In this document: positions 1 through 64,000 of the stretch, piece by piece
Layout: each line of letters starts with the position of its first letter
Position numbering within the stretch: position 1 is the stretch's first letter
NCBI GenBank assembly: GCA_039030075.1
Contig: JBCCEW010000004.1
Coordinates: 25,826 to 89,825 of the forward strand
Reading direction: 5' to 3'
From: Myxococcota bacterium
GTDB lineage: Bacteria > Myxococcota_A > UBA9160 > SMWR01
DNA: 64,000 bases
The notes under the pieces: model-generated
Told to the model about the DNA's origin: nothing
Seen by the model: the letters and a program-made list of their open reading frames with translations, nothing else
Databases searched by the model: none
Translations under genes and position numbers: made by a program

Positions 1-705
1 CTCGGCCAGTTCGAGCGGGCCGCCGAGTATGCCGAGACCTCGCTCGCCCTCGCGACTCGCCTTGGCGATCATTTCGGACACGCCCTCGCGCGCTTGGGAG
101 CCGCACACTATCACCGCTTGAGGCACGAGCATCCCGATGCGGAAGCCGTCCTGGTCGAAGGTCTCGAGGACTGCCGGCGACACGATCTGCCTACCGTCGC
201 CGTGGCGCTAGCGGCAGAGCTCGGCCTCGTGCGCGCCGAGCGCGAGGCGAGTGACATCGCTGACCCGATGGCGGACCTCGAGCGGATCACCGACATCGCC
301 GACGATCAGCAGATCCCTCGGTGGTCCCTCGACCTTCGCCTCCTCGCACTCTCGCAGCTGGCCTTGCGTCTGGGCCAGCCGGCAATCGCTTTGCAGCGCG
401 CCGCAGAGGCCTGCCAGGTGAGCCGCGATCACGGGGATCTCGGCACCCTCGGCTGGAGCCTTGTCGCTCGGGCACGGGCGGCCCGAGCCACCGGCGGCGA
501 ACGACCCGACAGCCACCTCGACGAAGCCGCCGCCCTCGCCCTGCGCGGAAACCGCACCCCGCTCCAGGCCGAAGTACTCTTCGCGCGAGCCGAGGTTGCC
601 GCGGGGCGCGCGAGGGAGCGTCACGCGCAGGTCGCCGCGCGGGCGTTCAAGGCGCTCGGCCTCGATACGCGTAGCGACGCCGCGCACGCGATGGCGAGCG
701 CCTAG
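1..705 (+). CDS. TPR/helical-repeat regulator-like protein, C-terminal fragment (N-terminus upstream of window)
   Basis: Frame 1 is open from nt 1 (LGQFERAAEYAETSLALATRLGDHFGHALARL...) and continuous with ORF 94..705; Ala/Leu-rich helical hairpin repeats typical of TPR-like tails of large ATPase regulators; no HTH seen. Confidence 0.45.
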   Translation, partial: LGQFERAAEYAETSLALATRLGDHFGHALARLGAAHYHRLRHEHPDAEAVLVEGLEDCRRHDLPTVAVALAAELGLVRAEREASDIADPMADLERITDIADDQQIPRWSLDLRLLALSQLALRLGQPAIALQRAAEACQVSRDHGDLGTLGWSLVARARAARATGGERPDSHLDEAAALALRGNRTPLQAEVLFARAEVAAGRARERHAQVAARAFKALGLDTRSDAAHAMASA

Positions 706-720
706 CCCGCCTCCGAGCCC

Positions 721-2007
721 TCAGGCGAAGCGGTTGTCGGACAGGTCGCGAATCGCCTGCATGCTCGGCATGAAGAAATAGGCACCGCCTCTGAACCGGG
801 TGAAGGTCGGAAGCTCCTTCTCGGGAAGGCCCGGGATGCGAATGCGCCCGCGTGGGCCCGGCGTGCTGGCACCAAAGGGGTCGCGTCCCCAGCCACCCCC
901 GAAGCTCATCGAGTTCATCCAACGTCGCTGAATGAACTCGAACTGGCCCTCGAGATCCGCGTTGAGAGCAATGAACAGGAGCCCACGCGATCCTTCGTCG
1001 TTCGCCGGAACCTCCTCGTCCAAGGAGCCCGGGAAGCCACTCACGGGCTCCCCGTAAGGAATCCCGCGCCGCACGATTCGACGTTCCTCCGTCGTGACGC
1101 GCCGGGGGTTCGAGCGCCGGATGTGGGCGCTCTGCGCGGTTCGTCCCGGACTCGCCTCGTCGTCGAACTCGAAGTCGTTGTGGTCATGAAGGAGCTCCCC
1201 CGGATCATCGGGAAAGAGTTCGACGGGCGCCCCGTTCCGCCAACGTCCCATCATCAACGCCGCGACGTTCTCGGGCGTGAAGCGTCGCCCCTGCACGAAC
1301 CGCCGGAACTCCGCCACGTCCTGTTCGATCTTGCGGAAGACCAGATAGCTTCCGAGCCGGAGCAGTCTTCGCAGGGTAGGGTCTCCACCGGACGGCGGGA
1401 AGCAGAGGAGACGCGAAAGCGGGTACCTCGAACGCCACTTCATCTGTTCGGTCCAGACGGGCTGGCTGATGCCATCGCGGAAACCGAAATGCTCTCGGCC
1501 CTCCACCAGGCGACGCCCCTTCTCGACATGGACGCGTCGAACCGACGCACCCGACAGGAGCGCCCGACGGTGGACCGCATCCTCGAGTTTCGCCTCGTCG
1601 TCCGCGTAGAGGCTCAGGAGCGCGTGGGGCTGCCTCCCCACCTTGTCTCGCAGATCGCGATCCCACGCGTCGAGGGTCGGAGGATCGCCGAGGGTGGCCC
1701 GGCGCTCCCACATGCCCGCGCGAAACGCTTCGGGAAAGCCTTCGACCAACGAATCGTCCACGCCAAGCGCCCGCATCCCGTCACTCGAGATCGCCACGGT
1801 CGAGAGCACCTCTGAAGGCGGTTGACCTCGCGGCCAGAGCTGGCCATCAGTGAGGTCCTGGTCCCCGAGCCAGGCGCGCGCTCCGGCTGCGTCGTCGAAA
1901 CGGACGAAGACGAAGCGCGCGTGACGGGCTCGGAGACCACGCAGGACGTTGGCCTGCACGTCGGACGTGAAATCCCCCGTGGTCGCGTCCGGGTGCAGCG
2001 AGGTCAT
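721..2007 (-). CDS. Dyp-type (dye-decolorizing) heme peroxidase
   Basis: Motifs HFGFRDGISQP, AHIRRSNPR (proximal His) and FEFIQRRW are hallmark DyP sequences; start refined to MTSLHPDATT (ATG overlaps stop of upstream gene as ATGA); the 5' part of ORF 721..2334 is out of frame. Confidence 0.85.
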   Translation of the reverse strand: MTSLHPDATTGDFTSDVQANVLRGLRARHARFVFVRFDDAAGARAWLGDQDLTDGQLWPRGQPPSEVLSTVAISSDGMRALGVDDSLVEGFPEAFRAGMWERRATLGDPPTLDAWDRDLRDKVGRQPHALLSLYADDEAKLEDAVHRRALLSGASVRRVHVEKGRRLVEGREHFGFRDGISQPVWTEQMKWRSRYPLSRLLCFPPSGGDPTLRRLLRLGSYLVFRKIEQDVAEFRRFVQGRRFTPENVAALMMGRWRNGAPVELFPDDPGELLHDHNDFEFDDEASPGRTAQSAHIRRSNPRRVTTEERRIVRRGIPYGEPVSGFPGSLDEEVPANDEGSRGLLFIALNADLEGQFEFIQRRWMNSMSFGGGWGRDPFGASTPGPRGRIRIPGLPEKELPTFTRFRGGAYFFMPSMQAIRDLSDNRFA

Positions 2008-2738
2008 TGCTCTTGCGAACCCGACGGTGTGCCGACGATCGGATCGAGCGTGTTCAGCAGCTTCTCGACGGCCTCCCGGGCATCGGATCCGAGGCCGTCG
2101 AGCGACTCGCGCGCTCGGTCCAGCTCCGTGCCGACTCGCAGGAGCCGCTCGTTGTCCTGCTTCAGCTCGTCGATCCGAGTCGGACTCGTATCCGTGTGTT
2201 GCACGAAGAAGGTCAGCGCCTGCTTGTCGCTGTGGTTGTCGACGAGACCGGTCCGTACGACCAGATCGACGAATGCCGTGGAGAGCTGGTGGGCAGGCGC
2301 GGGGTTCTCGAAGACGAGGTCGACGCCCTCGCAATGCCGCCAGAACACCTCGAGCGCTTCACGGTACTTGTCCGACATCTCGTCGATGTAGTCCTGCTCG
2401 TCTTCGTGCTCGTCCCAGAACTCGGTCTGGAAGGACACGAATAGCTGGCGGCCCTTCTCGTGGAGTCCGAGCTTTACGAAATACAGGCTCTTGACGTCGT
2501 AGAACGGCGAGGATCGGTCCACTACGCGCTGCTGGAACCACTTGAGCAGGATTTCCATGCTCTCCTGCCAAGTGAACTCGGCGATGTTCACGTCCGTGCG
2601 ATTCAACGCGGCGTTCAACATCGCCGTGTGGTTCTCGTGGTAGCGGTGGTCGGCTTGCACGTTCCCCGTGCGAAGCGGGAGCAGCACGTCCCAGACGGAC
2701 ACGCCGCCCTGGTGAATTTGCGCGATTCGATTGGCCAT
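2004..2738 (-). CDS. hypothetical protein co-transcribed with DyP peroxidase (4-nt overlap)
   Basis: 244-aa ORF with strong RBS (AAGGAGAAACC-ATG); stop overlaps the DyP start; no family recognised. Confidence 0.6.
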   Translation of the reverse strand: MANRIAQIHQGGVSVWDVLLPLRTGNVQADHRYHENHTAMLNAALNRTDVNIAEFTWQESMEILLKWFQQRVVDRSSPFYDVKSLYFVKLGLHEKGRQLFVSFQTEFWDEHEDEQDYIDEMSDKYREALEVFWRHCEGVDLVFENPAPAHQLSTAFVDLVVRTGLVDNHSDKQALTFFVQHTDTSPTRIDELKQDNERLLRVGTELDRARESLDGLGSDAREAVEKLLNTLDPIVGTPSGSQEQ

Positions 2739-3133
2739 GGGTTTCTCCTTGGGGTCAGGTACGAGACGTCATCATCAGAGATCGCGACGCACGCGGCTGT
2801 CAAGGAGTTGACAGCAGGTGATTTTCTCCATCTCCGCCGTCGGATACCGAAGACCGCGCCGGGGTTCGCCCATCTGTAGAGCCGTGTGCGGGATCGCGCC
2901 GTAGCGTCGGGTTGGCTTCTTCGAGGAAGCACCCTGCCCGAAACCGAGCCTGAAGATCTCGAAGCAGTCCAGGCGATCAAGACCGGCCCAGGCGAGTACG
3001 GACTCGTGGTGGTCGCCGACGGGCATCAGCCACAGAGGACCAGCACGCTCGACCAGGAAGACCTGGACTTGGTGGTCGCGTTGGAGCGCTCGCCCGACTC
3101 GAGTGACGACCCGGATCGCTGAACCCGCTTGCG

Positions 3134-3838
3134 CTAGGCATCGCCGTCGACGAACGTGCGCAGCGCCTCCCAATCGTGCACGGTCACGTAGCCGCGTCCG
3201 TGCTCGAGGAGTCCTTCCCGCTGCCAGCTCATCAGCATCTTGTTGACGCTGACCCGCGTGATCCCGGTTGCTTCTGCCAGCTCCTGCTGCGAGAGCCCAT
3301 GTCGAATGTGCTGTCCGCCCCCGTCGGTGGGCTCGCCGTAGCGCGTTGCCAGCACGTCGAGACGCCGTGCGAACCGCCGGGGCACGTCCATGAGGACGGC
3401 ATCCTCGACGAAGGCCGTCGTCTCGCGGATTCGCGCGCAGAGTACCTGGAGGAGCTGGACGGCGAGACCCGGGGATTCCTCGAGCATCGGCTTCACGTCG
3501 CGCCGTTGAAGAACCAGCGCCTCGGTATCGAGGTCCGCCGTGGCCGTTGCCGTGCGCGGCCCTCCGTCGAGGAGCGCGATTTCGCCATGCACCTCGCCGG
3601 GGTTGATGAGGTTGAGGATCACCTCGTTTCCCTCGGGAGAGAGTGACGAGATCACCACCCTGCCCGAGACCACGACCATCATCGATTCACCCGAGTCGTT
3701 GCGCCGATACAGGACGGTCCTCGCGGGATAGCGACGCGCGATCGCCACGCTCGCCAGCTTTTCGAGAACGTCGTCGGACAAGGAACGGAACAGGGAAGAT
3801 GAACGGATCCACTCGGCTTCGCTGCGAGGATTGGGCAT
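3134..3838 (-). CDS. Crp/Fnr family transcriptional regulator
   Basis: N-terminal cNMP-binding-like beta-roll (GEVHGEIALLDGGPRTATATA) and C-terminal HTH (SQQELAEATGITRVSVNKMLMSWQREGLL). Confidence 0.85.
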   Translation of the reverse strand: MPNPRSEAEWIRSSSLFRSLSDDVLEKLASVAIARRYPARTVLYRRNDSGESMMVVVSGRVVISSLSPEGNEVILNLINPGEVHGEIALLDGGPRTATATADLDTEALVLQRRDVKPMLEESPGLAVQLLQVLCARIRETTAFVEDAVLMDVPRRFARRLDVLATRYGEPTDGGGQHIRHGLSQQELAEATGITRVSVNKMLMSWQREGLLEHGRGYVTVHDWEALRTFVDGDA

Positions 3839-3914
3839 GACCCTGTGATTCTACGGCCTCTGGCCTCCGCACATCCAGCATGCCGGGCAGGATCCCTACA
3901 CCATGCGACGCTTC

Positions 3915-4577
3915 TCAGCCCGGCTCCAGTCCCGCGACGATCGCCTTGAGATTCGCGTCGAAGGTGGCGTCGAAGTCGAAGTCGATGCCGTCGGTCGTCC
4001 AGGCGAGGTTCGGGAACGAGGCGCGTTCTTCGGCCGACAGCTGGAAGACGCGGAAGCCGCCGGAGCCGTGCTCGGCCTCGAGCCGAGCGAAGTGCTCCAG
4101 CCCCTGCACCGCCGAGAACGCGTAGTTCACGACGAGGCTGTAGGCGCGCCAGGCGCCCAGCGCGGAGAACCCGGCTTCGCGCAGCACACCGATGGCGTGG
4201 TCGACGATGGCGAAGGCACTCGGCGTGGCCGGGCCGATCTTCGTGCCGTACTCGGCAGCGCCCGGCATCGCGAGCAAGGTGTCGCGGAACCCGTGGGCGA
4301 GCGCCTCGAGGTAGGGGCGCCATTCCAATGAGGCGTCCGGCAGCACGATCCGCGCACAGTACGCCTCCATGGCGAGGGCGAGGAGTTCGTCGCGCGAACC
4401 GACGTGGCGATAGAGGGCGGTGGCCGTCACCCCGAGGTGCCGGGCAACGCTGTGCATCGAGAAACGGTTCACGCCCACGTCGAGCACGGCGCGCACGATG
4501 GCGTCCTGGCTGAGCGGGGCTCGCGCCGCGGCTCGCGCCTCCTTGCTGATGGAGTCCTTGCTTCCCGATGCGGGCAC
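3915..4577 (-). CDS. TetR/AcrR family transcriptional regulator
   Basis: N-terminal TetR HTH (LSQDAIVRAVLDVGVNRFSMHSVARHLGVTATALYRHVGSRDELL); divergent from LLM oxidoreductase/transporter genes. Confidence 0.85.
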   Translation of the reverse strand: MPASGSKDSISKEARAAARAPLSQDAIVRAVLDVGVNRFSMHSVARHLGVTATALYRHVGSRDELLALAMEAYCARIVLPDASLEWRPYLEALAHGFRDTLLAMPGAAEYGTKIGPATPSAFAIVDHAIGVLREAGFSALGAWRAYSLVVNYAFSAVQGLEHFARLEAEHGSGGFRVFQLSAEERASFPNLAWTTDGIDFDFDATFDANLKAIVAGLEPG

Positions 4578-4649
4578 CGCGTGGCAATCCCTCTACTGGA
4601 CGTGTCGTGGCCCGCTCGGTGGCTTGGAGACTTCACGGGTGATCGTGGT

Positions 4650-4668
4650 GAAAATGATTGTCATTTTC
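4650..4668. promoter_or_regulatory. perfect palindrome GAAAATGA-ttg-TCATTTTC in TetR/LLM divergent intergenic region; candidate TetR operator
   Basis: 8-bp inverted arms with 3-bp spacer in the only AT-rich stretch between the divergent genes at 4577 and 4732. Confidence 0.5.
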
Positions 4669-4731
4669 ATGATAACACCATTAACATGGGTCGCGAGGGC
4701 TGGCCTCTCTGCCCTCGTGGAGGAACCGGCC

Positions 4732-5787
4732 ATGTCCGTCGACCCCGCCGCCGGCCGCGCAGCCTGCCGTTTCGGCCTCTTCCTCAACATGGGCGCGAAC
4801 CTCGCCGCCCGCCCCGAGGAGATCTTCGCGTTCACTCTCGAGCAGGCGGACCTCGCCGAGCGCCTCGGCCTCCACGATCTCTGGCTCTCCGAGCACCACT
4901 TCATTCCTTTCGGACTCGACCCGAGCGCGCTGACGGCGGCCGGGTTCTTGCTCGGAAGAACCCGGCGACTGCGCGTCGGCACTGCGGTCGTCCTGGCACC
5001 GCTGCTCGAACCGATCGATCTTGCCGAACGTGCCGCCCTGTTGGATCAGATGAGCGGGGGGCGCTTCGACCTCGGGCTCGGACGCGGCGGCTACCTGCGT
5101 GACTACGAGGTCTTCGGCGTGGACACGAAGCGGTGGGACGAGGAGCCCGTCCGCTCGCTTTCGACGCTGCTCGACCTCTGGTCGGGGAACGAGGAACGCC
5201 GCGCGCGGGTCGATGTCGGCGGTGCCATGCGCGTAGAGCCGCAGCCCTTCTCGCCGCAGGGTCCGCCCCTGTTTGCCGCGACGAGCTCGCCCGGGGGTCT
5301 CGCCTTCGCCGCCCGGAACGGGCTTCCCTTGCAGCACTACTTCGCCATGCCGGCCCAGGGGCGCGTGGCGGTCGAAGCGCAGTACGAGAAGGAACGACCG
5401 GACGCGGTCGACCCTCCGGAACACCTGCACACCCTGATCGTGCACGTCACCAGCGAGCCCGACCGCGATCGCGAGCGACTCCGCGAGGCCCTGACCACCT
5501 CCTTCCAGGACGGCGACTGGCCGGCGGTGCCCGGCGCCGAGGGGCGCCACCGAGACGCTGACGGCAACCCGGTGGACCGGGCAGCGATGGCCACAGGCGT
5601 CGCCGACGGGGCGATTCTCGGTGACCCCCAGCAGGTCGCGGAAGCACTCCGGGCCTTCATCGACACCACGGGAGCGCGCCGGATCGCGCTCTACGCGGAG
5701 GCCATCGCGGACCGCGAAGCGACCCTCGCCTCGATCGAGCGCTTCGCCAAAGAGGTCGCTCCGAGACTTCAGGGAGGAATGGGATGA
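4732..5787 (+). CDS. LLM-class flavin-dependent oxidoreductase (luciferase-like monooxygenase family)
   Basis: MSVDPAAGRAACRFGLFLNMGANLAARPEE...LWLSEHHF... typical TIM-barrel LLM N-terminus; start refined to ATG at 4732 inside ORF 4420..5787. Confidence 0.8.
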   Translation: MSVDPAAGRAACRFGLFLNMGANLAARPEEIFAFTLEQADLAERLGLHDLWLSEHHFIPFGLDPSALTAAGFLLGRTRRLRVGTAVVLAPLLEPIDLAERAALLDQMSGGRFDLGLGRGGYLRDYEVFGVDTKRWDEEPVRSLSTLLDLWSGNEERRARVDVGGAMRVEPQPFSPQGPPLFAATSSPGGLAFAARNGLPLQHYFAMPAQGRVAVEAQYEKERPDAVDPPEHLHTLIVHVTSEPDRDRERLREALTTSFQDGDWPAVPGAEGRHRDADGNPVDRAAMATGVADGAILGDPQQVAEALRAFIDTTGARRIALYAEAIADREATLASIERFAKEVAPRLQGGMG

Positions 5788-5833
5788 CCGGGACCACCTC
5801 GGGACGTAGCGCCGCCCACCGCGAGCAAGACCG

Positions 5834-8206
5834 ATGAGAGTCGAGCGGTTCAACCAGGCTTTCCGTCGAGTCGGCGCCTTCCAGCTCCGCCATCGCTTCT
5901 GGTTCCTGGTCGCCGCGCTGACGCTCGTGGCGGTGGGCGTGTCGGGAGTGGGTCAGGTCTCGATCAACGTGTCGCGCGATAGCTGGTTCGACGACAGCGA
6001 GGCCATCTCGATCGCGACCGAGCGCTTCGAAGACCGGTTCGGGAACAACGACACGATCGGCATTCTGGTCACCGCGCCCGACGTGCTCCACCCCGAGGTG
6101 CTCACCGCGATTCGCGCCCTCGGCAATGAACTCCTCGACGACGTTCCCCACGCCGACGCGGTGAACTCGCTCGTCGAACTCGAGATCTCGGTGGGCACAC
6201 CGGATGGCGTCGAGATCATCAATCCCTTCGAGGACGGGATCCCGACCGATCCGGACCGGCTCGAGGAGATCCGCGCGCTCCTGCTCTCAAGGCCGGCGCT
6301 GGCCAACCGCCTCTTCTCGGACGACTTCACGGAGACCTGGCTCACACTCGAGCTCCACGAGTACCCGGAAGAAGAAGAGTGGTCCCAGCAGGAGGACGCC
6401 CAGGAACCGATGTTCGACATCGGCGAAGCGGCGATCGCAATCGTCACCGACCCGAAATGGGAAAGCGACCGCTTCACCCTGAAGGCGGCCGGGCTCCCCT
6501 ACACCGAGACCGAGGAACGCGACTACTTCGGGGCCGAGGCCCAGAAACGGGTCGTGTCGGGATTCGGTCTGATGGTGTTGCTGCTCAGCGTCTTCCTGCG
6601 TTCGGTTCGCGGCGTGCTCGTCCCGGTCTTCACGACGGTGATGGGCGTCGTCGTGGTCTTCGGGATCATGGGTTGGCTCGGCATCGCCATCGACGCAACG
6701 CTCGTCACGCTCCCGATCCTGCTCGGGATGGCGCTCTCGGTCAGCTACTCGATCCATATCGTCAACGCCTTCAAGCGCAATCACCGCAAGCATGGGGTGC
6801 GACACGAGGCCGCGATCGCCGCCGTCGAAGAGACCGGCTGGCCCATCGGCTTCACGGCGCTCACGACGATGGGATCGGTGCTGTCGTTCGCAACGGTCGG
6901 GATCGAGACGATTCGCTGGCTGGGCTTTACCTGCGCTGCCGTCGTACTCACCGTCTATCTATTCGTCTCGGTGCTGGTCCCCATCCTGATGAGCTTCGGG
7001 AAGGACCGGGCGCCGGCCGCTGATGCGGGGCAACCGCGCGACTCTGCCTTCGACCGCGGCATGCGCGCGGCCGGAAACCTCGTCATCCAGCGACGGGCAC
7101 TGATGTTGGGGCTCATCGCGCTCTTCGTGATGGTTACGGCGCCGGGAGCCGCTTGGATGCAGGTGAACATGGACATGTTCAAGTTCATCGGTCTCGAGGT
7201 GCCCTACGTGAAACGCGTCTGGGACGTCGCCCACTCCCAGCTCGGTTCCTACCTTTCGTACAACATCACGGTCGAACTCGGGGAGGCCCACGCCATCAAG
7301 GACCCCGAGGTGCTCGAAAAGTTCGACGAATTGATCGAGACAGTAGGCGCCTTCCCACTCACCCAGTCGCACAAGGGCGTGCCCCGGGTCTTCTCGATCC
7401 TCGACATCGTGAAGGAGATGAATCAGACCTTTCATGGGGACGATCCTGCCTTCTACCGGGTCCCCGAGACCCGCGATCTCGTCGCCCAGCTGCTCCTGCT
7501 CTACGAAATCTCCGGTGGCACCAAGACCTTCCGCTGGGTCGACCAGGACTACTCGGTGCTGCGCGCCCAGGTGCAGGTACGGGAGTTCGACGCAAACGAG
7601 GTCGCTCGGGAAATGCGCGTGATCGAGCGCTTCGGCGAGACCCACTTCCCCGGCGCCGAGGTGCACGTCGTCGGATCCGCCGTGCAGTTCGCAGAACTCA
7701 ATCGCAAGATCGTCTCGGGCGAGATCCGCTCACTCCTCACTGCACTCGTCGTCATCGCGGCCCTGATGGTGCTGGTTTTCGGAAGCGTCAAGACGGCGTT
7801 GATCGGCATGCTCCCCAACGTGGCACCGCTCGCCGCCATCGCCGGCTACATGGGCTACTTCGACTCGCCCCTCGACATGATGACCATGACCATCATGCCC
7901 ATGCTCCTCGGCGTCGCCGTCGACGACACGATCCACTTCATCAACCACATGAAGGTCGAGTACGAGCGAAGCGGTGACTACGACCGTGCGATCCGCGAGA
8001 CCTTCTCGACGGTCGGCACGAACCTCGCGATGACGACGATCGTGCTGGGCGGCGCCTTCTTGATGTTCACCCTGTCCCCCATCTCGAACATGGCGCGCAT
8101 CGGCTTCCTGGCGTGCACGGGACTCTTCGTCGCGCTGATCACCGACTATCTGGCCACACCGGCCCTGATCTCGTGGTCGAGGCCCTTCGGCGAGGATCGG
8201 CGGTGA
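5834..8206 (+). CDS. MMPL/RND-superfamily transporter
   Basis: 790 aa with two hydrophobic blocks of multiple TM helices separated by periplasmic-like domains, the architecture of MMPL/HpnN-like RND exporters; downstream of LLM gene under TetR. Confidence 0.7.
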   Translation: MRVERFNQAFRRVGAFQLRHRFWFLVAALTLVAVGVSGVGQVSINVSRDSWFDDSEAISIATERFEDRFGNNDTIGILVTAPDVLHPEVLTAIRALGNELLDDVPHADAVNSLVELEISVGTPDGVEIINPFEDGIPTDPDRLEEIRALLLSRPALANRLFSDDFTETWLTLELHEYPEEEEWSQQEDAQEPMFDIGEAAIAIVTDPKWESDRFTLKAAGLPYTETEERDYFGAEAQKRVVSGFGLMVLLLSVFLRSVRGVLVPVFTTVMGVVVVFGIMGWLGIAIDATLVTLPILLGMALSVSYSIHIVNAFKRNHRKHGVRHEAAIAAVEETGWPIGFTALTTMGSVLSFATVGIETIRWLGFTCAAVVLTVYLFVSVLVPILMSFGKDRAPAADAGQPRDSAFDRGMRAAGNLVIQRRALMLGLIALFVMVTAPGAAWMQVNMDMFKFIGLEVPYVKRVWDVAHSQLGSYLSYNITVELGEAHAIKDPEVLEKFDELIETVGAFPLTQSHKGVPRVFSILDIVKEMNQTFHGDDPAFYRVPETRDLVAQLLLLYEISGGTKTFRWVDQDYSVLRAQVQVREFDANEVAREMRVIERFGETHFPGAEVHVVGSAVQFAELNRKIVSGEIRSLLTALVVIAALMVLVFGSVKTALIGMLPNVAPLAAIAGYMGYFDSPLDMMTMTIMPMLLGVAVDDTIHFINHMKVEYERSGDYDRAIRETFSTVGTNLAMTTIVLGGAFLMFTLSPISNMARIGFLACTGLFVALITDYLATPALISWSRPFGEDRR

Positions 8207-8474
8207 GCATTGGCAGAGCGCGCCACGGCCGGCATCTGCCGGCCCGAACCCTCCGTGACGGCGATTCTTTCACCCAGCTGTGCGAACAGCGTCCGAACCT
8301 GCTCATGTGTCGTCGAGCGACGCGGGCTGCGGTTTGGGGGAGCGCCAGTAGTATCTGACCACTCGAAGCGCGTAGGAGCCTGGCACGTCGCCTCTCCCCA
8401 ATCGCGCCAACGCGACGGTCGTAGCCGCCAGCTCGGGCCAGCAAGCGAAGGGCGTCGAACCTGGAGAAGCCATC

Positions 8475-9656
8475 ATGAGAACCAAAGGAAGCCTGGCTGG
8501 CCGAGCCCTTGCCTTAGCCGCCATCGGTATCGTCACCCTCTCTTCTGCGAGCAGCGCCCAGATCACCGAGATCATCGACATGACCGGTGACGGCGGGGGC
8601 AACATCCTCGACCGCCCGCGGGTCATCGACGTCGACAGCGCGGGGAACGTGTACGTCCCCGGCCAGACCTCGGACAACGCGTTCAAGGTGACGCCAGGGG
8701 GCGTCATCACTGAGATCATCGATTCGACGGGCGATGGGCTGGGCAACATCCTGGATGCCCCGGAGAGCCTGACCGTCGCGGCATCGGGCAACGTGTACGT
8801 GGCCGGCCGCACCTCGGACAACGTCTTCCGCGTGACGCCGGGTGGCGTGATCACCCAGATCCTCGACTCGACCGGAGACGGCACCAACGGTTTCGACAAT
8901 CCCCGGTCGATCACGGTGGACAGCGCCGAGAACGTCTACGTCTCCGGCCTTCTCTCAAACAACGTCTTCCAGATCACTCTGGGCGGAACCATCACGCAGA
9001 TCATCGACGCGACTGGGGATGGTTCGGGCAACACCCTCAGCGCTCCGGACGGTGTGGCCGTGGACACGTCGGGCAACGTCTACGTCGTGGGCAGCGGCAG
9101 CAACAATGCATTCCGCATCGACCCCGTTGGCAGCACGATCACCCAGATCATCGACAACACGGGAGACGGAGCGGGAAACGCGCTCGTCGCCCCGCGTGCC
9201 ATCGCCGTCGCCAACAACGGCAACGCGTACATCGCGGCGTTCTCGGACAATGCGTTCGAGATCACGCCGGGCGGCGTCATCACCGAGATCATCGACTCCT
9301 CCGGCGACGGGCTAGGCAACATTCTCGTCGACGCGCAGGGAGTCGCGGTGAGCTACGCAGGCGTCGTCTACGTCTCGGGGTTCGCCAGCGACAACGTCTT
9401 CCGGATCCCGACGGCCGGGAACACGATCGAAGTGATCGACGCGCTCGGCGATGGCGGGGGGAACTTGCTCAACGTGGGCTACGGCGTGGCCGTGGACAAC
9501 TCCGGCAACGCCTTCGTCGCGGGCCGCAACAGCAACAACGTATTCAAGATCACGAACAACCTGCCGGTTCCCCTGCTGGGGCCCTGGGGCGTATCGCTGC
9601 TGAGCGCCCTGCTCGTCGGCGCAAGCGCCATCGCAGTGCGACGGTCGCGCCAGTAG
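8475..9656 (+). CDS. secreted NHL-repeat beta-propeller protein with PEP-CTERM-like C-terminal sorting signal
   Basis: Signal peptide; about six repeats of GNVYV.G..SDNVF.VTPGGVIT.IIDSTGDG.GN.LD.P; C-terminus LPVPLLGPWGVSLLSALLVGASAIAVRRSRQ (PEP-like motif, TM helix, Arg cluster). Confidence 0.7.
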   Translation: MRTKGSLAGRALALAAIGIVTLSSASSAQITEIIDMTGDGGGNILDRPRVIDVDSAGNVYVPGQTSDNAFKVTPGGVITEIIDSTGDGLGNILDAPESLTVAASGNVYVAGRTSDNVFRVTPGGVITQILDSTGDGTNGFDNPRSITVDSAENVYVSGLLSNNVFQITLGGTITQIIDATGDGSGNTLSAPDGVAVDTSGNVYVVGSGSNNAFRIDPVGSTITQIIDNTGDGAGNALVAPRAIAVANNGNAYIAAFSDNAFEITPGGVITEIIDSSGDGLGNILVDAQGVAVSYAGVVYVSGFASDNVFRIPTAGNTIEVIDALGDGGGNLLNVGYGVAVDNSGNAFVAGRNSNNVFKITNNLPVPLLGPWGVSLLSALLVGASAIAVRRSRQ

Positions 9657-9745
9657 ACAGAGCCGATCGATTGCCGCGCGCGAGCGGGGCGACCTCGATG
9701 GATCGTCGGCTCGGGCTCGCGCTTCTGCGAGGGCCCGGGCCGGCG

Positions 9746-10174
9746 TCAGTCCAGCATCCGCACCAGCACGAAGCCGAGGCCCACGAGCTGAACGAAGTTC
9801 AGCACGACGCTCGCCCGGTGTGCGGCCTGGAAGGGCTGCGCTGCCGCAGCGTCGCCCGCCAGCTCGCGATCTCGCAACGCGTTGATCCGTGGCATCAACC
9901 ACTGGCGCGCCAACACGAAGCCAGCGGCGATGGCGGCACAAACGATGCCGTCGAAGCGATCGTCGGTGCTTGCGAGCAGCACCAGGGCGCCCACGCCCGT
10001 CACCACGGCGAGCACCGCGTAGTACCAGGGAAACACCTGGCGGATGAAGCGACCAGCCGTCTCTTCGGGAAGGCGGGTGAAGATGAGCGGCGCCATCACA
10101 CTGGAGAAGAAGACCATCGCGCCGAAGCCCGTGGCCACGCACACGCCGGCCACGATGGACAGGACGCCGGTCAT
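9746..10174 (-). CDS. DUF4149-like small membrane protein
   Basis: 142 aa with 4 predicted TM helices; overlaps the upstream gene's stop by 4 nt (operon). Confidence 0.55.
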   Translation of the reverse strand: MTGVLSIVAGVCVATGFGAMVFFSSVMAPLIFTRLPEETAGRFIRQVFPWYYAVLAVVTGVGALVLLASTDDRFDGIVCAAIAAGFVLARQWLMPRINALRDRELAGDAAAAQPFQAAHRASVVLNFVQLVGLGFVLVRMLD

Positions 10175-10815
10175 GATGCTCGCCCGTCAGCCGGCTCGGC
10201 TTCCCCCCCGGCCATCGCGCGGGCACGGTGGGTCAGCACGATCGTCTGACCGGCTACTTCGCGGACCGTGTCGCAGACCTCCTCGAACCGGAAGTAGAGC
10301 AGCGCATCGCCGGCGCGCAGATGCATCCCCTCCGGGTCGACCGCGACCATCCTGGGCTCGGCCACCTCGACACCCCGAAGCTGGGCGCACATGAGCTGCA
10401 TCTCGGATACGTGGTCGTCGTTCATGTGATCGAGAATGAACTGCTCCTGGTCGACCCAACCAGGCGTGTCGAGTGTCCATTCCTCCGCGGAGGCGGTCGA
10501 ACCGTCCAGGAGCGCCGCCTCCTGGATCTCGAACCGGTGCAGACGCGCGGGGTCGGCGTCGGGGAGCACCCCCAGGAAGCGTGACCGCTCGGATTCGCTG
10601 GCCGGTTGCAGCCATCCCCGCAGCGCGAGGCCCTCGGGGCCGAGAAGCTCGACTGAAGTCTCCGACGCAAGCGGCTCGGGGAGCTCGACCACAGGCTCAC
10701 CTTCTCGGGCGCATACCAGGGCGGCTCGGACGTGCTGCGCGCCACTGCGGATCTCGACGCTGTCCGCCTCGCGCAGGCGCCAACGGGATTCTCGGAGGGT
10801 GTCGACTTTCGGCAT
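10171..10815 (-). CDS. DUF2470 domain-containing protein (PNPOx-associated family)
   Basis: C-terminal ILDHMNDDHVSEMQLM motif (HMN.DH hallmark of DUF2470); start refined to MPKVDTLRES within ORF 10171..11307, the rest of which is antisense to the PPOX gene. Confidence 0.6.
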   Translation of the reverse strand: MPKVDTLRESRWRLREADSVEIRSGAQHVRAALVCAREGEPVVELPEPLASETSVELLGPEGLALRGWLQPASESERSRFLGVLPDADPARLHRFEIQEAALLDGSTASAEEWTLDTPGWVDQEQFILDHMNDDHVSEMQLMCAQLRGVEVAEPRMVAVDPEGMHLRAGDALLYFRFEEVCDTVREVAGQTIVLTHRARAMAGGEAEPADGRAS

Positions 10816-10833
10816 CGGGCTAGCGTAGGGCAC

Positions 10834-11265
10834 ATGCCTGGACGAATGAACCGCGACCAGATCCACGCCTTCCTGGACTCCCGCCCGGGTTGGGCAATCC
10901 TCACCACGCTCAGCGCCGACGGCCTCCCGCACACCGTGCCCCTCGGCTACTACCGGCTTGGCGACGAGATCGTGATGGGAGTGCGCGACGGGACCGCCAA
11001 GGTCGCGAACATCGAGCGTGACTCGCGGGCGAGCGTTCTCCTCGAGTCCGGCAGCACCATGTCGGACATTCGCGGCGTGATGCTGCAGGGACACGCCCGT
11101 GTCCATCGCGCGCCCGACGAAGTCCTGCACTACGCGCGTGAAGGGGCGCGTGCGCGGGGCGTTCCCGAAGCCGAATTGCCGACTGAGGCCCGGGCCGGTG
11201 CGGTCTACATCCGCGTCACCCCGGAGCGGGCGATCTCGTGGGACTACGGGGCCGGCGGCGACTAG
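10834..11265 (+). CDS. pyridoxamine 5'-phosphate oxidase family protein (PPOX class, probable F420/FMN-binding)
   Basis: MPGRMNRDQIHAFLDSRPGWAILTTLSADGLPHTVPLGYYRLGDEIVMG...SVLLE; split-barrel PPOX-class signature; start refined to ATG at 10834. Confidence 0.75.
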   Translation: MPGRMNRDQIHAFLDSRPGWAILTTLSADGLPHTVPLGYYRLGDEIVMGVRDGTAKVANIERDSRASVLLESGSTMSDIRGVMLQGHARVHRAPDEVLHYAREGARARGVPEAELPTEARAGAVYIRVTPERAISWDYGAGGD

Positions 11266-11319
11266 CCCGGTCCGATCGTGGGGGCCTCTGCGGGTCGCCG
11301 CTGGCAAGCGAGCATCGCC

Positions 11320-12195
11320 CTACCCCACCTTCGCGATCACGTTGTCCGCGAACCAGTGGATCTGGCCGACCATGTCCTCGAGACTACGGGTGTCGGGCTC
11401 TGCGTCGTAGGGGTTGCGGAACGCGACGATCGACTCCGCCACTCCGTAGTCTTCGAGCTTCTTCACCCCGTCGGTGGAGAACGCGTCGCCGCTCATGGCC
11501 TGGTACTCGAAGGGCGCGTTCTCGCGACCGTACTCGCGGCGGTAGCCGTCGATCTCGTCGATCAGCACCTTGAATTCGTCGGCTGAGCCGCCGGCGTGGA
11601 TGAAACCATCGGCGAGACGCGCGGCCCGGCGCAGCGCCGGCTTCGCGTGCCCGCCGATCAGCAGCGGCACCGGCTCACTCGGCGCCGGACAGATCTTGAT
11701 CGGATCGAGCTGGAAGATCTCGCCGTCGTAGCCGAAGTACTCGCCGGTGAGGAGCCCGCGCAGGATCTCCATCATTTCGTCCATGCGCTTCCCGCGCCGC
11801 TCCCAGGGGATCTGCGTCGCCGCGAAGTCGTCGGGCCAGGGACTGATCCCGATGCCGAAGGTGAAACGGTTCTTCGTGAGCACCGCCACCGAAGCGAGCT
11901 GCTTCGCCACGATCGCCGGCTGCCGGATCGCCAATTTGTACACGGACGTCGAGAAGCGCAGCTTCGTCGTGATCGCGCCCATCGCCGGCACCACGGTGAA
12001 GGGCTCCAGGAAGGGGACGCCATCCAGGAACTCGCGATCACCGTCGCCGTTGTAGGGGTACTTGCTGTCCGACTCCTGCGGGTAGCAGATGCTGTCGGGC
12101 AGCGTGAAGGTGTCGAAGCCGACTTCTTCGCAGGCCAGCGCGAGGGGCAGGTAGAAGTCGGGATCGCACATGGCGGCGTGGTAGGCAAAACGCAT
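11320..12195 (-). CDS. LLM-class F420-dependent oxidoreductase
   Basis: MRFAYHAAMCDPDFYLPLALACEEVGFDTFTLPDSICYPQ...; 291-aa luciferase-like TIM-barrel of the F420-dependent subfamily. Confidence 0.75.
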   Translation of the reverse strand: MRFAYHAAMCDPDFYLPLALACEEVGFDTFTLPDSICYPQESDSKYPYNGDGDREFLDGVPFLEPFTVVPAMGAITTKLRFSTSVYKLAIRQPAIVAKQLASVAVLTKNRFTFGIGISPWPDDFAATQIPWERRGKRMDEMMEILRGLLTGEYFGYDGEIFQLDPIKICPAPSEPVPLLIGGHAKPALRRAARLADGFIHAGGSADEFKVLIDEIDGYRREYGRENAPFEYQAMSGDAFSTDGVKKLEDYGVAESIVAFRNPYDAEPDTRSLEDMVGQIHWFADNVIAKVG

Positions 12196-12220
12196 GGGGG
12201 CTCCAGAGAATGAGGGGCGT

Positions 12221-13180
12221 TCAGCTCGCGCTGCCGCCGCATTCGGTGTTGTGCACGAAATCGACGACCGAAGGTCCGGCTTCGTCGGTCAGTGCGAGTA
12301 GGACCGTGTAGTGGTTGCGACCTTCGACGCGCTGCAGGCGAGCGGTCGCGCCCGCGTCGGTGAGCGCCTGCTCGAGCAACGCCGCCTGGTGCCGCAGCGC
12401 ATCCCAGTCGTGTTCGGCGTAGAGCACCAGGGCGGGCGGCGCGTCTCCATGAATGCGCGGAATCACCGACGCCTCCTGCTGCCAGGCCTCGTCCGCGACC
12501 CGGAAGCGACGCTCGTAGTAGGACAAACGGGCTCCCTGCTCGTAGGTCGCCTCGTCGGCGAGGTCGTAGCCGGCCCCGCTCACCGGGATCACGCCACAGA
12601 CGCGACCCGCGCCGTGCGCGTCGGCGGTTCCCGGATCGAAAGCGACGAAGCTCGCCAGTTGAGCTCCCGCCGAATGCCCCATCAGGAAGACAGCGTCGGG
12701 GTCGCCGCCGTAGCTCGCGGCGTGGGCTTGCACCCAGGCGAGCGCGCGCGCGACGTCTTCGACCTGATCGGTCCAATCTACGTCGAACTGCAGGCGGTAG
12801 CTGATCACTGCGGCGCCGATGCCGTGGGAAGCCAGATAGCGCCCGAAGTTCCCGTAGATGTCTGCGCCGCCCACCGTGTAGCCGCGATCGCCACTGGTCC
12901 AGCCACCTCCGTGGACGAATACGACGATGGGCCAGCCCTCGCCCGCGTCTGCCGCGTCGGGCAGGAAGAGGTCGAGGCGGTGCTTCTCGGCGTCCGCATC
13001 GTCACCGAGCCGATACGGCACGTCTCGCTTGACCAGCGCTGCGGCGATCGGAACCTCGTCGTAGACGAAGGGGGTCGCGACGTAGCCGAGGATGTTGCGA
13101 CAGCCTCCGGCAAACAGAAGGAGTGCGGCGAGCGCGACGACAAGCCGTGCGGATCTGGGCCCTGCAAGGGAAAGCGACAT
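12221..13180 (-). CDS. secreted alpha/beta-hydrolase (esterase/lipase, HSL-like)
   Basis: Signal peptide, HGGGW oxyanion motif, GHSAGAQL nucleophile elbow (GxSxG). Confidence 0.8.
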   Translation of the reverse strand: MSLSLAGPRSARLVVALAALLLFAGGCRNILGYVATPFVYDEVPIAAALVKRDVPYRLGDDADAEKHRLDLFLPDAADAGEGWPIVVFVHGGGWTSGDRGYTVGGADIYGNFGRYLASHGIGAAVISYRLQFDVDWTDQVEDVARALAWVQAHAASYGGDPDAVFLMGHSAGAQLASFVAFDPGTADAHGAGRVCGVIPVSGAGYDLADEATYEQGARLSYYERRFRVADEAWQQEASVIPRIHGDAPPALVLYAEHDWDALRHQAALLEQALTDAGATARLQRVEGRNHYTVLLALTDEAGPSVVDFVHNTECGGSAS

Positions 13181-13316
13181 GCGGCGACACTAGCGGCGCG
13201 TCACGGCGGCTGCCGCGCGCCGCGGGCGCCGCTCACCTTTTCTCGGAGCGCACCGCAAGATCCACCGCGGCCGAGACGTAGAACCCTTCGAGCGCGCCTG
13301 CGTCTGGAGGAGTTCA

Positions 13317-13556
13317 ATGCGCATCGCCGCGATTTCACTGCTGATTCTCGCCACGTTCACGGGCTGCCTGAGCCTGCACGCCCAGGTCCCCGAGGACGTC
13401 GTGCGCCAGCACGCGGCCCAGGAAGAGGGCCTCGAGTTTGCCGCGATCTGCTCCCACGAGGATCGGCGCTTCTCGGAAGGCGCGTCCGTGTGCATGACCG
13501 AGCGCCGCATGGTCTGCGACCCGAGCGGACGCTGGATGCGCGAGGGCGACTGCTAG
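13317..13556 (+). CDS. small Cys-rich secreted/lipoprotein, hypothetical
   Basis: 79 aa, signal peptide with lipobox-like LTGC, four Cys residues. Confidence 0.45.
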   Translation: MRIAAISLLILATFTGCLSLHAQVPEDVVRQHAAQEEGLEFAAICSHEDRRFSEGASVCMTERRMVCDPSGRWMREGDC

Positions 13557-13632
13557 CGGGACGCAGGGGTGGGCCTCCGAGCGGAGGCCTGCCCCGCAGC
13601 GTCGAACCCGCCAAACGACCTGGCGCCGGGGG

Positions 13633-16554
13633 TCAGCCCCCCATCAGGCGCGAAAGCACGCCTTTGCCCTTCCCCTTGCGCTCGCGCATCTCGATGACGC
13701 GCAGCTCCTGGATGGCAGGGCGGAAGTCGGGTTTCAGCAGCAGTGCTTTCGAGAAGATCTTCTTCGCGACCTCGACTTCTCCCTTGGCCTTGTGGATGCG
13801 TCCGAGGAAGACGTAGGGAAGCGGCTGGTCGGATGACAGTTTGATGCCCTTCGCGACGTTCTCGAGGGCCTCGCGCTGGACGACCGCATCGCTCGGATTG
13901 GTGAGGTAGAGCGCGTAGCCCAGGTGCGCGACGTAGTCGCCCTGCTCCGGATCGAGATGCGACGCCATTCCGAAGGCCTCGGTCGCCTGGTCGTACTGCT
14001 TCGCGTCGAGGTGGGTCTCGCCCTTGCGGAACCAGCGCTCGCCCTCGAGCACCCGCTCGGCGCTCGACTGGGCGCGGCGGTCCTCGGCTTCCTCGTCGCG
14101 TAGCATCGCGTAGGCGCGGCGCTTCTCCGCGTTTCCCAGGTTGTCGAAGGCAGCGCGAATCCGCACCCGGATCCGGTCGGCCTGCTGGCAGAGCACGAGG
14201 TTGGCGGTGGTCGACTCGACCTCGGGCACTTCGTCGAGGCGAGCCCGGTGTGCCGCGCGCACTTCGCTGTCGGAGGAATCGGGGCCCACCCCGAGCACTT
14301 CGAAGTCGTCACTCGAGAGCAGCCGCTGGGCCAGCTCGCGCATGGTCACGACGAGGTTCTCGCGGTCCAGCGGTTCCGTCTGGGCCGGCTCGGGCACCGG
14401 CGCCTCGGCCACGAGCGCGGGCGCGTCATCTCGAAGCGCGGGTTCGGACGGGTCTTCGGCGTCCAGGTCGACGTCGATCTCGGGAGCGACATCGGGCTCC
14501 GGTTCCGATTCCGGTTCGGAAACCGGCTCCGGTTTCGCCTGCGCGACGGCCGCCGCGACGACCATGGTGGCCGTGTCTTCGTCGGATGCGGCCGCCATCG
14601 ACTGGGTGTCGGCTTCGGATTCCAACGCGTCGAGCGCGGGCGCACTCGGCACCACGGCCTCGAGGGTCGGCGCGTCGTCGACCGCGGTCCTGGCGAGCGC
14701 GTCCATCTCCCGCTCGAGTTCCTGGCGCACCCGGCGCAGGGCCTCGAGCTCGCGCGTCTCCTGGGCGCGAGTCCGCGTCAGCTCCTCGAGCTCTTGCGCG
14801 CGCTCGGCGCGGGCGCGGGCGAGGCCCTCGAGCTCCTGGGCGCGATCCGCCACGGCGCGTGCCAGGTGTTCGAGTTCGTCGGCGTGCTCCGCCCGGGCAA
14901 CGGCCAGCTCCTCGAGTTCCTGCTCATGCTCTTCCCGCACCTTGGCCAGCGCGTCGATCTCTCGTGCGCGCTCCTCCAAGGCCGGTGCGAGCGCTTCGAG
15001 CTCTCGCACGTGGTCTTCGCGGGTCTGCGCCAGCTCCTCGATGGCGCGCTCGTGCTCATCGCGGGTGCGCGCCAGGGCCTCGAGTTCCCGAGCGCGCGCG
15101 GTGCGCGCCTCTTCGAGGGCTTCGAGCTCCTGGGCACACTCTTCGAGGGCCGGCACCATCGCGTTGTGCTGACGGGCGCGCTCCTGCCGCGCTGCGGCCA
15201 GCTCCGCCAGCTCTTCCTCGTGCCGTTCCCGGGCCGCCGCAAGACTCTCGAGCTCGCGGGTGCGGCGTTCGCGCGCGCGTTCGAGGCGCTCGAGCTCCGC
15301 GGCCTGCTCCTCGAGCGCCGGTGCCAGCGCGTCGCGCTCGCGTTCGTACTCGAATCGGGTCCGGGCGAGTTCGTCGAGTTCGTTCAACCGCGCCTCGCGG
15401 TCGCGAGCGAGCTGCTGGATCTCGGCCTCGCGGGCCTCACGGTCGCGGGCCAGCGCCGCGAGCTCACGCTCGCTCTCGTCGCGCGTGCGCTGCAGCTCTT
15501 CGAGCGCCTCCTGCTGGGACGCGAGCGCTTCGGGCTCGGGCGTCGCCTCCGTGCCGAGCAGCGCGGTGAGGGTCAGGGTGGGCGTCGTGCGCAGCTCGAT
15601 CGTGCCACTCACCCACAGCGCGTAGATTTCACGGTCGTCGAAGACGACGGAATCGAGCAGCACGGCAAGGGTGTCCTCGCCCGACAGCGCTTCGAGCGCA
15701 CGCTGCTGCTTCTCGCTCAGCGACCAGCGGCCAAGGGTGGTCGGCGCATCCTCGGCCAGGGAGACATAGAGCGACCCGCGCTTCGCCAACCGATCGCGCA
15801 CGCGGCGCAAAGGCGCCGCATCGAGCACGCCGTCCGCCAGAAGCGCCACCGGGTCGACGTCGAACTTCCGCAGCGTGCGAGGCTCGAGGCCGCGCCCGCG
15901 GTAGAAATGGTACTCGCCCTCTTCCCAACCGAATGCCTCGAAGAGCGGCTTCGTCGGATTGCGTCGGGCCCGCATGCGCAATCCGATCGGCACGCCACGA
16001 CGCACTTGCACCGCGACCCGTCGTCTTCCTCGTCGGAGGCCGAGCACACCCGTGTCGGTTCGCCTGCGCAGCCGCGCGAGGAGCTCGGGGACGGGGACGT
16101 CTTCGAGGTCCCCTTCGAGGTCGGCTTCCGGTCGTCGTGAGCGCCCGGCGGCTTCGATCGCGAGCTCCGGCAGCGTGTCCTTGACGAGAGACAGGACGGC
16201 GGACGCCGCAGCCGGCTTCGTGAGGAAGTCGACGCAGCCCAGCGCGATGGCCTCTCCGTGCTCTGCCGAGTCGCGCGAAAGTTGCGTCAGGACGAGCACC
16301 GGAATGGCGCCCGCATCGACTTCGCGGATCCCGGCCATGAGATCGAGCCCGTCGTAGTGGGAGCTCTCGATCTCGAGCAGCACCATCGCCGGCCGTTCGG
16401 CGTGCACCCACTGCATCGCCTCCTCGGGATCTGCGGTCTGACGCAGTTCGCAGTCCGCCTCCCGCAATCGGTCGGAGACCGAAGCAGGGAGATCCAGACC
16501 GTCGTCGATCGAGAGGATCCAAGGGGGCATGGGGGCGGCGTCTGCGAGGAGCAA
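13633..16554 (-). CDS. response-regulator receiver + DUF4388 + about 280-aa repetitive coiled coil + degenerate J-like segment + TPR protein
   Basis: N-terminal receiver (Asp in VLLEIESSHYDGLDLM), DUF4388-like block (PVPELLARLRRRTDTGVLGLRRGRRRVAVQVRRGVPIG...), long E/A/R/L heptad repeats, then DFEVLGVGPDSSDSEVRAAHRARL (J-like, no HPD) and C-terminal TPR repeats. Confidence 0.8.
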   Translation of the reverse strand: MLLADAAPMPPWILSIDDGLDLPASVSDRLREADCELRQTADPEEAMQWVHAERPAMVLLEIESSHYDGLDLMAGIREVDAGAIPVLVLTQLSRDSAEHGEAIALGCVDFLTKPAAASAVLSLVKDTLPELAIEAAGRSRRPEADLEGDLEDVPVPELLARLRRRTDTGVLGLRRGRRRVAVQVRRGVPIGLRMRARRNPTKPLFEAFGWEEGEYHFYRGRGLEPRTLRKFDVDPVALLADGVLDAAPLRRVRDRLAKRGSLYVSLAEDAPTTLGRWSLSEKQQRALEALSGEDTLAVLLDSVVFDDREIYALWVSGTIELRTTPTLTLTALLGTEATPEPEALASQQEALEELQRTRDESERELAALARDREAREAEIQQLARDREARLNELDELARTRFEYERERDALAPALEEQAAELERLERARERRTRELESLAAARERHEEELAELAAARQERARQHNAMVPALEECAQELEALEEARTARARELEALARTRDEHERAIEELAQTREDHVRELEALAPALEERAREIDALAKVREEHEQELEELAVARAEHADELEHLARAVADRAQELEGLARARAERAQELEELTRTRAQETRELEALRRVRQELEREMDALARTAVDDAPTLEAVVPSAPALDALESEADTQSMAAASDEDTATMVVAAAVAQAKPEPVSEPESEPEPDVAPEIDVDLDAEDPSEPALRDDAPALVAEAPVPEPAQTEPLDRENLVVTMRELAQRLLSSDDFEVLGVGPDSSDSEVRAAHRARLDEVPEVESTTANLVLCQQADRIRVRIRAAFDNLGNAEKRRAYAMLRDEEAEDRRAQSSAERVLEGERWFRKGETHLDAKQYDQATEAFGMASHLDPEQGDYVAHLGYALYLTNPSDAVVQREALENVAKGIKLSSDQPLPYVFLGRIHKAKGEVEVAKKIFSKALLLKPDFRPAIQELRVIEMRERKGKGKGVLSRLMGG
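14691..15528 (-). repeat. intragenic tandem coding repeats (coiled-coil units of about 28 aa, RELEALA.ARE.HE.ELEELA)
   Basis: Periodic protein repeats residues about 343-622 of the response-regulator gene; the DNA repeats are coding, not CRISPR. Confidence 0.7.
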
Positions 16555-16768
16555 GGGACACGCCCTGCCGGCCAGGTGCGCGTCGGAGCCCGCCCCGACA
16601 CGAGCCGGGAGGGCATCCGGGAGTCATCGGACGGACCCGCCCACCCCTTGAGGTCCGCGGGGTGGGCCGAGGTGTCGCGCGCGACCCTGGACGACGCTCG
16701 TTCCCACCAACGCCTGGCTGCGCTACCGGACTCTGCGGGAGGCGCACTCCGCGCACCCAGGAGGACCC

Positions 16769-18724
16769 ATGCACCCCAACTGGCTTCGCGCTCGCCCCCT
16801 GCCTCTCTGGCTCACGCTGGGTCTTGCTTGCCTCTCCACCGCGTGCCCGGGCCTGCGTGCGCAAGAAGCGGCAAGCGACGGATCCGAAGCGCCGCTCGCC
16901 ATCTCGGGTCCGACCCCGGAGCGCAACGACGATCCGGTGTACGCACCGGCACTGCGCACCGAGCACCCCGACCGCGTCTTCTGGGGCGACACGCATCTGC
17001 ACACGCGTCTGTCGATGGACGCCTACACCTTCGGTACCGCCCTCGGGCCGGAGGAGGCCTACCGCTTCGCCAAGGGCGAGACGGTGATGGCCACCCACGG
17101 ACAACCGACACGGCTGGAACAGCCCCTCGATTTTCTGGTCGTCGCCGACCACGCCGACGGCCTCGGTGCCATGCTCGCGCTCGAAGCCGGTGATCCCACC
17201 CTTCTGGCCAACGCGAAGCTCCGGGAGTGGCGCGAGATCCTGCGCTCTCCCGACCGGGCGGTGCGTCGCGCCCTCGAAGGAACGCAGACGGCCCGCGACA
17301 ACCCGAAGGAGCTCGACGCCGAGCGCGTTCGCGGACCCGCGTGGCGCGCGCTCGCCCGTCTGGCCGACGCCCACTACGCGCCGGGCCGGTTCACACCCCT
17401 CGTTGGATACGAGTTCACGGGACAGCGCGGCGGGCAGAACCTGCACCGAGTCGTGATCTACCGCGACGGCGCCGAACGCGCGGGAGATCACCTCCCCCTC
17501 TCGCCCGCTCCCTCCGGCGATCCGCGTCGCCTCTGGGCCGACCTGGCGCGCTACGAACGCGAGACCGGCGGACGGGTGCTCGCCATCCCCCACAACGGGA
17601 ACCTTTCCAACGGCATCCTCTTTCCGTTGGCCGAGACCGAGTTCGGCGATGCGATGGACGAGCACTACGTTCGCGCGCGGGCGCGCTGGGAACCGGTGTA
17701 CGAGGTGACCCAGATCAAGGGTGACGGCGAGACCCATCCCTATCTCTCGGAAGACGACGCCTTCGCCGACTACGAGACCTGGGACGTCGGCGACTTCGCG
17801 GGGGTTCCGAAAGAGAAGGCGATGCTCGCGGGCGAGTATGCCCGCTCGGGGCTGCGTCGCGGCCTCGAGCTCGAAGCGCGCTTCGGCACCAATCCCTACC
17901 GCTTCGGCATGATCGGCTCGACCGATTCACACACGGGTCTGGCCACCGCGGACGAGGACAACTTCTTCGGGAAGCACAGCGCGGACATGGAGCCGTCGCC
18001 CACGCGCTGGAAGGATGCCGTGGGCGGCCGGGGCGAGTTCGTGATCCCGGGCTGGATGATGGCTTCCTCGGGCTATGCCGCGGTCTGGGCACGCGACAAC
18101 ACACGTGAGGAGATCTGGGATGCGCTCGCCCGACGCGAGGTCTACGCCACCACCGGGCCGCGCATTCGCGTGCGCTTCTTCGGAGGGTGGGACTACGCAG
18201 CAGCCGACGCCGCCGCATCGGACCTCGCCGCGGTGGGCTATGCGGGAGGCGTGCCCATGGGTGGCGTCCTCCCGGCACGCTCGAAGGGAGCGCCGCGCTT
18301 CCTCGTTGCCGCCGCGAAGGATGCGCGCAGCGCACATCTCGATCGGGTGCAGATCGTGAAGGGCTGGATCGACGCCGACGGCCGGACCCACGAGCGGGTC
18401 CACGACGTGGCGTGGAGTCAGCCCGGGATGCGAAAGCCAGGGCCAGATCGCGTAGTCCCGCCGGTTCCTTCGACGGTGGACGTGGAACGGGCGCGGTACA
18501 CGCAGAATCACGGGGCCGCGCAGCTCGCGGTCGTGTGGACCGATCCCGACTTCGACCCAAAGGCCGCCGCGTTCTACTACGTACGTGTGCTCGAGATCCC
18601 GACGCCACGCTGGACCACCTATGACCAGCGCGTGCTCGGAGCCACCCTCGGCGAGCGGGTTCCCCGGGTGACCCAGGAACGCGCCTATTCGTCGCCCATC
18701 TGGTATCAGCCCGAGAGCGGCTAG
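16769..18724 (+). CDS. DUF3604 domain-containing secreted protein
   Basis: Signal peptide (LWLTLGLACLSTACPG), then VFWGDTHLHTRLSMDAYTFG, a metal-binding His-rich N-terminal motif characteristic of DUF3604; 651 aa. Confidence 0.6.
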   Translation: MHPNWLRARPLPLWLTLGLACLSTACPGLRAQEAASDGSEAPLAISGPTPERNDDPVYAPALRTEHPDRVFWGDTHLHTRLSMDAYTFGTALGPEEAYRFAKGETVMATHGQPTRLEQPLDFLVVADHADGLGAMLALEAGDPTLLANAKLREWREILRSPDRAVRRALEGTQTARDNPKELDAERVRGPAWRALARLADAHYAPGRFTPLVGYEFTGQRGGQNLHRVVIYRDGAERAGDHLPLSPAPSGDPRRLWADLARYERETGGRVLAIPHNGNLSNGILFPLAETEFGDAMDEHYVRARARWEPVYEVTQIKGDGETHPYLSEDDAFADYETWDVGDFAGVPKEKAMLAGEYARSGLRRGLELEARFGTNPYRFGMIGSTDSHTGLATADEDNFFGKHSADMEPSPTRWKDAVGGRGEFVIPGWMMASSGYAAVWARDNTREEIWDALARREVYATTGPRIRVRFFGGWDYAAADAAASDLAAVGYAGGVPMGGVLPARSKGAPRFLVAAAKDARSAHLDRVQIVKGWIDADGRTHERVHDVAWSQPGMRKPGPDRVVPPVPSTVDVERARYTQNHGAAQLAVVWTDPDFDPKAAAFYYVRVLEIPTPRWTTYDQRVLGATLGERVPRVTQERAYSSPIWYQPESG

Positions 18725-19024
18725 CGCGGTGCCGCGAAGCGGCGGTGTGTCACTGGAACTTGTTCTCGGGTGCGCCTAACACGGCCTGCGTCCCTCCGCT
18801 CGTGGAACACGTTTCAACCCTCGCGCCTCCGTCAATCCCGCCGGACGATTCCGCTTCTTTTCCTACACCGCTTGGCGTTAGGGTGGTGGCGTGCGTAAGT
18901 CGGGAAGACCGACGTGCGCCCGCGGTGGAGATCTCCTTCGACCACCCGAGCGTTTCGCTGGACGGCTGAACCACGTCGGTTCGGTCGTCATGGTCCTTCC
19001 CGCTCCCATCCTGGAGGGATCTTC

Positions 19025-20179
19025 ATGAAGTCCCAACGCTTACTCACCCGGTGCGCCCGAATCACCGCCTCCAGCTTCTTGCTGCTGGCATTGGCACTGC
19101 CCGCAACGGCTGTGATCGTCGAGTTCACCTCGACCTCGACGGCCGGCATTGGCGACGGCGGCAACCCCGCAACCATCGACGTGTCACCGAACGGGCTGCC
19201 GATCTGCAACATGGGCCTGCAGCCCCACCTGAACGCGTCGATTCCGGCGGCTGGTTTCGCCGATGTCGGCACGGTCGCGCCGCGTTCGCTGATGGCGGTG
19301 CGCCCGTTCAAGTACGGCCCGCCCGGTGCCACAACCGGCAACGCCACGATCATGGCGCGGCCCGGTGTCGCAGGCGTGAACGGCGCGGCGCAGTACGCGT
19401 CGAGCACCTGCAACATCCCGTTCCCGACGGCGTTCCTGCCGGCGATCCTCGCCGGTCGCACCCAGTTCTCGCGCTTCACCGGCCCGGCGGACAACGCCAT
19501 CACCACCACCACGACGGCGATGGGCAAGATGAACTTCATGGTCACCACCATGGGTCTCGAGGATCATCACCTCCGCGCAGGCGGTGGCCCCGGAAACTTC
19601 ACGTTCATGGTCCCCACGGTCCTGGGCACGCCGATGCAGACGATCATGGGCACCGCCGGCGCCAACACCTTCGGCGGTGGCTGGCGTGGGTCGGGCGGTG
19701 GCCGTGTGAACCTGGCCGTGAACGCGGCGCCGGGCGTCGTGATCTCGGGCTACTGGCTGACCGGCCCGCGCAAGGGCGGTCACAATGATCCGGTGAACAC
19801 CCAGCTCGTGACCCAGTCCGGTCTCTTCACCAATCTCGCCACGATGGGCGTGGCGCCGGTGACCCTGCGCGCCTGGAATGCACGGTTCACGACGGGCATG
19901 GTGAAGGCCGAGGACAACGGCGGTCAGTTCATCACGATCCGTACCCAGACCGGAGGCGACAACCGCACGGGCCCGTCGTCGAGCATGGGCACCCTGCTGC
20001 TCGTCACGCCGTTCACGGCGAGCCTGATCCCGTTCCTGGGTGGCGCCGCGAACCTGTACTTCGGTGGCACGGCGACGACCCGCTTCAACTTCCTGCCCGA
20101 GCCCGGCCCCACGGCCCTGCTCGCGGCGGGCGTCCTCGGCGTGATCGCCCTGCACCTGCTGGCGAGACGCCGCAAGTAG
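19025..20179 (+). CDS. PEP-CTERM protein, paralog family member P1 (subtype A)
   Basis: Signal peptide MKSQRLLTRCARITASSFLLLALALPATA; conserved N-terminal block VIVEF.STSTAGIGDGGNPATIDVSPNG.PICN.GLQPHLNAS; C-terminus FLPEPGPTALLAAGVLGVIALHLLARRRK is a PEP motif, TM helix and Arg cluster; own terminator. Confidence 0.85.
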   Translation: MKSQRLLTRCARITASSFLLLALALPATAVIVEFTSTSTAGIGDGGNPATIDVSPNGLPICNMGLQPHLNASIPAAGFADVGTVAPRSLMAVRPFKYGPPGATTGNATIMARPGVAGVNGAAQYASSTCNIPFPTAFLPAILAGRTQFSRFTGPADNAITTTTTAMGKMNFMVTTMGLEDHHLRAGGGPGNFTFMVPTVLGTPMQTIMGTAGANTFGGGWRGSGGGRVNLAVNAAPGVVISGYWLTGPRKGGHNDPVNTQLVTQSGLFTNLATMGVAPVTLRAWNARFTTGMVKAEDNGGQFITIRTQTGGDNRTGPSSSMGTLLLVTPFTASLIPFLGGAANLYFGGTATTRFNFLPEPGPTALLAAGVLGVIALHLLARRRK

Positions 20180-20216
20180 GGAGCGGAAACGCGTCCCTAT
20201 CGCGAGTGACCCAACC

Positions 20217-20255
20217 GAGGCCCGGGTGGCGATGCCGCCCGGGCCTCTTCTTTTC
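20217..20255 (+). terminator. intrinsic terminator-like hairpin after P1
   Basis: GAGGCCCGGG-tggcgatgccg-CCCGGGCCTC followed by TTCTTTTC. Confidence 0.6.
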
Positions 20256-20345
20256 GGGAATGCGCGAGACGCCGAAATGCGCCGTTGCTTCTCGGAGGGT
20301 GGGTCGGGGACAATGCGGGTCCCTCATCGCCCCACTGGAACCGCC

Positions 20346-21491
20346 ATGCAGACGCGTTTTCCAGCCCGCTGGCTTCCGCGCAAGTTCGCTTGCGTCGCTC
20401 TGTGGCTCGCCGTTGCCATCCCCGCGCAGGGGTTGGTGGTGGAGTTCGATGCCACCTACACGGCGGGCCTCGGTGATGGAGGGAACCCCGCCACGGTCGA
20501 CGTGGCGCCGAACGGAAGGCCCGCCTGCAATCAGGGCCTCCAACCGCATATCAACGCGTCGATCCCGGGTCACGGATTCGCCCAGCTCGGGATCACCGCG
20601 CCGCGCTCGTTGATGGCGGTGCGCCCCTTCCACTACGGCGAAGCCGGCCCCACGACCGGCAACGCGACGATCATGGCAAAGCCCGGAGTCGCGGGCGTGA
20701 ACGGTTTCGCGCGGTACACCTCGAGCACCTGCAGCGTCACCTTCCCAACGGCGTTCATTCCCAGGTTCTTCGACCTCACCCTGTTCGGGCGCTTCACGGC
20801 GCCCGCCCACAACGCCATCAGCACGACGACGACACCGATGGGCCGGATGAGTTTCATGGCCACGACCATGGGACTCGAATCCCATCACCTCCGCGCAGGC
20901 GGTGGCGGAGGCGATTTCAGCTTCATGATCCCGACGAGCCTCTCGTGGATGCAAACGATCATGGGAACTGCCGGCGCGAACACCTTCGGGGGCGGCTGGC
21001 GTGCCTCCGGTGGAGGACGCGAGCACTGGTGGTACCCGGTCGCACCGGGTCAGGTCGTCTCGGGCTACTGGCTGAGTGGTCCCTGGAAGTTCGGGCACAA
21101 CGAACCGGTGAATACCCAGATCGTGAGCGCATACGGGGTATTCACCAACCTGGGCACGATGGGCGTGTTCCCGGCGACCGCACGCTTCTGGAATGCCCGC
21201 TTCACGACGGGCATGGTGAAGGCCGAGGACCACGGCGGACAGTTCATCACGATCCGGACGCAGACCGGTGGCGACAACCGGACGGGCCCCCACTCGAGCA
21301 TGGGGACACTCCTCCTCGTCACGCCCTGGACGGCGAACGTCATCCCGTTCCTAGGAGTCACGACCCTCCATTTCGGCGGCACCGCGACCTTGCGCTTCGA
21401 TTTCCTGCCCGAGCCGGGGCCAACTGTGCTCCTCGCACTCGGCGTGGGCGCCGTGCTGGTACTCCATCTCCTCTCGCGGCGCGGTCACTAG
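20346..21491 (+). CDS. PEP-CTERM protein, paralog P2 (subtype B)
   Basis: Signal peptide; LVVEFDATYTAGLGDGGNPATVDVAPNGRPACNQGLQPH...; C-terminal FLPEPGPTVLLALGVGAVLVLHLLSRRGH. Confidence 0.85.
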   Translation: MQTRFPARWLPRKFACVALWLAVAIPAQGLVVEFDATYTAGLGDGGNPATVDVAPNGRPACNQGLQPHINASIPGHGFAQLGITAPRSLMAVRPFHYGEAGPTTGNATIMAKPGVAGVNGFARYTSSTCSVTFPTAFIPRFFDLTLFGRFTAPAHNAISTTTTPMGRMSFMATTMGLESHHLRAGGGGGDFSFMIPTSLSWMQTIMGTAGANTFGGGWRASGGGREHWWYPVAPGQVVSGYWLSGPWKFGHNEPVNTQIVSAYGVFTNLGTMGVFPATARFWNARFTTGMVKAEDHGGQFITIRTQTGGDNRTGPHSSMGTLLLVTPWTANVIPFLGVTTLHFGGTATLRFDFLPEPGPTVLLALGVGAVLVLHLLSRRGH

Positions 21492-21494
21492 ACG

Positions 21495-22646
21495 ATGGGT
21501 GCGCACAGACGATCCGGGTTTGGAGTCGTTGCCGTCATCGCCGCCGCGCTCCTTCTCCTCGATCTCGCTCCTGCGTCAGCACTGGTCGTCGAATTCGACG
21601 CTACCTACACCGCCGGCCTCGGCGACGGCGGGAACCCGGCCACGATCGACGTGAGGCCGAATGGTCGGCCCATCTGCAACAAACGCTTGCAGCCACACCT
21701 CAACGCATCGATCCCAGGCCATGGGTTCGCAGCGCTGGGGGCGACCGCGCCGCGATCGCTCATGGCAGTCCGACCCTTCCACTACGGAGAAGCCGGGCCG
21801 ACCACAGGCAACGCCACGATCATGGCGAAGCCGGGCATCGCCGGATCCAACGGCTTCGCGAGGTACACGACGGGGACGTGCACCCTCACCTTCTCGCCGT
21901 TCATTCCCCTGTGGAGGTACTCCGACTTTTTTGGGAGGTTCACGGCCCCAGCCAACCACGCCATCGCAACGACGACCACGTCGATGGGGCGCATGAGATT
22001 CATGGCCACGACCATGGGCCTGGAGTCGCACCATCTGCGGGCAGGCGGTGGACCGGGAAGCTTCAGCTTCATGGTCCCAGCAACCCTCTCGCCGATGCAG
22101 ACGATCATGGGGACGGCCGGCGTGAACACCTTCGGCGGCGGCTGGCGCGCCTCGGGTGGCGGACGTCGCAGCGACGCGATCAACGCTGCTCCGGGAGTCG
22201 TGGTTTCGGGCTACTGGCTCACCGGCCCCTGGAAGTTCGGGCACAACGAACCCGTGAACACCCAGCTCGTGACCCAGTTCGGCGTCTTCACGAATCTGGC
22301 CACGATGGGCACGGCGCAGGTGACGGTTCGGGTGTGGAACGCCCGGTTCACGACGGGCATGGTCAAGGCCGAGGACAACGGAGGGCAGTTCATCACGGTC
22401 CGCACCCAGACCGGTGGCGACAACCGCACCGGACCCCACTCGAGCATGGGGACGCTTCTGCTCGTCACGCCCTGGACCGCGAATGTGATCCCGTACCTCG
22501 GAGGCGCCGCCAACCTCTACTTCGGAGGCACCGCGACGCTGCGCTTCGAATTCCTCCCCGAGCCCGGCCCGACGGCGCTTTTCGCGCTGGGTGTCGTGGC
22601 GGTGCTGACGCTCCATCGAGCATTGCGAGGACGCGGTCGGTCATGA
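21495..22646 (+). CDS. PEP-CTERM protein, paralog P3
   Basis: Same conserved N- and C-terminal blocks; 3-nt spacing from P2. Confidence 0.85.
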   Translation: MGAHRRSGFGVVAVIAAALLLLDLAPASALVVEFDATYTAGLGDGGNPATIDVRPNGRPICNKRLQPHLNASIPGHGFAALGATAPRSLMAVRPFHYGEAGPTTGNATIMAKPGIAGSNGFARYTTGTCTLTFSPFIPLWRYSDFFGRFTAPANHAIATTTTSMGRMRFMATTMGLESHHLRAGGGPGSFSFMVPATLSPMQTIMGTAGVNTFGGGWRASGGGRRSDAINAAPGVVVSGYWLTGPWKFGHNEPVNTQLVTQFGVFTNLATMGTAQVTVRVWNARFTTGMVKAEDNGGQFITVRTQTGGDNRTGPHSSMGTLLLVTPWTANVIPYLGGAANLYFGGTATLRFEFLPEPGPTALFALGVVAVLTLHRALRGRGRS

Positions 22647-23809
22647 ACGGACTCCTCGTCCGGAGAACCGCGGCCCTCCTCGCTGCCCTCACCACGCTCG
22701 TGTGGCCCCTTTACAGTTGCGCGCTGGTCGTCGAGTTCGACGCCACGTACACGGCGGGACAGGGCGATGGAGGTAATCCCGCAACCTTCGAGAATGCGCC
22801 GAATGGGCGTCCTATCTGCAACAAGGGGCTCCAAGCGCACCTCAATGCATCGATCCCAGGTCACGGCTTCGCCGAGTTGGGTGGCACGGCACCGCGTTCG
22901 CTGATGGCCGTGCGCCCGTTCCGCTACGGGGAGGCCGGCCCCACCACCGGTAACGCCACCGTCATGGCCAAACCCGGTATCGCGGGTGCGAACGGCTTCG
23001 CTCGCTACACGACGCACACCTGCGTCGTGTCGTTTCCGCCACCGTTCCTGCCTGCGATCTTTCCGGACCGAACCCTGTCTGGACGCTTCACAGCTCCGGC
23101 AGACAACGCGATCACGACCACGACTACGACGATGGGCCGGATGAGCTTCATGGTCACCACGATGGGTCTCGAATCCCACCACCTCCGCGCCAGCGGCGGC
23201 CCTGGCGACTTCAGCTTCATGGTGCCCGCATCCCTCGAGCCGAACAACGCCTGGAGTGGCAGCCCGATGCAGGGAATCCAAGGGGAGGCGGGTCCCAACA
23301 GCTTCGGTGGGGGTTGGAGGGCGTCCGGGTTCCATCGCGACAATCTGCAGTACCTCTTCGGGCCGGTGGTCTTCTCCGGCTACTGGGTGAGCGGCCCCTG
23401 GAAGTTCGGGCACAACGAGCCGGTAAATACCCAGGTGGTGAGCCAGTTCGCGGTCATGACGAACCTCGCCACCATGGGCACCTTCCCTGCAACCGTGCGT
23501 GTCTGGAACGCGCGCTTCACCACCGGGATGGTCAAGGCCCTGGACAACGGAGGGCAGTTCATCACGATTCGCACCCAGACCGGTGGCGACAACCGCACCG
23601 GCCCGCACTCGAGCATGGGAACCCTCCTGCTGGTCACACCGTGGACGGCCAGCGTGACGCCTTGGCTGGGAGGCGCGGCCAACCTCTACTTTGGCGGCAC
23701 CGCGACGCTGCGCTTCGAGTTCCTCCCCGAGTCCGGCCCGACCGCGCTATTCGCGCTCGGAGCCATGACGGTGCTAGCCCTCCACTTTTTCTCGCGGCGA
23801 GATCGCTAG
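22643..23809 (+). CDS. PEP-CTERM protein, paralog P4
   Basis: Start MNGLLVRRTAALLAALTTLVWPLYSCA overlaps P3 stop (ATGA); conserved blocks; PEP-CTERM FLPESGPTALFALGAMTVLALHFFSRRDR. Confidence 0.85.
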   Translation: MNGLLVRRTAALLAALTTLVWPLYSCALVVEFDATYTAGQGDGGNPATFENAPNGRPICNKGLQAHLNASIPGHGFAELGGTAPRSLMAVRPFRYGEAGPTTGNATVMAKPGIAGANGFARYTTHTCVVSFPPPFLPAIFPDRTLSGRFTAPADNAITTTTTTMGRMSFMVTTMGLESHHLRASGGPGDFSFMVPASLEPNNAWSGSPMQGIQGEAGPNSFGGGWRASGFHRDNLQYLFGPVVFSGYWVSGPWKFGHNEPVNTQVVSQFAVMTNLATMGTFPATVRVWNARFTTGMVKALDNGGQFITIRTQTGGDNRTGPHSSMGTLLLVTPWTASVTPWLGGAANLYFGGTATLRFEFLPESGPTALFALGAMTVLALHFFSRRDR

Positions 23810-23812
23810 ACG

Positions 23813-24985
23813 ATGGGCGCACGAGAACGAGCGAAGCTCGGTGGCGTCGTGGCTTCCCTACTCCTCCTGGCGGGGTTCGACTCCGCGTCGGCGCTGGTCG
23901 TCGAGTTCGACGCCACCTACTCCGCCGGCCTCGGCGATGGTGGAAACCCTGCCACGATCGACGTGCAGCCGAACGGCCGTCCCGCCTGCAATAGGGGCCT
24001 CCAGCCGCATCTCAATGCGTCGATTCCGGGCCACGGATTCGCCGAGCTGGGTGCGACAGCGCCGCGCTCGCTCATGGCCGTCCGCCCCTTCCACTACGGC
24101 GAAGCCGGGCCCACGACCGGCAACGCGACGATCATGGCGAAGCCCGGCGTCGCGGGCGTGAACGGCTTCGCGCGCTACTCCACCGCGACCTGCATCCTCA
24201 GCCTGCCTCCGAACTGCTGCCCGATCCTGGTCATCGACCACACCTGGATCGGTCGTTTCACCGCACCCGCCGACAACGCCATCACGACCTCGACGACGAC
24301 GATGGGACAGATGAGTTTCATGGTGACGACGATGGGGCTCGAATCGCACCACCTGCGGGTGGGTGGAGGCCCCGGCGACTTCACGTTCATGGTTCCGACC
24401 TCGCTGGCGCCGGATCCCATGGGCCTGAGCCCAATACAGAGCTTGATGGGCGCAGCAGGGCCCCACACCTTCGGCGGCGGTTGGCGCGCCTCCGGCGGCG
24501 GCCGTGAACGGTTCGTGCTCAATGCGGGCGTTGGCGTGGTGCTCTCGGGATCCTTCACAAGCGGCCCGTGGAAGTTCGGTCACAACGAGCTGGTGAACAC
24601 GCAGCTCGTGAGCCAGGTCGGATCTTTCACCAACCTGGCGACGATGGGAGTCGCCCCGGTCACCCTGCGCATCTGGAACGCCCGCTTCACCACGGGCGTG
24701 GTGAAGGCCGAGGACAACGGCGGGCAGTTCATCACCATCCGCACCCAGACGGGGGGCGACAACCGGACCGGCCCCCAATCGAGCATGGGCACGCTGCTCC
24801 TCGTCACACCCTGGACCGCGAGCGTCATCCCCTTCATCGGGGGCGCCGCCAACCTCTACTTCGGCGGCACCGCCAACCTTCGCTTCGAGTTCCTCCCCGA
24901 GCCCGGCCCGACGGCGCTCCTCGCACTCGGAGTCGCCCTGGTGCTGGGGCTCCACAGGGTCGCCCGAAGAGAAAGAGACCGATGA
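23813..24985 (+). CDS. PEP-CTERM protein, paralog P5
   Basis: Conserved blocks; C-terminal FLPEPGPTALLALGVALVLGLHRVARRERDR. Confidence 0.85.
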   Translation: MGARERAKLGGVVASLLLLAGFDSASALVVEFDATYSAGLGDGGNPATIDVQPNGRPACNRGLQPHLNASIPGHGFAELGATAPRSLMAVRPFHYGEAGPTTGNATIMAKPGVAGVNGFARYSTATCILSLPPNCCPILVIDHTWIGRFTAPADNAITTSTTTMGQMSFMVTTMGLESHHLRVGGGPGDFTFMVPTSLAPDPMGLSPIQSLMGAAGPHTFGGGWRASGGGRERFVLNAGVGVVLSGSFTSGPWKFGHNELVNTQLVSQVGSFTNLATMGVAPVTLRIWNARFTTGVVKAEDNGGQFITIRTQTGGDNRTGPQSSMGTLLLVTPWTASVIPFIGGAANLYFGGTANLRFEFLPEPGPTALLALGVALVLGLHRVARRERDR

Positions 24986-26154
24986 GACGAACGCTGCTCC
25001 AGGCTCGAAGCGCGCGTGCCGCGATCGTGATCGGACTCTACCTTCTCGCGTGGTCCCTTCCTGCGTCCGCCCTGGTCGTGGAGTTCGATGCCACCTATTC
25101 CGCCGGCCTCGGCGACGGTGGAAACCCAGCCACGCTCGATGTGGGGGCGAATGGACGGCCGATCTGCAACAAGGGCCTCCAGCCGCACCTCAACGCTTCG
25201 GTCCCGGGTCACGGCTTTGCCGAGTTGGGTGCGACGGCACCGCGGTCGCTGATGGCCGTCCGCCCCTTCCACTACGGCGTAGCAGGGCCCACCACCGGCA
25301 ACGCAACGATCATGGCAAAACCCGGGATCGCCGGCCTGAACGGCTTCGCCCGCTACACGATGGCCACCTGCGAGGTGACGGTGCCGCCCCACGGCCTCCC
25401 CGTTCCCCAGGTGGACCACACCTGGATCCAACGCTTCACCGCTCCCGCGAATCACGCGATCACGACCACCACGACGCCTATGGGCCGGCGCAGCTTCATG
25501 GCGAACCTCGGGATCCTGGAGTCACATCACCTGCGCGCCGAGGGCGGCCCGGGCACCTTCAGCTTCGTGGTCCCGGAGTCCCTGGAGCCCGCCCCCTGGA
25601 CCGGCAGCCCGATGCAGGGAATCCAAGGGGCCGCGGGCCCGAACACCTTCGGTGGCGGCTGGCGCGCCTCCGGCGGAGGCCGCCAGCAGCAGCAGGTCAA
25701 TGCGGCGCCCGGCGTGGTGATCTCCGGCTATTGGTTGAGCGGTCCGTGGAAGTTCGGCCACAACGAACCCGTGAACACCGAGCTCGTGAGTGCGTACGGC
25801 GTGTTCACCAACCTGGCCACGATGGGCACCATGCCCTTGACCCTCCGCGTCTGGAATGCCCGATTCACGACCGGCGTGGTGAAGGCCGAGGACAACGGCG
25901 GGCAGTTCATCACCATCCGCACCCAGACGGGCGGCGACAACCGGACGGGCCCGCATTCGAGCATGGGAACGCTGCTGCTCGTCACCCCGTGGACGGCGAG
26001 CGTCATTCCGTTCCTAGGAGTCACGACCCTCCACTTCGGCGGCACCGCCACGCTGCGCTTCGAGTTCCTGCCCGAGCCCGAGCCGACGGCGCTATTCGCG
26101 CTCGGAGCCATGACGGTGCTGGCGCTCCACTTCGTCTCGCGGCGAGATCGCTAG
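24982..26154 (+). CDS. PEP-CTERM protein, paralog P6
   Basis: Start MRRTLLQARSARAAIVIGLYLLAWSLPASA overlaps P5 stop (ATGA); conserved blocks; PEP-CTERM. Confidence 0.85.
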   Translation: MRRTLLQARSARAAIVIGLYLLAWSLPASALVVEFDATYSAGLGDGGNPATLDVGANGRPICNKGLQPHLNASVPGHGFAELGATAPRSLMAVRPFHYGVAGPTTGNATIMAKPGIAGLNGFARYTMATCEVTVPPHGLPVPQVDHTWIQRFTAPANHAITTTTTPMGRRSFMANLGILESHHLRAEGGPGTFSFVVPESLEPAPWTGSPMQGIQGAAGPNTFGGGWRASGGGRQQQQVNAAPGVVISGYWLSGPWKFGHNEPVNTELVSAYGVFTNLATMGTMPLTLRVWNARFTTGVVKAEDNGGQFITIRTQTGGDNRTGPHSSMGTLLLVTPWTASVIPFLGVTTLHFGGTATLRFEFLPEPEPTALFALGAMTVLALHFVSRRDR

Positions 26155-26157
26155 ACG

Positions 26158-27354
26158 ATGGGCGCACGAGAACGAGCGAAGTTCGGTGGCGTCGTGGCTT
26201 CCCTACTCCTCCTGGCGGGGTTCGACTCCGCGTCGGCTCTGGTCGTCGAATTCGACGCTACCTACACCGCTGGCCTCGGCGACGGCGGGAACCCCGCCAC
26301 GATCGACGTGGGGCTGAACGGTCGGCCCGTCTGCAACAAGGGCCTGCAACCGCATCTCAATGCGTCGGTCCCGGGCCACGGCTTCGCCGAGATCGGGACC
26401 ACCGCACCGCGGTCACTGATGGACGTGCGACCCTTCCGCTACGGGGAGGCGGGTCCCACCACCGGCAACGCAACGATCATGGCGAAACCCGGGATCGCGG
26501 GCATGAACGGCTTCGCCCGGTACACGCCGGGCACCTGCGTCATCCCGTTCCCCACGCCATTTCTACCGGCGATCTTCCCGAAGCAGACCCCGTCCGGACG
26601 ATTCACGGCGCCCGCGGACAACGCCCTGACGACCACGACGACGCCGATGGGCCGAATGAGCTTCATGGCCACGACCATGGGCCTCGAGTCACACCATCTG
26701 CGCGCGGGCGGTGGTGGTGGCAACTTCAGCTTCATGCTCCCGGCGTCGTTGGCGCCCATCAACCCTTGGAGCGGTAGCCCCATGCAGGGCATCCGAGGTA
26801 CCGCTGGCCCGAATTCCTTTGGAGGCGGCTGGCGGGCATCGGGTGCACACCGCCACAACCTGCAGATCTTCGCGGCCCCGGGGGTCGTCTTCTCGGGGTA
26901 TTGGGCGACCGGCCCCTGGAAGTTCGGTCACAACGAGCCGGTGAACACGCAGGTCGTCAGCCATCTCGCGATCCTCACGAACCTCGCAACCATGGGAACG
27001 CTTCAAGCCACCGCGCGCGTGTGGAATGCGCGTTTCACCACCGGCATGGTGAAGGCCGAAGACAACGGCGGGCAGTTCATCACGGTTCGGACCCAGACCG
27101 GTGGTGACAATCGGACCGGGCCGCACTCGAGCATGGGATCGTTGCTGCTCGTCACTCCCTGGACGGCCAGCGTGGTCCCATGGCTCTTCGGCGCCGCCAA
27201 CCTCCACTTCGGCGGCACTGCAACGCTGCGCTTCGAGTTCCTGCCCGAGCCGGGCCCGACAGCCCTCTTCGTCGCCGGCACGGTCGCGATCTCCGTCCTT
27301 CACGCGTTCTTCCGTCTGCGGGCGACGCGCCGATCAGCGCGACGCGGAGAGTAG
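26158..27354 (+). CDS. PEP-CTERM protein, paralog P7
   Basis: Conserved blocks; C-terminal FLPEPGPTALFVAGTVAISVLHAFFRLRATRRSARRGE. Confidence 0.85.
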   Translation: MGARERAKFGGVVASLLLLAGFDSASALVVEFDATYTAGLGDGGNPATIDVGLNGRPVCNKGLQPHLNASVPGHGFAEIGTTAPRSLMDVRPFRYGEAGPTTGNATIMAKPGIAGMNGFARYTPGTCVIPFPTPFLPAIFPKQTPSGRFTAPADNALTTTTTPMGRMSFMATTMGLESHHLRAGGGGGNFSFMLPASLAPINPWSGSPMQGIRGTAGPNSFGGGWRASGAHRHNLQIFAAPGVVFSGYWATGPWKFGHNEPVNTQVVSHLAILTNLATMGTLQATARVWNARFTTGMVKAEDNGGQFITVRTQTGGDNRTGPHSSMGSLLLVTPWTASVVPWLFGAANLHFGGTATLRFEFLPEPGPTALFVAGTVAISVLHAFFRLRATRRSARRGE

Positions 27355-27556
27355 AAGAGCGGCAACCCTTCCTAGCGCCGCCCGCTGACCCCCAGCGAAT
27401 CCCCAGGACGCCCCGACACTGCGCGGGGTTAGTGTGGGCGCGTGTCGCTGGGGGGTGCCCGGCCCGCTCTTCGAAGGCCCGGGAGCCCAGCGCTCCTGGA
27501 CGCGAGGCGCGCCTCACCGGCGCGCTCGTCCCGCTTGCGCCACAGGAGGGAATCGC

Positions 27557-28711
27557 ATGAAGACAGAACGAACCTTCACGCACCGTGCCGTCGTGGCAGC
27601 CTTCACGATCGCCCTGATCACACTCGGCCTGCCGGCCACCGCAGCGATCGTGGAGTTCAATGCCACCTACACCGCCGGGCTCGGAGACGGCGGCAACCCG
27701 GCGACGATCGACAACTCGCCGAACGGCCTACCGATCTGCAACCAGGGTCTACAGCCCCACCTCAACGCGTCCATCACGGGCAACGGCTTCGCCGAGCTCG
27801 GTGCAGTCGGGCCACGCTCACTCATGGCGGTGCGCCCGTTCAAGTACGGGGACGCCGGCATGACCACGGGCAACGTCACCATCATGGCGCGGCCCGGGGA
27901 GCCGGGCGTCAACGGCTTCCCGCAGTACGCCTCGAACACCTGCGTCGTTCCGTTCCCCGCGGCCTTCTTGCCCGCGATCCTGGCCGGTCGGACTCAGCTG
28001 TCTCGCTTCACCGGACCGGCGGACGATGCAATCACGACGACCGTGACCCCAATGGGCAAGATGAACTTCATGGTCACCAACATGGGACTCGAATCCCACC
28101 ACCTCCGCGCGGGCGGGGGTCCCGGAAACTTCAACTTCAAGGTGGACCCCGCCCTCTCGCCGATGCAGACGATCATGGGCACCGCCGGCGCCAACACCTT
28201 CGGTGGCGGCTGGCGCGCTTCGGGCGGAGGGCGCGTGAACCTCGCGGTCAACGCGGCACCCGGTGTCGTGATCTCCGGCTTCTGGCTCACCGGCCCCCGG
28301 AAGCTCGGTCACAACGAAGCGGTGAATACCCAGCTCGTCACCCAGACGGGCCTGTTCACGAACCTGGCGACGATGGGCGTCGCGCCCGTGACGCTGCGCG
28401 TCTGGAACGCACGCTTCACGACGGGCATGGTGAAGGCCGAGGACAACGGCGGCCAGTTCATCACGATCCGCAGCCAGACGGGCAACGACAACCGGACGGG
28501 CCCGTCTTCCAGCATGGGAACGCTCTTGCTGGTGACGCCCTGGACGGCGAGTCTGATCCCGTTCCTCGGCGGTGCGGCCAACCTCTACTTCGGCGGGACC
28601 GGCACCGTGCGCTTCGAGTTCGTGCCCGAGCCAGGGCCGACGACCCTGCTCGCGGCGGGCGTCCTCGGCGTGATCGCGCTGCACCTGGGCGTGCGCCGCC
28701 GCCGCCGCTAG
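27557..28711 (+). CDS. PEP-CTERM protein, paralog P8 (subtype A, most similar to P1)
   Basis: RBS AGGAGGG upstream of MKTERTFTHR...; AIVEFNATYTAGLGDGGNPATIDNSPNGLPICNQGLQPH...; C-terminal FVPEPGPTTLLAAGVLGVIALHLGVRRRRR. Confidence 0.85.
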   Translation: MKTERTFTHRAVVAAFTIALITLGLPATAAIVEFNATYTAGLGDGGNPATIDNSPNGLPICNQGLQPHLNASITGNGFAELGAVGPRSLMAVRPFKYGDAGMTTGNVTIMARPGEPGVNGFPQYASNTCVVPFPAAFLPAILAGRTQLSRFTGPADDAITTTVTPMGKMNFMVTNMGLESHHLRAGGGPGNFNFKVDPALSPMQTIMGTAGANTFGGGWRASGGGRVNLAVNAAPGVVISGFWLTGPRKLGHNEAVNTQLVTQTGLFTNLATMGVAPVTLRVWNARFTTGMVKAEDNGGQFITIRSQTGNDNRTGPSSSMGTLLLVTPWTASLIPFLGGAANLYFGGTGTVRFEFVPEPGPTTLLAAGVLGVIALHLGVRRRRR

Positions 28712-28747
28712 CCGAAGCGTCCTTTCCTCAGTAGATGGACCCACCGC

Positions 28748-28778
28748 GAGGCCCGGGTGGCGGCGCTGCCCGGGCCTC
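28748..28778 (+). terminator. GC-rich hairpin after P8, same sequence family as the P1 terminator
   Basis: GAGGCCCGGG-tggcggcgctg-CCCGGGCCTC; no clear U-tract. Confidence 0.45.
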
Positions 28779-29132
28779 TCCTCGTCTACCGGTGCACGCA
28801 CGAGGGCTCGGACACAGCTCTCTGCGCAGCGGACCTCCTCGGGGCCTTGGGTGGCATCCAGATCGGGGCACGGGCCACCGGCGCGAGCACCGCAACGCGG
28901 GCGCGACGCGACCTGTCGTCGCACCCGCTCTCGCAACCTGCGGGCTCTCGCGCGTGCAGCTTTCCACCGGAACCGCGCGTTGCGTTGGCTGCGGTGGGTT
29001 TCCCGTCGCGAATCCATCGCTGCATTCGAATCAACAAATGTGTTTGCGATAGCTCTTTTTCGTGCCGACACAGTTGACACCGGAATGAGTCTCGTTACTC
29101 TGCCGCGCGCTCACAAGGGGAGCACCGTTCCA

Positions 29133-29294
29133 TGAAGAACCGATCGACGTACAAGCGCCATTCGATCGCCGCGAACGCGGCGGGCGAAGAGATCGCGCGC
29201 TCGCTCGGTTGCGGTGCTTCTTGGCGAACTCCGCATGCCGGCCGTTTCGCGCCCGCACTCGTCGGCCCGTTCGCCTTGGTGGATCCGAAGTAGC
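29133..29294 (+). CDS. small hypothetical ORF (53 aa) upstream of the tRNA array
   Basis: Strong RBS AAGGGGAG 7 nt upstream of ATG; preceded by TTGACA-like -35 at 29074; not in supplied track because under 60 aa. Confidence 0.3.
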
Positions 29295-29441
29295 GATCCG
29301 CGTCTGATTCCCGTTGGAGCCAGGACCTCCTAGCGCCGGAATCGGCGCGAAGGAGGTTTCTCTCTTTCGGGTTGTGTTCGCGCTCGAGGCGCGGGCTCGC
29401 TGGCGGCGTCGCCGCGGCGAACAGAACAGCCCTACGCATAC

Positions 29442-29517
29442 GCCGCATTGGCTCAGTGGCTAGAGCATCCGCTTGTCGAGCGGAAGAGCGCGGGTTCGAA
29501 TCCCGCATGCGGCGCCA
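29442..29517 (+). tRNA. tRNA-Asp (GTC)
   Basis: Cloverleaf: acceptor GCCGCAT/ATGCGGC, D GCTC-AGTGGCTA-GAGC, anticodon loop TTGTCGA, T-arm GCGGG-TTCGAAT-CCCGC, encoded CCA. Confidence 0.85.
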
Positions 29518-29523
29518 GTTCAC

Positions 29524-29600
29524 CAGGGTGTAGCTCAGTCGGGAAGAGCTCTTTCTTCGGAAGGAAGCGGTCGTTGGTTCGAATCCAACCACCCTGACCA
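29524..29600 (+). tRNA. tRNA-Pro (CGG)
   Basis: Acceptor CAGGGTG/CACCCTG, anticodon loop TTCGGAA, canonical T-loop TTCGAAT, CCA. Confidence 0.85.
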
Positions 29601-29601
29601 G

Positions 29602-29678
29602 GCCGGGGTAGCCCAATCGGCAGAGGCGACGGTCTTAGACACCGTTCAGTGTGGGTTCGAATCCCACCTCCGGTACCA
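29602..29678 (+). tRNA. non-canonical tRNA with anticodon TAG (Leu-decoding): class-II-like 3-bp D-stem but short 5-nt variable loop
   Basis: Acceptor GCCGGGG/CTCCGGT (2 G.U), D-arm GCC-CAATCGGCAGA-GGC resembling tRNA-Leu, anticodon stem ACGGT/ACCGT with loop CTTAGAC, variable TCAGT, T-arm GTGGG-TTCGAAT-CCCAC, A73, CCA. Confidence 0.6.
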
Positions 29679-29684
29679 GTTTTC

Positions 29685-29760
29685 ATCGGCGTAGCTCAGA
29701 GGACAGAGCACCGCTCTGCGAAGGCGGAGGCCGCAGGTTCGAGTCCTGCCGCCGATACCA
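29685..29760 (+). tRNA. tRNA-Arg (GCG; G34 where bacterial Arg tRNAs normally carry A34)
   Basis: Acceptor ATCGGCG/CGCCGAT, anticodon loop CTGCGAA, T-arm GCAGG-TTCGAGT-CCTGC, CCA. Confidence 0.7.
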
Positions 29761-29785
29761 GGATCCCAACAGAGGAGACGTTCGT

Positions 29786-29874
29786 TCCGTGGTGGCGGAA
29801 TTGGCAGACGCACCGGGTTGTTACCCCGGCGCCCGACACCGGGCTTGCAGGTTCGAGGCCTGCCCACGGAGCCA
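29786..29874 (+). tRNA. non-canonical class-II tRNA (long variable arm, Leu-like D-arm) with anticodon GTT (Asn-decoding)
   Basis: Acceptor TCCGTGG/CCACGGA, D-arm GCG-GAATTGGCAGA-CGC (near-identical to E. coli tRNA-Leu D-arm), anticodon stem CCGGG/CCCGG with loop TTGTTAC, 17-nt variable arm with GCCCG-ACAC-CGGGC stem-loop, T-arm GCAGG-TTCGAGG-CCTGC, G73, CCA. Confidence 0.6.
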
Positions 29875-29875
29875 G

Positions 29876-29950
29876 GCCGACATAGCTCATCGAGCAGAGC
29901 ACCTGTTTCGTAACCAGGAGAGCGGGGTGCAAGTCCTCGTGTCGGCTCCA
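29876..29950 (+). tRNA. tRNA-Thr (CGT), T-loop TGCAAGT (G55)
   Basis: Acceptor GCCGACA/TGTCGGC, anticodon loop TTCGTAA, D-loop lacks GG, T-arm CGGGG-TGCAAGT-CCTCG, CCA. Confidence 0.7.
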
Positions 29951-29955
29951 CAACA

Positions 29956-30030
29956 CGCGCGGTAGCTCAGGAAGCAGAGCGCCCGGTTGAAGCCCGGGAG
30001 GCGCTGGTGCGACTCCAGCCTGCGCGACCA
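29956..30030 (+). tRNA. tRNA-Phe (GAA), T-loop TGCGACT (G55)
   Basis: Acceptor CGCGCGG/CTGCGCG, anticodon loop TTGAAGC, T-arm GCTGG-TGCGACT-CCAGC, A73, CCA. Confidence 0.75.
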
Positions 30031-30062
30031 GATTCGATCGATTGGAGAAGTCGTTTGAAACA

Positions 30063-30129
30063 TGCGGAGAGACTCGGAGTCGACCCGGCGTCATGAGCCG
30101 GGGGAGCGGGTTCGACTCCCGCCTCCGCG
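30063..30129 (+). pseudogene. degenerate tRNA-Met-like element (anticodon CAT) with truncated D-arm, no encoded CCA
   Basis: Anticodon arm CCGGC-GTCATGA-GCCGG, T-arm GCGGG-TTCGACT-CCCGC, acceptor TGCGGAG/CTCCGCG, but only 15 nt between acceptor and anticodon stem (tight GACTC-G-GAGTC hairpin instead of a D-arm). Confidence 0.4.
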
Positions 30130-30134
30130 AGTTC

Positions 30135-30209
30135 GTCCACGTGGTCCAGCAGCACGGATTCCGGGTTCTCACCCCGGAGACGCGGGTGCAAACCCCGCCG
30201 TGGGCACCA
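30135..30209 (+). tRNA. tRNA-Glu (CTC), T-loop TGCAAAC (G55)
   Basis: Acceptor GTCCACG/CGTGGGC, D-arm GTCC-AGCAGCAC-GGAT, anticodon loop TTCTCAC, T-arm GCGGG-TGCAAAC-CCCGC, CCA. Confidence 0.75.
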
Positions 30210-30213
30210 GTTC

Positions 30214-30289
30214 TGGCGAGTAGCTCAGAGGAAAGAGCGCCGGTCTGATATGCCGGAGGTCGGGGGTGCGAGGCCCTCCTCGCCAACCA
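30214..30289 (+). tRNA. tRNA-Ile (GAT), T-loop TGCGAGG (G55)
   Basis: Acceptor TGGCGAG/CTCGCCA, anticodon loop CTGATAT, T-arm GGGGG-TGCGAGG-CCCTC, CCA. Confidence 0.75.
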
Positions 30290-30315
30290 GGATTCGAAAC
30301 AGAGGAGAACACTTC

Positions 30316-30390
30316 ACCGTCGTAGCTCAACGAATAGAGCGCCGCGCTTCGGACGCGGAGGATGGGGGTTTGAATCCCCCCGACGGTTCC
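30316..30390 (+). tRNA. tRNA-Arg-like (TCG) with D-loop lacking GG and T-loop TTTGAAT (T56)
   Basis: Acceptor ACCGTCG/CGACGGT perfect 7 bp, D-arm GCTC-AACGAATA-GAGC, anticodon stem CCGCG/CGCGG with loop CTTCGGA, CCA. Confidence 0.55.
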
Positions 30391-30396
30391 ATGCCA

Positions 30397-30469
30397 GGCG
30401 GACGTAGCTCAGGTGGCAGAGCGCCGGCGTGCCACGCCGGAGGCCGCGGGATCGAAGCCCGCCGTCCGC
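30397..30469 (+). tRNA. tRNA-Gly (GCC), T-loop ATCGAAG (A54), CCA not encoded
   Basis: Acceptor GCGGACG/CGTCCGC, D GCTC-AGGTGGCA-GAGC, anticodon loop GTGCCAC, T-arm GCGGG-ATCGAAG-CCCGC, U73. Confidence 0.7.
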
Positions 30470-30471
30470 TC

Positions 30472-30547
30472 CTGGGGGCAGGCGCAATCGGAAGCGCATC
30501 CGGATCTGACCCGGAAGGTTCGGGGTTCGACTCCCCGGCCCCCATCC
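30472..30547 (+). tRNA. tRNA-Gln (CTG)
   Basis: Acceptor TGGGGGC/GCCCCCA, D GCGC-AATCGGAA-GCGC, anticodon stem TCCGG/CCGGA with loop ATCTGAC, T-arm CGGGG-TTCGACT-CCCCG, CCA. Confidence 0.8.
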
Positions 30548-30556
30548 AAAGACGCA

Positions 30557-30629
30557 CAGGGTGCCCGTCGGCTGCGGCCCGGGGACTCCAAATCCCGCGG
30601 AGGAGGGATCGACACCTTCGCACCCTGCC
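30557..30629 (+). tRNA. tRNA-Trp (CCA) with shortened atypical D-arm and A54 T-loop
   Basis: Acceptor AGGGTGC/GCACCCT (like E. coli tRNA-Trp), anticodon loop CTCCAAA identical to E. coli Trp, T-arm GAGGG-ATCGACA-CCTTC, G73 CCA; only 14 nt for the D-arm region. Confidence 0.6.
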
Positions 30630-30636
30630 AAGAACA

Positions 30637-30713
30637 CGGTGGTCGTAGCTCAACGGGCGAGAGTGCCGCTCTGTGACTGCGGAGACCCGGGTTCGAGTCC
30701 CGGCGACCGCCCC
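30637..30713 (+). tRNA. tRNA-His (GTG) with G-1
   Basis: Extra 5' G(-1) opposite C73, acceptor GTGGTCG/CGACCGC, anticodon loop CTGTGAC, T-arm CCGGG-TTCGAGT-CCCGG, CCA. Confidence 0.8.
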
Positions 30714-30728
30714 AACCCGAAAGACACG

Positions 30729-30803
30729 CTGAGGCGTAGCTCGAAGGCAGAGCAACCGATTCTTAATCGGTGGGGTGTGGGTTCGAGTCCCACCGCCTCA
30801 ACC
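30729..30803 (+). tRNA. tRNA-Lys (CTT)
   Basis: Acceptor TGAGGCG/CGCCTCA, D GCTC-GAAGGCA-GAGC, anticodon stem ACCGA/TCGGT with loop TTCTTAA, T-arm GTGGG-TTCGAGT-CCCAC, CCA. Confidence 0.85.
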
Positions 30804-30954
30804 AACCACACCGCGCGATGCGCGCGAGAAGGAGACACGAACGAGGTCAGCGTGGGCGGATCGTCGCCAGCGGAGCCGGTTCTGCATGCCGGCCTGGCGC
30901 GCGGGAGCTGAGAATCGCTCTGGCGCGTACCCGCGACGGACGCAGCGCTTGCCG

Positions 30955-31030
30955 GCATGGATAGCTCCAGTGGAAGAGCAACGGTTTGTCACACCGTGGG
31001 TCGTCGGTTCGAATCCGACTCCAAGCGCCA
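30955..31030 (+). tRNA. tRNA-Asp (GTC), second copy
   Basis: Acceptor GCATGGA/TCCAAGC (one A-A mismatch), D GCTC-CAGTGGAA-GAGC, anticodon stem ACGGT/ACCGT with loop TTGTCAC, T-arm GTCGG-TTCGAAT-CCGAC, CCA. Confidence 0.7.
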
Positions 31031-31095
31031 CTGCCTTCGAAGCAGTCCAATGGTCACGGCACCCGCCGCGGGGTTCGACTCCCCACCAACAAGAG
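31031..31095 (+). other. tRNA-like remnant (anticodon-arm-like CTGC-CTTCGAA-GCAG hairpin plus T-arm-like CGGGG-TTCGACT-CCCC) without a complete acceptor stem
   Basis: Contains GGTTCGACTCC T-loop consensus but cannot be folded into a full cloverleaf; directly abuts the last tRNA. Confidence 0.3.
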
Positions 31096-31426
31096 AAAGA
31101 AACGGGAGGCCCTCCCGCGTCACGGCGCGGAGTCGGTCGGGTGGCGACGCGGTCCTGGCGCTCGCCGCCCGGGTGGCGATGCGAGTGACGCAGCACCGGA
31201 GCGGCCCCGAGCCCGCGCCGCTGCCCGAGCCTGGTCGGTCGCAGCCGGCGGCGAGGAGCCGACCCGGCCCCACTGGTCGGCTCCGCAACCGCCACAAACG
31301 GTTCATCCGGCGCGAGCAAGCGCAGGGCCCGCCGCTCCGGTGTGGAGGGCCTCCCAACCCAACGATTTCCGAGGAGCGAGAGGGTCTCGCACCTCGCCAC
31401 ACACGAAGACCCTGGAGGTCGAGAAC

Positions 31427-32575
31427 ATGCGCAAGCTGTGGAAGCTCTACACGAAGTGGGAGATCGCGGATCACGAGCGCGGTCTGCTCTTTCAGCGCGA
31501 CAACTTCGTCCGCGTGCTGATGCCGGGTACGCACCGGCTCGCGGACCCGTTGGGCCGCATGCACGTGGACAAGTACGACCTCACGAATCCGGTGTTCGAG
31601 CACCCGATCGATGAGTTCCTGGTCAAGACGCACCCGGAGCTCGCGGATCACCTGACGGTGGTCGAGCTGGGTGACCGTGAGGTGGGTCTCGCTCACGTGG
31701 ACGGCAAGCTCGCCGACGTGCTGGCGCCGGCGACGCGGACGATCTTCTGGAAGGGCCTGCACAAGGTGCGGGTCCACGTCCAGGACGTGTCGGACGACTT
31801 CGCCGTGCCGCGCGAGATCGTGGGTCTGCTAGGTCGAGCGCTACCGCTGACGCGGCTGGCGAAGGCGGTCGAGCTGACGCACGTCTCGGACGGCCACGTG
31901 GGCCTGCTGCTGGTGGACGGCGTGCTCGAGCGCGTGCTCGAGCCGGGCGCGCACGCCTTCTGGAAGTGGGGCCGTGGGCTCCAGGTGCGACACCTGGACC
32001 TGCGACTCCAGAGCCTGGAGGTGTCGGGCCAGGAGATCCTGTCGAAGGACAAGGTCAGCCTGCGTCTCAACCTGACGGCGGGCTTCCGGGTCACTGACCC
32101 GGAGCGCGCCTTCCACGCGGTGCCGGACTTCGCGGACTTCCTGTACAAGGAGCTGCAGTTCGCTCTGCGTGAGGCGGTGGGTACACAGACCCTGGACGAG
32201 ATCCTCGCCAGCAAGGACGAGCTCGGCCAGTCGATCCACCGACAGGTCCGAGCGCGTGCGACGGAGGTCGGCCTCGAGGTGTCGAGCGTCGGTGTGAAGG
32301 ACATCATCCTCCCGGGTGAGATGAAGACACTGCTCAACCAGGTGGTGGAGGCGGAGAAGCAGGCGCAGGCCAACCTGATCCGCCGCCGGGAGGAGACCGC
32401 GGCCACGCGGTCGCTTCACAACACGGCGAAGATGCTCGAGCGAAGCCCGACGCTGCTCCGGCTCAAGGAGCTGGAGGCGCTGGAGAAGGTCACCGAGCGG
32501 ATCGACAAGCTCACCGTCTTCGGTGGTCTCGACGGCGTGCTTCACCAGTTGGTGAAGCTGGGCGACGGCGACTGA
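31427..32575 (+). CDS. SPFH/band-7 (slipin-like) domain protein, apparently cytoplasmic, with duplicated N-terminal about 60-aa repeat
   Basis: RBS GGAGGTCGAGAAC-ATG; band-7 core ...VSLRLNLTAGFRVTDPERAFHAV.DFADFLYKELQFALREAVGTQTLDEILASKDELGQSIHRQVRARATEVGLEVSSVGVKDIILPGEM... followed by coiled coil; no N-terminal TM helix. Confidence 0.75.
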   Translation: MRKLWKLYTKWEIADHERGLLFQRDNFVRVLMPGTHRLADPLGRMHVDKYDLTNPVFEHPIDEFLVKTHPELADHLTVVELGDREVGLAHVDGKLADVLAPATRTIFWKGLHKVRVHVQDVSDDFAVPREIVGLLGRALPLTRLAKAVELTHVSDGHVGLLLVDGVLERVLEPGAHAFWKWGRGLQVRHLDLRLQSLEVSGQEILSKDKVSLRLNLTAGFRVTDPERAFHAVPDFADFLYKELQFALREAVGTQTLDEILASKDELGQSIHRQVRARATEVGLEVSSVGVKDIILPGEMKTLLNQVVEAEKQAQANLIRRREETAATRSLHNTAKMLERSPTLLRLKELEALEKVTERIDKLTVFGGLDGVLHQLVKLGDGD

Positions 32576-32684
32576 GCCGACGTCGTGAAGACCCACAACC
32601 GTTCCGGCGTCCCGGGGGCCACCCCGGGGCGTCGGAACTCCTGCAACGCCGGCGCGCGATTCCCGCGCGCCCGGAGAACGAGGC

Positions 32685-34160
32685 ATGGCCAAGCGTCGAC
32701 GACGCGCTCGGCTGCGACCGCGGCTAGCGGTACCGCACCGGGTGGCAAAGCACATCGAGCGGCTCGGACTCTACGACGCGGCGGACTACCTGGCTTGGTG
32801 CCGCGCTCGGGGGTTCCGCGCGTGTGTGCAAAAGAGCTTCGCGGAGCTCGAACAGGAGTGGTGCGTCCACGGTCGCGACCTCGTTCGCGCGCGCTTTCGC
32901 TATCGCAAGGACCGCAAGCCCGGCCGCATGATCGCGGATGTTTGCGCGGGGCGCGCGGTGGCGGGCGATCTCGCGCGGCCCCGGTGGCGCAGCCTCGCGG
33001 AGCGGATCGAGCGCGCCCGGCTGGCTCCGGCCGCACGTCGCGCACTGCGCACGCTCGTCGAGATCTGCGATCGCAAGGGCGACCTGCTCCTCGCCGAAGG
33101 AGTCTTCGGGCACGCCCACTACGCGTTCGTCGACGGCTTGATCGGTCTCAGCCGCCATCATCGATCCTGGCTGCGCTCCCCCCAGGCATGGTGCGTGCGC
33201 ACCCACAACGCGCGGCGGCAGTTCGCCTCGCTCAGTCGACACCTCCTGGCGCGCTACCCCGTGCCGGCGTTTCTCGATGCTGCCTGGCTACGTGACGACC
33301 GCGCCGCGGGCGCCTACCGAGATTGGTTCGTGCGCGTGGGAAACGGACGGAGCCTGCGACGGGTCGCCGCACCCATCACCCTCAGCCACCGCATCGTGCA
33401 CCACTTCCTGGGGGCACCCGAGCACTACTCGATCGAGCAGGCCCTGCGCCGCGGACAGATCCGCGCATCGGGAGGCGACGACCGTCTGGTAGACGCCGTC
33501 GCCGGAACGAGGCTCGGCGACCACTTCCAGCACGAAGCGTTCTGGGCGACCGTCCTCGCGTTCCTCGCGAGGAACCCGGAACTCGACTCCAGCCAGGTCG
33601 GCCCGATCGTCGACTACCTGCACCACCAGCGATTCGTCGAGCGGGACGTCTTCGTAGCCCGCGGAGAACGACGTCGGCTTCCGGCGCCTCAGCCTCACCT
33701 GTCGATGAAGGGACGCCGACTGTCCGTTCTGTTGCGTCAGGTCGCTCGCTGGCATCGGGAACTCGCGCGGAGCGGTCCGGGAGCCAGCATCCGCTGGAAG
33801 CCCAGTGGCATCGGGGCACTGGATTTCGAGACGGGGGTCCCCGGCAAGAGCCTGCGCGTCTGGCGGATTCGGGAACTCCTGTCGGCCTCCGAGCTGCGCC
33901 GCGAAGGCAGCGTGCTGCGCCATTGTGTCGCCAGCTACGCCGGCGCGTGCGCATCGGGGAGTGCGTCGATCTGGACCATGGAACTCTGGAGCTTCGAGGG
34001 CGTCCAGAAGCGCCAGACGATCGAAGTCAGCCCGAACCGGGTGATCGTCCAGTGTCGCGGCCGCTTCAACCGCGATCCGAACGAACAGGAGCGGCAGATG
34101 CTGTCGCGCTGGGCCCAGCAGGAGATGCTGACGATCAGTCGCTTCGTCGCGACGGCGTAG
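32685..34160 (+). CDS. PcfJ-like protein (family common on conjugative elements and phages)
   Basis: C-terminal ELRREGSVLRHCVASYAGACASGSASIWTMELWSFEGVQKRQTIEVSPNRVIVQCRGRFN matches the PcfJ-like domain consensus (..EG..M.HCV.SY......G..SI..L.........T.EV.....V.Q.RG..N). Confidence 0.65.
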   Translation: MAKRRRRARLRPRLAVPHRVAKHIERLGLYDAADYLAWCRARGFRACVQKSFAELEQEWCVHGRDLVRARFRYRKDRKPGRMIADVCAGRAVAGDLARPRWRSLAERIERARLAPAARRALRTLVEICDRKGDLLLAEGVFGHAHYAFVDGLIGLSRHHRSWLRSPQAWCVRTHNARRQFASLSRHLLARYPVPAFLDAAWLRDDRAAGAYRDWFVRVGNGRSLRRVAAPITLSHRIVHHFLGAPEHYSIEQALRRGQIRASGGDDRLVDAVAGTRLGDHFQHEAFWATVLAFLARNPELDSSQVGPIVDYLHHQRFVERDVFVARGERRRLPAPQPHLSMKGRRLSVLLRQVARWHRELARSGPGASIRWKPSGIGALDFETGVPGKSLRVWRIRELLSASELRREGSVLRHCVASYAGACASGSASIWTMELWSFEGVQKRQTIEVSPNRVIVQCRGRFNRDPNEQERQMLSRWAQQEMLTISRFVATA

Positions 34161-34190
34161 CCAGAACGACCGCGGACCTCACGCGCCGAC

Positions 34191-35114
34191 CTACCGATAG
34201 AACTGCTCCGCCCAACGACGGAACTCCGGAACCGGGCCGTCGCCGTCCGAGAGCAGGGGCTTCGCGTGGTAGGCCTTGTTCTCCCAGACCGGGAAATCCT
34301 GGGTCACGGCCCGCGCCAACTCGTCGGCGTACTTCTGGTGGAAGGCTTCGAAGGACTCCTCGGTTCCCCCGCGCCGTTTGCCCAGCACACCGAAGCGAAG
34401 ATGCGTCGTCTCGTCATCGATCGGCGTCATGCCCATCAGAATGGTCGTGTCGAGCATTCCCGAGTAGCGGACGTAGCTGCTGCCGAGGCCCGGGTTGCGC
34501 CCGACGACGTGAATCTGGTCGACGGCCCCGTCCAGCGTCTCGATGTTCTTCGACGTGCTCGCTTCCCACAGCACTTCGTGGGCTTCGAAGCGCACGTCGC
34601 GGTAGTGGGGCATCTCCATCCCGTGGACGTGCTGGAAGTGGGGCCAGTCGACGCTGTTCTCGACGACTTCCTGCGGGTGGGTACGCACGGTCCACTCGTA
34701 GCGGGTCCAGGTCGTCGTCCAGCCCTCGGCGCCATACTCGGCGACGATCGGAGGCTCCCAGGTCGGCTCGGCGCGATCGGCGTGGTACCAGGCCCAGAGC
34801 ATGCCGGCCTGGTCGCGCAGCGGGTAGCGACCGACGTGCGCACCGGGGGGAACCCGTTTCGCGTAGGGCACCTCGATGCAGCTCCCGTCGCTGTCGAAGC
34901 GCCAGGCATGAAACGGACAGCGCAGGGTCTCTCCCTCGACGCGGCCGCCGTGCCCGAGGTGCGCGCCCAGGTGCGGACAGAAGGCATCGAAGCCGTGGAC
35001 CGCTCCGCTCTCGCCGCGGTAGACGACGAGATCGCGGCCGAAGTAGCGCCGCGGCAAGACGCCGCGCACCTCCAGGTCGTCGCTCCACGCGACCGGGTAC
35101 CAGCCCTGGGGCAT
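34191..35114 (-). CDS. Rieske [2Fe-2S] non-heme iron oxygenase, alpha-subunit-like (KshA-type)
   Basis: Rieske CPHLGAHL...CPFHAWRF and mononuclear iron DWPHFQHVH motifs; start refined to MPQGWYPVAW (the remainder of ORF 34191..35936 is out of frame with the upstream gene). Confidence 0.8.
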   Translation of the reverse strand: MPQGWYPVAWSDDLEVRGVLPRRYFGRDLVVYRGESGAVHGFDAFCPHLGAHLGHGGRVEGETLRCPFHAWRFDSDGSCIEVPYAKRVPPGAHVGRYPLRDQAGMLWAWYHADRAEPTWEPPIVAEYGAEGWTTTWTRYEWTVRTHPQEVVENSVDWPHFQHVHGMEMPHYRDVRFEAHEVLWEASTSKNIETLDGAVDQIHVVGRNPGLGSSYVRYSGMLDTTILMGMTPIDDETTHLRFGVLGKRRGGTEESFEAFHQKYADELARAVTQDFPVWENKAYHAKPLLSDGDGPVPEFRRWAEQFYR

Positions 35115-35131
35115 GCCGAAGGGGAAACGGC

Positions 35132-36202
35132 TCACGCGCGGGTCCCGGGCAGCGCGAAGCGCCCGCGCGCGGTGATCGGCGGCAGGTCCAAGGTGGTGCG
35201 GATGCCCGGCGCGGCTTCGCACACGGGGCGAATCGCGTTCACGCAGTTCATCGCCGTGCACTGCAGGCCGAACTCGGTCGACTCGCCGTCGGTCACCGGG
35301 CCGAAGGAGCAGCGCAGCGGCGGCTCGCCGTCGATCTCCACGATGTATTCGAGCACCGCGTCGTAGGGCCAGTTCGGCTCGATGTCGTGCGACATGCGCC
35401 AGTAGGTCTGGAACTCGATGACCGGCTCGCCCGCCACGAGCCCGAGATACTCGTAGTGCTGACCGGCCACGTGGCCCTTCGGGATCTTCCCGGCGGATAC
35501 CTCGAGATCCTCGTTCGCCACCGCGAACTCGAAGGAACTCTTGTGGTCGTCGAGCTCGAACCCGAGCCCCGCGGCGATCAGGTCCATCGACTCGAAGAAG
35601 ATCTTGCTCATCACGCCGAGCAACATCGGCGGTCGCTTGCGCGCAGCGTCGGCCGAGGCGCCGAAACCGAGGGCGCCCATCACCATCTCGGGGCTCTCGC
35701 TCATCACGCTCATGTTGCAGACCTCGATCACGCGGATGCGGTCGATGCGGCGCGAGAGGCCCGACATGACGATCGGAAGACGGTCTCCGCCGAAGCCCGG
35801 GTGAATGCCGGTGCCGTGGAGCGAGCTCCGGCCTTCCGCGCAGGCCGCCTCGATCTTTCGCTTCGCCTTGCCTTCCTTGAGGTAGACCCAGCCCGAAGGC
35901 GTCACGACGTCGAGCCCCGAGGCCAAGAGCCGACACATCTCGTCGAGGTCCGTGAGCAGCGGTGCGTACAACACGCAGTCAGCGCCCAGTGCCAGCAGGG
36001 CGTCGACGTCGCGGGTGGCAGCGACGCCCAGCGGCTCGATCCCCGCCAGGGTTCCGGCGTCCACACCTTCCTTCTCCTCCGAGAACACCCAGACGCCGGC
36101 GAGTTCGAGGGCCGGATCCTCGACGATGGCCGGAATGGCGTGGCGACCCACGCTCCCCGTCGCCCACTGAATCACCCGGATCGGACGCTCCAACGTCGGC
36201 AC
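35132..36202 (-). CDS. DapB-like/NAD(P)H-dependent amine dehydrogenase family oxidoreductase
   Basis: N-terminal Rossmann IRVIQWATGSVGRHAI; dihydrodipicolinate reductase-like fold; 17 nt upstream of the Rieske gene. Confidence 0.55.
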   Translation of the reverse strand: MPTLERPIRVIQWATGSVGRHAIPAIVEDPALELAGVWVFSEEKEGVDAGTLAGIEPLGVAATRDVDALLALGADCVLYAPLLTDLDEMCRLLASGLDVVTPSGWVYLKEGKAKRKIEAACAEGRSSLHGTGIHPGFGGDRLPIVMSGLSRRIDRIRVIEVCNMSVMSESPEMVMGALGFGASADAARKRPPMLLGVMSKIFFESMDLIAAGLGFELDDHKSSFEFAVANEDLEVSAGKIPKGHVAGQHYEYLGLVAGEPVIEFQTYWRMSHDIEPNWPYDAVLEYIVEIDGEPPLRCSFGPVTDGESTEFGLQCTAMNCVNAIRPVCEAAPGIRTTLDLPPITARGRFALPGTRA

Positions 36203-36237
36203 TCCTCATGAGAGAAAGGGAGCCCAGAATACCGGGT

Positions 36238-37221
36238 TCAGCGCCGGCGGGGACGCGCGACCGCGCGCCAGGCACCCACCGCTCCGCATAAGCCGAGCCC
36301 GGCAGCGAGCGCACCGAGCGCCAGCGGCGCGATGCTGGGCACGGCGAACGCGAACGGCGTCTCCGCCACCCACTCGGGTCCGGGCGGAGCGGATCCGCCG
36401 AAGAAGATCGTCCCCGTTCCGCCGTTTCCGGTCGCGTCCGCGGTGGTGGCGCCCGCTCCTTCGTCGAAGTGGTAGAGCGCCGCGGTCTGGGCGTCGGGGG
36501 CGAACGGAGTCGTGGGCGGGGGGAACGGCGTCGTGTAGCGGAGCACCGTCGAGAAGCGCACCTCGTCGAGGAAGCCGTCGTAGTTGATGCCTGCGAACCC
36601 GTGCTTCTCGGCACCGAAGACCCAGAACGGGTCCGAGTTGTCGCAGGGCGAAGCCCCCGAGCCCCCATCCGGGCTGCAGAACGTGCCCGGGACGGCGCCG
36701 ACCGGATAACTGACGTCGCCCGTGGGGCCGCCGGAAACAGGCCCCTCCGTATCGAGTACGCCGTCCACCCAGATTCGCAGCCGTCCGTCGGACGCGCGCC
36801 GCTCCACCGCCACGTGGTGCCATGCATCGTCGGCGACGACGACACTGCCGCACAGGGTGTAGTCGACGAAGTCGTCTCCAACGCCGAAGGCGACCGCGCC
36901 GTCGAGCAGACCGATCCCGACCTTCCGGGGCTGACCGAAACGATCGCGGTCGATCAGGATGTTCGAGTTCACCCAGTCGATCCCGAAACCGCACGCGAAG
37001 CCACCGTTGGGATTGTCGGCAGCGCTCGCGCGCAGGAAGAACTCGATCGTGAAATCCGCAACCCCGATGTTCACCGCGGCAGGGGGCAGCGTGTCGATCT
37101 TCACGCGGTCGGGGAAGACGAAGTTCTCGCCCGGGCTGCCACCGTGGCCGCGAAAGCGCAGCGACTGGGCGTCGGCCGCAAGCGCAGCAAAGCCGAGAAG
37201 GACCACCAGCGCGAGCGGCAT
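36238..37221 (-). CDS. secreted LamG/concanavalin-A-like jellyroll protein with hydrophobic C-terminal anchor
   Basis: Signal peptide MPLALVVLLGFAALAADAQS; LamG-like block (...DDAWHHVAVERRASDGRLRIWVDGVL...); C-terminus ...PLALGALAAGLGLCGAVGAWRAVARPRRR (TM helix and Arg cluster; PEP motif degenerate). Confidence 0.7.
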   Translation of the reverse strand: MPLALVVLLGFAALAADAQSLRFRGHGGSPGENFVFPDRVKIDTLPPAAVNIGVADFTIEFFLRASAADNPNGGFACGFGIDWVNSNILIDRDRFGQPRKVGIGLLDGAVAFGVGDDFVDYTLCGSVVVADDAWHHVAVERRASDGRLRIWVDGVLDTEGPVSGGPTGDVSYPVGAVPGTFCSPDGGSGASPCDNSDPFWVFGAEKHGFAGINYDGFLDEVRFSTVLRYTTPFPPPTTPFAPDAQTAALYHFDEGAGATTADATGNGGTGTIFFGGSAPPGPEWVAETPFAFAVPSIAPLALGALAAGLGLCGAVGAWRAVARPRRR

Positions 37222-37226
37222 TCGCC

Positions 37227-39668
37227 TCACGCTCGGCGTCGACGCCTCAGTGTGACGAGGAACGCGCCCCCCAGCACGAGGGGGAGGACGCCGCCCGGCT
37301 CGGGAAGGAAGCTCGTCTCCGACGCCAGCTCTCCGACCTCGGACGCGGAGAGCGGACGGCCGTAGACGCGGACGCCCTCGATGGCGCCGTTGGAATCGTG
37401 GACGATCTGACCGTCGCCGCCGATCCGCATTGGATCGGGCCCGGTGTCGAGCACGCTTCCACCGAGGGGATCGGTGGTGTCGAGGGCACCGTTCACGTAT
37501 ACGCGCGCCTCGCCGGCCACGGGGTCGAGGGTGGCCGCGAGATGGGTCCAGGCTCCCGCCTCGAGCGTGCCGGGTGTCGTGAAGAGGTTCTGCAGGCTCC
37601 CGTCCACCTCCCACTGCAACTCGAGGAACGTGCCCGTGCGCTGGAACAGGCGCGTGCGCACCTCGCCCGTCAAACCAGACACGAGCGCCTTGAGGTTCTC
37701 GGACGGATCGATCGAATCGAAGCGCGCCCAGAGCGACACCGAGAGCCCCTGTGCAAACGAGGCGGTGGGTGCCGCGATCTGCACTTCGCTCCCGGCCGCG
37801 GCGCCGAACCGCAGGCCCTTCCCGCGCAACGCGGCCTGCCAAGGGGTATCTCGCGGTGTCGTCGTCGGCAGGTTGAGCAGCGCTCCATGGCGCCCGTTAC
37901 CGGACGCATCCTCGGTCATCGTCCCGCGCCCCTCTTCGAGGGGCCACCACCCGAGGACGTCCTCGAGGCCGGTCGGCAGCTCCGGGTTCTCGTAGATCCC
38001 GCGGTCCGTCGACGCTCCCTGTGGCCTCGAGAGCCCGAGGAAGTCGTAGGGCGCTTCGGCGAGATCGACTCCCGTGTTCGCGCCCAGGCTGATCGAAGCC
38101 AGGCGATACAAGCCGTCGGGCGCGGAGACGAAGGCCGGCGCGCCGGTATCCGAGGCCGCGCTGTACCCCTTACCGGCCAGGAGCGCTGCGGGGTCCGCGT
38201 AGAGGTTCGTGTCGAACTCGCTCTGGCGGTCCTCCACGACGTTGTGATCGATCGTGGTCCCGGTGTCGTTGTCACAAGGCGTCGGCGGCGACTGAACGCA
38301 ATTGACGATGCGTTCGCGGTAGTTGTAGGTCGCCGTGTTGTTCCAGAAGACGTTGTTCGAGACCTCGTTGTTCAGGCTCTCGATGCTCTCTTTCGGATCC
38401 GTGTCGTTGACGAACCCTTCGCTGAACTGAACGAGGGTTTCGTTGGCATTGGTGAGACCACTCGCCGTGACGTCCGAGTTGACGACAACGTTGTTGACGA
38501 ACTTCGAGTTGAGCGCACCGATGAAGTTCACGACCGAAGGCGCCACGACGTTGTCGAAGAGGTTGTTGCGCACGATCATCTCGCGCACGACGGGTTTCCC
38601 GGACACGTTGCTGTTCCCACCGATCGCGACGACGGCGAAGCGGGTGCGCAGGTCGTAGAAGCGGTTGCCCTCGACCAGGATTCGGATGCTCTCGTTCTTC
38701 GCAGACACGCCGTTCGTGCGGTAGCCATCGGGGTGTCGCGACGGATCGGGGTCGCGGATCGGGACGCCGTCGTGGATCGAGCAGTTCCGCACAGTCCAGA
38801 AATCGCCACCGGTGATGTCCACGCCGTTCTCACCGAAGTGATAGATGTCCGAGTTCTCGAGGAGGCCGTGGACGCTCTGCAGATCGTTCACGCCATTCGA
38901 GCCGTTGATCTTGAGCCCGTCCTGGAACGAGTTGCGCAAGGTGAGGCGACGACCGGTGAAGTAGTCGCCGCTGACGCGCACGGGATCGTTCGCGTTCTCG
39001 ATCGTCAGGTCTTCGAGAACGATGTGATCGATTCCATCCACGATGTCGATCACCCGCGCCGCGCGCGAGAGTTCGATATTCGTGAGTCCCGGGTTGCCAC
39101 CGCCCTGCACCTGCACCCAGGCGAAAGCATCGATGCAGCCGGTCTCGCGAGAACGCGTCCAGAAGCCCGGCCCCGTGATGTGCTCGGCCAGGCCGTCGTA
39201 GGCGAGGCCGAGGGCGTCCTGCGCCATCTGGAACGAATCGAGATCGACGGTGACGTTGTAGAAGCAGTCGGGGGAGCCGATGTACTTCCACACGCCGGGC
39301 ACGGGCATGCTCATCACGTCGGTCGCGGGCTCCCAGAGCAGCGGGTCCGACGCGTCGATCGCGCCCGACAGCACGACGGCTTCGCCCGGAGCCGCCTTGA
39401 CGGTGATCGGCGCAGCCCCCGTCCCACTGTTCGCGAAGGTCACGGTGGTTTCGCGGTACATACCGGCTCGCACGAGCAGCGTGTCCCCGGCCTGGAGCTG
39501 CGCGGCGCCGAACTTCACCGTGGCCCAAGGGTTGGCCTCGCTGCCGTCGCCGCTGACGTCGTCTCCGGTGGTGGCCGCGTAGTAGGTCGCGGCAGGAGCG
39601 GCCGTCGCCCAGAGCATCGAGAACGCCAAGAGGCCCAGACGGACCGCTCCGGCTCGGCATCGCCGCAT
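37227..39668 (-). CDS. secreted right-handed beta-helix (pectin-lyase fold) + LamG-domain protein with PEP-CTERM
   Basis: RBS GGAGGA before MRRCRAGAVRLGLLAFSMLWATAAPAA signal; parallel beta-helix repeats (NSDIYHFGENGVDITGGDFWTVRNCSIHDG...); C-terminal LamG-like domain; terminal SFLPEPGGVLPLVLGGAFLVTLRRRRRA. Confidence 0.8.
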   Translation of the reverse strand: MRRCRAGAVRLGLLAFSMLWATAAPAATYYAATTGDDVSGDGSEANPWATVKFGAAQLQAGDTLLVRAGMYRETTVTFANSGTGAAPITVKAAPGEAVVLSGAIDASDPLLWEPATDVMSMPVPGVWKYIGSPDCFYNVTVDLDSFQMAQDALGLAYDGLAEHITGPGFWTRSRETGCIDAFAWVQVQGGGNPGLTNIELSRAARVIDIVDGIDHIVLEDLTIENANDPVRVSGDYFTGRRLTLRNSFQDGLKINGSNGVNDLQSVHGLLENSDIYHFGENGVDITGGDFWTVRNCSIHDGVPIRDPDPSRHPDGYRTNGVSAKNESIRILVEGNRFYDLRTRFAVVAIGGNSNVSGKPVVREMIVRNNLFDNVVAPSVVNFIGALNSKFVNNVVVNSDVTASGLTNANETLVQFSEGFVNDTDPKESIESLNNEVSNNVFWNNTATYNYRERIVNCVQSPPTPCDNDTGTTIDHNVVEDRQSEFDTNLYADPAALLAGKGYSAASDTGAPAFVSAPDGLYRLASISLGANTGVDLAEAPYDFLGLSRPQGASTDRGIYENPELPTGLEDVLGWWPLEEGRGTMTEDASGNGRHGALLNLPTTTPRDTPWQAALRGKGLRFGAAAGSEVQIAAPTASFAQGLSVSLWARFDSIDPSENLKALVSGLTGEVRTRLFQRTGTFLELQWEVDGSLQNLFTTPGTLEAGAWTHLAATLDPVAGEARVYVNGALDTTDPLGGSVLDTGPDPMRIGGDGQIVHDSNGAIEGVRVYGRPLSASEVGELASETSFLPEPGGVLPLVLGGAFLVTLRRRRRA

Positions 39669-39962
39669 GAGGGAATCCTCCATGACAGGACCGGGTTTCC
39701 TCGCCCCGTCCGGCCGGGTACGCACGATCCCAGCATACGGGCCCCGACACCGTCCCGGGTAGCGCTTTTCATAGCTCCACTGCGCCAGATTACGGCGTCG
39801 TTCCAACGACTTGCATGGTCGCCGGCCGCCTGCGACCACGCCCTGAGAAGTGGCGAGGCGCCTCGTGCGAGGGCCCGCTGCTTCGACATACACTGGCGAT
39901 CACAGGCTTTCCGGCTCGCCCCGACCGGACCCGTCGCTCCGCGCGACCACAGGAGACCCCCT

Positions 39963-40358
39963 TTGGCTGAACCCATCCCCTTCGTCGACTATCTGGTCCT
40001 CGGTGACCAACCCCACCTGGTCGCCAACGAGTGCACCCAGTGCGGCGCGCGCTACTTCGATCGGCGCAGTGCCTGCGCCCAGTGCTCGGGCACCGAGTTC
40101 AAGCAGGTCCCGATCGCCACCGAGGGCGAGCTGCGCACCTTCACCATCGTCGCCTTCGCCGCGCCGGGCATCCCGGTGCCCTTCGTGTCGGGCGTCGTCG
40201 ACTGCCAGGGCACCAGCGTCCGCGCCAACATCGTGAACGTCCCGGCCGACCCCGAGCACGTGAAGCTCGGCATGAAGGTGCGGCTCACCACCTTCCCGAT
40301 CGGGTCCGACGGCGAGGGCACCGAAGCCATCAACTTCGGCTTCGAACCGATCCCGTAA
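39963..40358 (+). CDS. Zn-ribbon OB-fold protein (DUF35 family), thiolase partner
   Basis: CxxC...CxxC ribbon (CTQCGARYFDRRSACAQCSG) plus OB-fold; TTG start after AGGAGA RBS; only the last 131 codons of ORF 37398..40358 are genuine. Confidence 0.7.
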   Translation: MAEPIPFVDYLVLGDQPHLVANECTQCGARYFDRRSACAQCSGTEFKQVPIATEGELRTFTIVAFAAPGIPVPFVSGVVDCQGTSVRANIVNVPADPEHVKLGMKVRLTTFPIGSDGEGTEAINFGFEPIP

Positions 40359-40447
40359 CCCTCGGGCCCTCGCTTCTTGTCCGACTCATCCGGCGAATTT
40401 TCACTCGACTCATCTGGCGACCCGTCGCCGCTCGAAAAGGAAACACC

Positions 40448-41650
40448 ATGGCCAGCGAAGACCTCTGGATCCTCGGCATCAACATGACCCAGTTCGGGAA
40501 GCACCACGACAAGGACATCCTCGATCTGGCGACCGAAGCCACCTTGGCGGCGCTGAAGGATGGCGGCGTGACCATGCAGGACATGGGCGTCCTCGCCGCC
40601 GGAAACCTGATGGGCCGCGGCTCGGTGGCCCAGGAGATCCAGAAGCAGGTCGGCCAGACCGGGATCCCGGCCTACAACGTCGCTAACGCCTGCGCGACGG
40701 GCGCGACCGCCCTGCGCGTCGCCGCCCTGACGGTGAAGGCCGGCGAAGCCGACATGGGGCTCGCGGTGGGCGTCGAAAAGCTCGCCGGGGCGGGGCTCCT
40801 GGTCGGCGGGTCACGCAAGGACGACGGCGACACCTGGGAGCGATCGGGACGCTTCGGCGCCGTCGCACCGGTGGACGGGCGCATCGGCACCGACACGATG
40901 CCGGGTGTGTTCGCCCAGGTGGGCATGGAGTACGGGCACCGCTACGGCGGCGCGAGTTTCGAGCTCTTCGCCCAGATCTCCGAAAAGAACCACTCTCACT
41001 CGACGCTCAACCCGCTCGCGGCGTACACGAAGAAGATGACGCTCGAGCAGATCATGGGCGACATCATGATCGCCTACCCGAACACGCGCCCGATGTGCTC
41101 GGCGAACTGCGACGGGGCGGCGGCCGCGGTCGTCGTGAGCGACGCGAAGCTGAAGACGCTCTCGCTCGAGCAGCAGCGCCGCGCCGTGAAGATCTCGGCG
41201 TCGATCCTGACCAGCGATCCCTACCAGGAAGCCTGCCAGGTGCTGCCCGACGTCAACACCCTCACGCGACGCGCGGCCGAGCAGGCGTACGAGCAGGCGG
41301 GCGTCGGGCCGGAAGACCTCGACCTCGTCGAGCTGCACGACTGTTTCGCCACCGCCGAGCTCGTGCACTACGACAACCTGAAGCTCTGCCCCGAGGGCGA
41401 GGCCGTCGACTTCTTCAAGTCGGGCGCCACCTGGCGCGACGGCCGCATGCCCGTGAACGTGTCGGGCGGCCTGCAGTCGAAGGGCCACCCCATCGCGGCG
41501 ACGGGCATCGCCAACATCTGGGAGGTCTGCCACCACCTGCGCGGCGAAGCGGGCCCGCGCCAGATCGAGGGCGCAAAGGTCGGCCTGGCCCACGTAATCG
41601 GGCTGGCCTCGGCCTGTGGCGTGCACATCCTGGAGAAGTCGGCCGCCTAG
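40448..41650 (+). CDS. thiolase-like protein (SCP-x/nonspecific lipid-transfer thiolase family)
   Basis: Thiolase fold with NACATGATAL (Cys nucleophile) and C-terminal GHPIAATG...H..CG motifs; the classic DUF35+SCP-x-thiolase pair. Confidence 0.8.
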   Translation: MASEDLWILGINMTQFGKHHDKDILDLATEATLAALKDGGVTMQDMGVLAAGNLMGRGSVAQEIQKQVGQTGIPAYNVANACATGATALRVAALTVKAGEADMGLAVGVEKLAGAGLLVGGSRKDDGDTWERSGRFGAVAPVDGRIGTDTMPGVFAQVGMEYGHRYGGASFELFAQISEKNHSHSTLNPLAAYTKKMTLEQIMGDIMIAYPNTRPMCSANCDGAAAAVVVSDAKLKTLSLEQQRRAVKISASILTSDPYQEACQVLPDVNTLTRRAAEQAYEQAGVGPEDLDLVELHDCFATAELVHYDNLKLCPEGEAVDFFKSGATWRDGRMPVNVSGGLQSKGHPIAATGIANIWEVCHHLRGEAGPRQIEGAKVGLAHVIGLASACGVHILEKSAA

Positions 41651-41733
41651 AACGCGTTCACACGAGCGAAACAGGACGGCCCATCCGAGCGCTCGGATGG
41701 GCCGTCCTCGTTTCCGTGGATGCGTGCGAAGTG

Positions 41734-42075
41734 CTACGGCACGCGCACCGCCATCGCCCGCACTTCCGTGCAGGTCTGGGTGAAGAGGATGAAATTCTTG
41801 CCGACGATGTCGATCGTGATGTCGACCAGGGCGTCGGTGCCGGGCTCCTTGGTCTTGGCCGCCTTCATGGCGTCGGCCACCTGATTGCCCCCGCTGATCG
41901 GAATGAGTCCGAGCAGCATGGTCTTGCAATCCTTGCCGGCGACCGGACCGATCACCGTGTAGCCACCTGGCTCGAGGGGGATGTTGGACGGGGCCACGCC
42001 ACCCGGCGCCCGCACACAGGCGGACATCGCGAAACACACGAAGAGGACGAGCAAGAAACGACGCATCGAGTTCAC
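41734..42075 (-). CDS. TRL-like family small lipoprotein
   Basis: Signal peptide + lipobox (AMSAC); GKDCKTMLLGLIPISGGNQVADAMKAA...ALVDITIDIVGKNFILFTQTCTEV fits TRL-like pattern C..LLGL...GD/G....A....vD.......f....CT.V. Confidence 0.55.
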   Translation of the reverse strand: MNSMRRFLLVLFVCFAMSACVRAPGGVAPSNIPLEPGGYTVIGPVAGKDCKTMLLGLIPISGGNQVADAMKAAKTKEPGTDALVDITIDIVGKNFILFTQTCTEVRAMAVRVP

Positions 42076-42270
42076 TCCATTCGTTGGCGGTTCAGGGACG
42101 CATCACCGTAACGCGAGGCGCCCATCGAGAGAAGCGTGTTCCGAGCCCGGCGTCCGGGCCCGCGGGGCCGCAAGCGCGGCTGCTGCGCGCTCGTGAACTT
42201 CGGGCTTCCGAGCCAGCCGGCCCTCGGAGTAGGCTGGTGGTGTCTGCCACCCCGTCGAGGGAGGTCGCCT

Positions 42271-43413
42271 GTGCGGTTGCGTGACGTCGCGCGAAAGGCC
42301 TTTGGACTTCTCCCGCTCCTGGTGTTCCCAGGCAGCGCCGCGGGCCTGGTCGTGGAATTCGACTCGACCTACGCCGCCGGTGTTGGGAGTGCCGGGAATC
42401 CGTTCAGCTACACGCAACGGATCGGCGCTCGCCCACGCTGCAACCAGGGGCTGGCTCCCCATGCGACCGGTGCGGTCCCTGGACACGGCGTCGCCGAGCT
42501 TGGATCGAGCGCGCCGCGCTCGCTGCGTGCACTGCGTCCTTTCCAGTACGGCACGCCGAACCCGACGGCGAACGTCACGGTAGTGGCGAAGCCCGGTGCC
42601 CCCGGCCCGAACGGCATGGCGCGATACGCGATGAGCACATGCGCAGTGGCGATCCCCACGAGTCTGCTCGGGCCGGCCCACTACACGGAATTCAGCAGTT
42701 TCGCCGCTCCTGCCGAGTTCGAGATCACGACGAGCACCACCGCCTCCGGGATGCGCATCTTTCAGCAGGGCAGCGTGCGGGAGGAGCATCGGGTCGGAGC
42801 CGGCCTCGGGCCCGGCAATCGGACGGTGAGCGTGCCGACGCCGACTGCGGGGGTCCCCTTGATGGCGGTGCTGGAGGCGGGTGCGGCGCGCTTCGGGGGC
42901 GGTTGGCGCGCCAGCGGCGCCGTGCAGAAGCGGCTTGGCGTAAACGCGTCGGCCGGAATCGTGATCGAGCTGGGCTGGCTGAGCGGACCTCACATGGTCG
43001 GCCACAACCGCGCAACTCCGACCCAGATCGTGACGGCAACCGGGTTTGCAACGAACCTGGCGACGATGGGATACGCGCCGATCACGGTGATGGTCTGGAA
43101 CCTGCCGTTCACCACGGGTCGCGTACGGGCGATCGAGCAGCTCGGCACGATTTCGACGGTCCGGACGGCAACCGGTGGTGACAACCGAAGCGGCCCGAAC
43201 TCCAGTATGGGAACGCTTCAGCTGGTGTCCCCTTGGATCGCGAACGTGACCCCTCCGTTCTGGGGGATCCGCTCGGCGGGCACCGCAACGCTCACCTTCG
43301 AGTTCCTGCCCGAACCGGCAGGGACGCTGTCTGCCCTCGCGGGCATCACCGCCGTACTCGTCCTGCATCGCCTTGCTCGCCGACAAGCGAGCCGGCGCTC
43401 CCGAACCGGGTGA
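42271..43413 (+). CDS. PEP-CTERM protein, diverged ninth member of the P1-P8 family
   Basis: GTG start after GGAGG; LVVEFDSTYAAGVGSAGNPFS...RPRCNQGLAPH...; C-terminal FLPEPAGTLSALAGITAVLVLHRLARRQASRRSRTG. Confidence 0.75.
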   Translation: MRLRDVARKAFGLLPLLVFPGSAAGLVVEFDSTYAAGVGSAGNPFSYTQRIGARPRCNQGLAPHATGAVPGHGVAELGSSAPRSLRALRPFQYGTPNPTANVTVVAKPGAPGPNGMARYAMSTCAVAIPTSLLGPAHYTEFSSFAAPAEFEITTSTTASGMRIFQQGSVREEHRVGAGLGPGNRTVSVPTPTAGVPLMAVLEAGAARFGGGWRASGAVQKRLGVNASAGIVIELGWLSGPHMVGHNRATPTQIVTATGFATNLATMGYAPITVMVWNLPFTTGRVRAIEQLGTISTVRTATGGDNRSGPNSSMGTLQLVSPWIANVTPPFWGIRSAGTATLTFEFLPEPAGTLSALAGITAVLVLHRLARRQASRRSRTG

Positions 43414-43799
43414 CCTAAGCGCGGGCCGGGGTGAGCGCGGGTACCGAACGGACCGTGCGGCGCGCGCGTACGCGCGACCAGGAGCGCTCTCCCGCGACGA
43501 GGACGCCGATCCCGAAGGACACGAACACGAACCAGGCCAGGAACAGAATCGGGAAGGTAATGGTCATGGGATCCTCCGGGGCGGCCCCTCTCGGGCACGA
43601 CCCCAAGGAACCGCAGGCCGGTGCCCGGGAGGTGTGAAGCACTTCACAGCCCGCGAGGGAAATCCCAAGGACCCGACCGGGATTCCTCCAAACCCCTGAA
43701 AAGAATGCACTTTCGACTCTACCCTCCGGCGCCTGGAAACGGTCCCCGCGCGCAAAAAGAGCGGTGGTGGCGCCCCTCGCAGGCCACACTCTCCGGGGA

Positions 43800-45053
43800 A
43801 TGGCCGGACCTGCCCCGCCCCTCGACCTCTCGAAGCCGATCCCGCTCGCGACCCAGGCGTTCGCGACCCACAAGTACGCCTACTACGAGCGCCTGCGGGC
43901 CGAGGCCCCGGTGTGCCGGGCCCGAGCCGGCTTCCTCCCGATCTACGTGGTCGCGCGGCACTCGGACTGCCTCGATCTCCTGAAGGACACGCGCTTCGTC
44001 CGCAACCGCTCGACGGCCACGGGAGGCGGGCGCATGCCCTTCCCTACCCCCCGGTCGGTGGCCCTGCTCGCCCAGAGCATGATCACCGAGGACGATCCGG
44101 CGCACCGGCGGCTGCGCAACCTCGTCAACCAGGCATTCACGCCCCGCGCCGTGGCGCGGCTGGAGCCGAGCATCCGCGCGTTCACCGCGCAGGCGCTCGA
44201 CAACCTCGAAGCCACCGCGCGTCGCCACCCCGAACGCGAGGTCGACCTGCTGCGCCACTTCGCCGCGCCGATTCCCGTCGCAGTGATCGGCGAGCTCGTC
44301 GGGGTGCCGCGCGCGATGATGCCCCGCTTCCAGGAGAGCGTGCGCGCGCTCACCGGCGGCCTCTCCCTATGGATGGTGCTGCGGCTGTTCGCCTGGGACT
44401 TGCGACGCGCGATCGCCCTCGTTCGCGAGCTCGTCGAAGCGAAGCGCAAGGACCCGGGGGACGATCTCTTGACCGGCCTCCTCGAAGCCGAAGCGGAAGG
44501 AGACCGGCTGACCGAGGACGAAGTGGTGAGCATGGTCTTCCTCCTGGTGGTGGCGGGCTTCGAGACGACGACGCACCTGATCGGCAACGGCGTCCGCACG
44601 CTCTTGCAGCACCCGGAGGCCTGGCGCGCACTCCGCGCAGATCCCGACGGTTGGCCGACCGCCGTCGAAGAGATCCTGCGCTTTCGCGGTCCGATTCACG
44701 GAACCAAGCTCCAGTACGCCACCGAAGAGGTCGAGCTCGCCGGCGTGAAGATCCCGAAGGGGTCGGCGGTGATCCCCCTGTTGGGTTCGGCGAACCACGA
44801 CCCCGACGCCTTCGACGCGCCCGAACGCTTCGACATCGCCCGCCACCCGAACCCGCACCTCGGCTTCTCCCACGGAAATCACTTCTGTCTGGGCGCGCAA
44901 CTCGCGCGACTCGAAACGCGCATCGCCCTCGAGGCGCTGATCGAGCGCTTTCCCGAAGCCCGCCTTGCCCCGCGAGCGGATGCGCTGGAACCCCAGAAGA
45001 TGCTGCTCTGGCATCGCTACGCCGAGATGCCGCTCACGCTTCCCGCAGGCTGA
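43800..45053 (+). CDS. cytochrome P450
   Basis: Heme-binding FSHGNHFCLGAQLA (FxxGxHxCxG) and EILRFRGP (ExxR) motifs. Confidence 0.9.
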   Translation: MAGPAPPLDLSKPIPLATQAFATHKYAYYERLRAEAPVCRARAGFLPIYVVARHSDCLDLLKDTRFVRNRSTATGGGRMPFPTPRSVALLAQSMITEDDPAHRRLRNLVNQAFTPRAVARLEPSIRAFTAQALDNLEATARRHPEREVDLLRHFAAPIPVAVIGELVGVPRAMMPRFQESVRALTGGLSLWMVLRLFAWDLRRAIALVRELVEAKRKDPGDDLLTGLLEAEAEGDRLTEDEVVSMVFLLVVAGFETTTHLIGNGVRTLLQHPEAWRALRADPDGWPTAVEEILRFRGPIHGTKLQYATEEVELAGVKIPKGSAVIPLLGSANHDPDAFDAPERFDIARHPNPHLGFSHGNHFCLGAQLARLETRIALEALIERFPEARLAPRADALEPQKMLLWHRYAEMPLTLPAG

Positions 45054-45128
45054 TTCGCTCCGGTGATTCGAATCGACGATCCGCCCGTGCCGCCTCCGTC
45101 CCCGCCAAACTGGTAGGCTGTTCCGACC

Positions 45129-45581
45129 ATGGTCGACGCACTCGTTCTGGTCAGTGTCGCCGTACTCGGAATCGCCGCGGGCGCCTTGATCGCCGAGGGC
45201 GCGATCCTCGTCCCCTTCTGGCGGGGCCTCGCGCCGCGCGACTTCCTCGACTGGTACGCGAAGCATGCCGACCTGTTGTTGCGCTTCTTCGGACCGCTCG
45301 AGGTGGCCGCCGTGCTGATGCCGGCCCTCGCGGTCGCAGGCGTTCTGAGCGTCGAGGCTCCGGGGCTCGAAGCCCTCGCGGTCGCGACGGGCGCATCCGT
45401 GCTCGTCGTGGCGTCGTTCCCGCTCTACTTCCAACGCGCGAATGCGTCGTTCGCCTCCGGCGAGATTGCACCCGAGGACGTCGCGGCCGAGCTGCGCCGC
45501 TGGTCGCTCTGGCATTGGGGACGCACCGCAATCGCCGTCCTGGCGTTCATTGCCGCCATCGTCGCCGCGTTGGGCTTCTAG
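45129..45581 (+). CDS. DUF1772 family membrane protein
   Basis: 150 aa, four TM helices, pattern typical of DUF1772. Confidence 0.55.
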   Translation: MVDALVLVSVAVLGIAAGALIAEGAILVPFWRGLAPRDFLDWYAKHADLLLRFFGPLEVAAVLMPALAVAGVLSVEAPGLEALAVATGASVLVVASFPLYFQRANASFASGEIAPEDVAAELRRWSLWHWGRTAIAVLAFIAAIVAALGF

Positions 45582-45650
45582 CCCACGCGTAGCTTGGCAC
45601 GGTGATAGGATGACACCGCGCCGTGACTCGCGCGGCCGGGGAGGAATCCG

Positions 45651-46043
45651 ATGACGACACCCTTCTGGTGCCTGTTGATCGTCTTGGTCATGCCCTACGT
45701 CCTCGCCGGACTGGGCGGAGCGCTCCGGGTGAAGCAACTCGGCAGCCTCGACAACAACCATCCGCGCGTGCAGGCGCAGGAGCTGCGCGGAATCGCTGCG
45801 CGCGCCTACGCGGCCCAGCAGAACGCCTGGGAGGCGGTGAGCTTCTTCGGTACCGCGGTGGTGATCAATCACCTCGCCGGGGGAGCGCCGGGCACCTCGG
45901 CCACCCTCGCGATGGTCTACGTCGCAGCCCGCCTGGGACACGCAGCGGCCTACCTCGCTGACCAGCCGATACTGCGCACGATCGTGTTTCTGGTGAGCCT
46001 GGTTTGCGGCGTCTGGCTCATCGTCCTCGGGATCAACGCGTAG
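45651..46043 (+). CDS. MAPEG family membrane protein
   Basis: 130 aa, three to four TM helices; ...HPRVQAQELRGIAARAYAAQQNAWE...YLADQPILRTIVF consistent with MAPEG. Confidence 0.6.
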   Translation: MTTPFWCLLIVLVMPYVLAGLGGALRVKQLGSLDNNHPRVQAQELRGIAARAYAAQQNAWEAVSFFGTAVVINHLAGGAPGTSATLAMVYVAARLGHAAAYLADQPILRTIVFLVSLVCGVWLIVLGINA

Positions 46044-46046
46044 TCG

Positions 46047-46442
46047 ATGCTCGACCACCTCAGCACCTACGCCACCGACTTCCCCAGGACGAAAACCTTC
46101 TACGAGCAAGCCCTGGCGCCCCTTGGCTACACGCTGCAGATGGAGATGACCGCCGCGTGGGACACCGAGTTCCCGGAGCGCCGGCTGTGCGCCTTCGGGC
46201 CACCCGGGAAGCCGGCCTTCTGGGTGGTCGAGACCCTGGTGGAGTACACGCCGCGGCACGTGGCGTTCCTCGCTCCCGATCGCCCGGCCGCCGACGCCTT
46301 CCACGCGGCTGCGCTCGCCGCCGGCGGCAGCGACTTCGGCACCCCGGGGCCGCGGCCCATCTATCACGAGCACTACTACGGCGCGTTCGTGCTGGACCCG
46401 GATGGCAACAACGTCGAGGCGGTCTGCCACGCCCCCGGCTGA
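46047..46442 (+). CDS. VOC (glyoxalase/bleomycin-resistance/dioxygenase) family protein
   Basis: MLDHLSTYATDFPRTKTFYEQALAPLGY... beta-alpha-beta-beta-beta VOC module. Confidence 0.75.
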   Translation: MLDHLSTYATDFPRTKTFYEQALAPLGYTLQMEMTAAWDTEFPERRLCAFGPPGKPAFWVVETLVEYTPRHVAFLAPDRPAADAFHAAALAAGGSDFGTPGPRPIYHEHYYGAFVLDPDGNNVEAVCHAPG

Positions 46443-46794
46443 GCTCTCGTCTGCGCTGCGCAGCTGGCGACATAGCATGTCGCTGCAGGCGTCCGCCCAA
46501 CGGCGCAGCGCTGCGCCACGAACCCCGCGGTTCGTAGCGCGCTCGGACATGCTCGACATCACGGTGGCGACCAGGTCCGCATCGAAGTCGCGGCGCCCGC
46601 GTCGTTCGGGTTGCGCTTCGCGCGGGAAGCGTCGGATCTGTTCGAGCATGCGCTTCCGCACCGGCCCGACGACATTCGTCTCGCCGAAGTACCTGCGAAG
46701 GTCGGAAGCTCCGGCTGCTCGTGGCCCCGAGTGATTCAGAATCCTCAACCTTTACGGGATGTTGAGTCCAGATTGCAGGCCACCTTCGACGCGG

Positions 46795-46825
46795 CTCCAA
46801 ACTTGGAATAGACTCCAAGCTTGGA
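46795..46825. promoter_or_regulatory. two 12-bp palindromes TCCAAACTTGGA and TCCAAGCTTGGA overlapping the start of the TetR gene; candidate autoregulatory TetR operators
   Basis: Near-identical self-complementary 12-mers 7 bp apart directly upstream of, and overlapping, the TetR start. Confidence 0.45.
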
Positions 46826-46847
46826 TGAGCCTCGAAGGTCACTCACG

Positions 46848-47468
46848 GTGAACGAAGCCCCCGAGACCGCCCCCACCGGTCGGCGCGAGCGCCGCAAGCG
46901 CGAGGTGCGCGAGCGGATCTACAACGCCGCGCGCGAGCTTTTCTCGAAGCAGGGCTTCGACGCGACGACGGTCGACGAAATCGCCGAACTCGCCGACGTG
47001 GCGACGGCCACCTTCTTCAACCACTTCGCCGGCAAGCAGAGCCTGCTCGGATGGATGGCCACGGAGGTCGTCGACAAGCTGCAGCTGTTGATGCAGGCCC
47101 ACCTCTTGGGCGACGCACCGAGCGAGGAGCGGCTGCGACGTTTCGTCGCGTCGGCCACCGATGCGATCGCCGCCCAGCGCGGCGTCGCCCGAGACGTGCT
47201 GCTCGAGTTCATGCGCCAGGACGCAACGCCGGACGGACCACACCCGTACCTGGACCGCGTCCACGAGCCCTTCGAGGCGCTGATCGCCGCTGGCCAGGCG
47301 CGCGGCGAGATGCGCGACGACGCAGACCCCGCCTTCCTCGCGCAGATGGCGGTGGGCATGCTCAACTCCGCCATCACGCGCTGGCTCGCGGATCCCCACT
47401 ACCCCGTCGAGCGAGGACTCTTCGACGCGACGGAGTTCGTCTTGTCGACGCTCGCCCAACGCGACTGA
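46848..47468 (+). CDS. TetR/AcrR family transcriptional regulator (start uncertain: TTG 46821 or GTG 46848)
   Basis: HTH RRERRKREVRERIYNAARELFSKQGFDATTVDEIAELADVATATFFNHF; precedes P450 and DUF3179 genes. Confidence 0.8.
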   Translation: MNEAPETAPTGRRERRKREVRERIYNAARELFSKQGFDATTVDEIAELADVATATFFNHFAGKQSLLGWMATEVVDKLQLLMQAHLLGDAPSEERLRRFVASATDAIAAQRGVARDVLLEFMRQDATPDGPHPYLDRVHEPFEALIAAGQARGEMRDDADPAFLAQMAVGMLNSAITRWLADPHYPVERGLFDATEFVLSTLAQRD

Positions 47469-47525
47469 TCGACCCTCTCTCATCTGCGGGTCGCGCGCCC
47501 GGCGCCCCGCCACGAAGGAACGGCC

Positions 47526-48782
47526 ATGGAACCCGATGTCGATTTCGCTCACTCCTCCAGCTGGGACGCCGAGATGCCCGCGCGCCTCGAGCGCCTGCGC
47601 GAGAACCACCCGGTCTATTGGAGCGAGAAGACCGGTGCCTTCATCGCGACGCGCTTCGAGGACGTGATCCACGTCTCGAAGCACAACGAGATCTTCTGCT
47701 CGGGCGAAGGTGTGCTGCCCGGCGCTGCGAGCCCGAAGATCGGCATGATCGACGAAGACGAGCCCCGCCACGGCGAGATGCGGAGCCTGATCAACCGCGG
47801 CTTCACCCCGCGCATGGTCAAGAAGTGGGAAGCGGTCTTCCAGCAGATCACCGACGACGCCCTCGACGCCATCGCCCGACAAGAAGAGTGCGACTTCGTC
47901 GAGGACGTGGCCGTTCCGCTGCCGCTGATCCTGATCGCCGAGATGATCGGCATTCGGAAAGAAGACCGGGATCGCTTCCACCAGTGGTCGGATCACATGA
48001 TCCTGGCCCAGGGCAACTTCGACAAACCCGAGATCGCCGCGCGAGCCGGCCAGGCCGCCGTCGAGTACATCGGCTACGTCACCCAGGTGATCGAAGACCG
48101 CCGCCGCGAGCCCAAGGACGACCTGATCAGCATCCTCGTCCGCGCGAAGGACGACGGCGTCCTCAAGCAGCTCGAGGGGCGCATGTCGGCGATCGAGACG
48201 GCCCTCGACCGGGACGACGAGACGCGCGAGATGAGCAACGACGAGCTCATCAAAATGTGCATCCTGCTGATGGTCGCGGGCAACGAGACCACGCGGAACG
48301 GCCTCTCGGGCGGGCTCCAGCTCTTGATCGAGAACCCGGAAGCGCGCCAGCGCTTGGTCGAGGACCCGAGTCTGATCCCGGATGCCGTCGAGGAGATGCT
48401 GCGCCTGACTTCGCCCGTGCTCAGCTTCATTCGCACGGCGACCCAGGACACCGAGCTGCGCGGCACCCCGATTCGCCAGGGGCAGAAGGTGCTGATGATC
48501 TACGGCGCCGCGAACCGCGACCCCCGGCAGTACGAGAACCCGGGCGTCTTCGACATCGACCGCAAGCCTCAACACCTCGCCTTCGGCATCGGCAACCACT
48601 TCTGTCTGGGCGCGAACCTCGCGCGGATGGAGATGCGGGTCGCCTTCCGCGAGATCCTGCGCCGTTTCCCGGACATGGAGTACTCGAACGGCGGCCCCAA
48701 GTTCGCGCCGTCGGCCCTGGTCCGGAGCGTCTCCGAGCTCCGGGTGCGGTACACGCCCGAAGACCAGCGGAAGAGCGCGTAG
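47526..48782 (+). CDS. cytochrome P450
   Basis: FGIGNHFCLGANLA heme-binding loop; EMLRLTSP (ExxR). Confidence 0.9.
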   Translation: MEPDVDFAHSSSWDAEMPARLERLRENHPVYWSEKTGAFIATRFEDVIHVSKHNEIFCSGEGVLPGAASPKIGMIDEDEPRHGEMRSLINRGFTPRMVKKWEAVFQQITDDALDAIARQEECDFVEDVAVPLPLILIAEMIGIRKEDRDRFHQWSDHMILAQGNFDKPEIAARAGQAAVEYIGYVTQVIEDRRREPKDDLISILVRAKDDGVLKQLEGRMSAIETALDRDDETREMSNDELIKMCILLMVAGNETTRNGLSGGLQLLIENPEARQRLVEDPSLIPDAVEEMLRLTSPVLSFIRTATQDTELRGTPIRQGQKVLMIYGAANRDPRQYENPGVFDIDRKPQHLAFGIGNHFCLGANLARMEMRVAFREILRRFPDMEYSNGGPKFAPSALVRSVSELRVRYTPEDQRKSA

Positions 48783-48848
48783 GCCCGGAGTCCTCGAAAA
48801 GCGCAGAGACTACGCGCAACGCTTCGTTCGACCGATCATCGAAGGAGC

Positions 48849-50300
48849 GTGCCGAACCCGAGCCCGACCCGAGCGACCCCGCTTCCCACTCCTCGACACT
48901 GCCCGCTTCTGCGCGCGGCAGCTCTGATCCTGGCCCTGGGGGTCGGGGTCGCCTGCAGCGTGGAGGCCGTCCCGGACGCGGAGGCACCTACAGCGCCCGC
49001 GGCAAGTGAGGCGCGCCCGCCGATCCCCGTCGAGATCTTCTTCGCCCTCGTCCAGAACGATCCGCTACTGGCGAAGGAGGCCCTGGACCTGATTACGAGC
49101 GACTGGCGGGACGGCTACGCCCCGATGCTCCTCGAGGTGTCCCGCTTCAGCCGCCACCGCTCCGCAATCTTCGAGGCTCTCGAGCGCGGGACGAAGACGA
49201 GCTTCGGCACGGATCACGACGCCGCCTTCCGCTGGGTGTGGTCGCGCGAAATCACGCCGCATCCCGACTACGGCGTCTTCAAAGCGCGACTCTACGAGTA
49301 CCTGGACCCGGACTTCGCCGCCTACTTCGACGATCACACCGAGGATGCGCGCATCCGTCTCGACGAGGTGCGGTGGGGCGGCGTCGCCCGCGACGGAATC
49401 CCGCCCCTCGACCGCCCCCGCATGATCCCGGCCGCCGAAGCCGACTACCTCGCTCCCGACAACGTCGTCTTCGGCATCGCGCTCGGCGGCGAGGCACGCG
49501 CCTACCCGAAGCGCATTCTCGCCTGGCACGAAATGTTCAAGGACACGATCGGCGGCACGAGCGTCGCGGGCGTCTACTGCACCCTCTGCGGAAGCATGAT
49601 CGTCTACGAGACCGAGTTCGAGGGGACGCACCACGAGCTCGGAACCAGCGGCTTCCTCTACCGCTCGAACAAGCTCATGTACGACCACGCCACCGAGTCC
49701 CTGTGGTCGACCCTGCGTGGCGAGCCCGCGATCGGGCCGCTCGTCGGAAAGGGCATCCGCCTCACTCCGCGCCACGTCGTCACCACCACCTGGGAACGCT
49801 GGCAGGCCCTTCACCCCGAGACGACGGTCCTCTCCCTCGACACGGGCCACGAGCGGGACTACGGAGAAGGCGTCGCCTACCGCAGCTACTTCGCCACCGA
49901 CGAGCTGATGTTCGAGGTGCCGAGCCTCGATCGCCGCCTCGCGAACAAGTCCGAGGTGCTCGCCCTGCGTTTCGGAGCGGGCGCTTCGCCCACTGCCATC
50001 GCCGTGGAGAAGCTCGCCGCGACGCCGACGCTCGAGGGCACCGAGAACGGGGTTCCCTACGTGATCTTCACCGACACGTCGGGAGCGAGTCGCGTCTATG
50101 CGCGCGGAGAGCACCAGTTCCGCTCGTTCGATGGCGACCGCACGGCCGTCGACAACGTCGGCGGCAGCTGGCGGCTCACCGAGGACGCCCTGGTGCGGAA
50201 CACGCCAGACGCGGCAGCGCGCCTCGACCGACTCCCTGCGCACCGGGCCTTCTGGTTCGGCTGGTACGCGGCCTACCCGAACACCCGGCTCTTGCAGTAG
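48849..50300 (+). CDS. DUF3179 domain-containing secreted protein
   Basis: Signal/lipoprotein-like N-terminus; RDGIPPLDRPRM and SMIVYETEFEGTHHELGTSGFLYRSNKLMYD are DUF3179 hallmarks. Confidence 0.65.
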   Translation: MPNPSPTRATPLPTPRHCPLLRAAALILALGVGVACSVEAVPDAEAPTAPAASEARPPIPVEIFFALVQNDPLLAKEALDLITSDWRDGYAPMLLEVSRFSRHRSAIFEALERGTKTSFGTDHDAAFRWVWSREITPHPDYGVFKARLYEYLDPDFAAYFDDHTEDARIRLDEVRWGGVARDGIPPLDRPRMIPAAEADYLAPDNVVFGIALGGEARAYPKRILAWHEMFKDTIGGTSVAGVYCTLCGSMIVYETEFEGTHHELGTSGFLYRSNKLMYDHATESLWSTLRGEPAIGPLVGKGIRLTPRHVVTTTWERWQALHPETTVLSLDTGHERDYGEGVAYRSYFATDELMFEVPSLDRRLANKSEVLALRFGAGASPTAIAVEKLAATPTLEGTENGVPYVIFTDTSGASRVYARGEHQFRSFDGDRTAVDNVGGSWRLTEDALVRNTPDAAARLDRLPAHRAFWFGWYAAYPNTRLLQ

Positions 50301-50373
50301 CCGGCGCCCGAAACGCGAACGGCCCCGATGGCGAGGTCGCCACCGGGGCCGTTGCTGTTTGCGAGACGCTCCG

Positions 50374-52134
50374 TCAGCCGACGTCGGCCAGGGCGTCGAG
50401 GGCGCGCTGGGCGAGCCCGGCGACGTGACGGTTGTCGTCCTTGGCGGCGTCGGCGAGCGCGTCACGGAAGTACGCTGCGTCGACTCGGGTCATGGCGTTC
50501 ACCGCGTAGAACCGCTCGGTCGGATCTCCCGAACGCTGCGCCGCGACCAGTTCACGGGCCACGTCGAGGCGCCGCTTCTCGTTCTTCGCGTCGCGGAAGG
50601 CGTGGGCCAGTCGCTCGTAGCGATCCTGCACCGCGCCATCGCTCGTGACGACACCGCCGCCGTCGCCGGCCGGCGCCTCGCTGGCCGGCGCTTCGCTCGC
50701 CGGAGCCTCGGGCTCTCCGACCGCGACCATCCGGCGCAGCTCGTCGACCTTGCGGGTCCTAGCGCGTGGCTTCGCCGCGGCGGCTTTCTCGCGCGCCGCC
50801 GTGGCCTTCGACTTCGGACCGCGACGACCCAGGCGTCGGTAGAGCTCGCCCACCGTGGTGGCGCTCTCCGGAGCATCCGGGGCCGCTTCGGCCTCGGCTT
50901 CGGCACCGGGCTGGCGCAGGACATCCGCCAGTCGTGGCATGTCCTTCGTCGGCGCCTTCGTCGACTTCTCGGCGAGAGGGGCCGGCCGATTCGGGACGCG
51001 CGGCCCGCGCGGCACCGCATGCCGGCGCAGGCGGAGCTGGTCGAGGCTACCGAGATCGATCGCCTTCACCGTCTGCTGGACCTTCGACTGGATGGTGTCG
51101 GCTTCGCGCGTCGCCTCTTCGAGCATGTCGTCGATCGAGGCGGGGAGCGCCTGGGATGCCGAGATCATCCGCACCGTCGCAGTCGCGTCGTCGGACGCGA
51201 TGTTGCGGTACAGGCCGATGTACACGGCAGCGCCGCCCGTCTCGCGCTTCAGCTGCTCGACGATCTTCTCGTAGAGAGAGAAGGGGCTCGCCGTCAGAGC
51301 GCGCTCGGACGCCTCGATCACGAGACCGAGGTAGGACACGTCCTTCATGTCCGAGTCCTTCGGCATCATCGGGTTCTCACCGATCGCGCCGCGCACCGAA
51401 TCGAGCACGCCTTCGGCGTTGAGCTCGGGCAGCTCCTCGGTGTGGTAGCTCAGCACACCACCCGAGAAGAGCAGCGTGCGGAAGTCCTCACCATCGAGGG
51501 TGCGAATCGCCTGTGCCGAGTCGCGATCGTTCAGGCGGTTGAAGACGTCGATCGGCTCGACGATCTCGCGGTTGATGGTCTCGAAGTACGAATCGAGGGG
51601 GACGTCCTGGTGGCCCTGCGCCAGACGCGCGTTGTCGATCAGCACCCATCCGTAGGCCGGCGTCGCGGACAGGTCGCGAATCGCGCGCAGCGCGTTCACC
51701 TTGGCGATGCCGCTCTCGTGGTGGTGGGGCAGCGCGGTGAGGATCACGACGGGGAGCGAGAGATCCTCGATCACCTTCGTGAGCTCGGCGACGCACGAAC
51801 CCGTGCCCCCACCGAGGCCGGCGCAGAGCGCCACGACGTCGGCGCCGACGGCATGCTCTTCGACTGCCTTGCGGATGAGATCGGCGTTCTCCGTGACGCA
51901 CTCGGTGCCGTAGTGGGTATCGCTCCCGGCGCCATCCGAGCCTTCGAGGCCGATGTAGATGCGCTGGGATTCGGGCAGGGCGAGGCGGCTGGCCCCGAGG
52001 GAGGTGAGGTCGGTTTGGGCCGTGTTGAAGGCCAGGCCGCGGTATCCACGTCGGTGGAACTCGGCCGCGATGTTGCCGCCGGCCTGACCGAGGCCAACCG
52101 CGACGATCTCGAGAGAACGACCAGAGGGTTTCAT
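50374..52134 (-). CDS. divergent FtsZ/tubulin-superfamily GTPase with about 330-aa basic/Ala-rich C-terminal extension ending in a helical module
   Basis: RBS GGAGAT; LEIVAVGLGQAGGNIAAEF (G-box), FNTAQTDL, ADVVALCAGLGGGTGSCVA (tubulin/FtsZ signature [SAG]GGTG[SA]G), LPVVILTALPHHHESG..., then a long KA/PE-rich tail and a terminal helical module. Confidence 0.75.
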   Translation of the reverse strand: MKPSGRSLEIVAVGLGQAGGNIAAEFHRRGYRGLAFNTAQTDLTSLGASRLALPESQRIYIGLEGSDGAGSDTHYGTECVTENADLIRKAVEEHAVGADVVALCAGLGGGTGSCVAELTKVIEDLSLPVVILTALPHHHESGIAKVNALRAIRDLSATPAYGWVLIDNARLAQGHQDVPLDSYFETINREIVEPIDVFNRLNDRDSAQAIRTLDGEDFRTLLFSGGVLSYHTEELPELNAEGVLDSVRGAIGENPMMPKDSDMKDVSYLGLVIEASERALTASPFSLYEKIVEQLKRETGGAAVYIGLYRNIASDDATATVRMISASQALPASIDDMLEEATREADTIQSKVQQTVKAIDLGSLDQLRLRRHAVPRGPRVPNRPAPLAEKSTKAPTKDMPRLADVLRQPGAEAEAEAAPDAPESATTVGELYRRLGRRGPKSKATAAREKAAAAKPRARTRKVDELRRMVAVGEPEAPASEAPASEAPAGDGGGVVTSDGAVQDRYERLAHAFRDAKNEKRRLDVARELVAAQRSGDPTERFYAVNAMTRVDAAYFRDALADAAKDDNRHVAGLAQRALDALADVG

Positions 52135-52545
52135 GGGGGGATCTCCGGGAAGGGACGAGGTGGATGCCCGCGAACCCGGAGAGGGTCCGCCGGCGGGTTT
52201 CTCGTAGGTAACCCCGGAAGCCGAGTGGGTGTCGCGCAGAAATCGCTGGGAGCGACACTTTCCCGCGACGCCCTCGGGAGCGCGCAGCTTTGGACGCAAA
52301 CGGGCGGACCGCCTGTCGACGGCGGCGGCGTTCGGGAGCCGGATTTCGGCCGATCGACGGCCGCCCCGCGGGCAGGCGGTCTCAGCGACCGGCACTGCCC
52401 TCCGCAGACCTTCGAAGACTCCACTCGCGCTGCAAATGGCCGGCTGAACCCGCCGGGTCCGGCGCCCGCTTCCGGATGAAGCGGGCGCCTCGTCGCCGGA
52501 GAGGAGTGATCCGACGAACCCGGGAGTGGCAGGGCGCCTCTGGGA

Positions 52546-53916
52546 TCAGACGCCGGCTTCGAGGAACTCGGCGAGGCGCGCGACCTCACCCGAGGCGCGG
52601 AGCTTCTCGAGCGCGCCCATCTGGAGCTGGCGGACGCGCTCGCGCGACAGGCCGATCCGGTCGCCGATCTCGTGGAGCGTGAGCGGGTTGCCGTCGGCCC
52701 AGCCGAAGCGCAGCGACAGGACGCTCTGCTCGCGCTGGCTGAGCGCTCGCATCGCATCGCCGAGCACGCGGTGCACGCGCCGCATGTCGAACCCCGAAGC
52801 CGGATCTTCCTCTTCCTCTGCGAGCCGGTCGCCGAGGGTGACCTCACCGTCTTCGGTCACCGGCTCGTCGATCGACTTCGCGCGCGCGGTGACGCCCGCG
52901 ATCCGGTCGACGGTCTCGAAGGGGAGATCCAGCGCGGTGGCCAGGTCCAGAGAATCGGGCTCGGCGGCCTGGCGGGTGAGGAGGCTCTCCCGCGCGCGAC
53001 GTACCGCTCGCTCCTGATCGTAGAGGTTCGAGGGAAGTCGAACGGTTCGCGAGTGGTGCTGGATCGCGCGGATCATCGCCTGCTCGATCCACCACACGGC
53101 GTAGGTCGAGAACTGGAAACCGCGATCCGGATCGAACTTCTCGACCGCCCGCAAGAGACCCACGTTGCCTTCCTGGATCAGGTCGATGAAGGGCACGCCC
53201 AGCTTGCGATAGCGCTTCGCCACCTTGATCACGAGGCGCAGGTTGCGGCTCGCGAAGGTCTGTCGCGCCTCGGAACGATCGCCGCGGGCGCTGGCCGCGG
53301 ACTTGGCGGAGCGCCGGTCACACGCCGCCAGCCCGAGTGCCTTGCGGCGCGCCCGGATCTCGCGGGTGGCCGGTGCAGCAAGTACGGCGGCGAGTTCGGT
53401 GTGCACGTCCTCGAGGATCTCGAGGAGAACGTGCGCCTCCTGGAGTTCCGCGCCGATCTTCTCCGCGACGCGCTGGGTCTGCGTCGCGCTGCGGCCGTGG
53501 CGGTCGACCGATTCCTGCCAGGACGCGAGGTGCTGCTCGAGCGCCTCCATGTGCGCGTCGAACGGCGTGGTCCAGTCGTGGCTCGGGTTCTCCCGGTAGC
53601 GGTGCGCCATCGTGCCCGTCACCCGACCGTCGCGCCGGCGCTCCTGCCAGCGCTCGACCACCAGGCGCGACGCTGCCGGCATCTCGGCGAGAGAAGCCCG
53701 CAGGGCTTCCTCCCCCGCCCGGATCCGGTGGGCGAGTTCGGTGGCCTCGCCGGGCTTCATCAGCGGCAGGCGCCGCAGGGTCTCGAGGTAGCGGCCGACC
53801 GCATCGGGCCCTGCGCCGCTCCCCGAGTCGGAGGGTTGGGTGGTGGCCTCGGGAGCCGGCTCCAGGGCCAGCGGGAGGTCGCGGGTTTCGGAGGTCGAAT
53901 CGAGGTGGTGGTCCAT
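52546..53916 (-). CDS. RNA polymerase sigma factor, sigma-70 family (RpoD/group-2-like)
   Basis: Region 2 ([58 protein letters not shown]), region 3 and region 4 ([29 protein letters not shown]); ATG at 53916 with GAGGGGAA RBS. Confidence 0.85.
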
Positions 53917-53957
53917 TGGGGTTCCCCTCAGTGTTGCGCGCACTGTCTATATTAAAT

Positions 53958-53990
53958 CTAGATTTTTTCTCGACAAGACCTAGACAGACA
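53958..53990. promoter_or_regulatory. three tandem 11-bp direct repeats (CTAGATTTTTT / CTCGACAAGAC / CTAGACAGACA) inside a 70-bp AT-rich island between divergent sigma-70 and MerR/B12 regulator genes
   Basis: About 25% GC in a genome of about 69% GC; repeat spacing of 11 bp exactly; flanked by inverted TGTCTA...TAGACA. Confidence 0.5.
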
Positions 53991-54296
53991 TTATTCTGAA
54001 AAAACTCCCCGGCCCGGAGCCCTCGATGAATCCCACCTCTCCGCAGACTCGACAAAGCCAGAATCCCCCCGGGGGATCCGAGCGTTCCACCTTGCCGGTG
54101 TCGGCCGCTCCGTGCACGTTCCGGCAACTGCTCGACTGGATGCGTGACCTCGAGCTCGACGACCAACAGATCGCCGAGGCGCTGGACGACCTGGTCCAGT
54201 CGGGAACCGTGCGGATCCTCGGACGCCGGGCGACCCACCGCATCCTGGGAGGGCGCCGGCATTGAGCGGACGAAACGCCAGCGGCCGAGGCGCGCC

Positions 54297-55229
54297 ATGA
54301 CACTCGAAGACATCGATCGCAGCGAACCCGTCTCGCTGATCGAGGCGGACGCCACGCCCTACTCTCTGGGCGCCGTCGTGCGCCTCACGGGCCTGACCGC
54401 CCACACCCTCCGCGCCTGGGAGCGCCGCTACGGCGCCGTCGCTCCGGCGCGCACACCGCGCGGCACGCGCCGCTACAGCCGCGAGGAAGTGTCACGGCTG
54501 CGCTTGCTGCGTTCGGCGGTCGACGCAGGACATCGCATCAGCGACATCGCACAGCTGAGCGATGACGACCTCGAGCTGCACCTGCAGCCGATCGCGCGTG
54601 CGCCGGTCGACACGCTGAGCGGCGCACTCGAAGCGCTCGAGGCGCTGGACGCGCCGGGGATCGAACAGCTCCTCACCGACCAGCTCGATCTGCTCGGGCC
54701 CAGTCGCTGCGTCCGTCGCGTGATCCTGCCGTTGATGCGCGAAGTCGGTGACCGCTGGGCCCGCGGCGAAGGATCGGTCGAAGCCGAGCACCTGCTGAGC
54801 AGCACCACCCGCGCGCTGCTGGGCGTGGTACTCCGCAACACGCCGCGCCTTCCGCAGGCCCCTCAGCTCCTGTTCTCCACTCCGGAAGGAGAACCCCACG
54901 AGTTCGGATCGCTGTGTGCCGCGGTGATCGCCGCCGGCGCCGGCGCCGCCGTGACCTACCTCGGCCCCAATCTCCCGGTCTCTGCGGTGATCGGCGCGAC
55001 GCGAAAGTCGAACCCGATCGCCGTGGCACTCGGCGTTGTCACCCTCGACCCGCGCCGGGCGCGGGCCTATCTGCGCGAGTTGCGGGCTTCCCTACCCGAT
55101 GAAACCGGGCTCTGGGTCGGCGGCGCTGCGCTCGCCGAGCCGTTGGCCGGCATCGAGGCACTGGACATCGACACGCTCGAGCGGCGCGTGGCGCGCGCGG
55201 CCCGAAGCGCGCTCGCGCCCAGCCGCTGA
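54297..55229 (+). CDS. MerR-family regulator with C-terminal B12-binding domain (CarH/LitR-like light-responsive repressor)
   Basis: MerR HTH (YSLGAVVRLTGLTAHTLRAWERRYG); C-terminal Rossmann-like B12-binding domain with E-P-H-E-F-G (ExHxxG cobalamin lower-ligand motif) ...AAVIAAGAGAAVTYLGPNLP... Confidence 0.7.
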   Translation: MTLEDIDRSEPVSLIEADATPYSLGAVVRLTGLTAHTLRAWERRYGAVAPARTPRGTRRYSREEVSRLRLLRSAVDAGHRISDIAQLSDDDLELHLQPIARAPVDTLSGALEALEALDAPGIEQLLTDQLDLLGPSRCVRRVILPLMREVGDRWARGEGSVEAEHLLSSTTRALLGVVLRNTPRLPQAPQLLFSTPEGEPHEFGSLCAAVIAAGAGAAVTYLGPNLPVSAVIGATRKSNPIAVALGVVTLDPRRARAYLRELRASLPDETGLWVGGAALAEPLAGIEALDIDTLERRVARAARSALAPSR

Positions 55230-55242
55230 CCCGCTACGGCGA

Positions 55243-55839
55243 TTACTGCTGGGCCGCCCCCAGCCCCCCGCCCTCGTCGTTCATGTAGATCGACTTGCGC
55301 GGCGCGGCGAGGAGCTTGCGCACCATCGGCTCGAAGTGCTCGAGCGGAAGAGTCTCGTATTCGGGATCGAAGCTGTTCTGGTCGTACTTCTGACAGAACG
55401 CGGCGCACTCGCGGAACAGCGGGTGGTCCCGGAATGCGTCCCGCGCGTTTCGGTCGAGACCCAGGTGGTGGAAGAAGTAGTACCCCTGGAAGATGGCGTG
55501 GTGCTTCACGATCCAGTGGTTCTCGTCGGAGACGAAGGGCTCGAGGATCGTCGCCGCAAGATCGGCGTGGTTGGCGGTGGCGAGGGTGTCCCCGATGTCG
55601 TGGAGCAGCGCACACACCACGTACTCGTCGTCACGTCCGTCGCGCTCCGCGCGGGTGGCGGTTTGCAGGCTGTGGGTGAGCCGACTCACGGCATAGCCAC
55701 CGGAATCGCCGTCGAGGATCTGGAGATGCCGGAGCACCCGGTCGGGAAGTCCCTGGAAGAAGTCGAGGCTGTGCTTCCCGATGACCTGGTAGTCCTCGCG
55801 GGTCGCGTCCTGCATCCGCGTGAAGGTGGTGTCCGGCAT
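55243..55839 (-). CDS. HD-domain metal-dependent phosphohydrolase/oxygenase-like protein
   Basis: H..H...ALLHDIGD metal-binding motif; start refined to MPDTTFTRMQ after GGAGGAA RBS. Confidence 0.65.
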   Translation of the reverse strand: MPDTTFTRMQDATREDYQVIGKHSLDFFQGLPDRVLRHLQILDGDSGGYAVSRLTHSLQTATRAERDGRDDEYVVCALLHDIGDTLATANHADLAATILEPFVSDENHWIVKHHAIFQGYYFFHHLGLDRNARDAFRDHPLFRECAAFCQKYDQNSFDPEYETLPLEHFEPMVRKLLAAPRKSIYMNDEGGGLGAAQQ

Positions 55840-55961
55840 GGTTCCTCCGATCGGCGCGTGGGCTTGGCGCGTTCTGGAAGGCTGCCACAGGCACCGAGGG
55901 GCCGCTCGGCTCGGTTCGGCCATCCGGGGGCCGCGGACGCCGTCCAGGGCCCAGCTAAGCT

Positions 55962-56300
55962 GTGCGGGTGAACGAGCCCTCTGAAGAGCAACCCGGGCCC
56001 GAGGCCAGCGGCGCACCCGACTGGCTGCTGACCTTCTTTCGCGACTCCAGCCTCTGGCCCGTCACCTTCGCCGCCATCGCCATCTTCGTGGTGTTCGGCG
56101 CGTCGGGCCTGTTGCTGGCGGTGGTCGAGCGAAACTTCTTCGCGGTGGCGGCGATCCTGATCGCCTTCTGGATCGGCGTCGACATCGCGGTCCGGGAGTG
56201 GCGCCAGCACGGCTTAGGCCTGGCCACGGGCCTGGTGGTGGGCTTCTGGACGCTCTCGGCGGCCGCGGCGGTGACCGTGCGCACGCTGGGCTGGTACTGA
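55962..56300 (+). CDS. small hypothetical membrane protein
   Basis: 112 aa, three hydrophobic helices; GTG start. Confidence 0.4.
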   Translation: MRVNEPSEEQPGPEASGAPDWLLTFFRDSSLWPVTFAAIAIFVVFGASGLLLAVVERNFFAVAAILIAFWIGVDIAVREWRQHGLGLATGLVVGFWTLSAAAAVTVRTLGWY

Positions 56301-56346
56301 AGTGACGGCGCAGCGCACGCGGCATCCGAGGGCGCGGGGAGGACGC

Positions 56347-57786
56347 ATGCGACCCAATCGACGCCTGGTCGTGGGGCTGCTCGGCGCAGCCCTGCTCGCC
56401 CTGGGCTGCACCACCAGCCTGAAGCCCGGCCCGAATCTCGGCACGATCTACGACCGCGCCGCTCGCTTCGGCGACCTGTACCGGAACCCGATCATCGTCA
56501 TGCCGGGCGTACTCGGAACCGTGCTGCGCGACGCCGAGAGCCAGCGGGTGGTGTGGGGCAGCTTCGCGGGCACCTACGCGAATCCCGATTTCGGTCCCGA
56601 CGCGCGCCTGGTCGCCCTCCCGATGGCCGAGGGTCAGGCGCTCTCGACGCTGACCGACGAGGTCCAACCGGACGGCGTTCTCGAGAGTGTCACCGTGAGC
56701 CTGCTGGGGCTGCCGGTGGAACAACACGCGTACATCTCGATCCTGCGCACCTTGGGAGCGGGTGGCTACCGGGACCAGCAGCTCGCCGAAGCCGGCGCCA
56801 TCGACTACGGCACCGATCACTTCACCTGCTTCCAGTTCGCCTACGACTGGCGACGCGACAACATCGAGAACGCCCAGCGTCTCCACGCCTTCATCCTGGA
56901 GAAGAAGGCCTTCGTGGAAGCGCGCCTCAAGGAAATCTACGGCGTGGAGCGCGACGTGCGCTTCGACATCGTCGCGCATTCGATGGGGGGCCTGCTGAGC
57001 CGGTACTACCTCCGCTACGGAGCCCGCGATCTCCCCGCCGACGGGAGCGCTCCCGAGATTACCTGGGCCGGTACCGAACACGTCGAACGCTTGATCATGG
57101 TCGGGACGCCGAACGCGGGGTCGCTCGACGGGCTCTCGAACCTCGTCGACGGCACCCAACTCGCCTTCTTCCTGCCGCACTACGTCCCGCCCATCCTCGG
57201 GACCATGCCGGCCATCTATCAGCTGCTGCCGCGCAACCGGCACAAGGCCGTCGTCGACGCATCGGGTCGGGGTGTCGACCTCTTCGATCCGACGACCTGG
57301 GAGCGCTACGACTGGGGCTTGATGGCCGAAGAGGCGGATGCGACGCTTCAGGTGCTGCTGCCCGATGAGAGCAGCAAAGAGGCGCGGAGACGCGTCGCGC
57401 GCGAGCACCTCGCCAAGTCGTTGCGGCGTGCGCAGCGATTCCATGCAGCCCTCGACCGACCGGCAGCGCCCCCCGCCCACACCTCCCTCCACCTCTTCTC
57501 GGGAGATGCCGTCCAGACTGCGGCGCGCATGCAGGTCGACGCAGAGGGTGCGCTCACGCTGGTCGAATCCGACGCCGGCGATTCGCGGGTGCTGCGCACC
57601 AGCGCGGTGATGGACGAGCGCGTGGGCCGTGATCGTTGGGAGCCGGGTCTGGAGACACCGATCGCCTGGAGCGACGTGAACTTCGTGTTCAGCGACCATC
57701 TCGCGATGACGCGCGACCCGTCGTTCAGCGACAACCTGCTCTGGCGCCTACTCGACGCCCCGAAGCGCGAGCCCAACGCGCCCTAG
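56347..57786 (+). CDS. secreted LCAT/PGAP1-like alpha/beta-hydrolase (lipase/acyltransferase family)
   Basis: Lipoprotein-type signal (LLALGCTTS), PIIVMPGVLGT, AHSMGGLL nucleophile elbow. Confidence 0.7.
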   Translation: MRPNRRLVVGLLGAALLALGCTTSLKPGPNLGTIYDRAARFGDLYRNPIIVMPGVLGTVLRDAESQRVVWGSFAGTYANPDFGPDARLVALPMAEGQALSTLTDEVQPDGVLESVTVSLLGLPVEQHAYISILRTLGAGGYRDQQLAEAGAIDYGTDHFTCFQFAYDWRRDNIENAQRLHAFILEKKAFVEARLKEIYGVERDVRFDIVAHSMGGLLSRYYLRYGARDLPADGSAPEITWAGTEHVERLIMVGTPNAGSLDGLSNLVDGTQLAFFLPHYVPPILGTMPAIYQLLPRNRHKAVVDASGRGVDLFDPTTWERYDWGLMAEEADATLQVLLPDESSKEARRRVAREHLAKSLRRAQRFHAALDRPAAPPAHTSLHLFSGDAVQTAARMQVDAEGALTLVESDAGDSRVLRTSAVMDERVGRDRWEPGLETPIAWSDVNFVFSDHLAMTRDPSFSDNLLWRLLDAPKREPNAP

Positions 57787-57797
57787 CGCCGCACCGC

Positions 57798-58148
57798 TCA
57801 GCGGTCCGTGTCGCGCGCCAACAGGATCGCGCCCACCATCTCTTCGGGCATCGCAGCAGGCAACGTGTCGTCGTCTTCGCAAAGACGCTGGCCGAGCTCG
57901 ATGGCGCGCAGGTAGTCCTGGAAGGCCACCTGGCACATCGGACACAGGGTCATGTGGATGTCGAAGCGAGATCGCACCGAGCTCGGCAAGTGGCCCTCGT
58001 AGTAGTCGTGCATGAACGACTCGAACGCTTCACAGGTCAGCATCCCGGGGACGCGGCGAAGCATCCACGAGCCGATCCGGCGCTTCCACGGCGGAGGCGG
58101 ACCGCCGCCCTTCGCGCGCATCAGGAGTCTGGAGAGGAGCGACCACAT
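57798..58148 (-). CDS. zinc-finger (ZAS, HxxxCxxC) anti-sigma factor
   Basis: 116 aa; H...C..C in ...RFDIHMTLCPMCQVAF...; start overlaps the sigma stop as TGATG. Confidence 0.7.
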   Translation of the reverse strand: MWSLLSRLLMRAKGGGPPPPWKRRIGSWMLRRVPGMLTCEAFESFMHDYYEGHLPSSVRSRFDIHMTLCPMCQVAFQDYLRAIELGQRLCEDDDTLPAAMPEEMVGAILLARDTDR

Positions 58149-58780
58149 CAGTCGGCGTCCTCCGCGAAGAGTGGCGCGAGGAGCGTGCGCAAGGCGGATC
58201 GCGCTCGGTGGAGACGCATCTTGATGCTCCCGCGGCTGGTTCCGAGCAACTCGGCGGTCTCTTCGGTAGAGAAGCCGTCGATGTCGCGCAGGAAGAGCAC
58301 GGTGCGGTGGCTCTCGGGCAGGCGCTCGATCGCTTCGCGCACGTGCTTCGCGGTATCGGCGCGGCGGTAGAGCTCCTCGGGGGTGAGATCGTTCGTGTGA
58401 ACCGGACCTTCCCGAAACCCGTAGCGGTCGTAGCGAGGGAGCCAGTCTTCGAGCAGCTCTTCGGGCTTCGCCCGGCGGGAGCGAAGCCGCATCAGCGCGG
58501 CGTTGACGACGATCCGATGGAGCCAGGTCCCGAGGAGCGCGCGCCCTTCGAACCGCCCGATCGATCGATGGGCCGCGAGAAACGCCTCTTGCACGCACTC
58601 GCGCGCGTCATCCTCGTTCTGGAGGTAGCGCTGGGCCACCGAGAGCATGCGCGGGCCCTGGGCGCGGACCAGCTCTTCGAAAGCGGCGGCATCCCCCTCT
58701 CGTAGGCGCGCGACCAGCGCCGACTCGGTCGCCGGGCCGCTCGGGCCAGGAGGATCTTTCGGGTCGCGCGCGTCGCCCAT
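58148..58780 (-). CDS. ECF (sigma-24/sigma-E-like) RNA polymerase sigma factor
   Basis: Region 2 (FEELVRAQGPRMLSVAQRYLQNEDDARECVQEAFLAAHRS) and region 4 (LPESHRTVLFLRDIDGFSTEETAELLGTSRGSIKMRLHRAR). Confidence 0.85.
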   Translation of the reverse strand: MGDARDPKDPPGPSGPATESALVARLREGDAAAFEELVRAQGPRMLSVAQRYLQNEDDARECVQEAFLAAHRSIGRFEGRALLGTWLHRIVVNAALMRLRSRRAKPEELLEDWLPRYDRYGFREGPVHTNDLTPEELYRRADTAKHVREAIERLPESHRTVLFLRDIDGFSTEETAELLGTSRGSIKMRLHRARSALRTLLAPLFAEDAD

Positions 58781-58967
58781 GGGCTCGGGCGCATCCTATC
58801 ACGCGCGCTGGCGTGACCTCTGATGGTCCCCTGCATCTCGGAAGACGAGCCCCAGCGAAGCGGGGGCGGGGAGGTTCCATGCGAAGGAATATCGAGATGC
58901 GCGGCAGCCCAGCACGCCGTTCGCGGCAGCCCGCCCAAACCGGATTGACCTGGCCGCCGAGGCACCG

Positions 58968-60329
58968 ATGAGCGAGGGCCATTGGCTATGGGCCGTGGCG
59001 CTCGGCGCCCTGAGCGCCGCGGCGCTGCCGCTCGGCGCCTGGTTCGGCCTGACCCTGCGGCTTCCGCCCGCGGCCACTGCCGTGTTCGCGTCCTTCGGCG
59101 CCGGTGCCCTGATCGCAGCGCTGAGTCTCGAACTGGTCGCCCCGACCGTGGCCGAGCTCGGACACGACGCCCATGGCGCCGGCGTCTTGGTGACGCTGCT
59201 CGTGGCCTCGGGGATCGGCGGCGTGCTCTTCACCCTCCTCGACCGGATGCTCGCGAGTCGCGGCGGTTTCCTGCGCAAGGTCTCGACGACGATGATGCAC
59301 TTCGCGGCCCTCGACCGCGAGCGCGATGCGACCCGTGTGCGAGAGCTGTGCGCCATCCCGCTCTTGTGGACGCTCCCTGAACGCGAGGTCTCGAAGGCCG
59401 TCCACGATGTCGCCGAGCTGACCTATGCGCCGTCGGAGGTGCTCTTCGCCGAAGGCGACGCCGGTGACCACATCGCCATCGTGCGCTCCGGAGAGGTCCG
59501 GCTCTGGCGCGCGGGCGGGAGCATCGGGACCGTGGGGCCGGGCGCGATCCTCGGCGAGCTCGCCGTACTCACCGAGGGGCCGCACAGCCTCTCCGCCACC
59601 GCCGTCGATGAAGTCGAGGTCCTGACGATCCCCCGCGCCGCGATCGAGGCGTGGCGCACGCGCCATCCCGCCTTCGACGCAGCGCTCCGGGAGATCGGGT
59701 CCGAGCACCTCCGCGACGTGCGTCAGCGCGACGCGATTCGCAGTCGAGAAGAAGAGGACTGGGCGATGCGTGCGATCGATGCGCTCGCGACCGGGGGCCG
59801 GGTACCGACTCCCACCGAGTGGCGACGCGAGGCCGAGAACCACACAGGCTCGGGCCTGGCGGTGTGGTTGGGGTTGCTGATCGATGGAATCCCCGAGAGC
59901 TTCGTGATCGGTGCCGGCCTCCTGGGTCTGGTCTCGGCCGAGCTCGCGGCGAACGGAAGTGTGGCGTTCGCGAACGTGATTCCGTTCACGCTGGTCGGGG
60001 GTCTGTTCCTCGCGAACTTCCCCGAGGCCTTGTCGAGCTCGGTGGCCATGCGCGACCAGGGGTTCTCCCCCACGCGCATTCATCTCTTGTGGGGCAGTCT
60101 CGTTGCCGTCACCGCCGTCGGCGCGGGCTTCGGCTACGTGCTCGGCGCGTCCACGACGCATGCCACCCTCGTCGCGGTGGAGGGAATCGCCGCCGGCGCG
60201 ATGCTGGCTTCCATCGCATCGACGATGATCCCCGAGGCCGTCCACCTCGCGGGCTCGGGCCGGCTGGTCGGGCTCTCGACCCTCGCCGGTTTCCTCGCAG
60301 CCGTCGCCTTCAAGCTACTCGAACACTGA
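58968..60329 (+). CDS. ZIP-fold (ZupT-like) membrane transporter with cyclic-nucleotide-binding (CAP-type) domain inserted in the TM3-TM4 cytoplasmic loop
   Basis: Three N-terminal TM helices, then cNMP-binding fold (...LFAEGDAGDHIAIVRSGEVRL...GAILGELAVLTEGPHSLSATAV...), then ZIP TM4-TM8 with LLIDGIPESFVIGAGL and LANFPEALSSSVAM (ZIP HNxPEG-like motifs with His replaced by Asp/Ala). Confidence 0.7.
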   Translation: MSEGHWLWAVALGALSAAALPLGAWFGLTLRLPPAATAVFASFGAGALIAALSLELVAPTVAELGHDAHGAGVLVTLLVASGIGGVLFTLLDRMLASRGGFLRKVSTTMMHFAALDRERDATRVRELCAIPLLWTLPEREVSKAVHDVAELTYAPSEVLFAEGDAGDHIAIVRSGEVRLWRAGGSIGTVGPGAILGELAVLTEGPHSLSATAVDEVEVLTIPRAAIEAWRTRHPAFDAALREIGSEHLRDVRQRDAIRSREEEDWAMRAIDALATGGRVPTPTEWRREAENHTGSGLAVWLGLLIDGIPESFVIGAGLLGLVSAELAANGSVAFANVIPFTLVGGLFLANFPEALSSSVAMRDQGFSPTRIHLLWGSLVAVTAVGAGFGYVLGASTTHATLVAVEGIAAGAMLASIASTMIPEAVHLAGSGRLVGLSTLAGFLAAVAFKLLEH

Positions 60330-60337
60330 GGAGCCCC

Positions 60338-61096
60338 ATGCTCGCCGTCGCGACCCTGCTCGTCGTGCTGTTGCTCTCGGTCCTGGTCACGCGCATCGCC
60401 AGCGTGGCGCTGGTGCATACCGGCCTCGGCGAAGAAGCAGCGCGCTTCCAGGCGCGCTCGGCCTTCACCGGAACCGGCTTCACGACGGCCGAGACAGAGG
60501 CGATCGTTTCGCATCCGCTGCGTCGTCGCATCGTCGGACACCTCATGCTCGCGGGAAACGTCGGCATCGTGACCGCCGTGTCGTCGCTGCTCGTCTCGAT
60601 GTGGAGCTTCGAAGCCGGCGGTTGGCAGCGTCCCGCTGCGCTCGCGGTGGGGCTTCTGGCGCTATGCGGGTTCGCGACGAGTCGCTGGGTCGATGGCTGG
60701 CTCTGCGCCGCGATCCGCTGGGGTCTGATGCGCTTCTCCGACATCGACCTCCGCGACTACGCGCGCGTCCTCCACCTGCGCGACGACTACAGCATCCACG
60801 AGCTTCGGATCACCTCCGACGACTGGATCTGCGAGCGCACCCTCGGCGAACTGAAGCTGGAGGACGAGGGCGTCCGCGTGCTAGCCGTCGCCTGTCCGGG
60901 CGGAGGGTTCTTGGGGGCGCCACCGTCGGACACGGAGCTGCAAGCGGGAGATCAGCTCGTGATCTACGGACGCGCGTCGCGCATCGCCGAGCTCGAGCAG
61001 CGGCCTGTCGGCGCTTCCGGGGACGAGCGCCACGCCGCCGCCCGCCGCGAGCAGGACGAGCGCACCGCCATGGAGCGGGAGCGCGCGGGGCGCTAG
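60338..61096 (+). CDS. membrane protein with C-terminal TrkA-C/RCK_C regulatory domain
   Basis: Three to four N-terminal TM helices; C-terminal ...ELRITSDDWICERTLGELKLEDEGVRVLAVACPGGGFLGAPPSDTELQAGDQLVIYG... (RCK_C); RBS GAGGAG; 8 nt after the ZIP gene. Confidence 0.65.
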   Translation: MLAVATLLVVLLLSVLVTRIASVALVHTGLGEEAARFQARSAFTGTGFTTAETEAIVSHPLRRRIVGHLMLAGNVGIVTAVSSLLVSMWSFEAGGWQRPAALAVGLLALCGFATSRWVDGWLCAAIRWGLMRFSDIDLRDYARVLHLRDDYSIHELRITSDDWICERTLGELKLEDEGVRVLAVACPGGGFLGAPPSDTELQAGDQLVIYGRASRIAELEQRPVGASGDERHAAARREQDERTAMERERAGR

Positions 61097-61136
61097 GGTC
61101 GCCGCGCGGCTGCGAGCCGCACGAGGGAGGCTGCCC

Positions 61137-61439
61137 ATGTATATCGCCATGAATCGATTCCGGATCGCGCGCGGCGCGGAAGAGACCTTCGAGAAGCTCT
61201 GGCGCGAACGCGAGTCTCACCTCGATGGCGTGCCGGGGTTCCAGGAGTTCCACCTGCTGCGCGGCGAGAGCGACGACGACGCGACCCTCTATGCGTCCCA
61301 CAGTCTCTGGAAGGACGAGTCAGCGTTTCGCGCCTGGACCGAGTCGGAGAGTTTCAAGCAGGCGCACGCCCAGGCGCGCGCTCCCCAGGGCACCTACCTC
61401 GAGCATCCGAAGTTCGAGGGCTTCGAGGTGATCCTCTAG
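61137..61439 (+). CDS. antibiotic biosynthesis monooxygenase (ABM) family protein
   Basis: 100 aa ferredoxin-like ABM fold (MYIAMNRFRIARGAEETFEKLWRERESHLDGVPGFQEFHLLRG...). Confidence 0.75.
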   Translation: MYIAMNRFRIARGAEETFEKLWRERESHLDGVPGFQEFHLLRGESDDDATLYASHSLWKDESAFRAWTESESFKQAHAQARAPQGTYLEHPKFEGFEVIL

Positions 61440-61898
61440 GAGCCCGAGGGCGACGACTTCGGAATGCCCTCGATCCGGTCGCCCGGGAAGACGGCATGAT
61501 CCCGAAACCAGTCGCGGCGCATCTCGAGCGCGTAGCGCGCCGGGTAGCGACTGCTGACCGGCGTTTCGACGTGGGGTTCGAGGTCGGCGATGTGGACGAT
61601 GCGACCGGCGGCGTCCGCATACGCGATCGTGAGTGGCAACGGTGTGTTGCGCATCCAGAAGCCGCGCACCCGATCGTCCTGGAAGACGAAGAGCATGCCG
61701 TGATCCGTGGGCAGGCTCTCGCGGAACATCAGGCCGCGGTTGCGCTCAGCCGGCGTTCGGGCGATCTCGGCGCTGATGCGGTGGGTTCCGATCCGCAGCC
61801 ACTCGACGGGCAGCTCCGAGCCGTCGATGGGCGGCGGCGCGCCGTTGCCACAGGCGGCGACGAGCGCGAACACGAGAACCAGGGCGCAATGACGCATC
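61436..61898 (-). CDS. DUF192 domain-containing secreted protein
   Basis: Signal peptide MRHCALVLVFALVAACG; ...RNRGLMFRESLPTDHGMLFVF...PLTIAYADAAGRIV... DUF192 pattern; start +/-1 nt. Confidence 0.6.
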
Positions 61899-61971
61899 GC
61901 GCGAGAGCATACCCGCCCCCTGGCGCGGCGCGCCGAAGCGCGATTCCCTGGGCCCACATGCAGGACGCCCA

Positions 61972-62925
61972 ATGCTCGCCCTGACCCTCGACGGCAACAC
62001 CACGCGCGTCGAGGAGCGACCGCCGCCCGAACCCGGGGAAGGCGAAGCCCTGGTGCGGGTGGCGTGGGCCGGCGTCTGCAACACCGACCTCGAGTTGGCC
62101 CGCGGCTACATGGGGTTTCAGGGCGTGCTCGGCCACGAGTTCGTCGGGCAGGTCGAAGCGGGCCCCGACGGCTGGCGTGGCCGTCGCGTCGTCGGCGAGA
62201 TCAACTTCGCGTGCGGTCGCTGCGACGCCTGCGCGCGCGGGCTCGGACGCCACTGCCCCACCCGACGGGTGATGGGAATCCAGGACGCGGACGGGGCGCT
62301 GGCCGAGTACGTCGCCGTTCCCGTCGCCAATCTCCATGCGGTGCCCGACACGGTGAGCGACACCCAGGCGGTGTTCACCGAGCCGCTGGCCGCCGCCTTC
62401 GAGATCCTGGAGCAGGTGACGGTCGAACCCGGCGCGAGCTGCGTGGTGCTGGGCGACGGGAAGCTCGGCCTCCTGGTGGCCCAGGTGCTGGCGTCGGCGG
62501 GCGCCGACGTACTCGCCGTGGGCCATCACCCGGAGAAGCTCGCGCTCCTCGAAGCCCGCGGGATCCGAAGCCGGCTGGCGCGCGACTGGTCCCCCGAACC
62601 CACCGACCTCGTCGTAGAAGCGACGGGCAGCGCGGCGGGCTTCCGCGCGGCGATCGCGGCGACCCGACCGCGCGGGACCCTGGTGCTGAAGAGCACCGTG
62701 GCCGACGAGATCGCCACCGACCTCGCGCCCCTCGTGATTCACGAGATCCAGGTGGTGGGATCGCGTTGCGGGCCATTCGCGCCCGCACTCGAGGCCCTGC
62801 GCGACGGGCGCGTCGACGTCGAGCCCCTGATCCACGCGCGACTCCCGCTCGCGCGAGCGAACGAAGCCCTGGCGCGCGCGGCAGAGCGCGACGTCCTCAA
62901 GGTCCTCGTCGAAGTCGCCGGCTGA
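61972..62925 (+). CDS. zinc-binding medium-chain dehydrogenase/reductase (MDR) family alcohol dehydrogenase
   Basis: GVCNTDLELARG...GHEFVG (catalytic Zn site), structural Zn CGRCDACARGLGRHC, Rossmann VLGDGKLGLLVAQV. Confidence 0.8.
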   Translation: MLALTLDGNTTRVEERPPPEPGEGEALVRVAWAGVCNTDLELARGYMGFQGVLGHEFVGQVEAGPDGWRGRRVVGEINFACGRCDACARGLGRHCPTRRVMGIQDADGALAEYVAVPVANLHAVPDTVSDTQAVFTEPLAAAFEILEQVTVEPGASCVVLGDGKLGLLVAQVLASAGADVLAVGHHPEKLALLEARGIRSRLARDWSPEPTDLVVEATGSAAGFRAAIAATRPRGTLVLKSTVADEIATDLAPLVIHEIQVVGSRCGPFAPALEALRDGRVDVEPLIHARLPLARANEALARAAERDVLKVLVEVAG

Positions 62926-62940
62926 GCCGACGCAACGCCG

Positions 62941-63639
62941 CTAGGCCGGGAACGCCTTCGCCACGTCCGCTTCCAGCCCGCGCTCGATCTCGTCGAGGAG
63001 TCCACCGCGGGCGCGTGCCCGCGTGTTCAAGAAGGGCTTCCGCGGGAGCTTGCCGAGCCGTTCGGCGGCGGCGAGGGCCGTCTCGAAGTTGGCCTCGGCG
63101 GCGACCACCTCGTCGAAGAAGCCCGCGTCGATGGCCTCGTCCGGCCCATAGACCTCGGCTTCGACGGTGCCGCGCAGGAAATGGCGCTTCGACATCCGCT
63201 CGCGGGCGAGCTCCAAGAGGAAGAGCGGCGTCGTCATCCCGATCGCGACTTCGTTGAAGCCCACCTTGAAGTCACCGGCCGAGCCCACCCGATGGTCTGC
63301 CGCCATCAAGAGGACGGCCCCCATCGCCAGCGCGTGGCCGTTGCAGGCGATCACGACGGGCACCGACAGGCGTCCGAGTCGGATGGCCAGTCGGCCGCCA
63401 GCCGTCACCATCGCGCGTCCCGCTTCGGGCCCGCCCTCGCGCATCACACCGAGATCGAAGCCCGCAGAGAACCGGTTCGGTCGTCCGGTCAGAAGCAGCG
63501 CCTGCCCGCTCTCTTCGACCTGATCGAGGGCCACGTTGATCGCGTCGAGCACCGGCGGCCCGAGGGCGTTCGCCTTGCCGTCATCGAGGCGCAGGACGGC
63601 GACGTCGCCGGAAGTTTCGAGGGTGACGGTTTCGCTCAT
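62941..63639 (-). CDS. enoyl-CoA hydratase/isomerase (crotonase) family protein
   Basis: ...LLTGRPNRFSAGFDLGVM...ACNGHALAMGAVLLMAADHRV... crotonase oxyanion-hole motifs. Confidence 0.75.
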   Translation of the reverse strand: MSETVTLETSGDVAVLRLDDGKANALGPPVLDAINVALDQVEESGQALLLTGRPNRFSAGFDLGVMREGGPEAGRAMVTAGGRLAIRLGRLSVPVVIACNGHALAMGAVLLMAADHRVGSAGDFKVGFNEVAIGMTTPLFLLELARERMSKRHFLRGTVEAEVYGPDEAIDAGFFDEVVAAEANFETALAAAERLGKLPRKPFLNTRARARGGLLDEIERGLEADVAKAFPA

Positions 63640-63716
63640 GGGGTCCTCCGATGCGATGAGAAGGCGAGCAGGATACCGCGCCGGGACCGGGTCGAAAGCC
63701 GAGGCCGGGCCGCGCC

Positions 63717-64000
63717 TCAGACCGGGCGATCGCCCTCGATCACCACGCGCAGCATCTCGCGACGGTGTCCGGTGTAGTCGTTGAGCGCGTAATGCTGGGT
63801 CGAGCGGTTGTCCCAGATCGCGAGCGTCCCGGGCTCCCAGTGCAGGCGGGTGACGAACGCGTCGTCGGTGACGTGCTGCACGAGTTCCCCCAGGAGCTCC
63901 CTGGACTCGGATTCCGGCAGGTCGGCGATGCCCACCGTGAAGGCGAGGTTCACGTAGAGGATCTTCTCGCCGGTCTCGGGGTGGGTGCGCACGACCGGGT
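63717..64000 (-). CDS. TauD/TfdA-family Fe(II)/2-oxoglutarate dioxygenase, C-terminal part (N-terminus beyond window end)
   Basis: ...[42 protein letters not shown] is the typical TauD C-terminus; ORF runs off the window. Confidence 0.7.

Follow-up and report, generated by a model that had tools for sequence, protein, structure and literature searches.

Photoreceptors based on vitamin B12 have mostly been described as proteins that repress carotenoid genes directly. The described protein closest to the one studied here is CarH of Thermus thermophilus (LitR; 5C8D/5C8E), whose operator is made of tandem 11-bp TnnACA repeats that include the -35 box; Takano and colleagues are said to have reported in 2011 that the regulator downstream of it belongs to the CRP/FNR family. 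In Myxococcus, Cystobacter and Sorangium, which share the phylum of the organism analysed here, CarH acts at Pcrt through operators that combine direct repeats (DR) with pseudo-DR and carry the -35 element within a DR, and it directly represses sigma-A-dependent carotenoid operons; the myxococcal ECF factor CarQ is freed from its anti-sigma factor by singlet oxygen and is not controlled by CarH (PMC9304148). The class II LitR proteins of Pseudomonas (PplR/PmlR) have no Rossmann B12 domain and need a LOV partner (PMC9758184), and no sigma tier has been described for them. A single sigma relay for a B12-based photoreceptor was found described in the literature, that of Streptomyces, where LitR loaded with AdoB12 keeps the bidirectional litR/litS promoters repressed in the dark and the signal is passed on by the sigma factor LitS (PMC11519972). 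LitS is a small ECF factor (group 4) that drives crt promoters.

Here we analysed a window of 64 kb (the whole stretch of DNA under study, from an uncultured member of the Myxococcota) in which a carH/litR-like gene and an alternative sigma-70-family gene diverge across an AT-rich island that carries CarH-type repeats. As in Streptomyces, the genes for a B12-LitR-type protein and a sigma factor are divergent, with a putative operator lying over the inferred divergent promoters. Unlike LitS, the sigma factor encoded here has 456 amino acids and resembles SigA, RpoS and SigB, and no crt genes lie near the locus within the 64-kb window. With Thermus the locus has in common the three-part architecture of the photoreceptor, its RxWERRY, Wx9EH and ExHxxG...GG motifs and an operator of TnnACA repeats, but the operator would here add a pseudo-repeat and an inverted site to two perfect repeats, and the presumed target is a sigma-factor gene instead of a gene for a CRP/FNR-family regulator. 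We propose, with a probability of about 0.68, that adenosylcobalamin (AdoCbl)-bound CarH represses divergent, overlapping promoters in the dark and that light thereby induces a sigma cascade.

The photoreceptor gene (54,297–55,229, plus strand) encodes a protein of 310 residues with a MerR-type DNA-binding domain, a four-helix bundle and a Rossmann B12-binding domain; its translation and that of the sigma gene match annotated proteins of a Myxococcota MAG at NCBI from end to end with 100% identity. Pfam recognizes MerR_1 (61.6 bits) and B12-binding_2 (48.7 bits), while the B12-binding family itself scores 21.5 bits, below its cut-off of 32.1. The best NCBIfam family is CarH, by a wide margin over the others; at 129.1 bits against the 400-bit equivalog threshold (NF052513), the protein is by the NCBI criterion a distant member of the CarH family and not an equivalog. 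Thermus CarH is its best match by sequence and by fold alike. A phmmer comparison with 5C8D gave an E-value of 2e-33 at 32–34% identity, with W-x9-EH and ExHxxG in register, and the AF2 model (pLDDT 90.8) retrieved full-length Thermus CarH as its top Foldseek match (E 2e-19), its B12 domain superposing on the Thermus cobalamin-binding domain with a TM-score of ~0.8 and an rmsd of ~3 Å.

The motifs that define the family could be followed residue by residue. The recognition-helix motif RxWERRY (PMC9304148) appears as RAWERRY, within LRAWERRYG at residues 38–46, and R39, A40, W41, E42 and R44 are invariant across 31 homologues, as are W154, E164, H165, E199, H201, G275 and G276. Class I CarH proteins carry the Rossmann motif D/ExHxxG/P-x41-SxT/V-x22-27-GG, whose histidine is the lower axial ligand (PMC9304148). 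In our protein the ExHxxG motif of Thermus CarH, which supplies the lower ligand, is matched by E199-P-H201-E-F-G204 (EPHEFG), followed after 41 residues by G246-V-V, with glycine in place of the serine of SxT/V and the T/V position retained, and after a further 26 residues by GG275-276. The initial annotation had recognized both the CarH/LitR architecture and EPHEFG as the ligand motif, and the alignment bears it out: all AdoCbl-photoreceptor motifs and a CarH-like fold are present, and H201 is in place and in register. The second signature, Wx9EH, caps the adenosyl group, and its intact form serves in the literature to tell light-sensing CarH from the B12-independent CarA (PMC9304148). It is intact here, W154-ARGEGSVEA-E164-H165 pairing with W131...E141-H142 of Thermus CarH. 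Where Thermus has His132 directly after the tryptophan our protein has Ala155, and its clade carries A, E or a comparable residue there; the histidine that forms the bis-His light-state adduct is reported from 'many' homologues and is thus frequent, not universal (PMC9304148). The 310-residue protein thus has the layout of a class I CarH/LitR, and its motifs and context point to B12 binding and light sensitivity.

Upstream of this gene lie three contiguous 11-mers, CTAGATTTTTT, CTCGACAAGAC and CTAGACAGACA, at exactly 53,958–53,990, as had been noted from the sequence at the outset. The CarH operator consensus is nnnnTnnACAn (PMC9304148), and a shift of the 11-mers by three bases brings them into the published register, where they fit this consensus as one pseudo-repeat and two perfect repeats. 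The pseudo-repeat dr1 (AATCTAGATTT, 53,955–53,965, plus strand) reads T-nn-Att, contains the window's sole TCTAGA palindrome and is kept in L001, the nearest relative. DR2 (TTTCTCGACAA, 53,966–53,976, plus strand) is a perfect TnnACA repeat that holds the hexamer TCGACA and, on the opposite strand, TTGTCG; its GACAA core is retained in both L001 and L006 at the same 26-bp offset from TGTyTA. DR3 (GACCTAGACAG, 53,977–53,987, plus strand), again a perfect TnnACA, follows 11 bp past DR2 and is not conserved in L001. The same cluster includes an inverted half-site on the minus strand (53,944–53,949; TGTCTA on the plus strand, TAGACA on the minus strand), which, read on its own strand, stands 11 bp from the TCTAGA element and is identical in L001 as part of a TGTCTATATTA-ATCTAGA block in which 19 of the 20 bases agree. 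In myxobacteria, operators that combine pseudo-repeats with one or two perfect repeats and overlap the -35 or -10 element have been validated experimentally (PMC9304148). The comparison supports the repeats as a putative CarH operator of the form dr-DR-DR plus an inverted site.

The operator lies in an AT-rich island (53,934–54,005), where GC content falls to its lowest in the window. The initial annotation was right that this is unusual DNA, since 53,934–54,003 is the lowest-GC 70-mer of the entire window, but its figure of about 25% GC was too low: that 70-mer has 34% GC and the segment 53,944–54,005 has 29%, whereas the window averages 68% (sd 5.4%). The island adjoins the sigma gene, 28–90 bp upstream of its start, but is ~290 bp upstream of carH. 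A consensus scan of 53,800–54,400 returned a single promoter-like match (0.0 expected in shuffles), a sigma-70-type promoter directed towards orf79 and carH (53,970–53,997, plus strand) with TCGACA, a 16-nt spacer and TATTCT; its -35 lies inside DR2, so that the repeat cluster overlaps a promoter, as had been expected. On the minus strand, a putative sigma-gene promoter (53,949–53,976) was recognized by eye, with TTGTCG at 53,976–53,971, a 16-nt spacer and TAATAT at 53,954–53,949. It agrees with the consensus at 8 of 12 positions, under the scan threshold, and its -35 nearly coincides with the -35 of the plus-strand promoter; corresponding layouts occur in L001 (TTGTCT-16-TAATAT) and L006 (TTGTCA-17-TATATA). 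A different -35, TAGACA (53,949–53,944), modelled on the TTGACA of L002, L007 and L008, was dropped in favour of TTGTCG-16-TAATAT because no -10-like hexamer occurs 17 bp downstream of it in either the window or L001.

This promoter geometry bears on how CarH would act. Light-converted CarH could instead stimulate the sigma promoter actively, in the manner of a MerR activator, as in the Streptomyces model, in which light-converted LitR-B12 activates litS transcription (PMC11519972). The membership of the 310-residue protein in the MerR family is in keeping with such a mode. The promoters proposed here, however, have ordinary 16-nt spacers, whereas MerR activation typically takes place at promoters with spacers of 19–20 nt. 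In addition, the characterized CarH proteins of Thermus, Bacillus and myxobacteria are plain repressors with operators over the -35 or -10 elements (PMC9304148). We therefore regard activation as unlikely and infer repression by CarH.

The proposed target, the sigma gene (52,546–53,916, minus strand), encodes a protein in which Pfam and NCBIfam detect regions 1.2, 2, 3 and 4. The families that it matches best are RpoD/RpoS/SigA, and among PDB entries SigA, RpoS and SigB are closest to it; it is a full-length, RpoD/RpoS-like, group-2-like factor and not an ECF factor. About 6,600 homologues of it are on record. A scan of genome contigs with the single protein gave two loci, and most of the comparison comes from a metagenome scan and look-ups of exact proteins. 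With the exception of L004/L005, a sigma homologue is adjacent to carH in all six distinct related loci (6/6) whose CarH is at least 52% identical; sigma homologues adjoin carH in L001, L002/3, L006, L007, L008 and L091. The order varies: the two genes are divergent in L001 and L006, the sigma gene is downstream of carH in L002/3, L007 and L008, and in L091, found by a search from the sigma side, carH is divergent from a CMAS-sigma operon that is preceded by TAGATTTTTTCTTGACA, almost the sequence of the window. Where the sigma gene is downstream, a second module, TAGAyA-N5-TTGACA, stands between it and carH, and in L092 and L090, where carH is located elsewhere, the same operator-like module is found upstream of the sigma gene. 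In an alignment of nine sigma-upstream regions the columns T..A.A and T..ACA, the latter those of the inverted half-site, do not vary. Two related sigma genes, L093 and L094, are without an operator, so the link does not extend to the whole family. The carH-adjacent homologues fall into two subgroups that are ~35% identical to each other, and a single exclusive clade of CarH-linked sigma factors was rejected, as a rough NJ tree gave these two subgroups with the operator-less L093 and L094 nested among them.

These data speak to the possibility that CarH controls just the orf79-carH unit, the sigma gene being expressed independently and its adjacency a historical accident. The consensus scan detected a single promoter, which is directed towards carH, and the perfect repeats have the same orientation. 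The sigma start codon, however, is 28–70 bp from the operator upstream of it, which leaves a sigma promoter no choice but to overlap the operator or to read through it; furthermore, the carH-sigma pairing recurs in three gene orders, and a separate operator-like module precedes the sigma gene when it is downstream of, or unlinked to, carH. An accident of this kind is distinctly unlikely, and the recurrence of pairing and module across gene orders favours the sigma gene as a CarH target, as initially suggested.

Between the operator and carH, a leader of ~290 nt contains a small orphan ORF (orf79; 54,026–54,265, plus strand; 79 aa) that a public annotation calls as 57 aa from TTG 54,092. Its GC content per codon position (0.70/0.53/0.79) is coding-like. 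No counterpart of it was found by tblastn in the related loci, its sole match among 1.84 billion representatives is its own 57-aa version, it has no Rfam match, and Pfam gives a sub-threshold winged-helix hint and nothing else. The idea that orf79 encodes a CarS-like antirepressor or another conserved partner was rejected on the lack of homologues in related loci and among the representatives, with no more than this hint from Pfam, and we treat it as leader sequence or an orphan ORF. For the carH leader, a cobalamin riboswitch or another structured RNA was likewise discarded, there being no Rfam match even at E ≤1, and no cobalamin riboswitch occurs in the whole 64-kb window.

On the other side of the sigma gene, a candidate terminator hairpin (52,461–52,489, minus strand), found by RNA folding, lies 57 nt past the stop codon; its stem is GC-rich with 12 perfect base pairs and has no U tract, and a terminator scan gave no candidate followed by a T tail. 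In L001 the corresponding place is taken by a different sequence that also forms a hairpin. The FtsZ-like gene that follows, its start corrected to ATG 52,134, is separated from the sigma stop by 411 bp and preceded by a conserved block of its own that includes the inverted repeat GTGTCGC...GCGACAC. The suggestion of the initial annotation that this gene may be under the same control found no support: co-transcription was rejected in view of the 411-bp gap, the GC-rich hairpin, the separate upstream block and a sigma linkage confined to L001. Nor could the nearby HD-domain protein and ECF/ZAS pair, a combination that it had found reminiscent of light/singlet-oxygen response modules, be retained as parts of the module, as the HD gene is kept in L001 only, the ECF/ZAS pair is 3 kb away, an ECF homologue is found near carH in L006 alone, and nothing else connects them with it.

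Genes with a plausible connection to light are found around the relatives of the pair. The related loci have as neighbours DCC1-like, DUF1722/2-thiouracil desulfurase, photolyase-fragment, CMAS and amine oxidase genes, as well as DUF1365, AhpC, glutathione peroxidase and NmrA/DUF2867. Several of these types match the light-induced LitR targets of Pseudomonas, namely photolyase, furan/cyclopropane fatty-acid synthase (CMAS/UfaM-type methyltransferases), SDR and FAD oxidoreductases (PMC9758184). The 64-kb window has no carotenoid (crt), photolyase or CMAS genes, and tblastn with the CMAS, DUF1722, DCC1, AhpC, NmrA/DUF2867, ABC1 and other proteins of the related loci found none in it. This absence of photoprotection genes would fit a protein that senses B12 availability or redox state, not light, and ties the expression of the sigma gene to the supply of the cofactor; CarH-type proteins require B12 to bind DNA (PMC9304148), which makes every system of this kind a reporter of B12 status as well. 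Against it stand the intact Wx9EH, the published light-sensing marker, and the photolyase and photo-oxidative-stress-type neighbours of the orthologous pairs, and we consider it very unlikely.

The repeats themselves stand out from their surroundings. TnnACA-N5-TnnACA has one match in the 64-kb window, at the operator, where ~0.23 are expected window-wide. Shuffling the intergenic DNA only, with dinucleotides preserved, gave P = 0.0004–0.002 for the tandem repeat; since such shuffles of local composition give P ~0.001, the repeats are not a by-product of AT-richness. TCTAGA occurs once in the 64 kb, in the island, as do two of the window's four copies of TAGACA. Among 79 related loci, the strict tandem motif is found within -250 to +30 of the carH start in 36, at a density of 1.93 per kb near the start versus 0.025 elsewhere. 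That the repeats arose by chance in an AT-rich promoter region, or are another regulator's site while CarH acts elsewhere, is highly improbable: 22 of 100 window-wide shuffles do hold at least one tandem match, and just two repeats are perfect, but the local-composition shuffles, the 76-fold enrichment of the motif upstream of carH genes and an operator core kept at 19 of 20 positions against L001 while the flanks diverge all argue otherwise.

In the dark-repression model that we prefer, CarH would bind adenosylcobalamin in the dark, with His201 as the lower ligand and W154, E164 and H165 capping the adenosyl group. AdoCbl-CarH would then oligomerize and place its MerR-type heads, at 11-bp spacing, on the 43-bp TnnACA cluster (53,944–53,987). 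The occupied cluster would cover the -35 of the orf79-carH promoter together with the -35, spacer and -10 of the opposing sigma promoter, so that both would be shut off. Light would cut the Co-C bond, the oligomer would dissociate and both promoters would open, yielding more CarH, a negative feedback, and the full-length alternative sigma factor, which may direct RNA polymerase to further genes, a second tier for responses to light or photo-oxidative stress. A CarH-type site over the shared carH/sigma promoter region would thus mean that light probably switches on a second-tier transcription programme through a non-ECF sigma factor. The core of the initial reading, with a CarH/LitR-type B12 regulator, a repeat operator over a promoter and the sigma gene as the target, stood up to each computational test.

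A broader joint reading, which we offer tentatively and consider possible rather than probable, would make a family of full-length, RpoD/RpoS-like sigma-70 paralogues in uncultured Myxococcota and their allies the dedicated output of AdoCbl-CarH. It would comprise a non-ECF 'light sigma factor', one operator over two divergent promoters with a single shared -35 position, and a photo-oxidative-stress regulon (CMAS, AhpC, DUF1722, ABC1 kinase and others) headed by the sigma factor, a regulon that might here extend to the divergent FtsZ-like protein and so tie cell architecture to light.

A light switch that works through a sigma factor is a known design, and what is unusual here is the non-ECF class of the factor. 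The locus and its relatives suggest that this different sigma class is under CarH control and that the arrangement has been maintained across divergent uncultured lineages. One operator serving two fully overlapping divergent promoters could also be used as a compact optogenetic part. If the proposal is true, light would reprogramme transcription in these bacteria beyond pigment synthesis.

The MerR/B12 gene (54297–55229, + strand) encodes a 310-residue protein with MerR_1 and B12-binding_2 domains, plus a sub-threshold B12-binding domain (Pfam). CarH is its top NCBIfam family (129 bits; equivalog cut-off, 400), and its first PDB match is Thermus thermophilus CarH (TtCarH; phmmer, E 2e-33). 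In the phmmer alignment, W154...E164-H165 falls on the adenosyl-capping Wx9EH motif of TtCarH and E199-x-H201-xx-G204 on the lower-ligand motif; all of them, as well as the RAWERRY helix and GG275-276, show little or no variation among 31 homologues (40–68% identity). The 31-homologue alignment also yielded an AlphaFold model (mean pLDDT 90.8), which retrieved full-length TtCarH as its top Foldseek matches, with a TM of ~0.8 between its cobalamin-binding half and the TtCarH domain. There are three deviations: the Ser of the SxT/V element is Gly246, the residue after the Trp is Ala rather than His, and the scores stay below the curated family thresholds. Since an intact Wx9EH together with a classic B12 motif distinguishes CarH from CarA (PMC9304148), the protein is, by this sequence criterion, CarH-type, and the CarH/LitR architecture with an EPHEFG histidine ligand proposed in the initial annotation is supported by H201 and the TtCarH-like model fold.

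The gene diverges from a sigma-70-family gene (52546–53916, − strand) in a window of 68% GC, matching an NCBI MAG labelled Myxococcota; P450 and DUF3179 genes lie nearby on the + strand, and 15 tRNA genes, each above its Rfam gathering score, occupy 1.6 kb at 29442–31027 (+). The start codons of both divergent genes are undisputed, because their translations match publicly annotated proteins with 100% full-length identity. Three 11-mers had been claimed between them and are found exactly there. Compared with the CarH consensus nnnnTnnACAn, of which Thermus has three repeats and Bacillus four (PMC9304148), they fit in register as one pseudo-repeat and two perfect repeats, AATCTAGATTT / TTTCTCGACAA / GACCTAGACAG (53955–53987), flanked by an inverted half-site, TGTCTA (53944–53949). 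They lie in an AT-rich island between the sigma gene and an orphan ORF; no 70-mer of the window has a lower GC content than this island, which stands at 34% and not at the reported ~25%. The window's sole other AT-rich island (4622–4701), just 5' of an ORF starting near 4733, contains GAAAATGATTGTCATTTTCATGATAAC, which resembles a Fur-box-type inverted repeat.

The strict tandem TnnACA-N5-TnnACA occurs once in the 64 kb, in the carH-sigma intergenic region, against a window-wide expectation of 0.23 that is unimpressive by itself. AT-richness does not explain the match, because P is 0.0004–0.002 when only the intergenic DNA is dinucleotide-shuffled. TCTAGA is found nowhere else in the window, and half of its TAGACA hexamers are at the operator. 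On motif counts, the CarH operator logic holds family-wide, since 36 of the 79 related loci whose upstream sequence is long enough have the strict tandem between −250 and +30 relative to the carH start, where it is 76-fold denser than in the remainder of these loci.

A consensus scan of 53800–54400 returned a sole promoter-like site, TCGACA-16-TATTCT on the + strand, whose −35 lies inside the second repeat. On the − strand we identified by reading a putative sigma promoter, TTGTCG-16-TAATAT (53976–53949; 8/12, below the scan threshold), with a predicted start ~25 nt 5' of the sigma ATG and before a GAGGGGA ribosome-binding site. This layout recurs in both other divergent loci, as TTGTCT-16-TAATAT in the closest relative (L001) and TTGTCA-17-TATATA in L006. 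If these assignments are right, both −35 hexamers would all but coincide, on opposite strands of one six-base-pair stretch, and both promoters would be covered by CarH sites. With any other promoter, too, sigma transcription must start inside the operator or run through it, because only 28 bp separate the operator from the sigma start codon.

Comparison of related loci supports sigma as a target. L001 (CarH 72%, sigma 81% identical) keeps the FtsZ-like, sigma, carH, HD order, and TGTCTATATTA-ATCTAGA is 19/20 identical to the window within otherwise diverged intergenic DNA; L006 (CarH 57%) keeps the divergent pair with other neighbours. In L002/L003, L007 and L008 (CarH 52–57%), sigma lies downstream of carH on the same strand. 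Here one tandem site 5' of carH, TGTCAAAyTGmTGTCTAGA, is shared with a divergent DCC1-like gene, and a second module (e.g., TGTCTAGATTATTCTAGACATAACCTTGACA) sits directly 5' of sigma, with CAGATT or GATGAT 17 nt 3' of its TTGACA. Beside the DCC1-like gene of L007 lies an ORF (5668–6504, −) in which the 36 N-terminal residues of a DNA photolyase are fused to a C-terminal portion of a NiFeSe hydrogenase large subunit; this MAG chromosome is probably chimeric there through assembly or binning.

A second route, starting from sigma homologues (L089–L094), gave similar modules. In L091 carH and a CMAS-sigma operon are divergent, and TAGATTTTTTCTTGACA, almost the sequence of the window, lies upstream of the operon; in L089 sigma diverges from a CarH-like MerR gene that lacks a B12 domain, across AT-rich DNA with many such sites. 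TTGTCyAnATAAAATCTTGACA occurs in L090 (ABC1-sigma) and L092, though carH is elsewhere; L092 shares its MAG with L004, which holds the unlinked carH. Nothing of the kind was found in L093 or L094. Across nine aligned sigma-upstream regions the T..A.A and T..ACA columns are invariant. Among ~80 CarH loci of ≤48% identity, many on short contigs, no adjacent sigma was seen. Together, the protein, repeat and comparative evidence supports computationally the core of the initial reading: a CarH-type regulator, its operator and a sigma target.

The B12-less MerR proteins of L089 (3766–4782, −) and L091 (6332–7375, +), of 338–347 residues, combine a CarH-like DNA-binding domain with a shared C-terminal motif, SV(L/A)CECP...L(I/L)AFE(E/R)Y, and adjoin sigma homologues; they may form a B12-independent LitR-like class, and L091 also has a true CarH. 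An ABC1/UbiB-type kinase gene forms apparent operons with carH in L004 (small ORF, ABC1, carH) and with sigma in L090 (3588–6365), a CarH-type repeat module preceding both (L004 coordinates 4394–4421 and 4451–6894).

Judged by its regions, the sigma protein is not an ECF factor, because it has regions 1.2, 2, 3 and 4 (~150 residues separate 1.2 from 2) and scores best against RpoD/RpoS/SigA/SigB families and structures. A housekeeping role is unlikely, because it lacks region 1.1 and falls below every RpoD equivalog threshold. Region 4.2 keeps SRERVRQ and region 2.4 has a different 10-residue stretch in place of the WWIRQAITRA of primary sigmas, which may point to a preference for TTGACA-like −35 elements and to a changed −10 specificity.

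Joint control of the FtsZ-like gene (50374–52134, −; 586 aa), raised initially as a possibility, is not supported: it starts 411 bp past the sigma stop, a 12-bp GC hairpin with a structural counterpart in L001 lies in between, and the gene accompanies sigma in L001 only. An inverted repeat 5' of it, GTGTCGC-N16-GCGACAC (52229–52258, −), and the adjacent CTTCCGGGGnTACCTACGAGA are common to L001 in an otherwise diverged spacer, and may be its own regulatory region; the gene, whose product is only distantly related to FtsZ/tubulin (67 bits; FtsZ cut-off, 295), could still be a member of the sigma regulon. Nor did we find a conserved tie to the HD gene and ECF/ZAS pair, noted initially as reminiscent of light/singlet-oxygen response modules. 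The HD gene (55243–55839, −), convergent with carH across 13 bp and followed by an LCAT-like gene, is conserved in L001 only; its product shows weak similarity to MIOX and to HD oxygenases of the PhnZ/TmpB type (42 bits; cut-off, 215). The ECF sigma and its short HxxxCxxC anti-sigma (57798–58780, −) lie ~3 kb from carH. Among related loci, only L006 has an ECF sigma near carH (10953–11516; 55% identical, at a similar distance), adjoining an MbnB/DUF2063 fusion gene. The orphan ORF between operator and carH (54026–54265, +; 79 aa, or 57 aa from TTG 54092) is coding-like by codon-position GC and absent from L001; a search of 1.84 billion representative proteins gave no homologue.

Among described designs, the closest is that of Streptomyces, in which AdoB12-LitR represses the litR and litS promoters, which are bidirectional, and the crt genes are in turn driven by sigma-LitS (PMC11519972); the window differs in its sigma class and in having no carotenoid genes. 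A CarH/LitR system relayed by a non-ECF sigma was not found in the literature, an absence of evidence only, given incomplete coverage. In the best-supported model, adenosylcobalamin-bound CarH would occlude the two overlapping divergent promoters in the dark, repressing its own gene, and light would release it from the operator. Neighbours of related sigmas (CMAS, amine oxidase, DUF1365, AhpC, glutathione peroxidase, DUF1722, NmrA/DUF2867, DCC1, lipocalin, SOUL and a photolyase fragment) have a photo-oxidative-stress flavour and overlap in type with the light-induced targets of Pseudomonas LitR (PMC9758184). The alternative sigma, once induced, would relay the light signal.

Follow-up and report, generated by a model that had tools for sequence, protein, structure and literature searches.

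A ZIP-fold transporter with a cyclic-nucleotide-binding domain in its TM3-TM4 loop, and an adjoining RCK_C membrane protein, in a Myxococcota bacterium

The gene p1 of this Myxococcota bacterium encodes an intact ZIP-fold transporter that carries a complete CAP-type cyclic-nucleotide-binding domain (CNBD) in the loop between TM3 and TM4, and it is followed by p2, a gene for a membrane protein with an RCK_C domain. Both lie in the 64,000-nt stretch of DNA that was analysed as a whole (the window), and their features are listed in Table 1. The explanation that we favour overall, at somewhat better than even confidence, is that p1 is a ZIP-fold transporter switched by its CNBD, has a carboxylate-rich site and works with p2.

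Table 1. Features of the p1-p2 locus (positions in the window; residues in the respective protein).
Feature	Position	Strand	Evidence or remark
Intergenic region, 187 nt, between a divergent ECF sigma gene and p1; presumed promoter region	58781..58967	.	ORF coordinates
p1, ZIP-fold transporter with inserted CNBD	58968..60329	+	453 aa, ATG to TGA
p1 residues 1-104, TM1-TM3 and invariant GGFLRK motif after TM3	58968..59279	+	helices pLDDT 82-95
p1 residues 105-250, CNBD (N-terminal helices, beta-roll, B/C helices)	59280..59717	+	Pfam core 152-228
Phosphate-binding cassette G196-E197...P205-H206-S207, His at the Arg position	59553..59597	+	sequence, column statistics (120 relatives)
p1 residues 251-292, low-confidence linker with conserved helix, leading to TM4	59718..59843	+	
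p1 residues 293-453, TM4-TM8 of the ZIP fold	59844..60326	+	
TM4 motif D306-G-I-P-E310-S, aligned with BbZIP H177-N178-L-P-E181-G	59883..59900	+	
TM5 motif A349-N350-F-P-E353-A, aligned with BbZIP Q207-D208-V-P-E211-G	60012..60029	+	
Spacer p1-p2, 8 nt, GGAGCCCC; GGAG is the Shine-Dalgarno sequence for p2	60330..60337	+	sequence
p2, 252-aa membrane protein with predicted pore-like N-terminal part, third TM helix and RCK_C	60338..61096	+	
p2 residues 1-93, helix/short helix/loop/helix (M1-P-M2-like), with invariant RFQARSAF[TS]GxG[FY]TTxExE	60338..60616	+	
p2 residues 153-220, TrkA_C / RCK_C (PF02080)	60794..60997	+	E=9.8e-13
ABM-family monooxygenase-like gene, 40 nt downstream of p2	61137..61439	+	PF03992 E=2e-20

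The p1 ORF has a GC3 of 0.87, which is typical of real genes in this window of 70% G+C, and its product is 100% identical to a protein from an NCBI Myxococcota MAG annotated as 'cyclic nucleotide-binding domain-containing protein'. The CNBD is recognised directly by Pfam (cNMP_binding, PF00027, residues 152-228, E=2e-18, 66.6 bits), and both the profile and the beta-roll fold with flanking helices are present. For the membrane part, p1 itself gives no match to Pfam Zip (PF02535) at E<=1, below the gathering score of 35.1 bits, and no Zip match in an NCBIfam scan, and its identity as a ZIP was established by family-level scans, a profile search of the PDB and a fold search. PF02535 is matched by 25 of 33 full-length relatives (E<=0.01, best E=2.3e-9), and distant relatives that bear a CNBD exceed the gathering score with 61 (P0267), 51.7 and 48.7 bits. 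When a profile of the C-terminal half of p1 was compared with the whole PDB, BbZIP chains were the only matches (E=1.4e-3); the full-length profile was swamped by CNBDs in the PDB sequences. Thus, of the two domains that the preliminary description proposed to find by HMM in one polypeptide, cNMP_binding is detected in p1 itself, whereas Zip is detected only in its relatives. The AF2 model (pLDDT 82.8) shows a ZIP fold of eight TM helices, with three helices before the CNBD (residues 5-30, 34-64 and 69-97) and five after it (295-329, 340-363, 368-395, 398-428 and 431-450); therefore the insertion lies between TM3 and TM4. The Pfam match, the model and the fold search together bear out the earlier proposal that a CAP-type CNBD replaces this loop. 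Ahead of the inserted domain, residues G99, G100, R103 and K104 vary little or not at all. In the linker behind it, pLDDT falls under 50 over residues 249-277; W265 and P280 of this linker do not vary among the relatives, and A269, A272 and L273 hardly do.

The suggested survey of this fusion in other genomes shows that the ZIP-CNBD architecture is widespread. The family gives more than 1,212 cluster matches, and relatives of p1 occur in 472 species genomes of Myxococcota, Desulfobacterota, Alpha-, Beta- and Gammaproteobacteria, Planctomycetota, Bacteroidota, Spirochaetota, Acidobacteriota and others, almost all of the members coming from metagenome-assembled genomes. Forms with two CNBDs and larger forms also exist. 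A search of open-access text for a ZIP-CNBD fusion returned no relevant paper, which is not proof of absence.

For BbZIP of Bordetella bronchiseptica (GufA subfamily; PDB 5TSA, 7Z6M), the residue roles, the primacy of site M1 and a two-domain elevator model, in which the TM1/4/5/6 transport domain slides against the TM2/3/7/8 scaffold, have been described (PMC9873690). Besides having a TM3-TM4 loop that forms a domain of some 150 aa, p1 differs from BbZIP in the metal ligands: in the alignment, H177, N178, Q207, D208 and E240 correspond to D306, G307, A349, N350 and T382, and E181 and E211 are retained as E310 and E353. The usual ZIP motifs, H-N-x-P-E-G in TM4 and (H/Q)-(E/D)-x-P-E-G in TM5, are thus absent from p1, with Pro-Glu kept in both; the sequence reads DGIPES and ANFPEA, exactly as first described. 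By alignment, the binuclear centre (M1 + M2) is not preserved either, and the second site is short of ligands because N178, D208 and, in TM6, E240, which belong to M2, are replaced. The statement that the metal-binding His are lost therefore holds for the His and Asn of TM4 and for the ligands of TM5, but both Glu are kept, and judged from the aligned residues the primary site appears to have been remodelled and not lost, with E310 and E353 in place and Asp306 standing for His177. Conservation columns were taken from the 120 closest relatives of p1. D306, G307, P309, S311, N350, P352 and E353 are present in all 120, E310, E55 and E423 in 117 and E405 in 116, and position 349 of the TM5 motif is S in 113 and A in seven. 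The same motifs (DGLPES and SNLPEA) occur in P0261, a 308-aa relative without a CNBD, so the altered metal site is not tied to the CNBD. We infer that the binuclear centre of p1 has been reduced to one carboxylate-rich site made of D306, E310, E353 and perhaps N350, together with the family-invariant E55 and E405, and Zn2+ would be less suited to such a site than one of the harder divalent cations (Mn2+, Fe2+, Mg2+ or Ca2+). As a clue to the substrate, no riboswitch was found upstream of p1 at E<=1 or, at gathering score, in 11 related loci; the transporter family has no consistent metal-related neighbour, and no cyclase or metal gene was found near p1 in the ORFs scanned (37 kb to the window end).

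In p1 the cytoplasmic loop from the scaffold helix TM3 to the transport helix TM4 is formed by the CNBD, and ligand occupancy of the domain would alter how freely TM4 can move against TM3 and thereby turn transport on or off. The phosphate-binding cassette has G196 and E197 and the canonical length (nine residues from E197 to position 206, as in PKA), and the phosphate-contacting Arg is His206, so that the combination of Gly-Glu with Arg-(Thr/Ser), through which CNBDs touch the ribose and the phosphate, is not found. In those relatives that have the canonical Gly-Glu...Arg-Thr cassette the ligand is probably cAMP or cGMP; for p1 it is uncertain because of His206, and binding of cyclic nucleotides by p1 may be weak, altered or absent, as far as these residues can tell. 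Gating by a second messenger, as the preliminary description put it, is not secure for p1 itself, since Arg stands at this position in 67 of the 120 relatives and is His206 in p1. In the MloK1 and SthK channels and the Na+/H+ exchanger SLC9C1 the membrane domain is followed by a C-terminal CNBD, whereas in p1 the CNBD interrupts the membrane domain of an elevator-type carrier and has His for the cassette Arg. The TM3-TM4 loop of eukaryotic ZIPs, for example the His-rich loop of ZIP4, is regulatory, disordered and metal-binding; the position of the loop is common to both, and the loop of p1 differs in being a folded CAP-type domain.

Downstream of p1, the earlier claim of an RCK_C membrane protein after 8 nt proved correct: p2 starts at 60338, and the C-terminal lobe of RCK is found both as a profile match (TrkA_C) and as a fold. 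For the first ~93 residues of p2 a fold resembling the pore module of tetrameric cation channels is predicted, and a cytoplasmic RCK_C domain follows. The monomer model has this pore-like fold with pLDDT 70-85; the N-terminal profile gave only chance matches in the PDB and hence no sequence-level support for a pore fold, and the invariant motif SAF[TS]GxG[FY]TT differs from the filter signature TVGYG. Thus, p2 has neither sequence-level similarity to the pore modules of NaK, KcsA and MthK or the P-loops of KtrB/TrkH, nor the TVGYG filter. The P-loop segment has 6 K/R versus 0.8 in the other loop, and this charge distribution and the odd number of helices suggest that the P-loop faces the cytoplasm in an inverted orientation. 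Compared with KhtT (the RCK_C subunit of the K+/H+ antiporter KhtU), KtrA/C and GsuK, p2 is without RCK_N or the soluble N-domain of KhtT, and it differs from KhtT and other RCK_C proteins by a three-helix membrane part. The arrangement of KhtT, a soluble N-domain plus RCK_C beside a CPA2 antiporter, is not found here, as the N-terminus of p2 is membrane and its neighbour is a ZIP-CNBD protein. Relatives of p2 do adjoin CPA1 exchangers.

The ATG of p1 is preceded, at a distance of a few nt, by GAGG, and scans of 58781..58967 found no sigma-70-like promoter, terminator or Rfam element. The two genes are presumably co-transcribed and probably translationally coupled. No terminator-like site was found between p2 and the monooxygenase-like gene, which may belong to the transcription unit as its third gene. 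The pairing of transporter and RCK_C protein, real in the window, does not extend to the whole family: p2 is present in one of 80 transporter-anchored genome loci, and p1 in four of those 56 partner-anchored metagenome loci that had room on either side. The pairs cluster in a single clade of p1, where eight of the 11 members are paired, compared with 0 of 75 outside the clade. In L081, L082 and L083 p2 is directly upstream of the transporter with stop/start overlap, in L009 it is adjacent, in L101 and L120 divergent, and in L104 and L106 on the same strand. When the neighbours in 163 loci were clustered, no gene emerged as a regular companion of the transporter family beyond this clade. Some of the large neighbour clusters consist of spurious antisense ORFs, an artefact of high-G+C DNA. 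The p2 tree shows ZIP-paired and CPA-paired copies intermingled within one clade, and the alternative partner is a CPA1 Na+/H+ exchanger (PF00999, E=3.6e-38), directly upstream in 14 loci. Since either a ZIP-CNBD protein or a CPA1 exchanger stands beside p2 in its clade, p2 would therefore work with a cation transporter, perhaps as a ligand-gated channel for counter-ions, or else as an RCK_C regulatory subunit anchored in the membrane, in the way that KhtT serves KhtU.

Several other explanations have to be weighed against a CNBD-switched p1 with a rebuilt site. The CNBD could be degenerate, binding no cAMP or cGMP and serving as a dimerisation or structural module or as a sensor of another small molecule, as is the case for the CNBHDs of KCNH channels and many sensors of the CRP/FNR family. 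His206 agrees with this, as does the cassette Arg being absent in 53 of the 120 relatives (about 44%; H in 23, N in 10, Y in 9 and S in 6) and the Glu in 41, and the membrane core of p1 is far more conserved than the CNBD. However, fold and cassette length are those of a canonical CNBD, Gly196 is kept in 118 and Glu in 79 of the 120, more than half keep both Glu and Arg, and the domain is retained, even duplicated, across many phyla; we consider a degenerate domain the lesser possibility, though one to be reckoned with. It is rather unlikely that p1 is an ordinary ZupT/GufA-like importer of Zn2+ or Fe2+ with neutral ligand changes and a CNBD that only tunes it. The ZIP fold and both metal-binding Glu would suit such an importer, Asp can also coordinate Zn2+, and TM5 of BbZIP itself has Gln and Asp, not His and Glu (PMC9873690 and alignment). 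Nevertheless, none of His177, Asn178, Asp208 and Glu240 is kept, and the residues in their place are invariant in the 120 relatives and in the relative without a CNBD, a pattern that points to selection for a distinct site and not to drift; moreover, the invariant carboxylates E55 and E405 are absent at the aligned positions of BbZIP (E55 by manual alignment).

As for the partner, p1 and p2 might be adjacent without functional coupling, p2 being an independent small ion channel beside various genes. The absence of p1 from 52 of the 56 p2-anchored loci and of p2 from 79 of the 80 p1-anchored genome loci fits this, as do the heterogeneous neighbours of other p2 clades. On the other side, the eight paired members of one p1 clade show four arrangements, among them some in which stop and start codons overlap, and this speaks for a maintained linkage; further, the alternative neighbour of the matching p2 clade is consistently another cation transporter, so that mere adjacency appears improbable to us. 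With an equally small chance of being right, p1 and p2 might form one complex, in which a ligand-switched ZIP elevator is joined by a new class of small P-loop channel, whose loop enters from the cytoplasm (inverted, like glutamate-receptor pores), which is gated by a single RCK_C and which is swappable between ZIP and CPA carriers. If true, bacterial cation carriers would have in p2 a general partner subunit that has so far gone unrecognised. Apart from its unusual architecture nothing speaks for p1 as an ORF artefact, in which a frameshift or misassembly joins a CRP-like gene with ZIP fragments. This gene merger was rejected: hundreds of full-length relatives, all collinear and drawn from independent assemblies, align over 98-100% of their length, the helices flanking the insert come together in a single ZIP fold, and the occurrence of relatives in so many species genomes and phyla excludes a frameshift, leaving the artefact a negligible chance.

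The regulation of ZIP transporters is poorly understood, and the TM3-TM4 loop is suspected of a regulatory role and is disordered in the proteins studied. In p1 this loop is a folded, crystallisable domain between the scaffold and the transport domains, and it thus offers a natural test of allosteric elevator switching, while the invariant Asp/Glu/Asn/Glu site offers a test of metal selectivity in the ZIP fold. Furthermore, p2 may represent a new small channel or regulatory family shared with Na+/H+ exchangers, and the p1 family is a sizeable unexplored piece of bacterial ion homeostasis.

The transporter gene p1 encodes a ZIP-fold protein carrying an inserted CAP-type cyclic-nucleotide-binding domain (CNBD). 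Of the two domains that the preliminary description proposed to recover together by HMM, cNMP_binding was found in p1 (Pfam, residues 152–228, E = 2e-18), where it also matches many solved CNBDs, but Pfam Zip gave no match to p1 itself at E ≤ 1. PF02535 is, however, matched by 25 of 33 full-length relatives, and when a profile of the C-terminal half was searched against the entire PDB, its only matches were chains of BbZIP, the solved ZIP of Bordetella bronchiseptica (E about 1e-3), which was also the outcome for the C-terminal half of one relative searched alone (again E about 1e-3). Since three helices precede the CNBD and five follow it in the AlphaFold model (pLDDT 82.8; membrane helices mostly 85–95), the insertion lies in the TM3–TM4 loop, where it had been placed from the sequence. 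Taken together, these lines of evidence make the ZIP identity of p1 firm. p1 has its fold in common with BbZIP, but differs from ZIP proteins in three defining sequence features, namely its score against Pfam Zip, the His/Asn ligand pair and the binuclear centre.

According to PMC9873690, the binuclear centre of BbZIP is formed by M99, H177, N178, E181, Q207, D208, E211 and E240, and M1 is its primary transport site. In the sequence alignment p1 keeps P180 and E181 of TM4 (as P309 and E310) and E211 of TM5 (E353), while D306 and G307 replace H177 and N178 in TM4, A349 and N350 correspond to Q207 and D208 in TM5 (the former being Ser in 113 of 120 relatives), and T382 replaces E240 in TM6. N178, D208 and E240 are the residues usually assigned to the second metal site, M2. 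By these correspondences M2 of p1 is predicted to have lost two side-chain ligands with the third altered, and M1 to retain both glutamates with its His replaced by Asp. The claimed loss of the metal-binding His is borne out by D306, and the substitutions are fixed: D306, G307, P309, S311, N350, P352 and E353 are each present in 120/120 relatives; E310 is found in 117/120, and further carboxylates (E55, E405 and E423) as well as H426 are nearly invariant among them. Moreover, P0261, a relative of 308 aa without any CNBD, has identical TM4/TM5 motifs, therefore the rebuilt site belongs to the clade and not to the fusion. We infer that p1 probably has a single, harder, carboxylate-rich site, whose substrate cannot be named from sequence.

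The GGFLRK motif, which is invariant, and an unbroken helix connect TM3 to the CNBD; the linker from the CNBD to TM4 is of low confidence and includes a conserved helix in which one Trp is invariant. In BbZIP, TM3 is part of the scaffold, which stays static, and TM4 is part of the transport domain, which moves; when metal is released, TM4 swings at its cytoplasmic end away from TM3 and TM7 (PMC9873690). Because of this arrangement, a ligand-dependent change in the CNBD would be in a good position to control the elevator movement of p1. CNBD-controlled membrane proteins such as MloK1, SthK and SLC9C1 are known, but their CNBD is C-terminal and none of them is a ZIP. The proposed second-messenger gating is insecure for p1, which has His206 at the cassette Arg position. 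This position is R in 67 of the 120 closest relatives (H in 23, N in 10, Y in 9 and S in 6) and the cassette Glu is retained in 79/120. Roughly half of the family thus looks able to bind cyclic nucleotides, but the competence of p1 itself is doubtful.

Features of the p1–p2 region and of other genes in the window
Feature	Position	Strand	Remark
p1	58968–60329	+	ORF, 453 aa
p2	60338–61096	+	ORF, 252 aa; TrkA_C at residues 153–220
p2 residues 1–93	60338–60616	+	includes the conserved motif
ECF sigma factor gene	58148–58780	-	upstream of p1, divergent
Probable anti-sigma gene	57798–58151	-	overlapping ORF downstream of ECF sigma gene
MerR-family regulator	54144–55229	+	with B12-binding domain
Tubulin/FtsZ protein	50374–52395	-	673 aa; GTPase domain at residues 96–260

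The GC3 of p1 (0.87) matches that of real genes in the surrounding 70% G+C DNA. The RCK_C-type gene reported downstream is p2, which starts 8 nt after the TGA of p1 and is preceded by GGAG. A 187-nt intergenic region separates p1 from the divergently transcribed sigma factor gene pair, whose anti-sigma-like ORF has an N-terminus rich in Cys/His and no Pfam match. An ABM-family gene lies 40 nt 3' of p2, followed by a convergent DUF192 gene, and scans around p1–p2 gave no promoter-like, terminator-like or Rfam element. Elsewhere in the window, the MerR-family regulator is of the light-responsive, CarH-like kind that myxobacteria are known to have, and long extensions flank the GTPase domain of the tubulin/FtsZ protein on both sides.

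More than 1,679 clusters make up the p2 family, whose proteins are about 254 aa long. Conservation is extreme in their N-terminal region, where a near-invariant motif, RFQARSAF[TS]GxG[FY]TTxExE (family alignment A2), lies between two hydrophobic helices. The model of p2 (pLDDT 79.9) consists of a helix (2–26), a short helix (32–44), a loop with the GxG motif, helices 50–58 and 60–93, a helix (97–114), and finally an amphipathic helix and the RCK_C domain. Residues 1–93 may resemble channel pore modules, which is a lead and no finding; no solved structure of similar sequence was found for this N-terminal part. The motif segment averages 6 Lys/Arg versus 0.8 in the other loop, and just three helices have the hydrophobicity needed to cross the membrane, which, with the RCK_C domain in the cytoplasm, suggests that the motif loop enters from the cytoplasmic side in inverted orientation.

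The p1–p2 pairing is no feature of either family as a whole: p2 is nearby in 1 of 80 p1-anchored genome loci, and p1 in 4 of 56 p2-anchored metagenome loci with room on both sides. In L081, L082 and L083, loci from look-ups of two close relatives, p2 lies immediately 5' and its stop codon overlaps the start codon of the transporter gene. A neighbour-joining tree of 86 transporters places the 8 paired ones together in one clade of 11, and none of the other 75 is paired. Within this clade p1 comes first in the window, p2 comes first elsewhere, either overlapping p1 or about 130 nt before it, and further pairs are divergent; such differing arrangements argue for a linkage maintained within the clade. 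Furthermore, in 14 of the 80 metagenome loci (L084, L085, L087–L093, L095, L098, L100, L108 and L122) the gene directly 5' of the p2 homologue encodes a CPA1 Na+/H+ exchanger (about 428 aa; PF00999, E = 3.6e-38) that lacks its own regulatory domain; this gene occupies the roughly 1.3 kb just before the homologue and either stops where the homologue starts or runs into it. The window p2 is more closely related to these CPA1-paired copies than to any others and is sister to one of them, and other p2 clades have heterogeneous neighbours. Because ZIP-paired and CPA1-paired copies interleave in the p2 tree, p2 of this clade probably partners cation transporters that have two unrelated folds, which fits a counter-ion channel as well as an RCK_C regulatory subunit anchored in the membrane. 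An ORF 114 nt 3' of the p2 homologue in two further loci (L146, 1239–2204; L147, 4810–5775) starts, by eye, like a putative cation-diffusion-facilitator metal exporter. The preliminary observation as a whole is confirmed; its interpretation as a second-messenger-gated conduit is supported in part, with substrate, ligand and p2 role still inferential.

More than 1,212 clusters align to p1 over 98–100% of its length, and the survey proposed for the fusion found relatives in 472 species-representative genomes across many phyla, which excludes a frameshift or gene merger. In the wider clade, proteins of about 430–470 aa have one CNBD and those of about 610 aa two, with sizes up to 865 aa; the rebuilt ZIP core also occurs with two CNBDs or far longer inserts, as in P0275 (610 aa) and in P0267, P0268, P0339, P0348 and P0358 (606–865 aa). 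The best 80 genome loci (L001–L080) are all labelled MAGs, single-cell genomes or uncultured isolates, with no cultured strain among them by record titles, which matters for experimental follow-up. Automated pipelines have given the name 'CRP-like cAMP-binding protein/zinc transporter ZupT' to some of the relatives, therefore the combination is already visible in databases. No paper in the open-access full-text literature search describes the ZIP–CNBD fusion, and the p1 family, not previously described as far as this search shows, is widespread.
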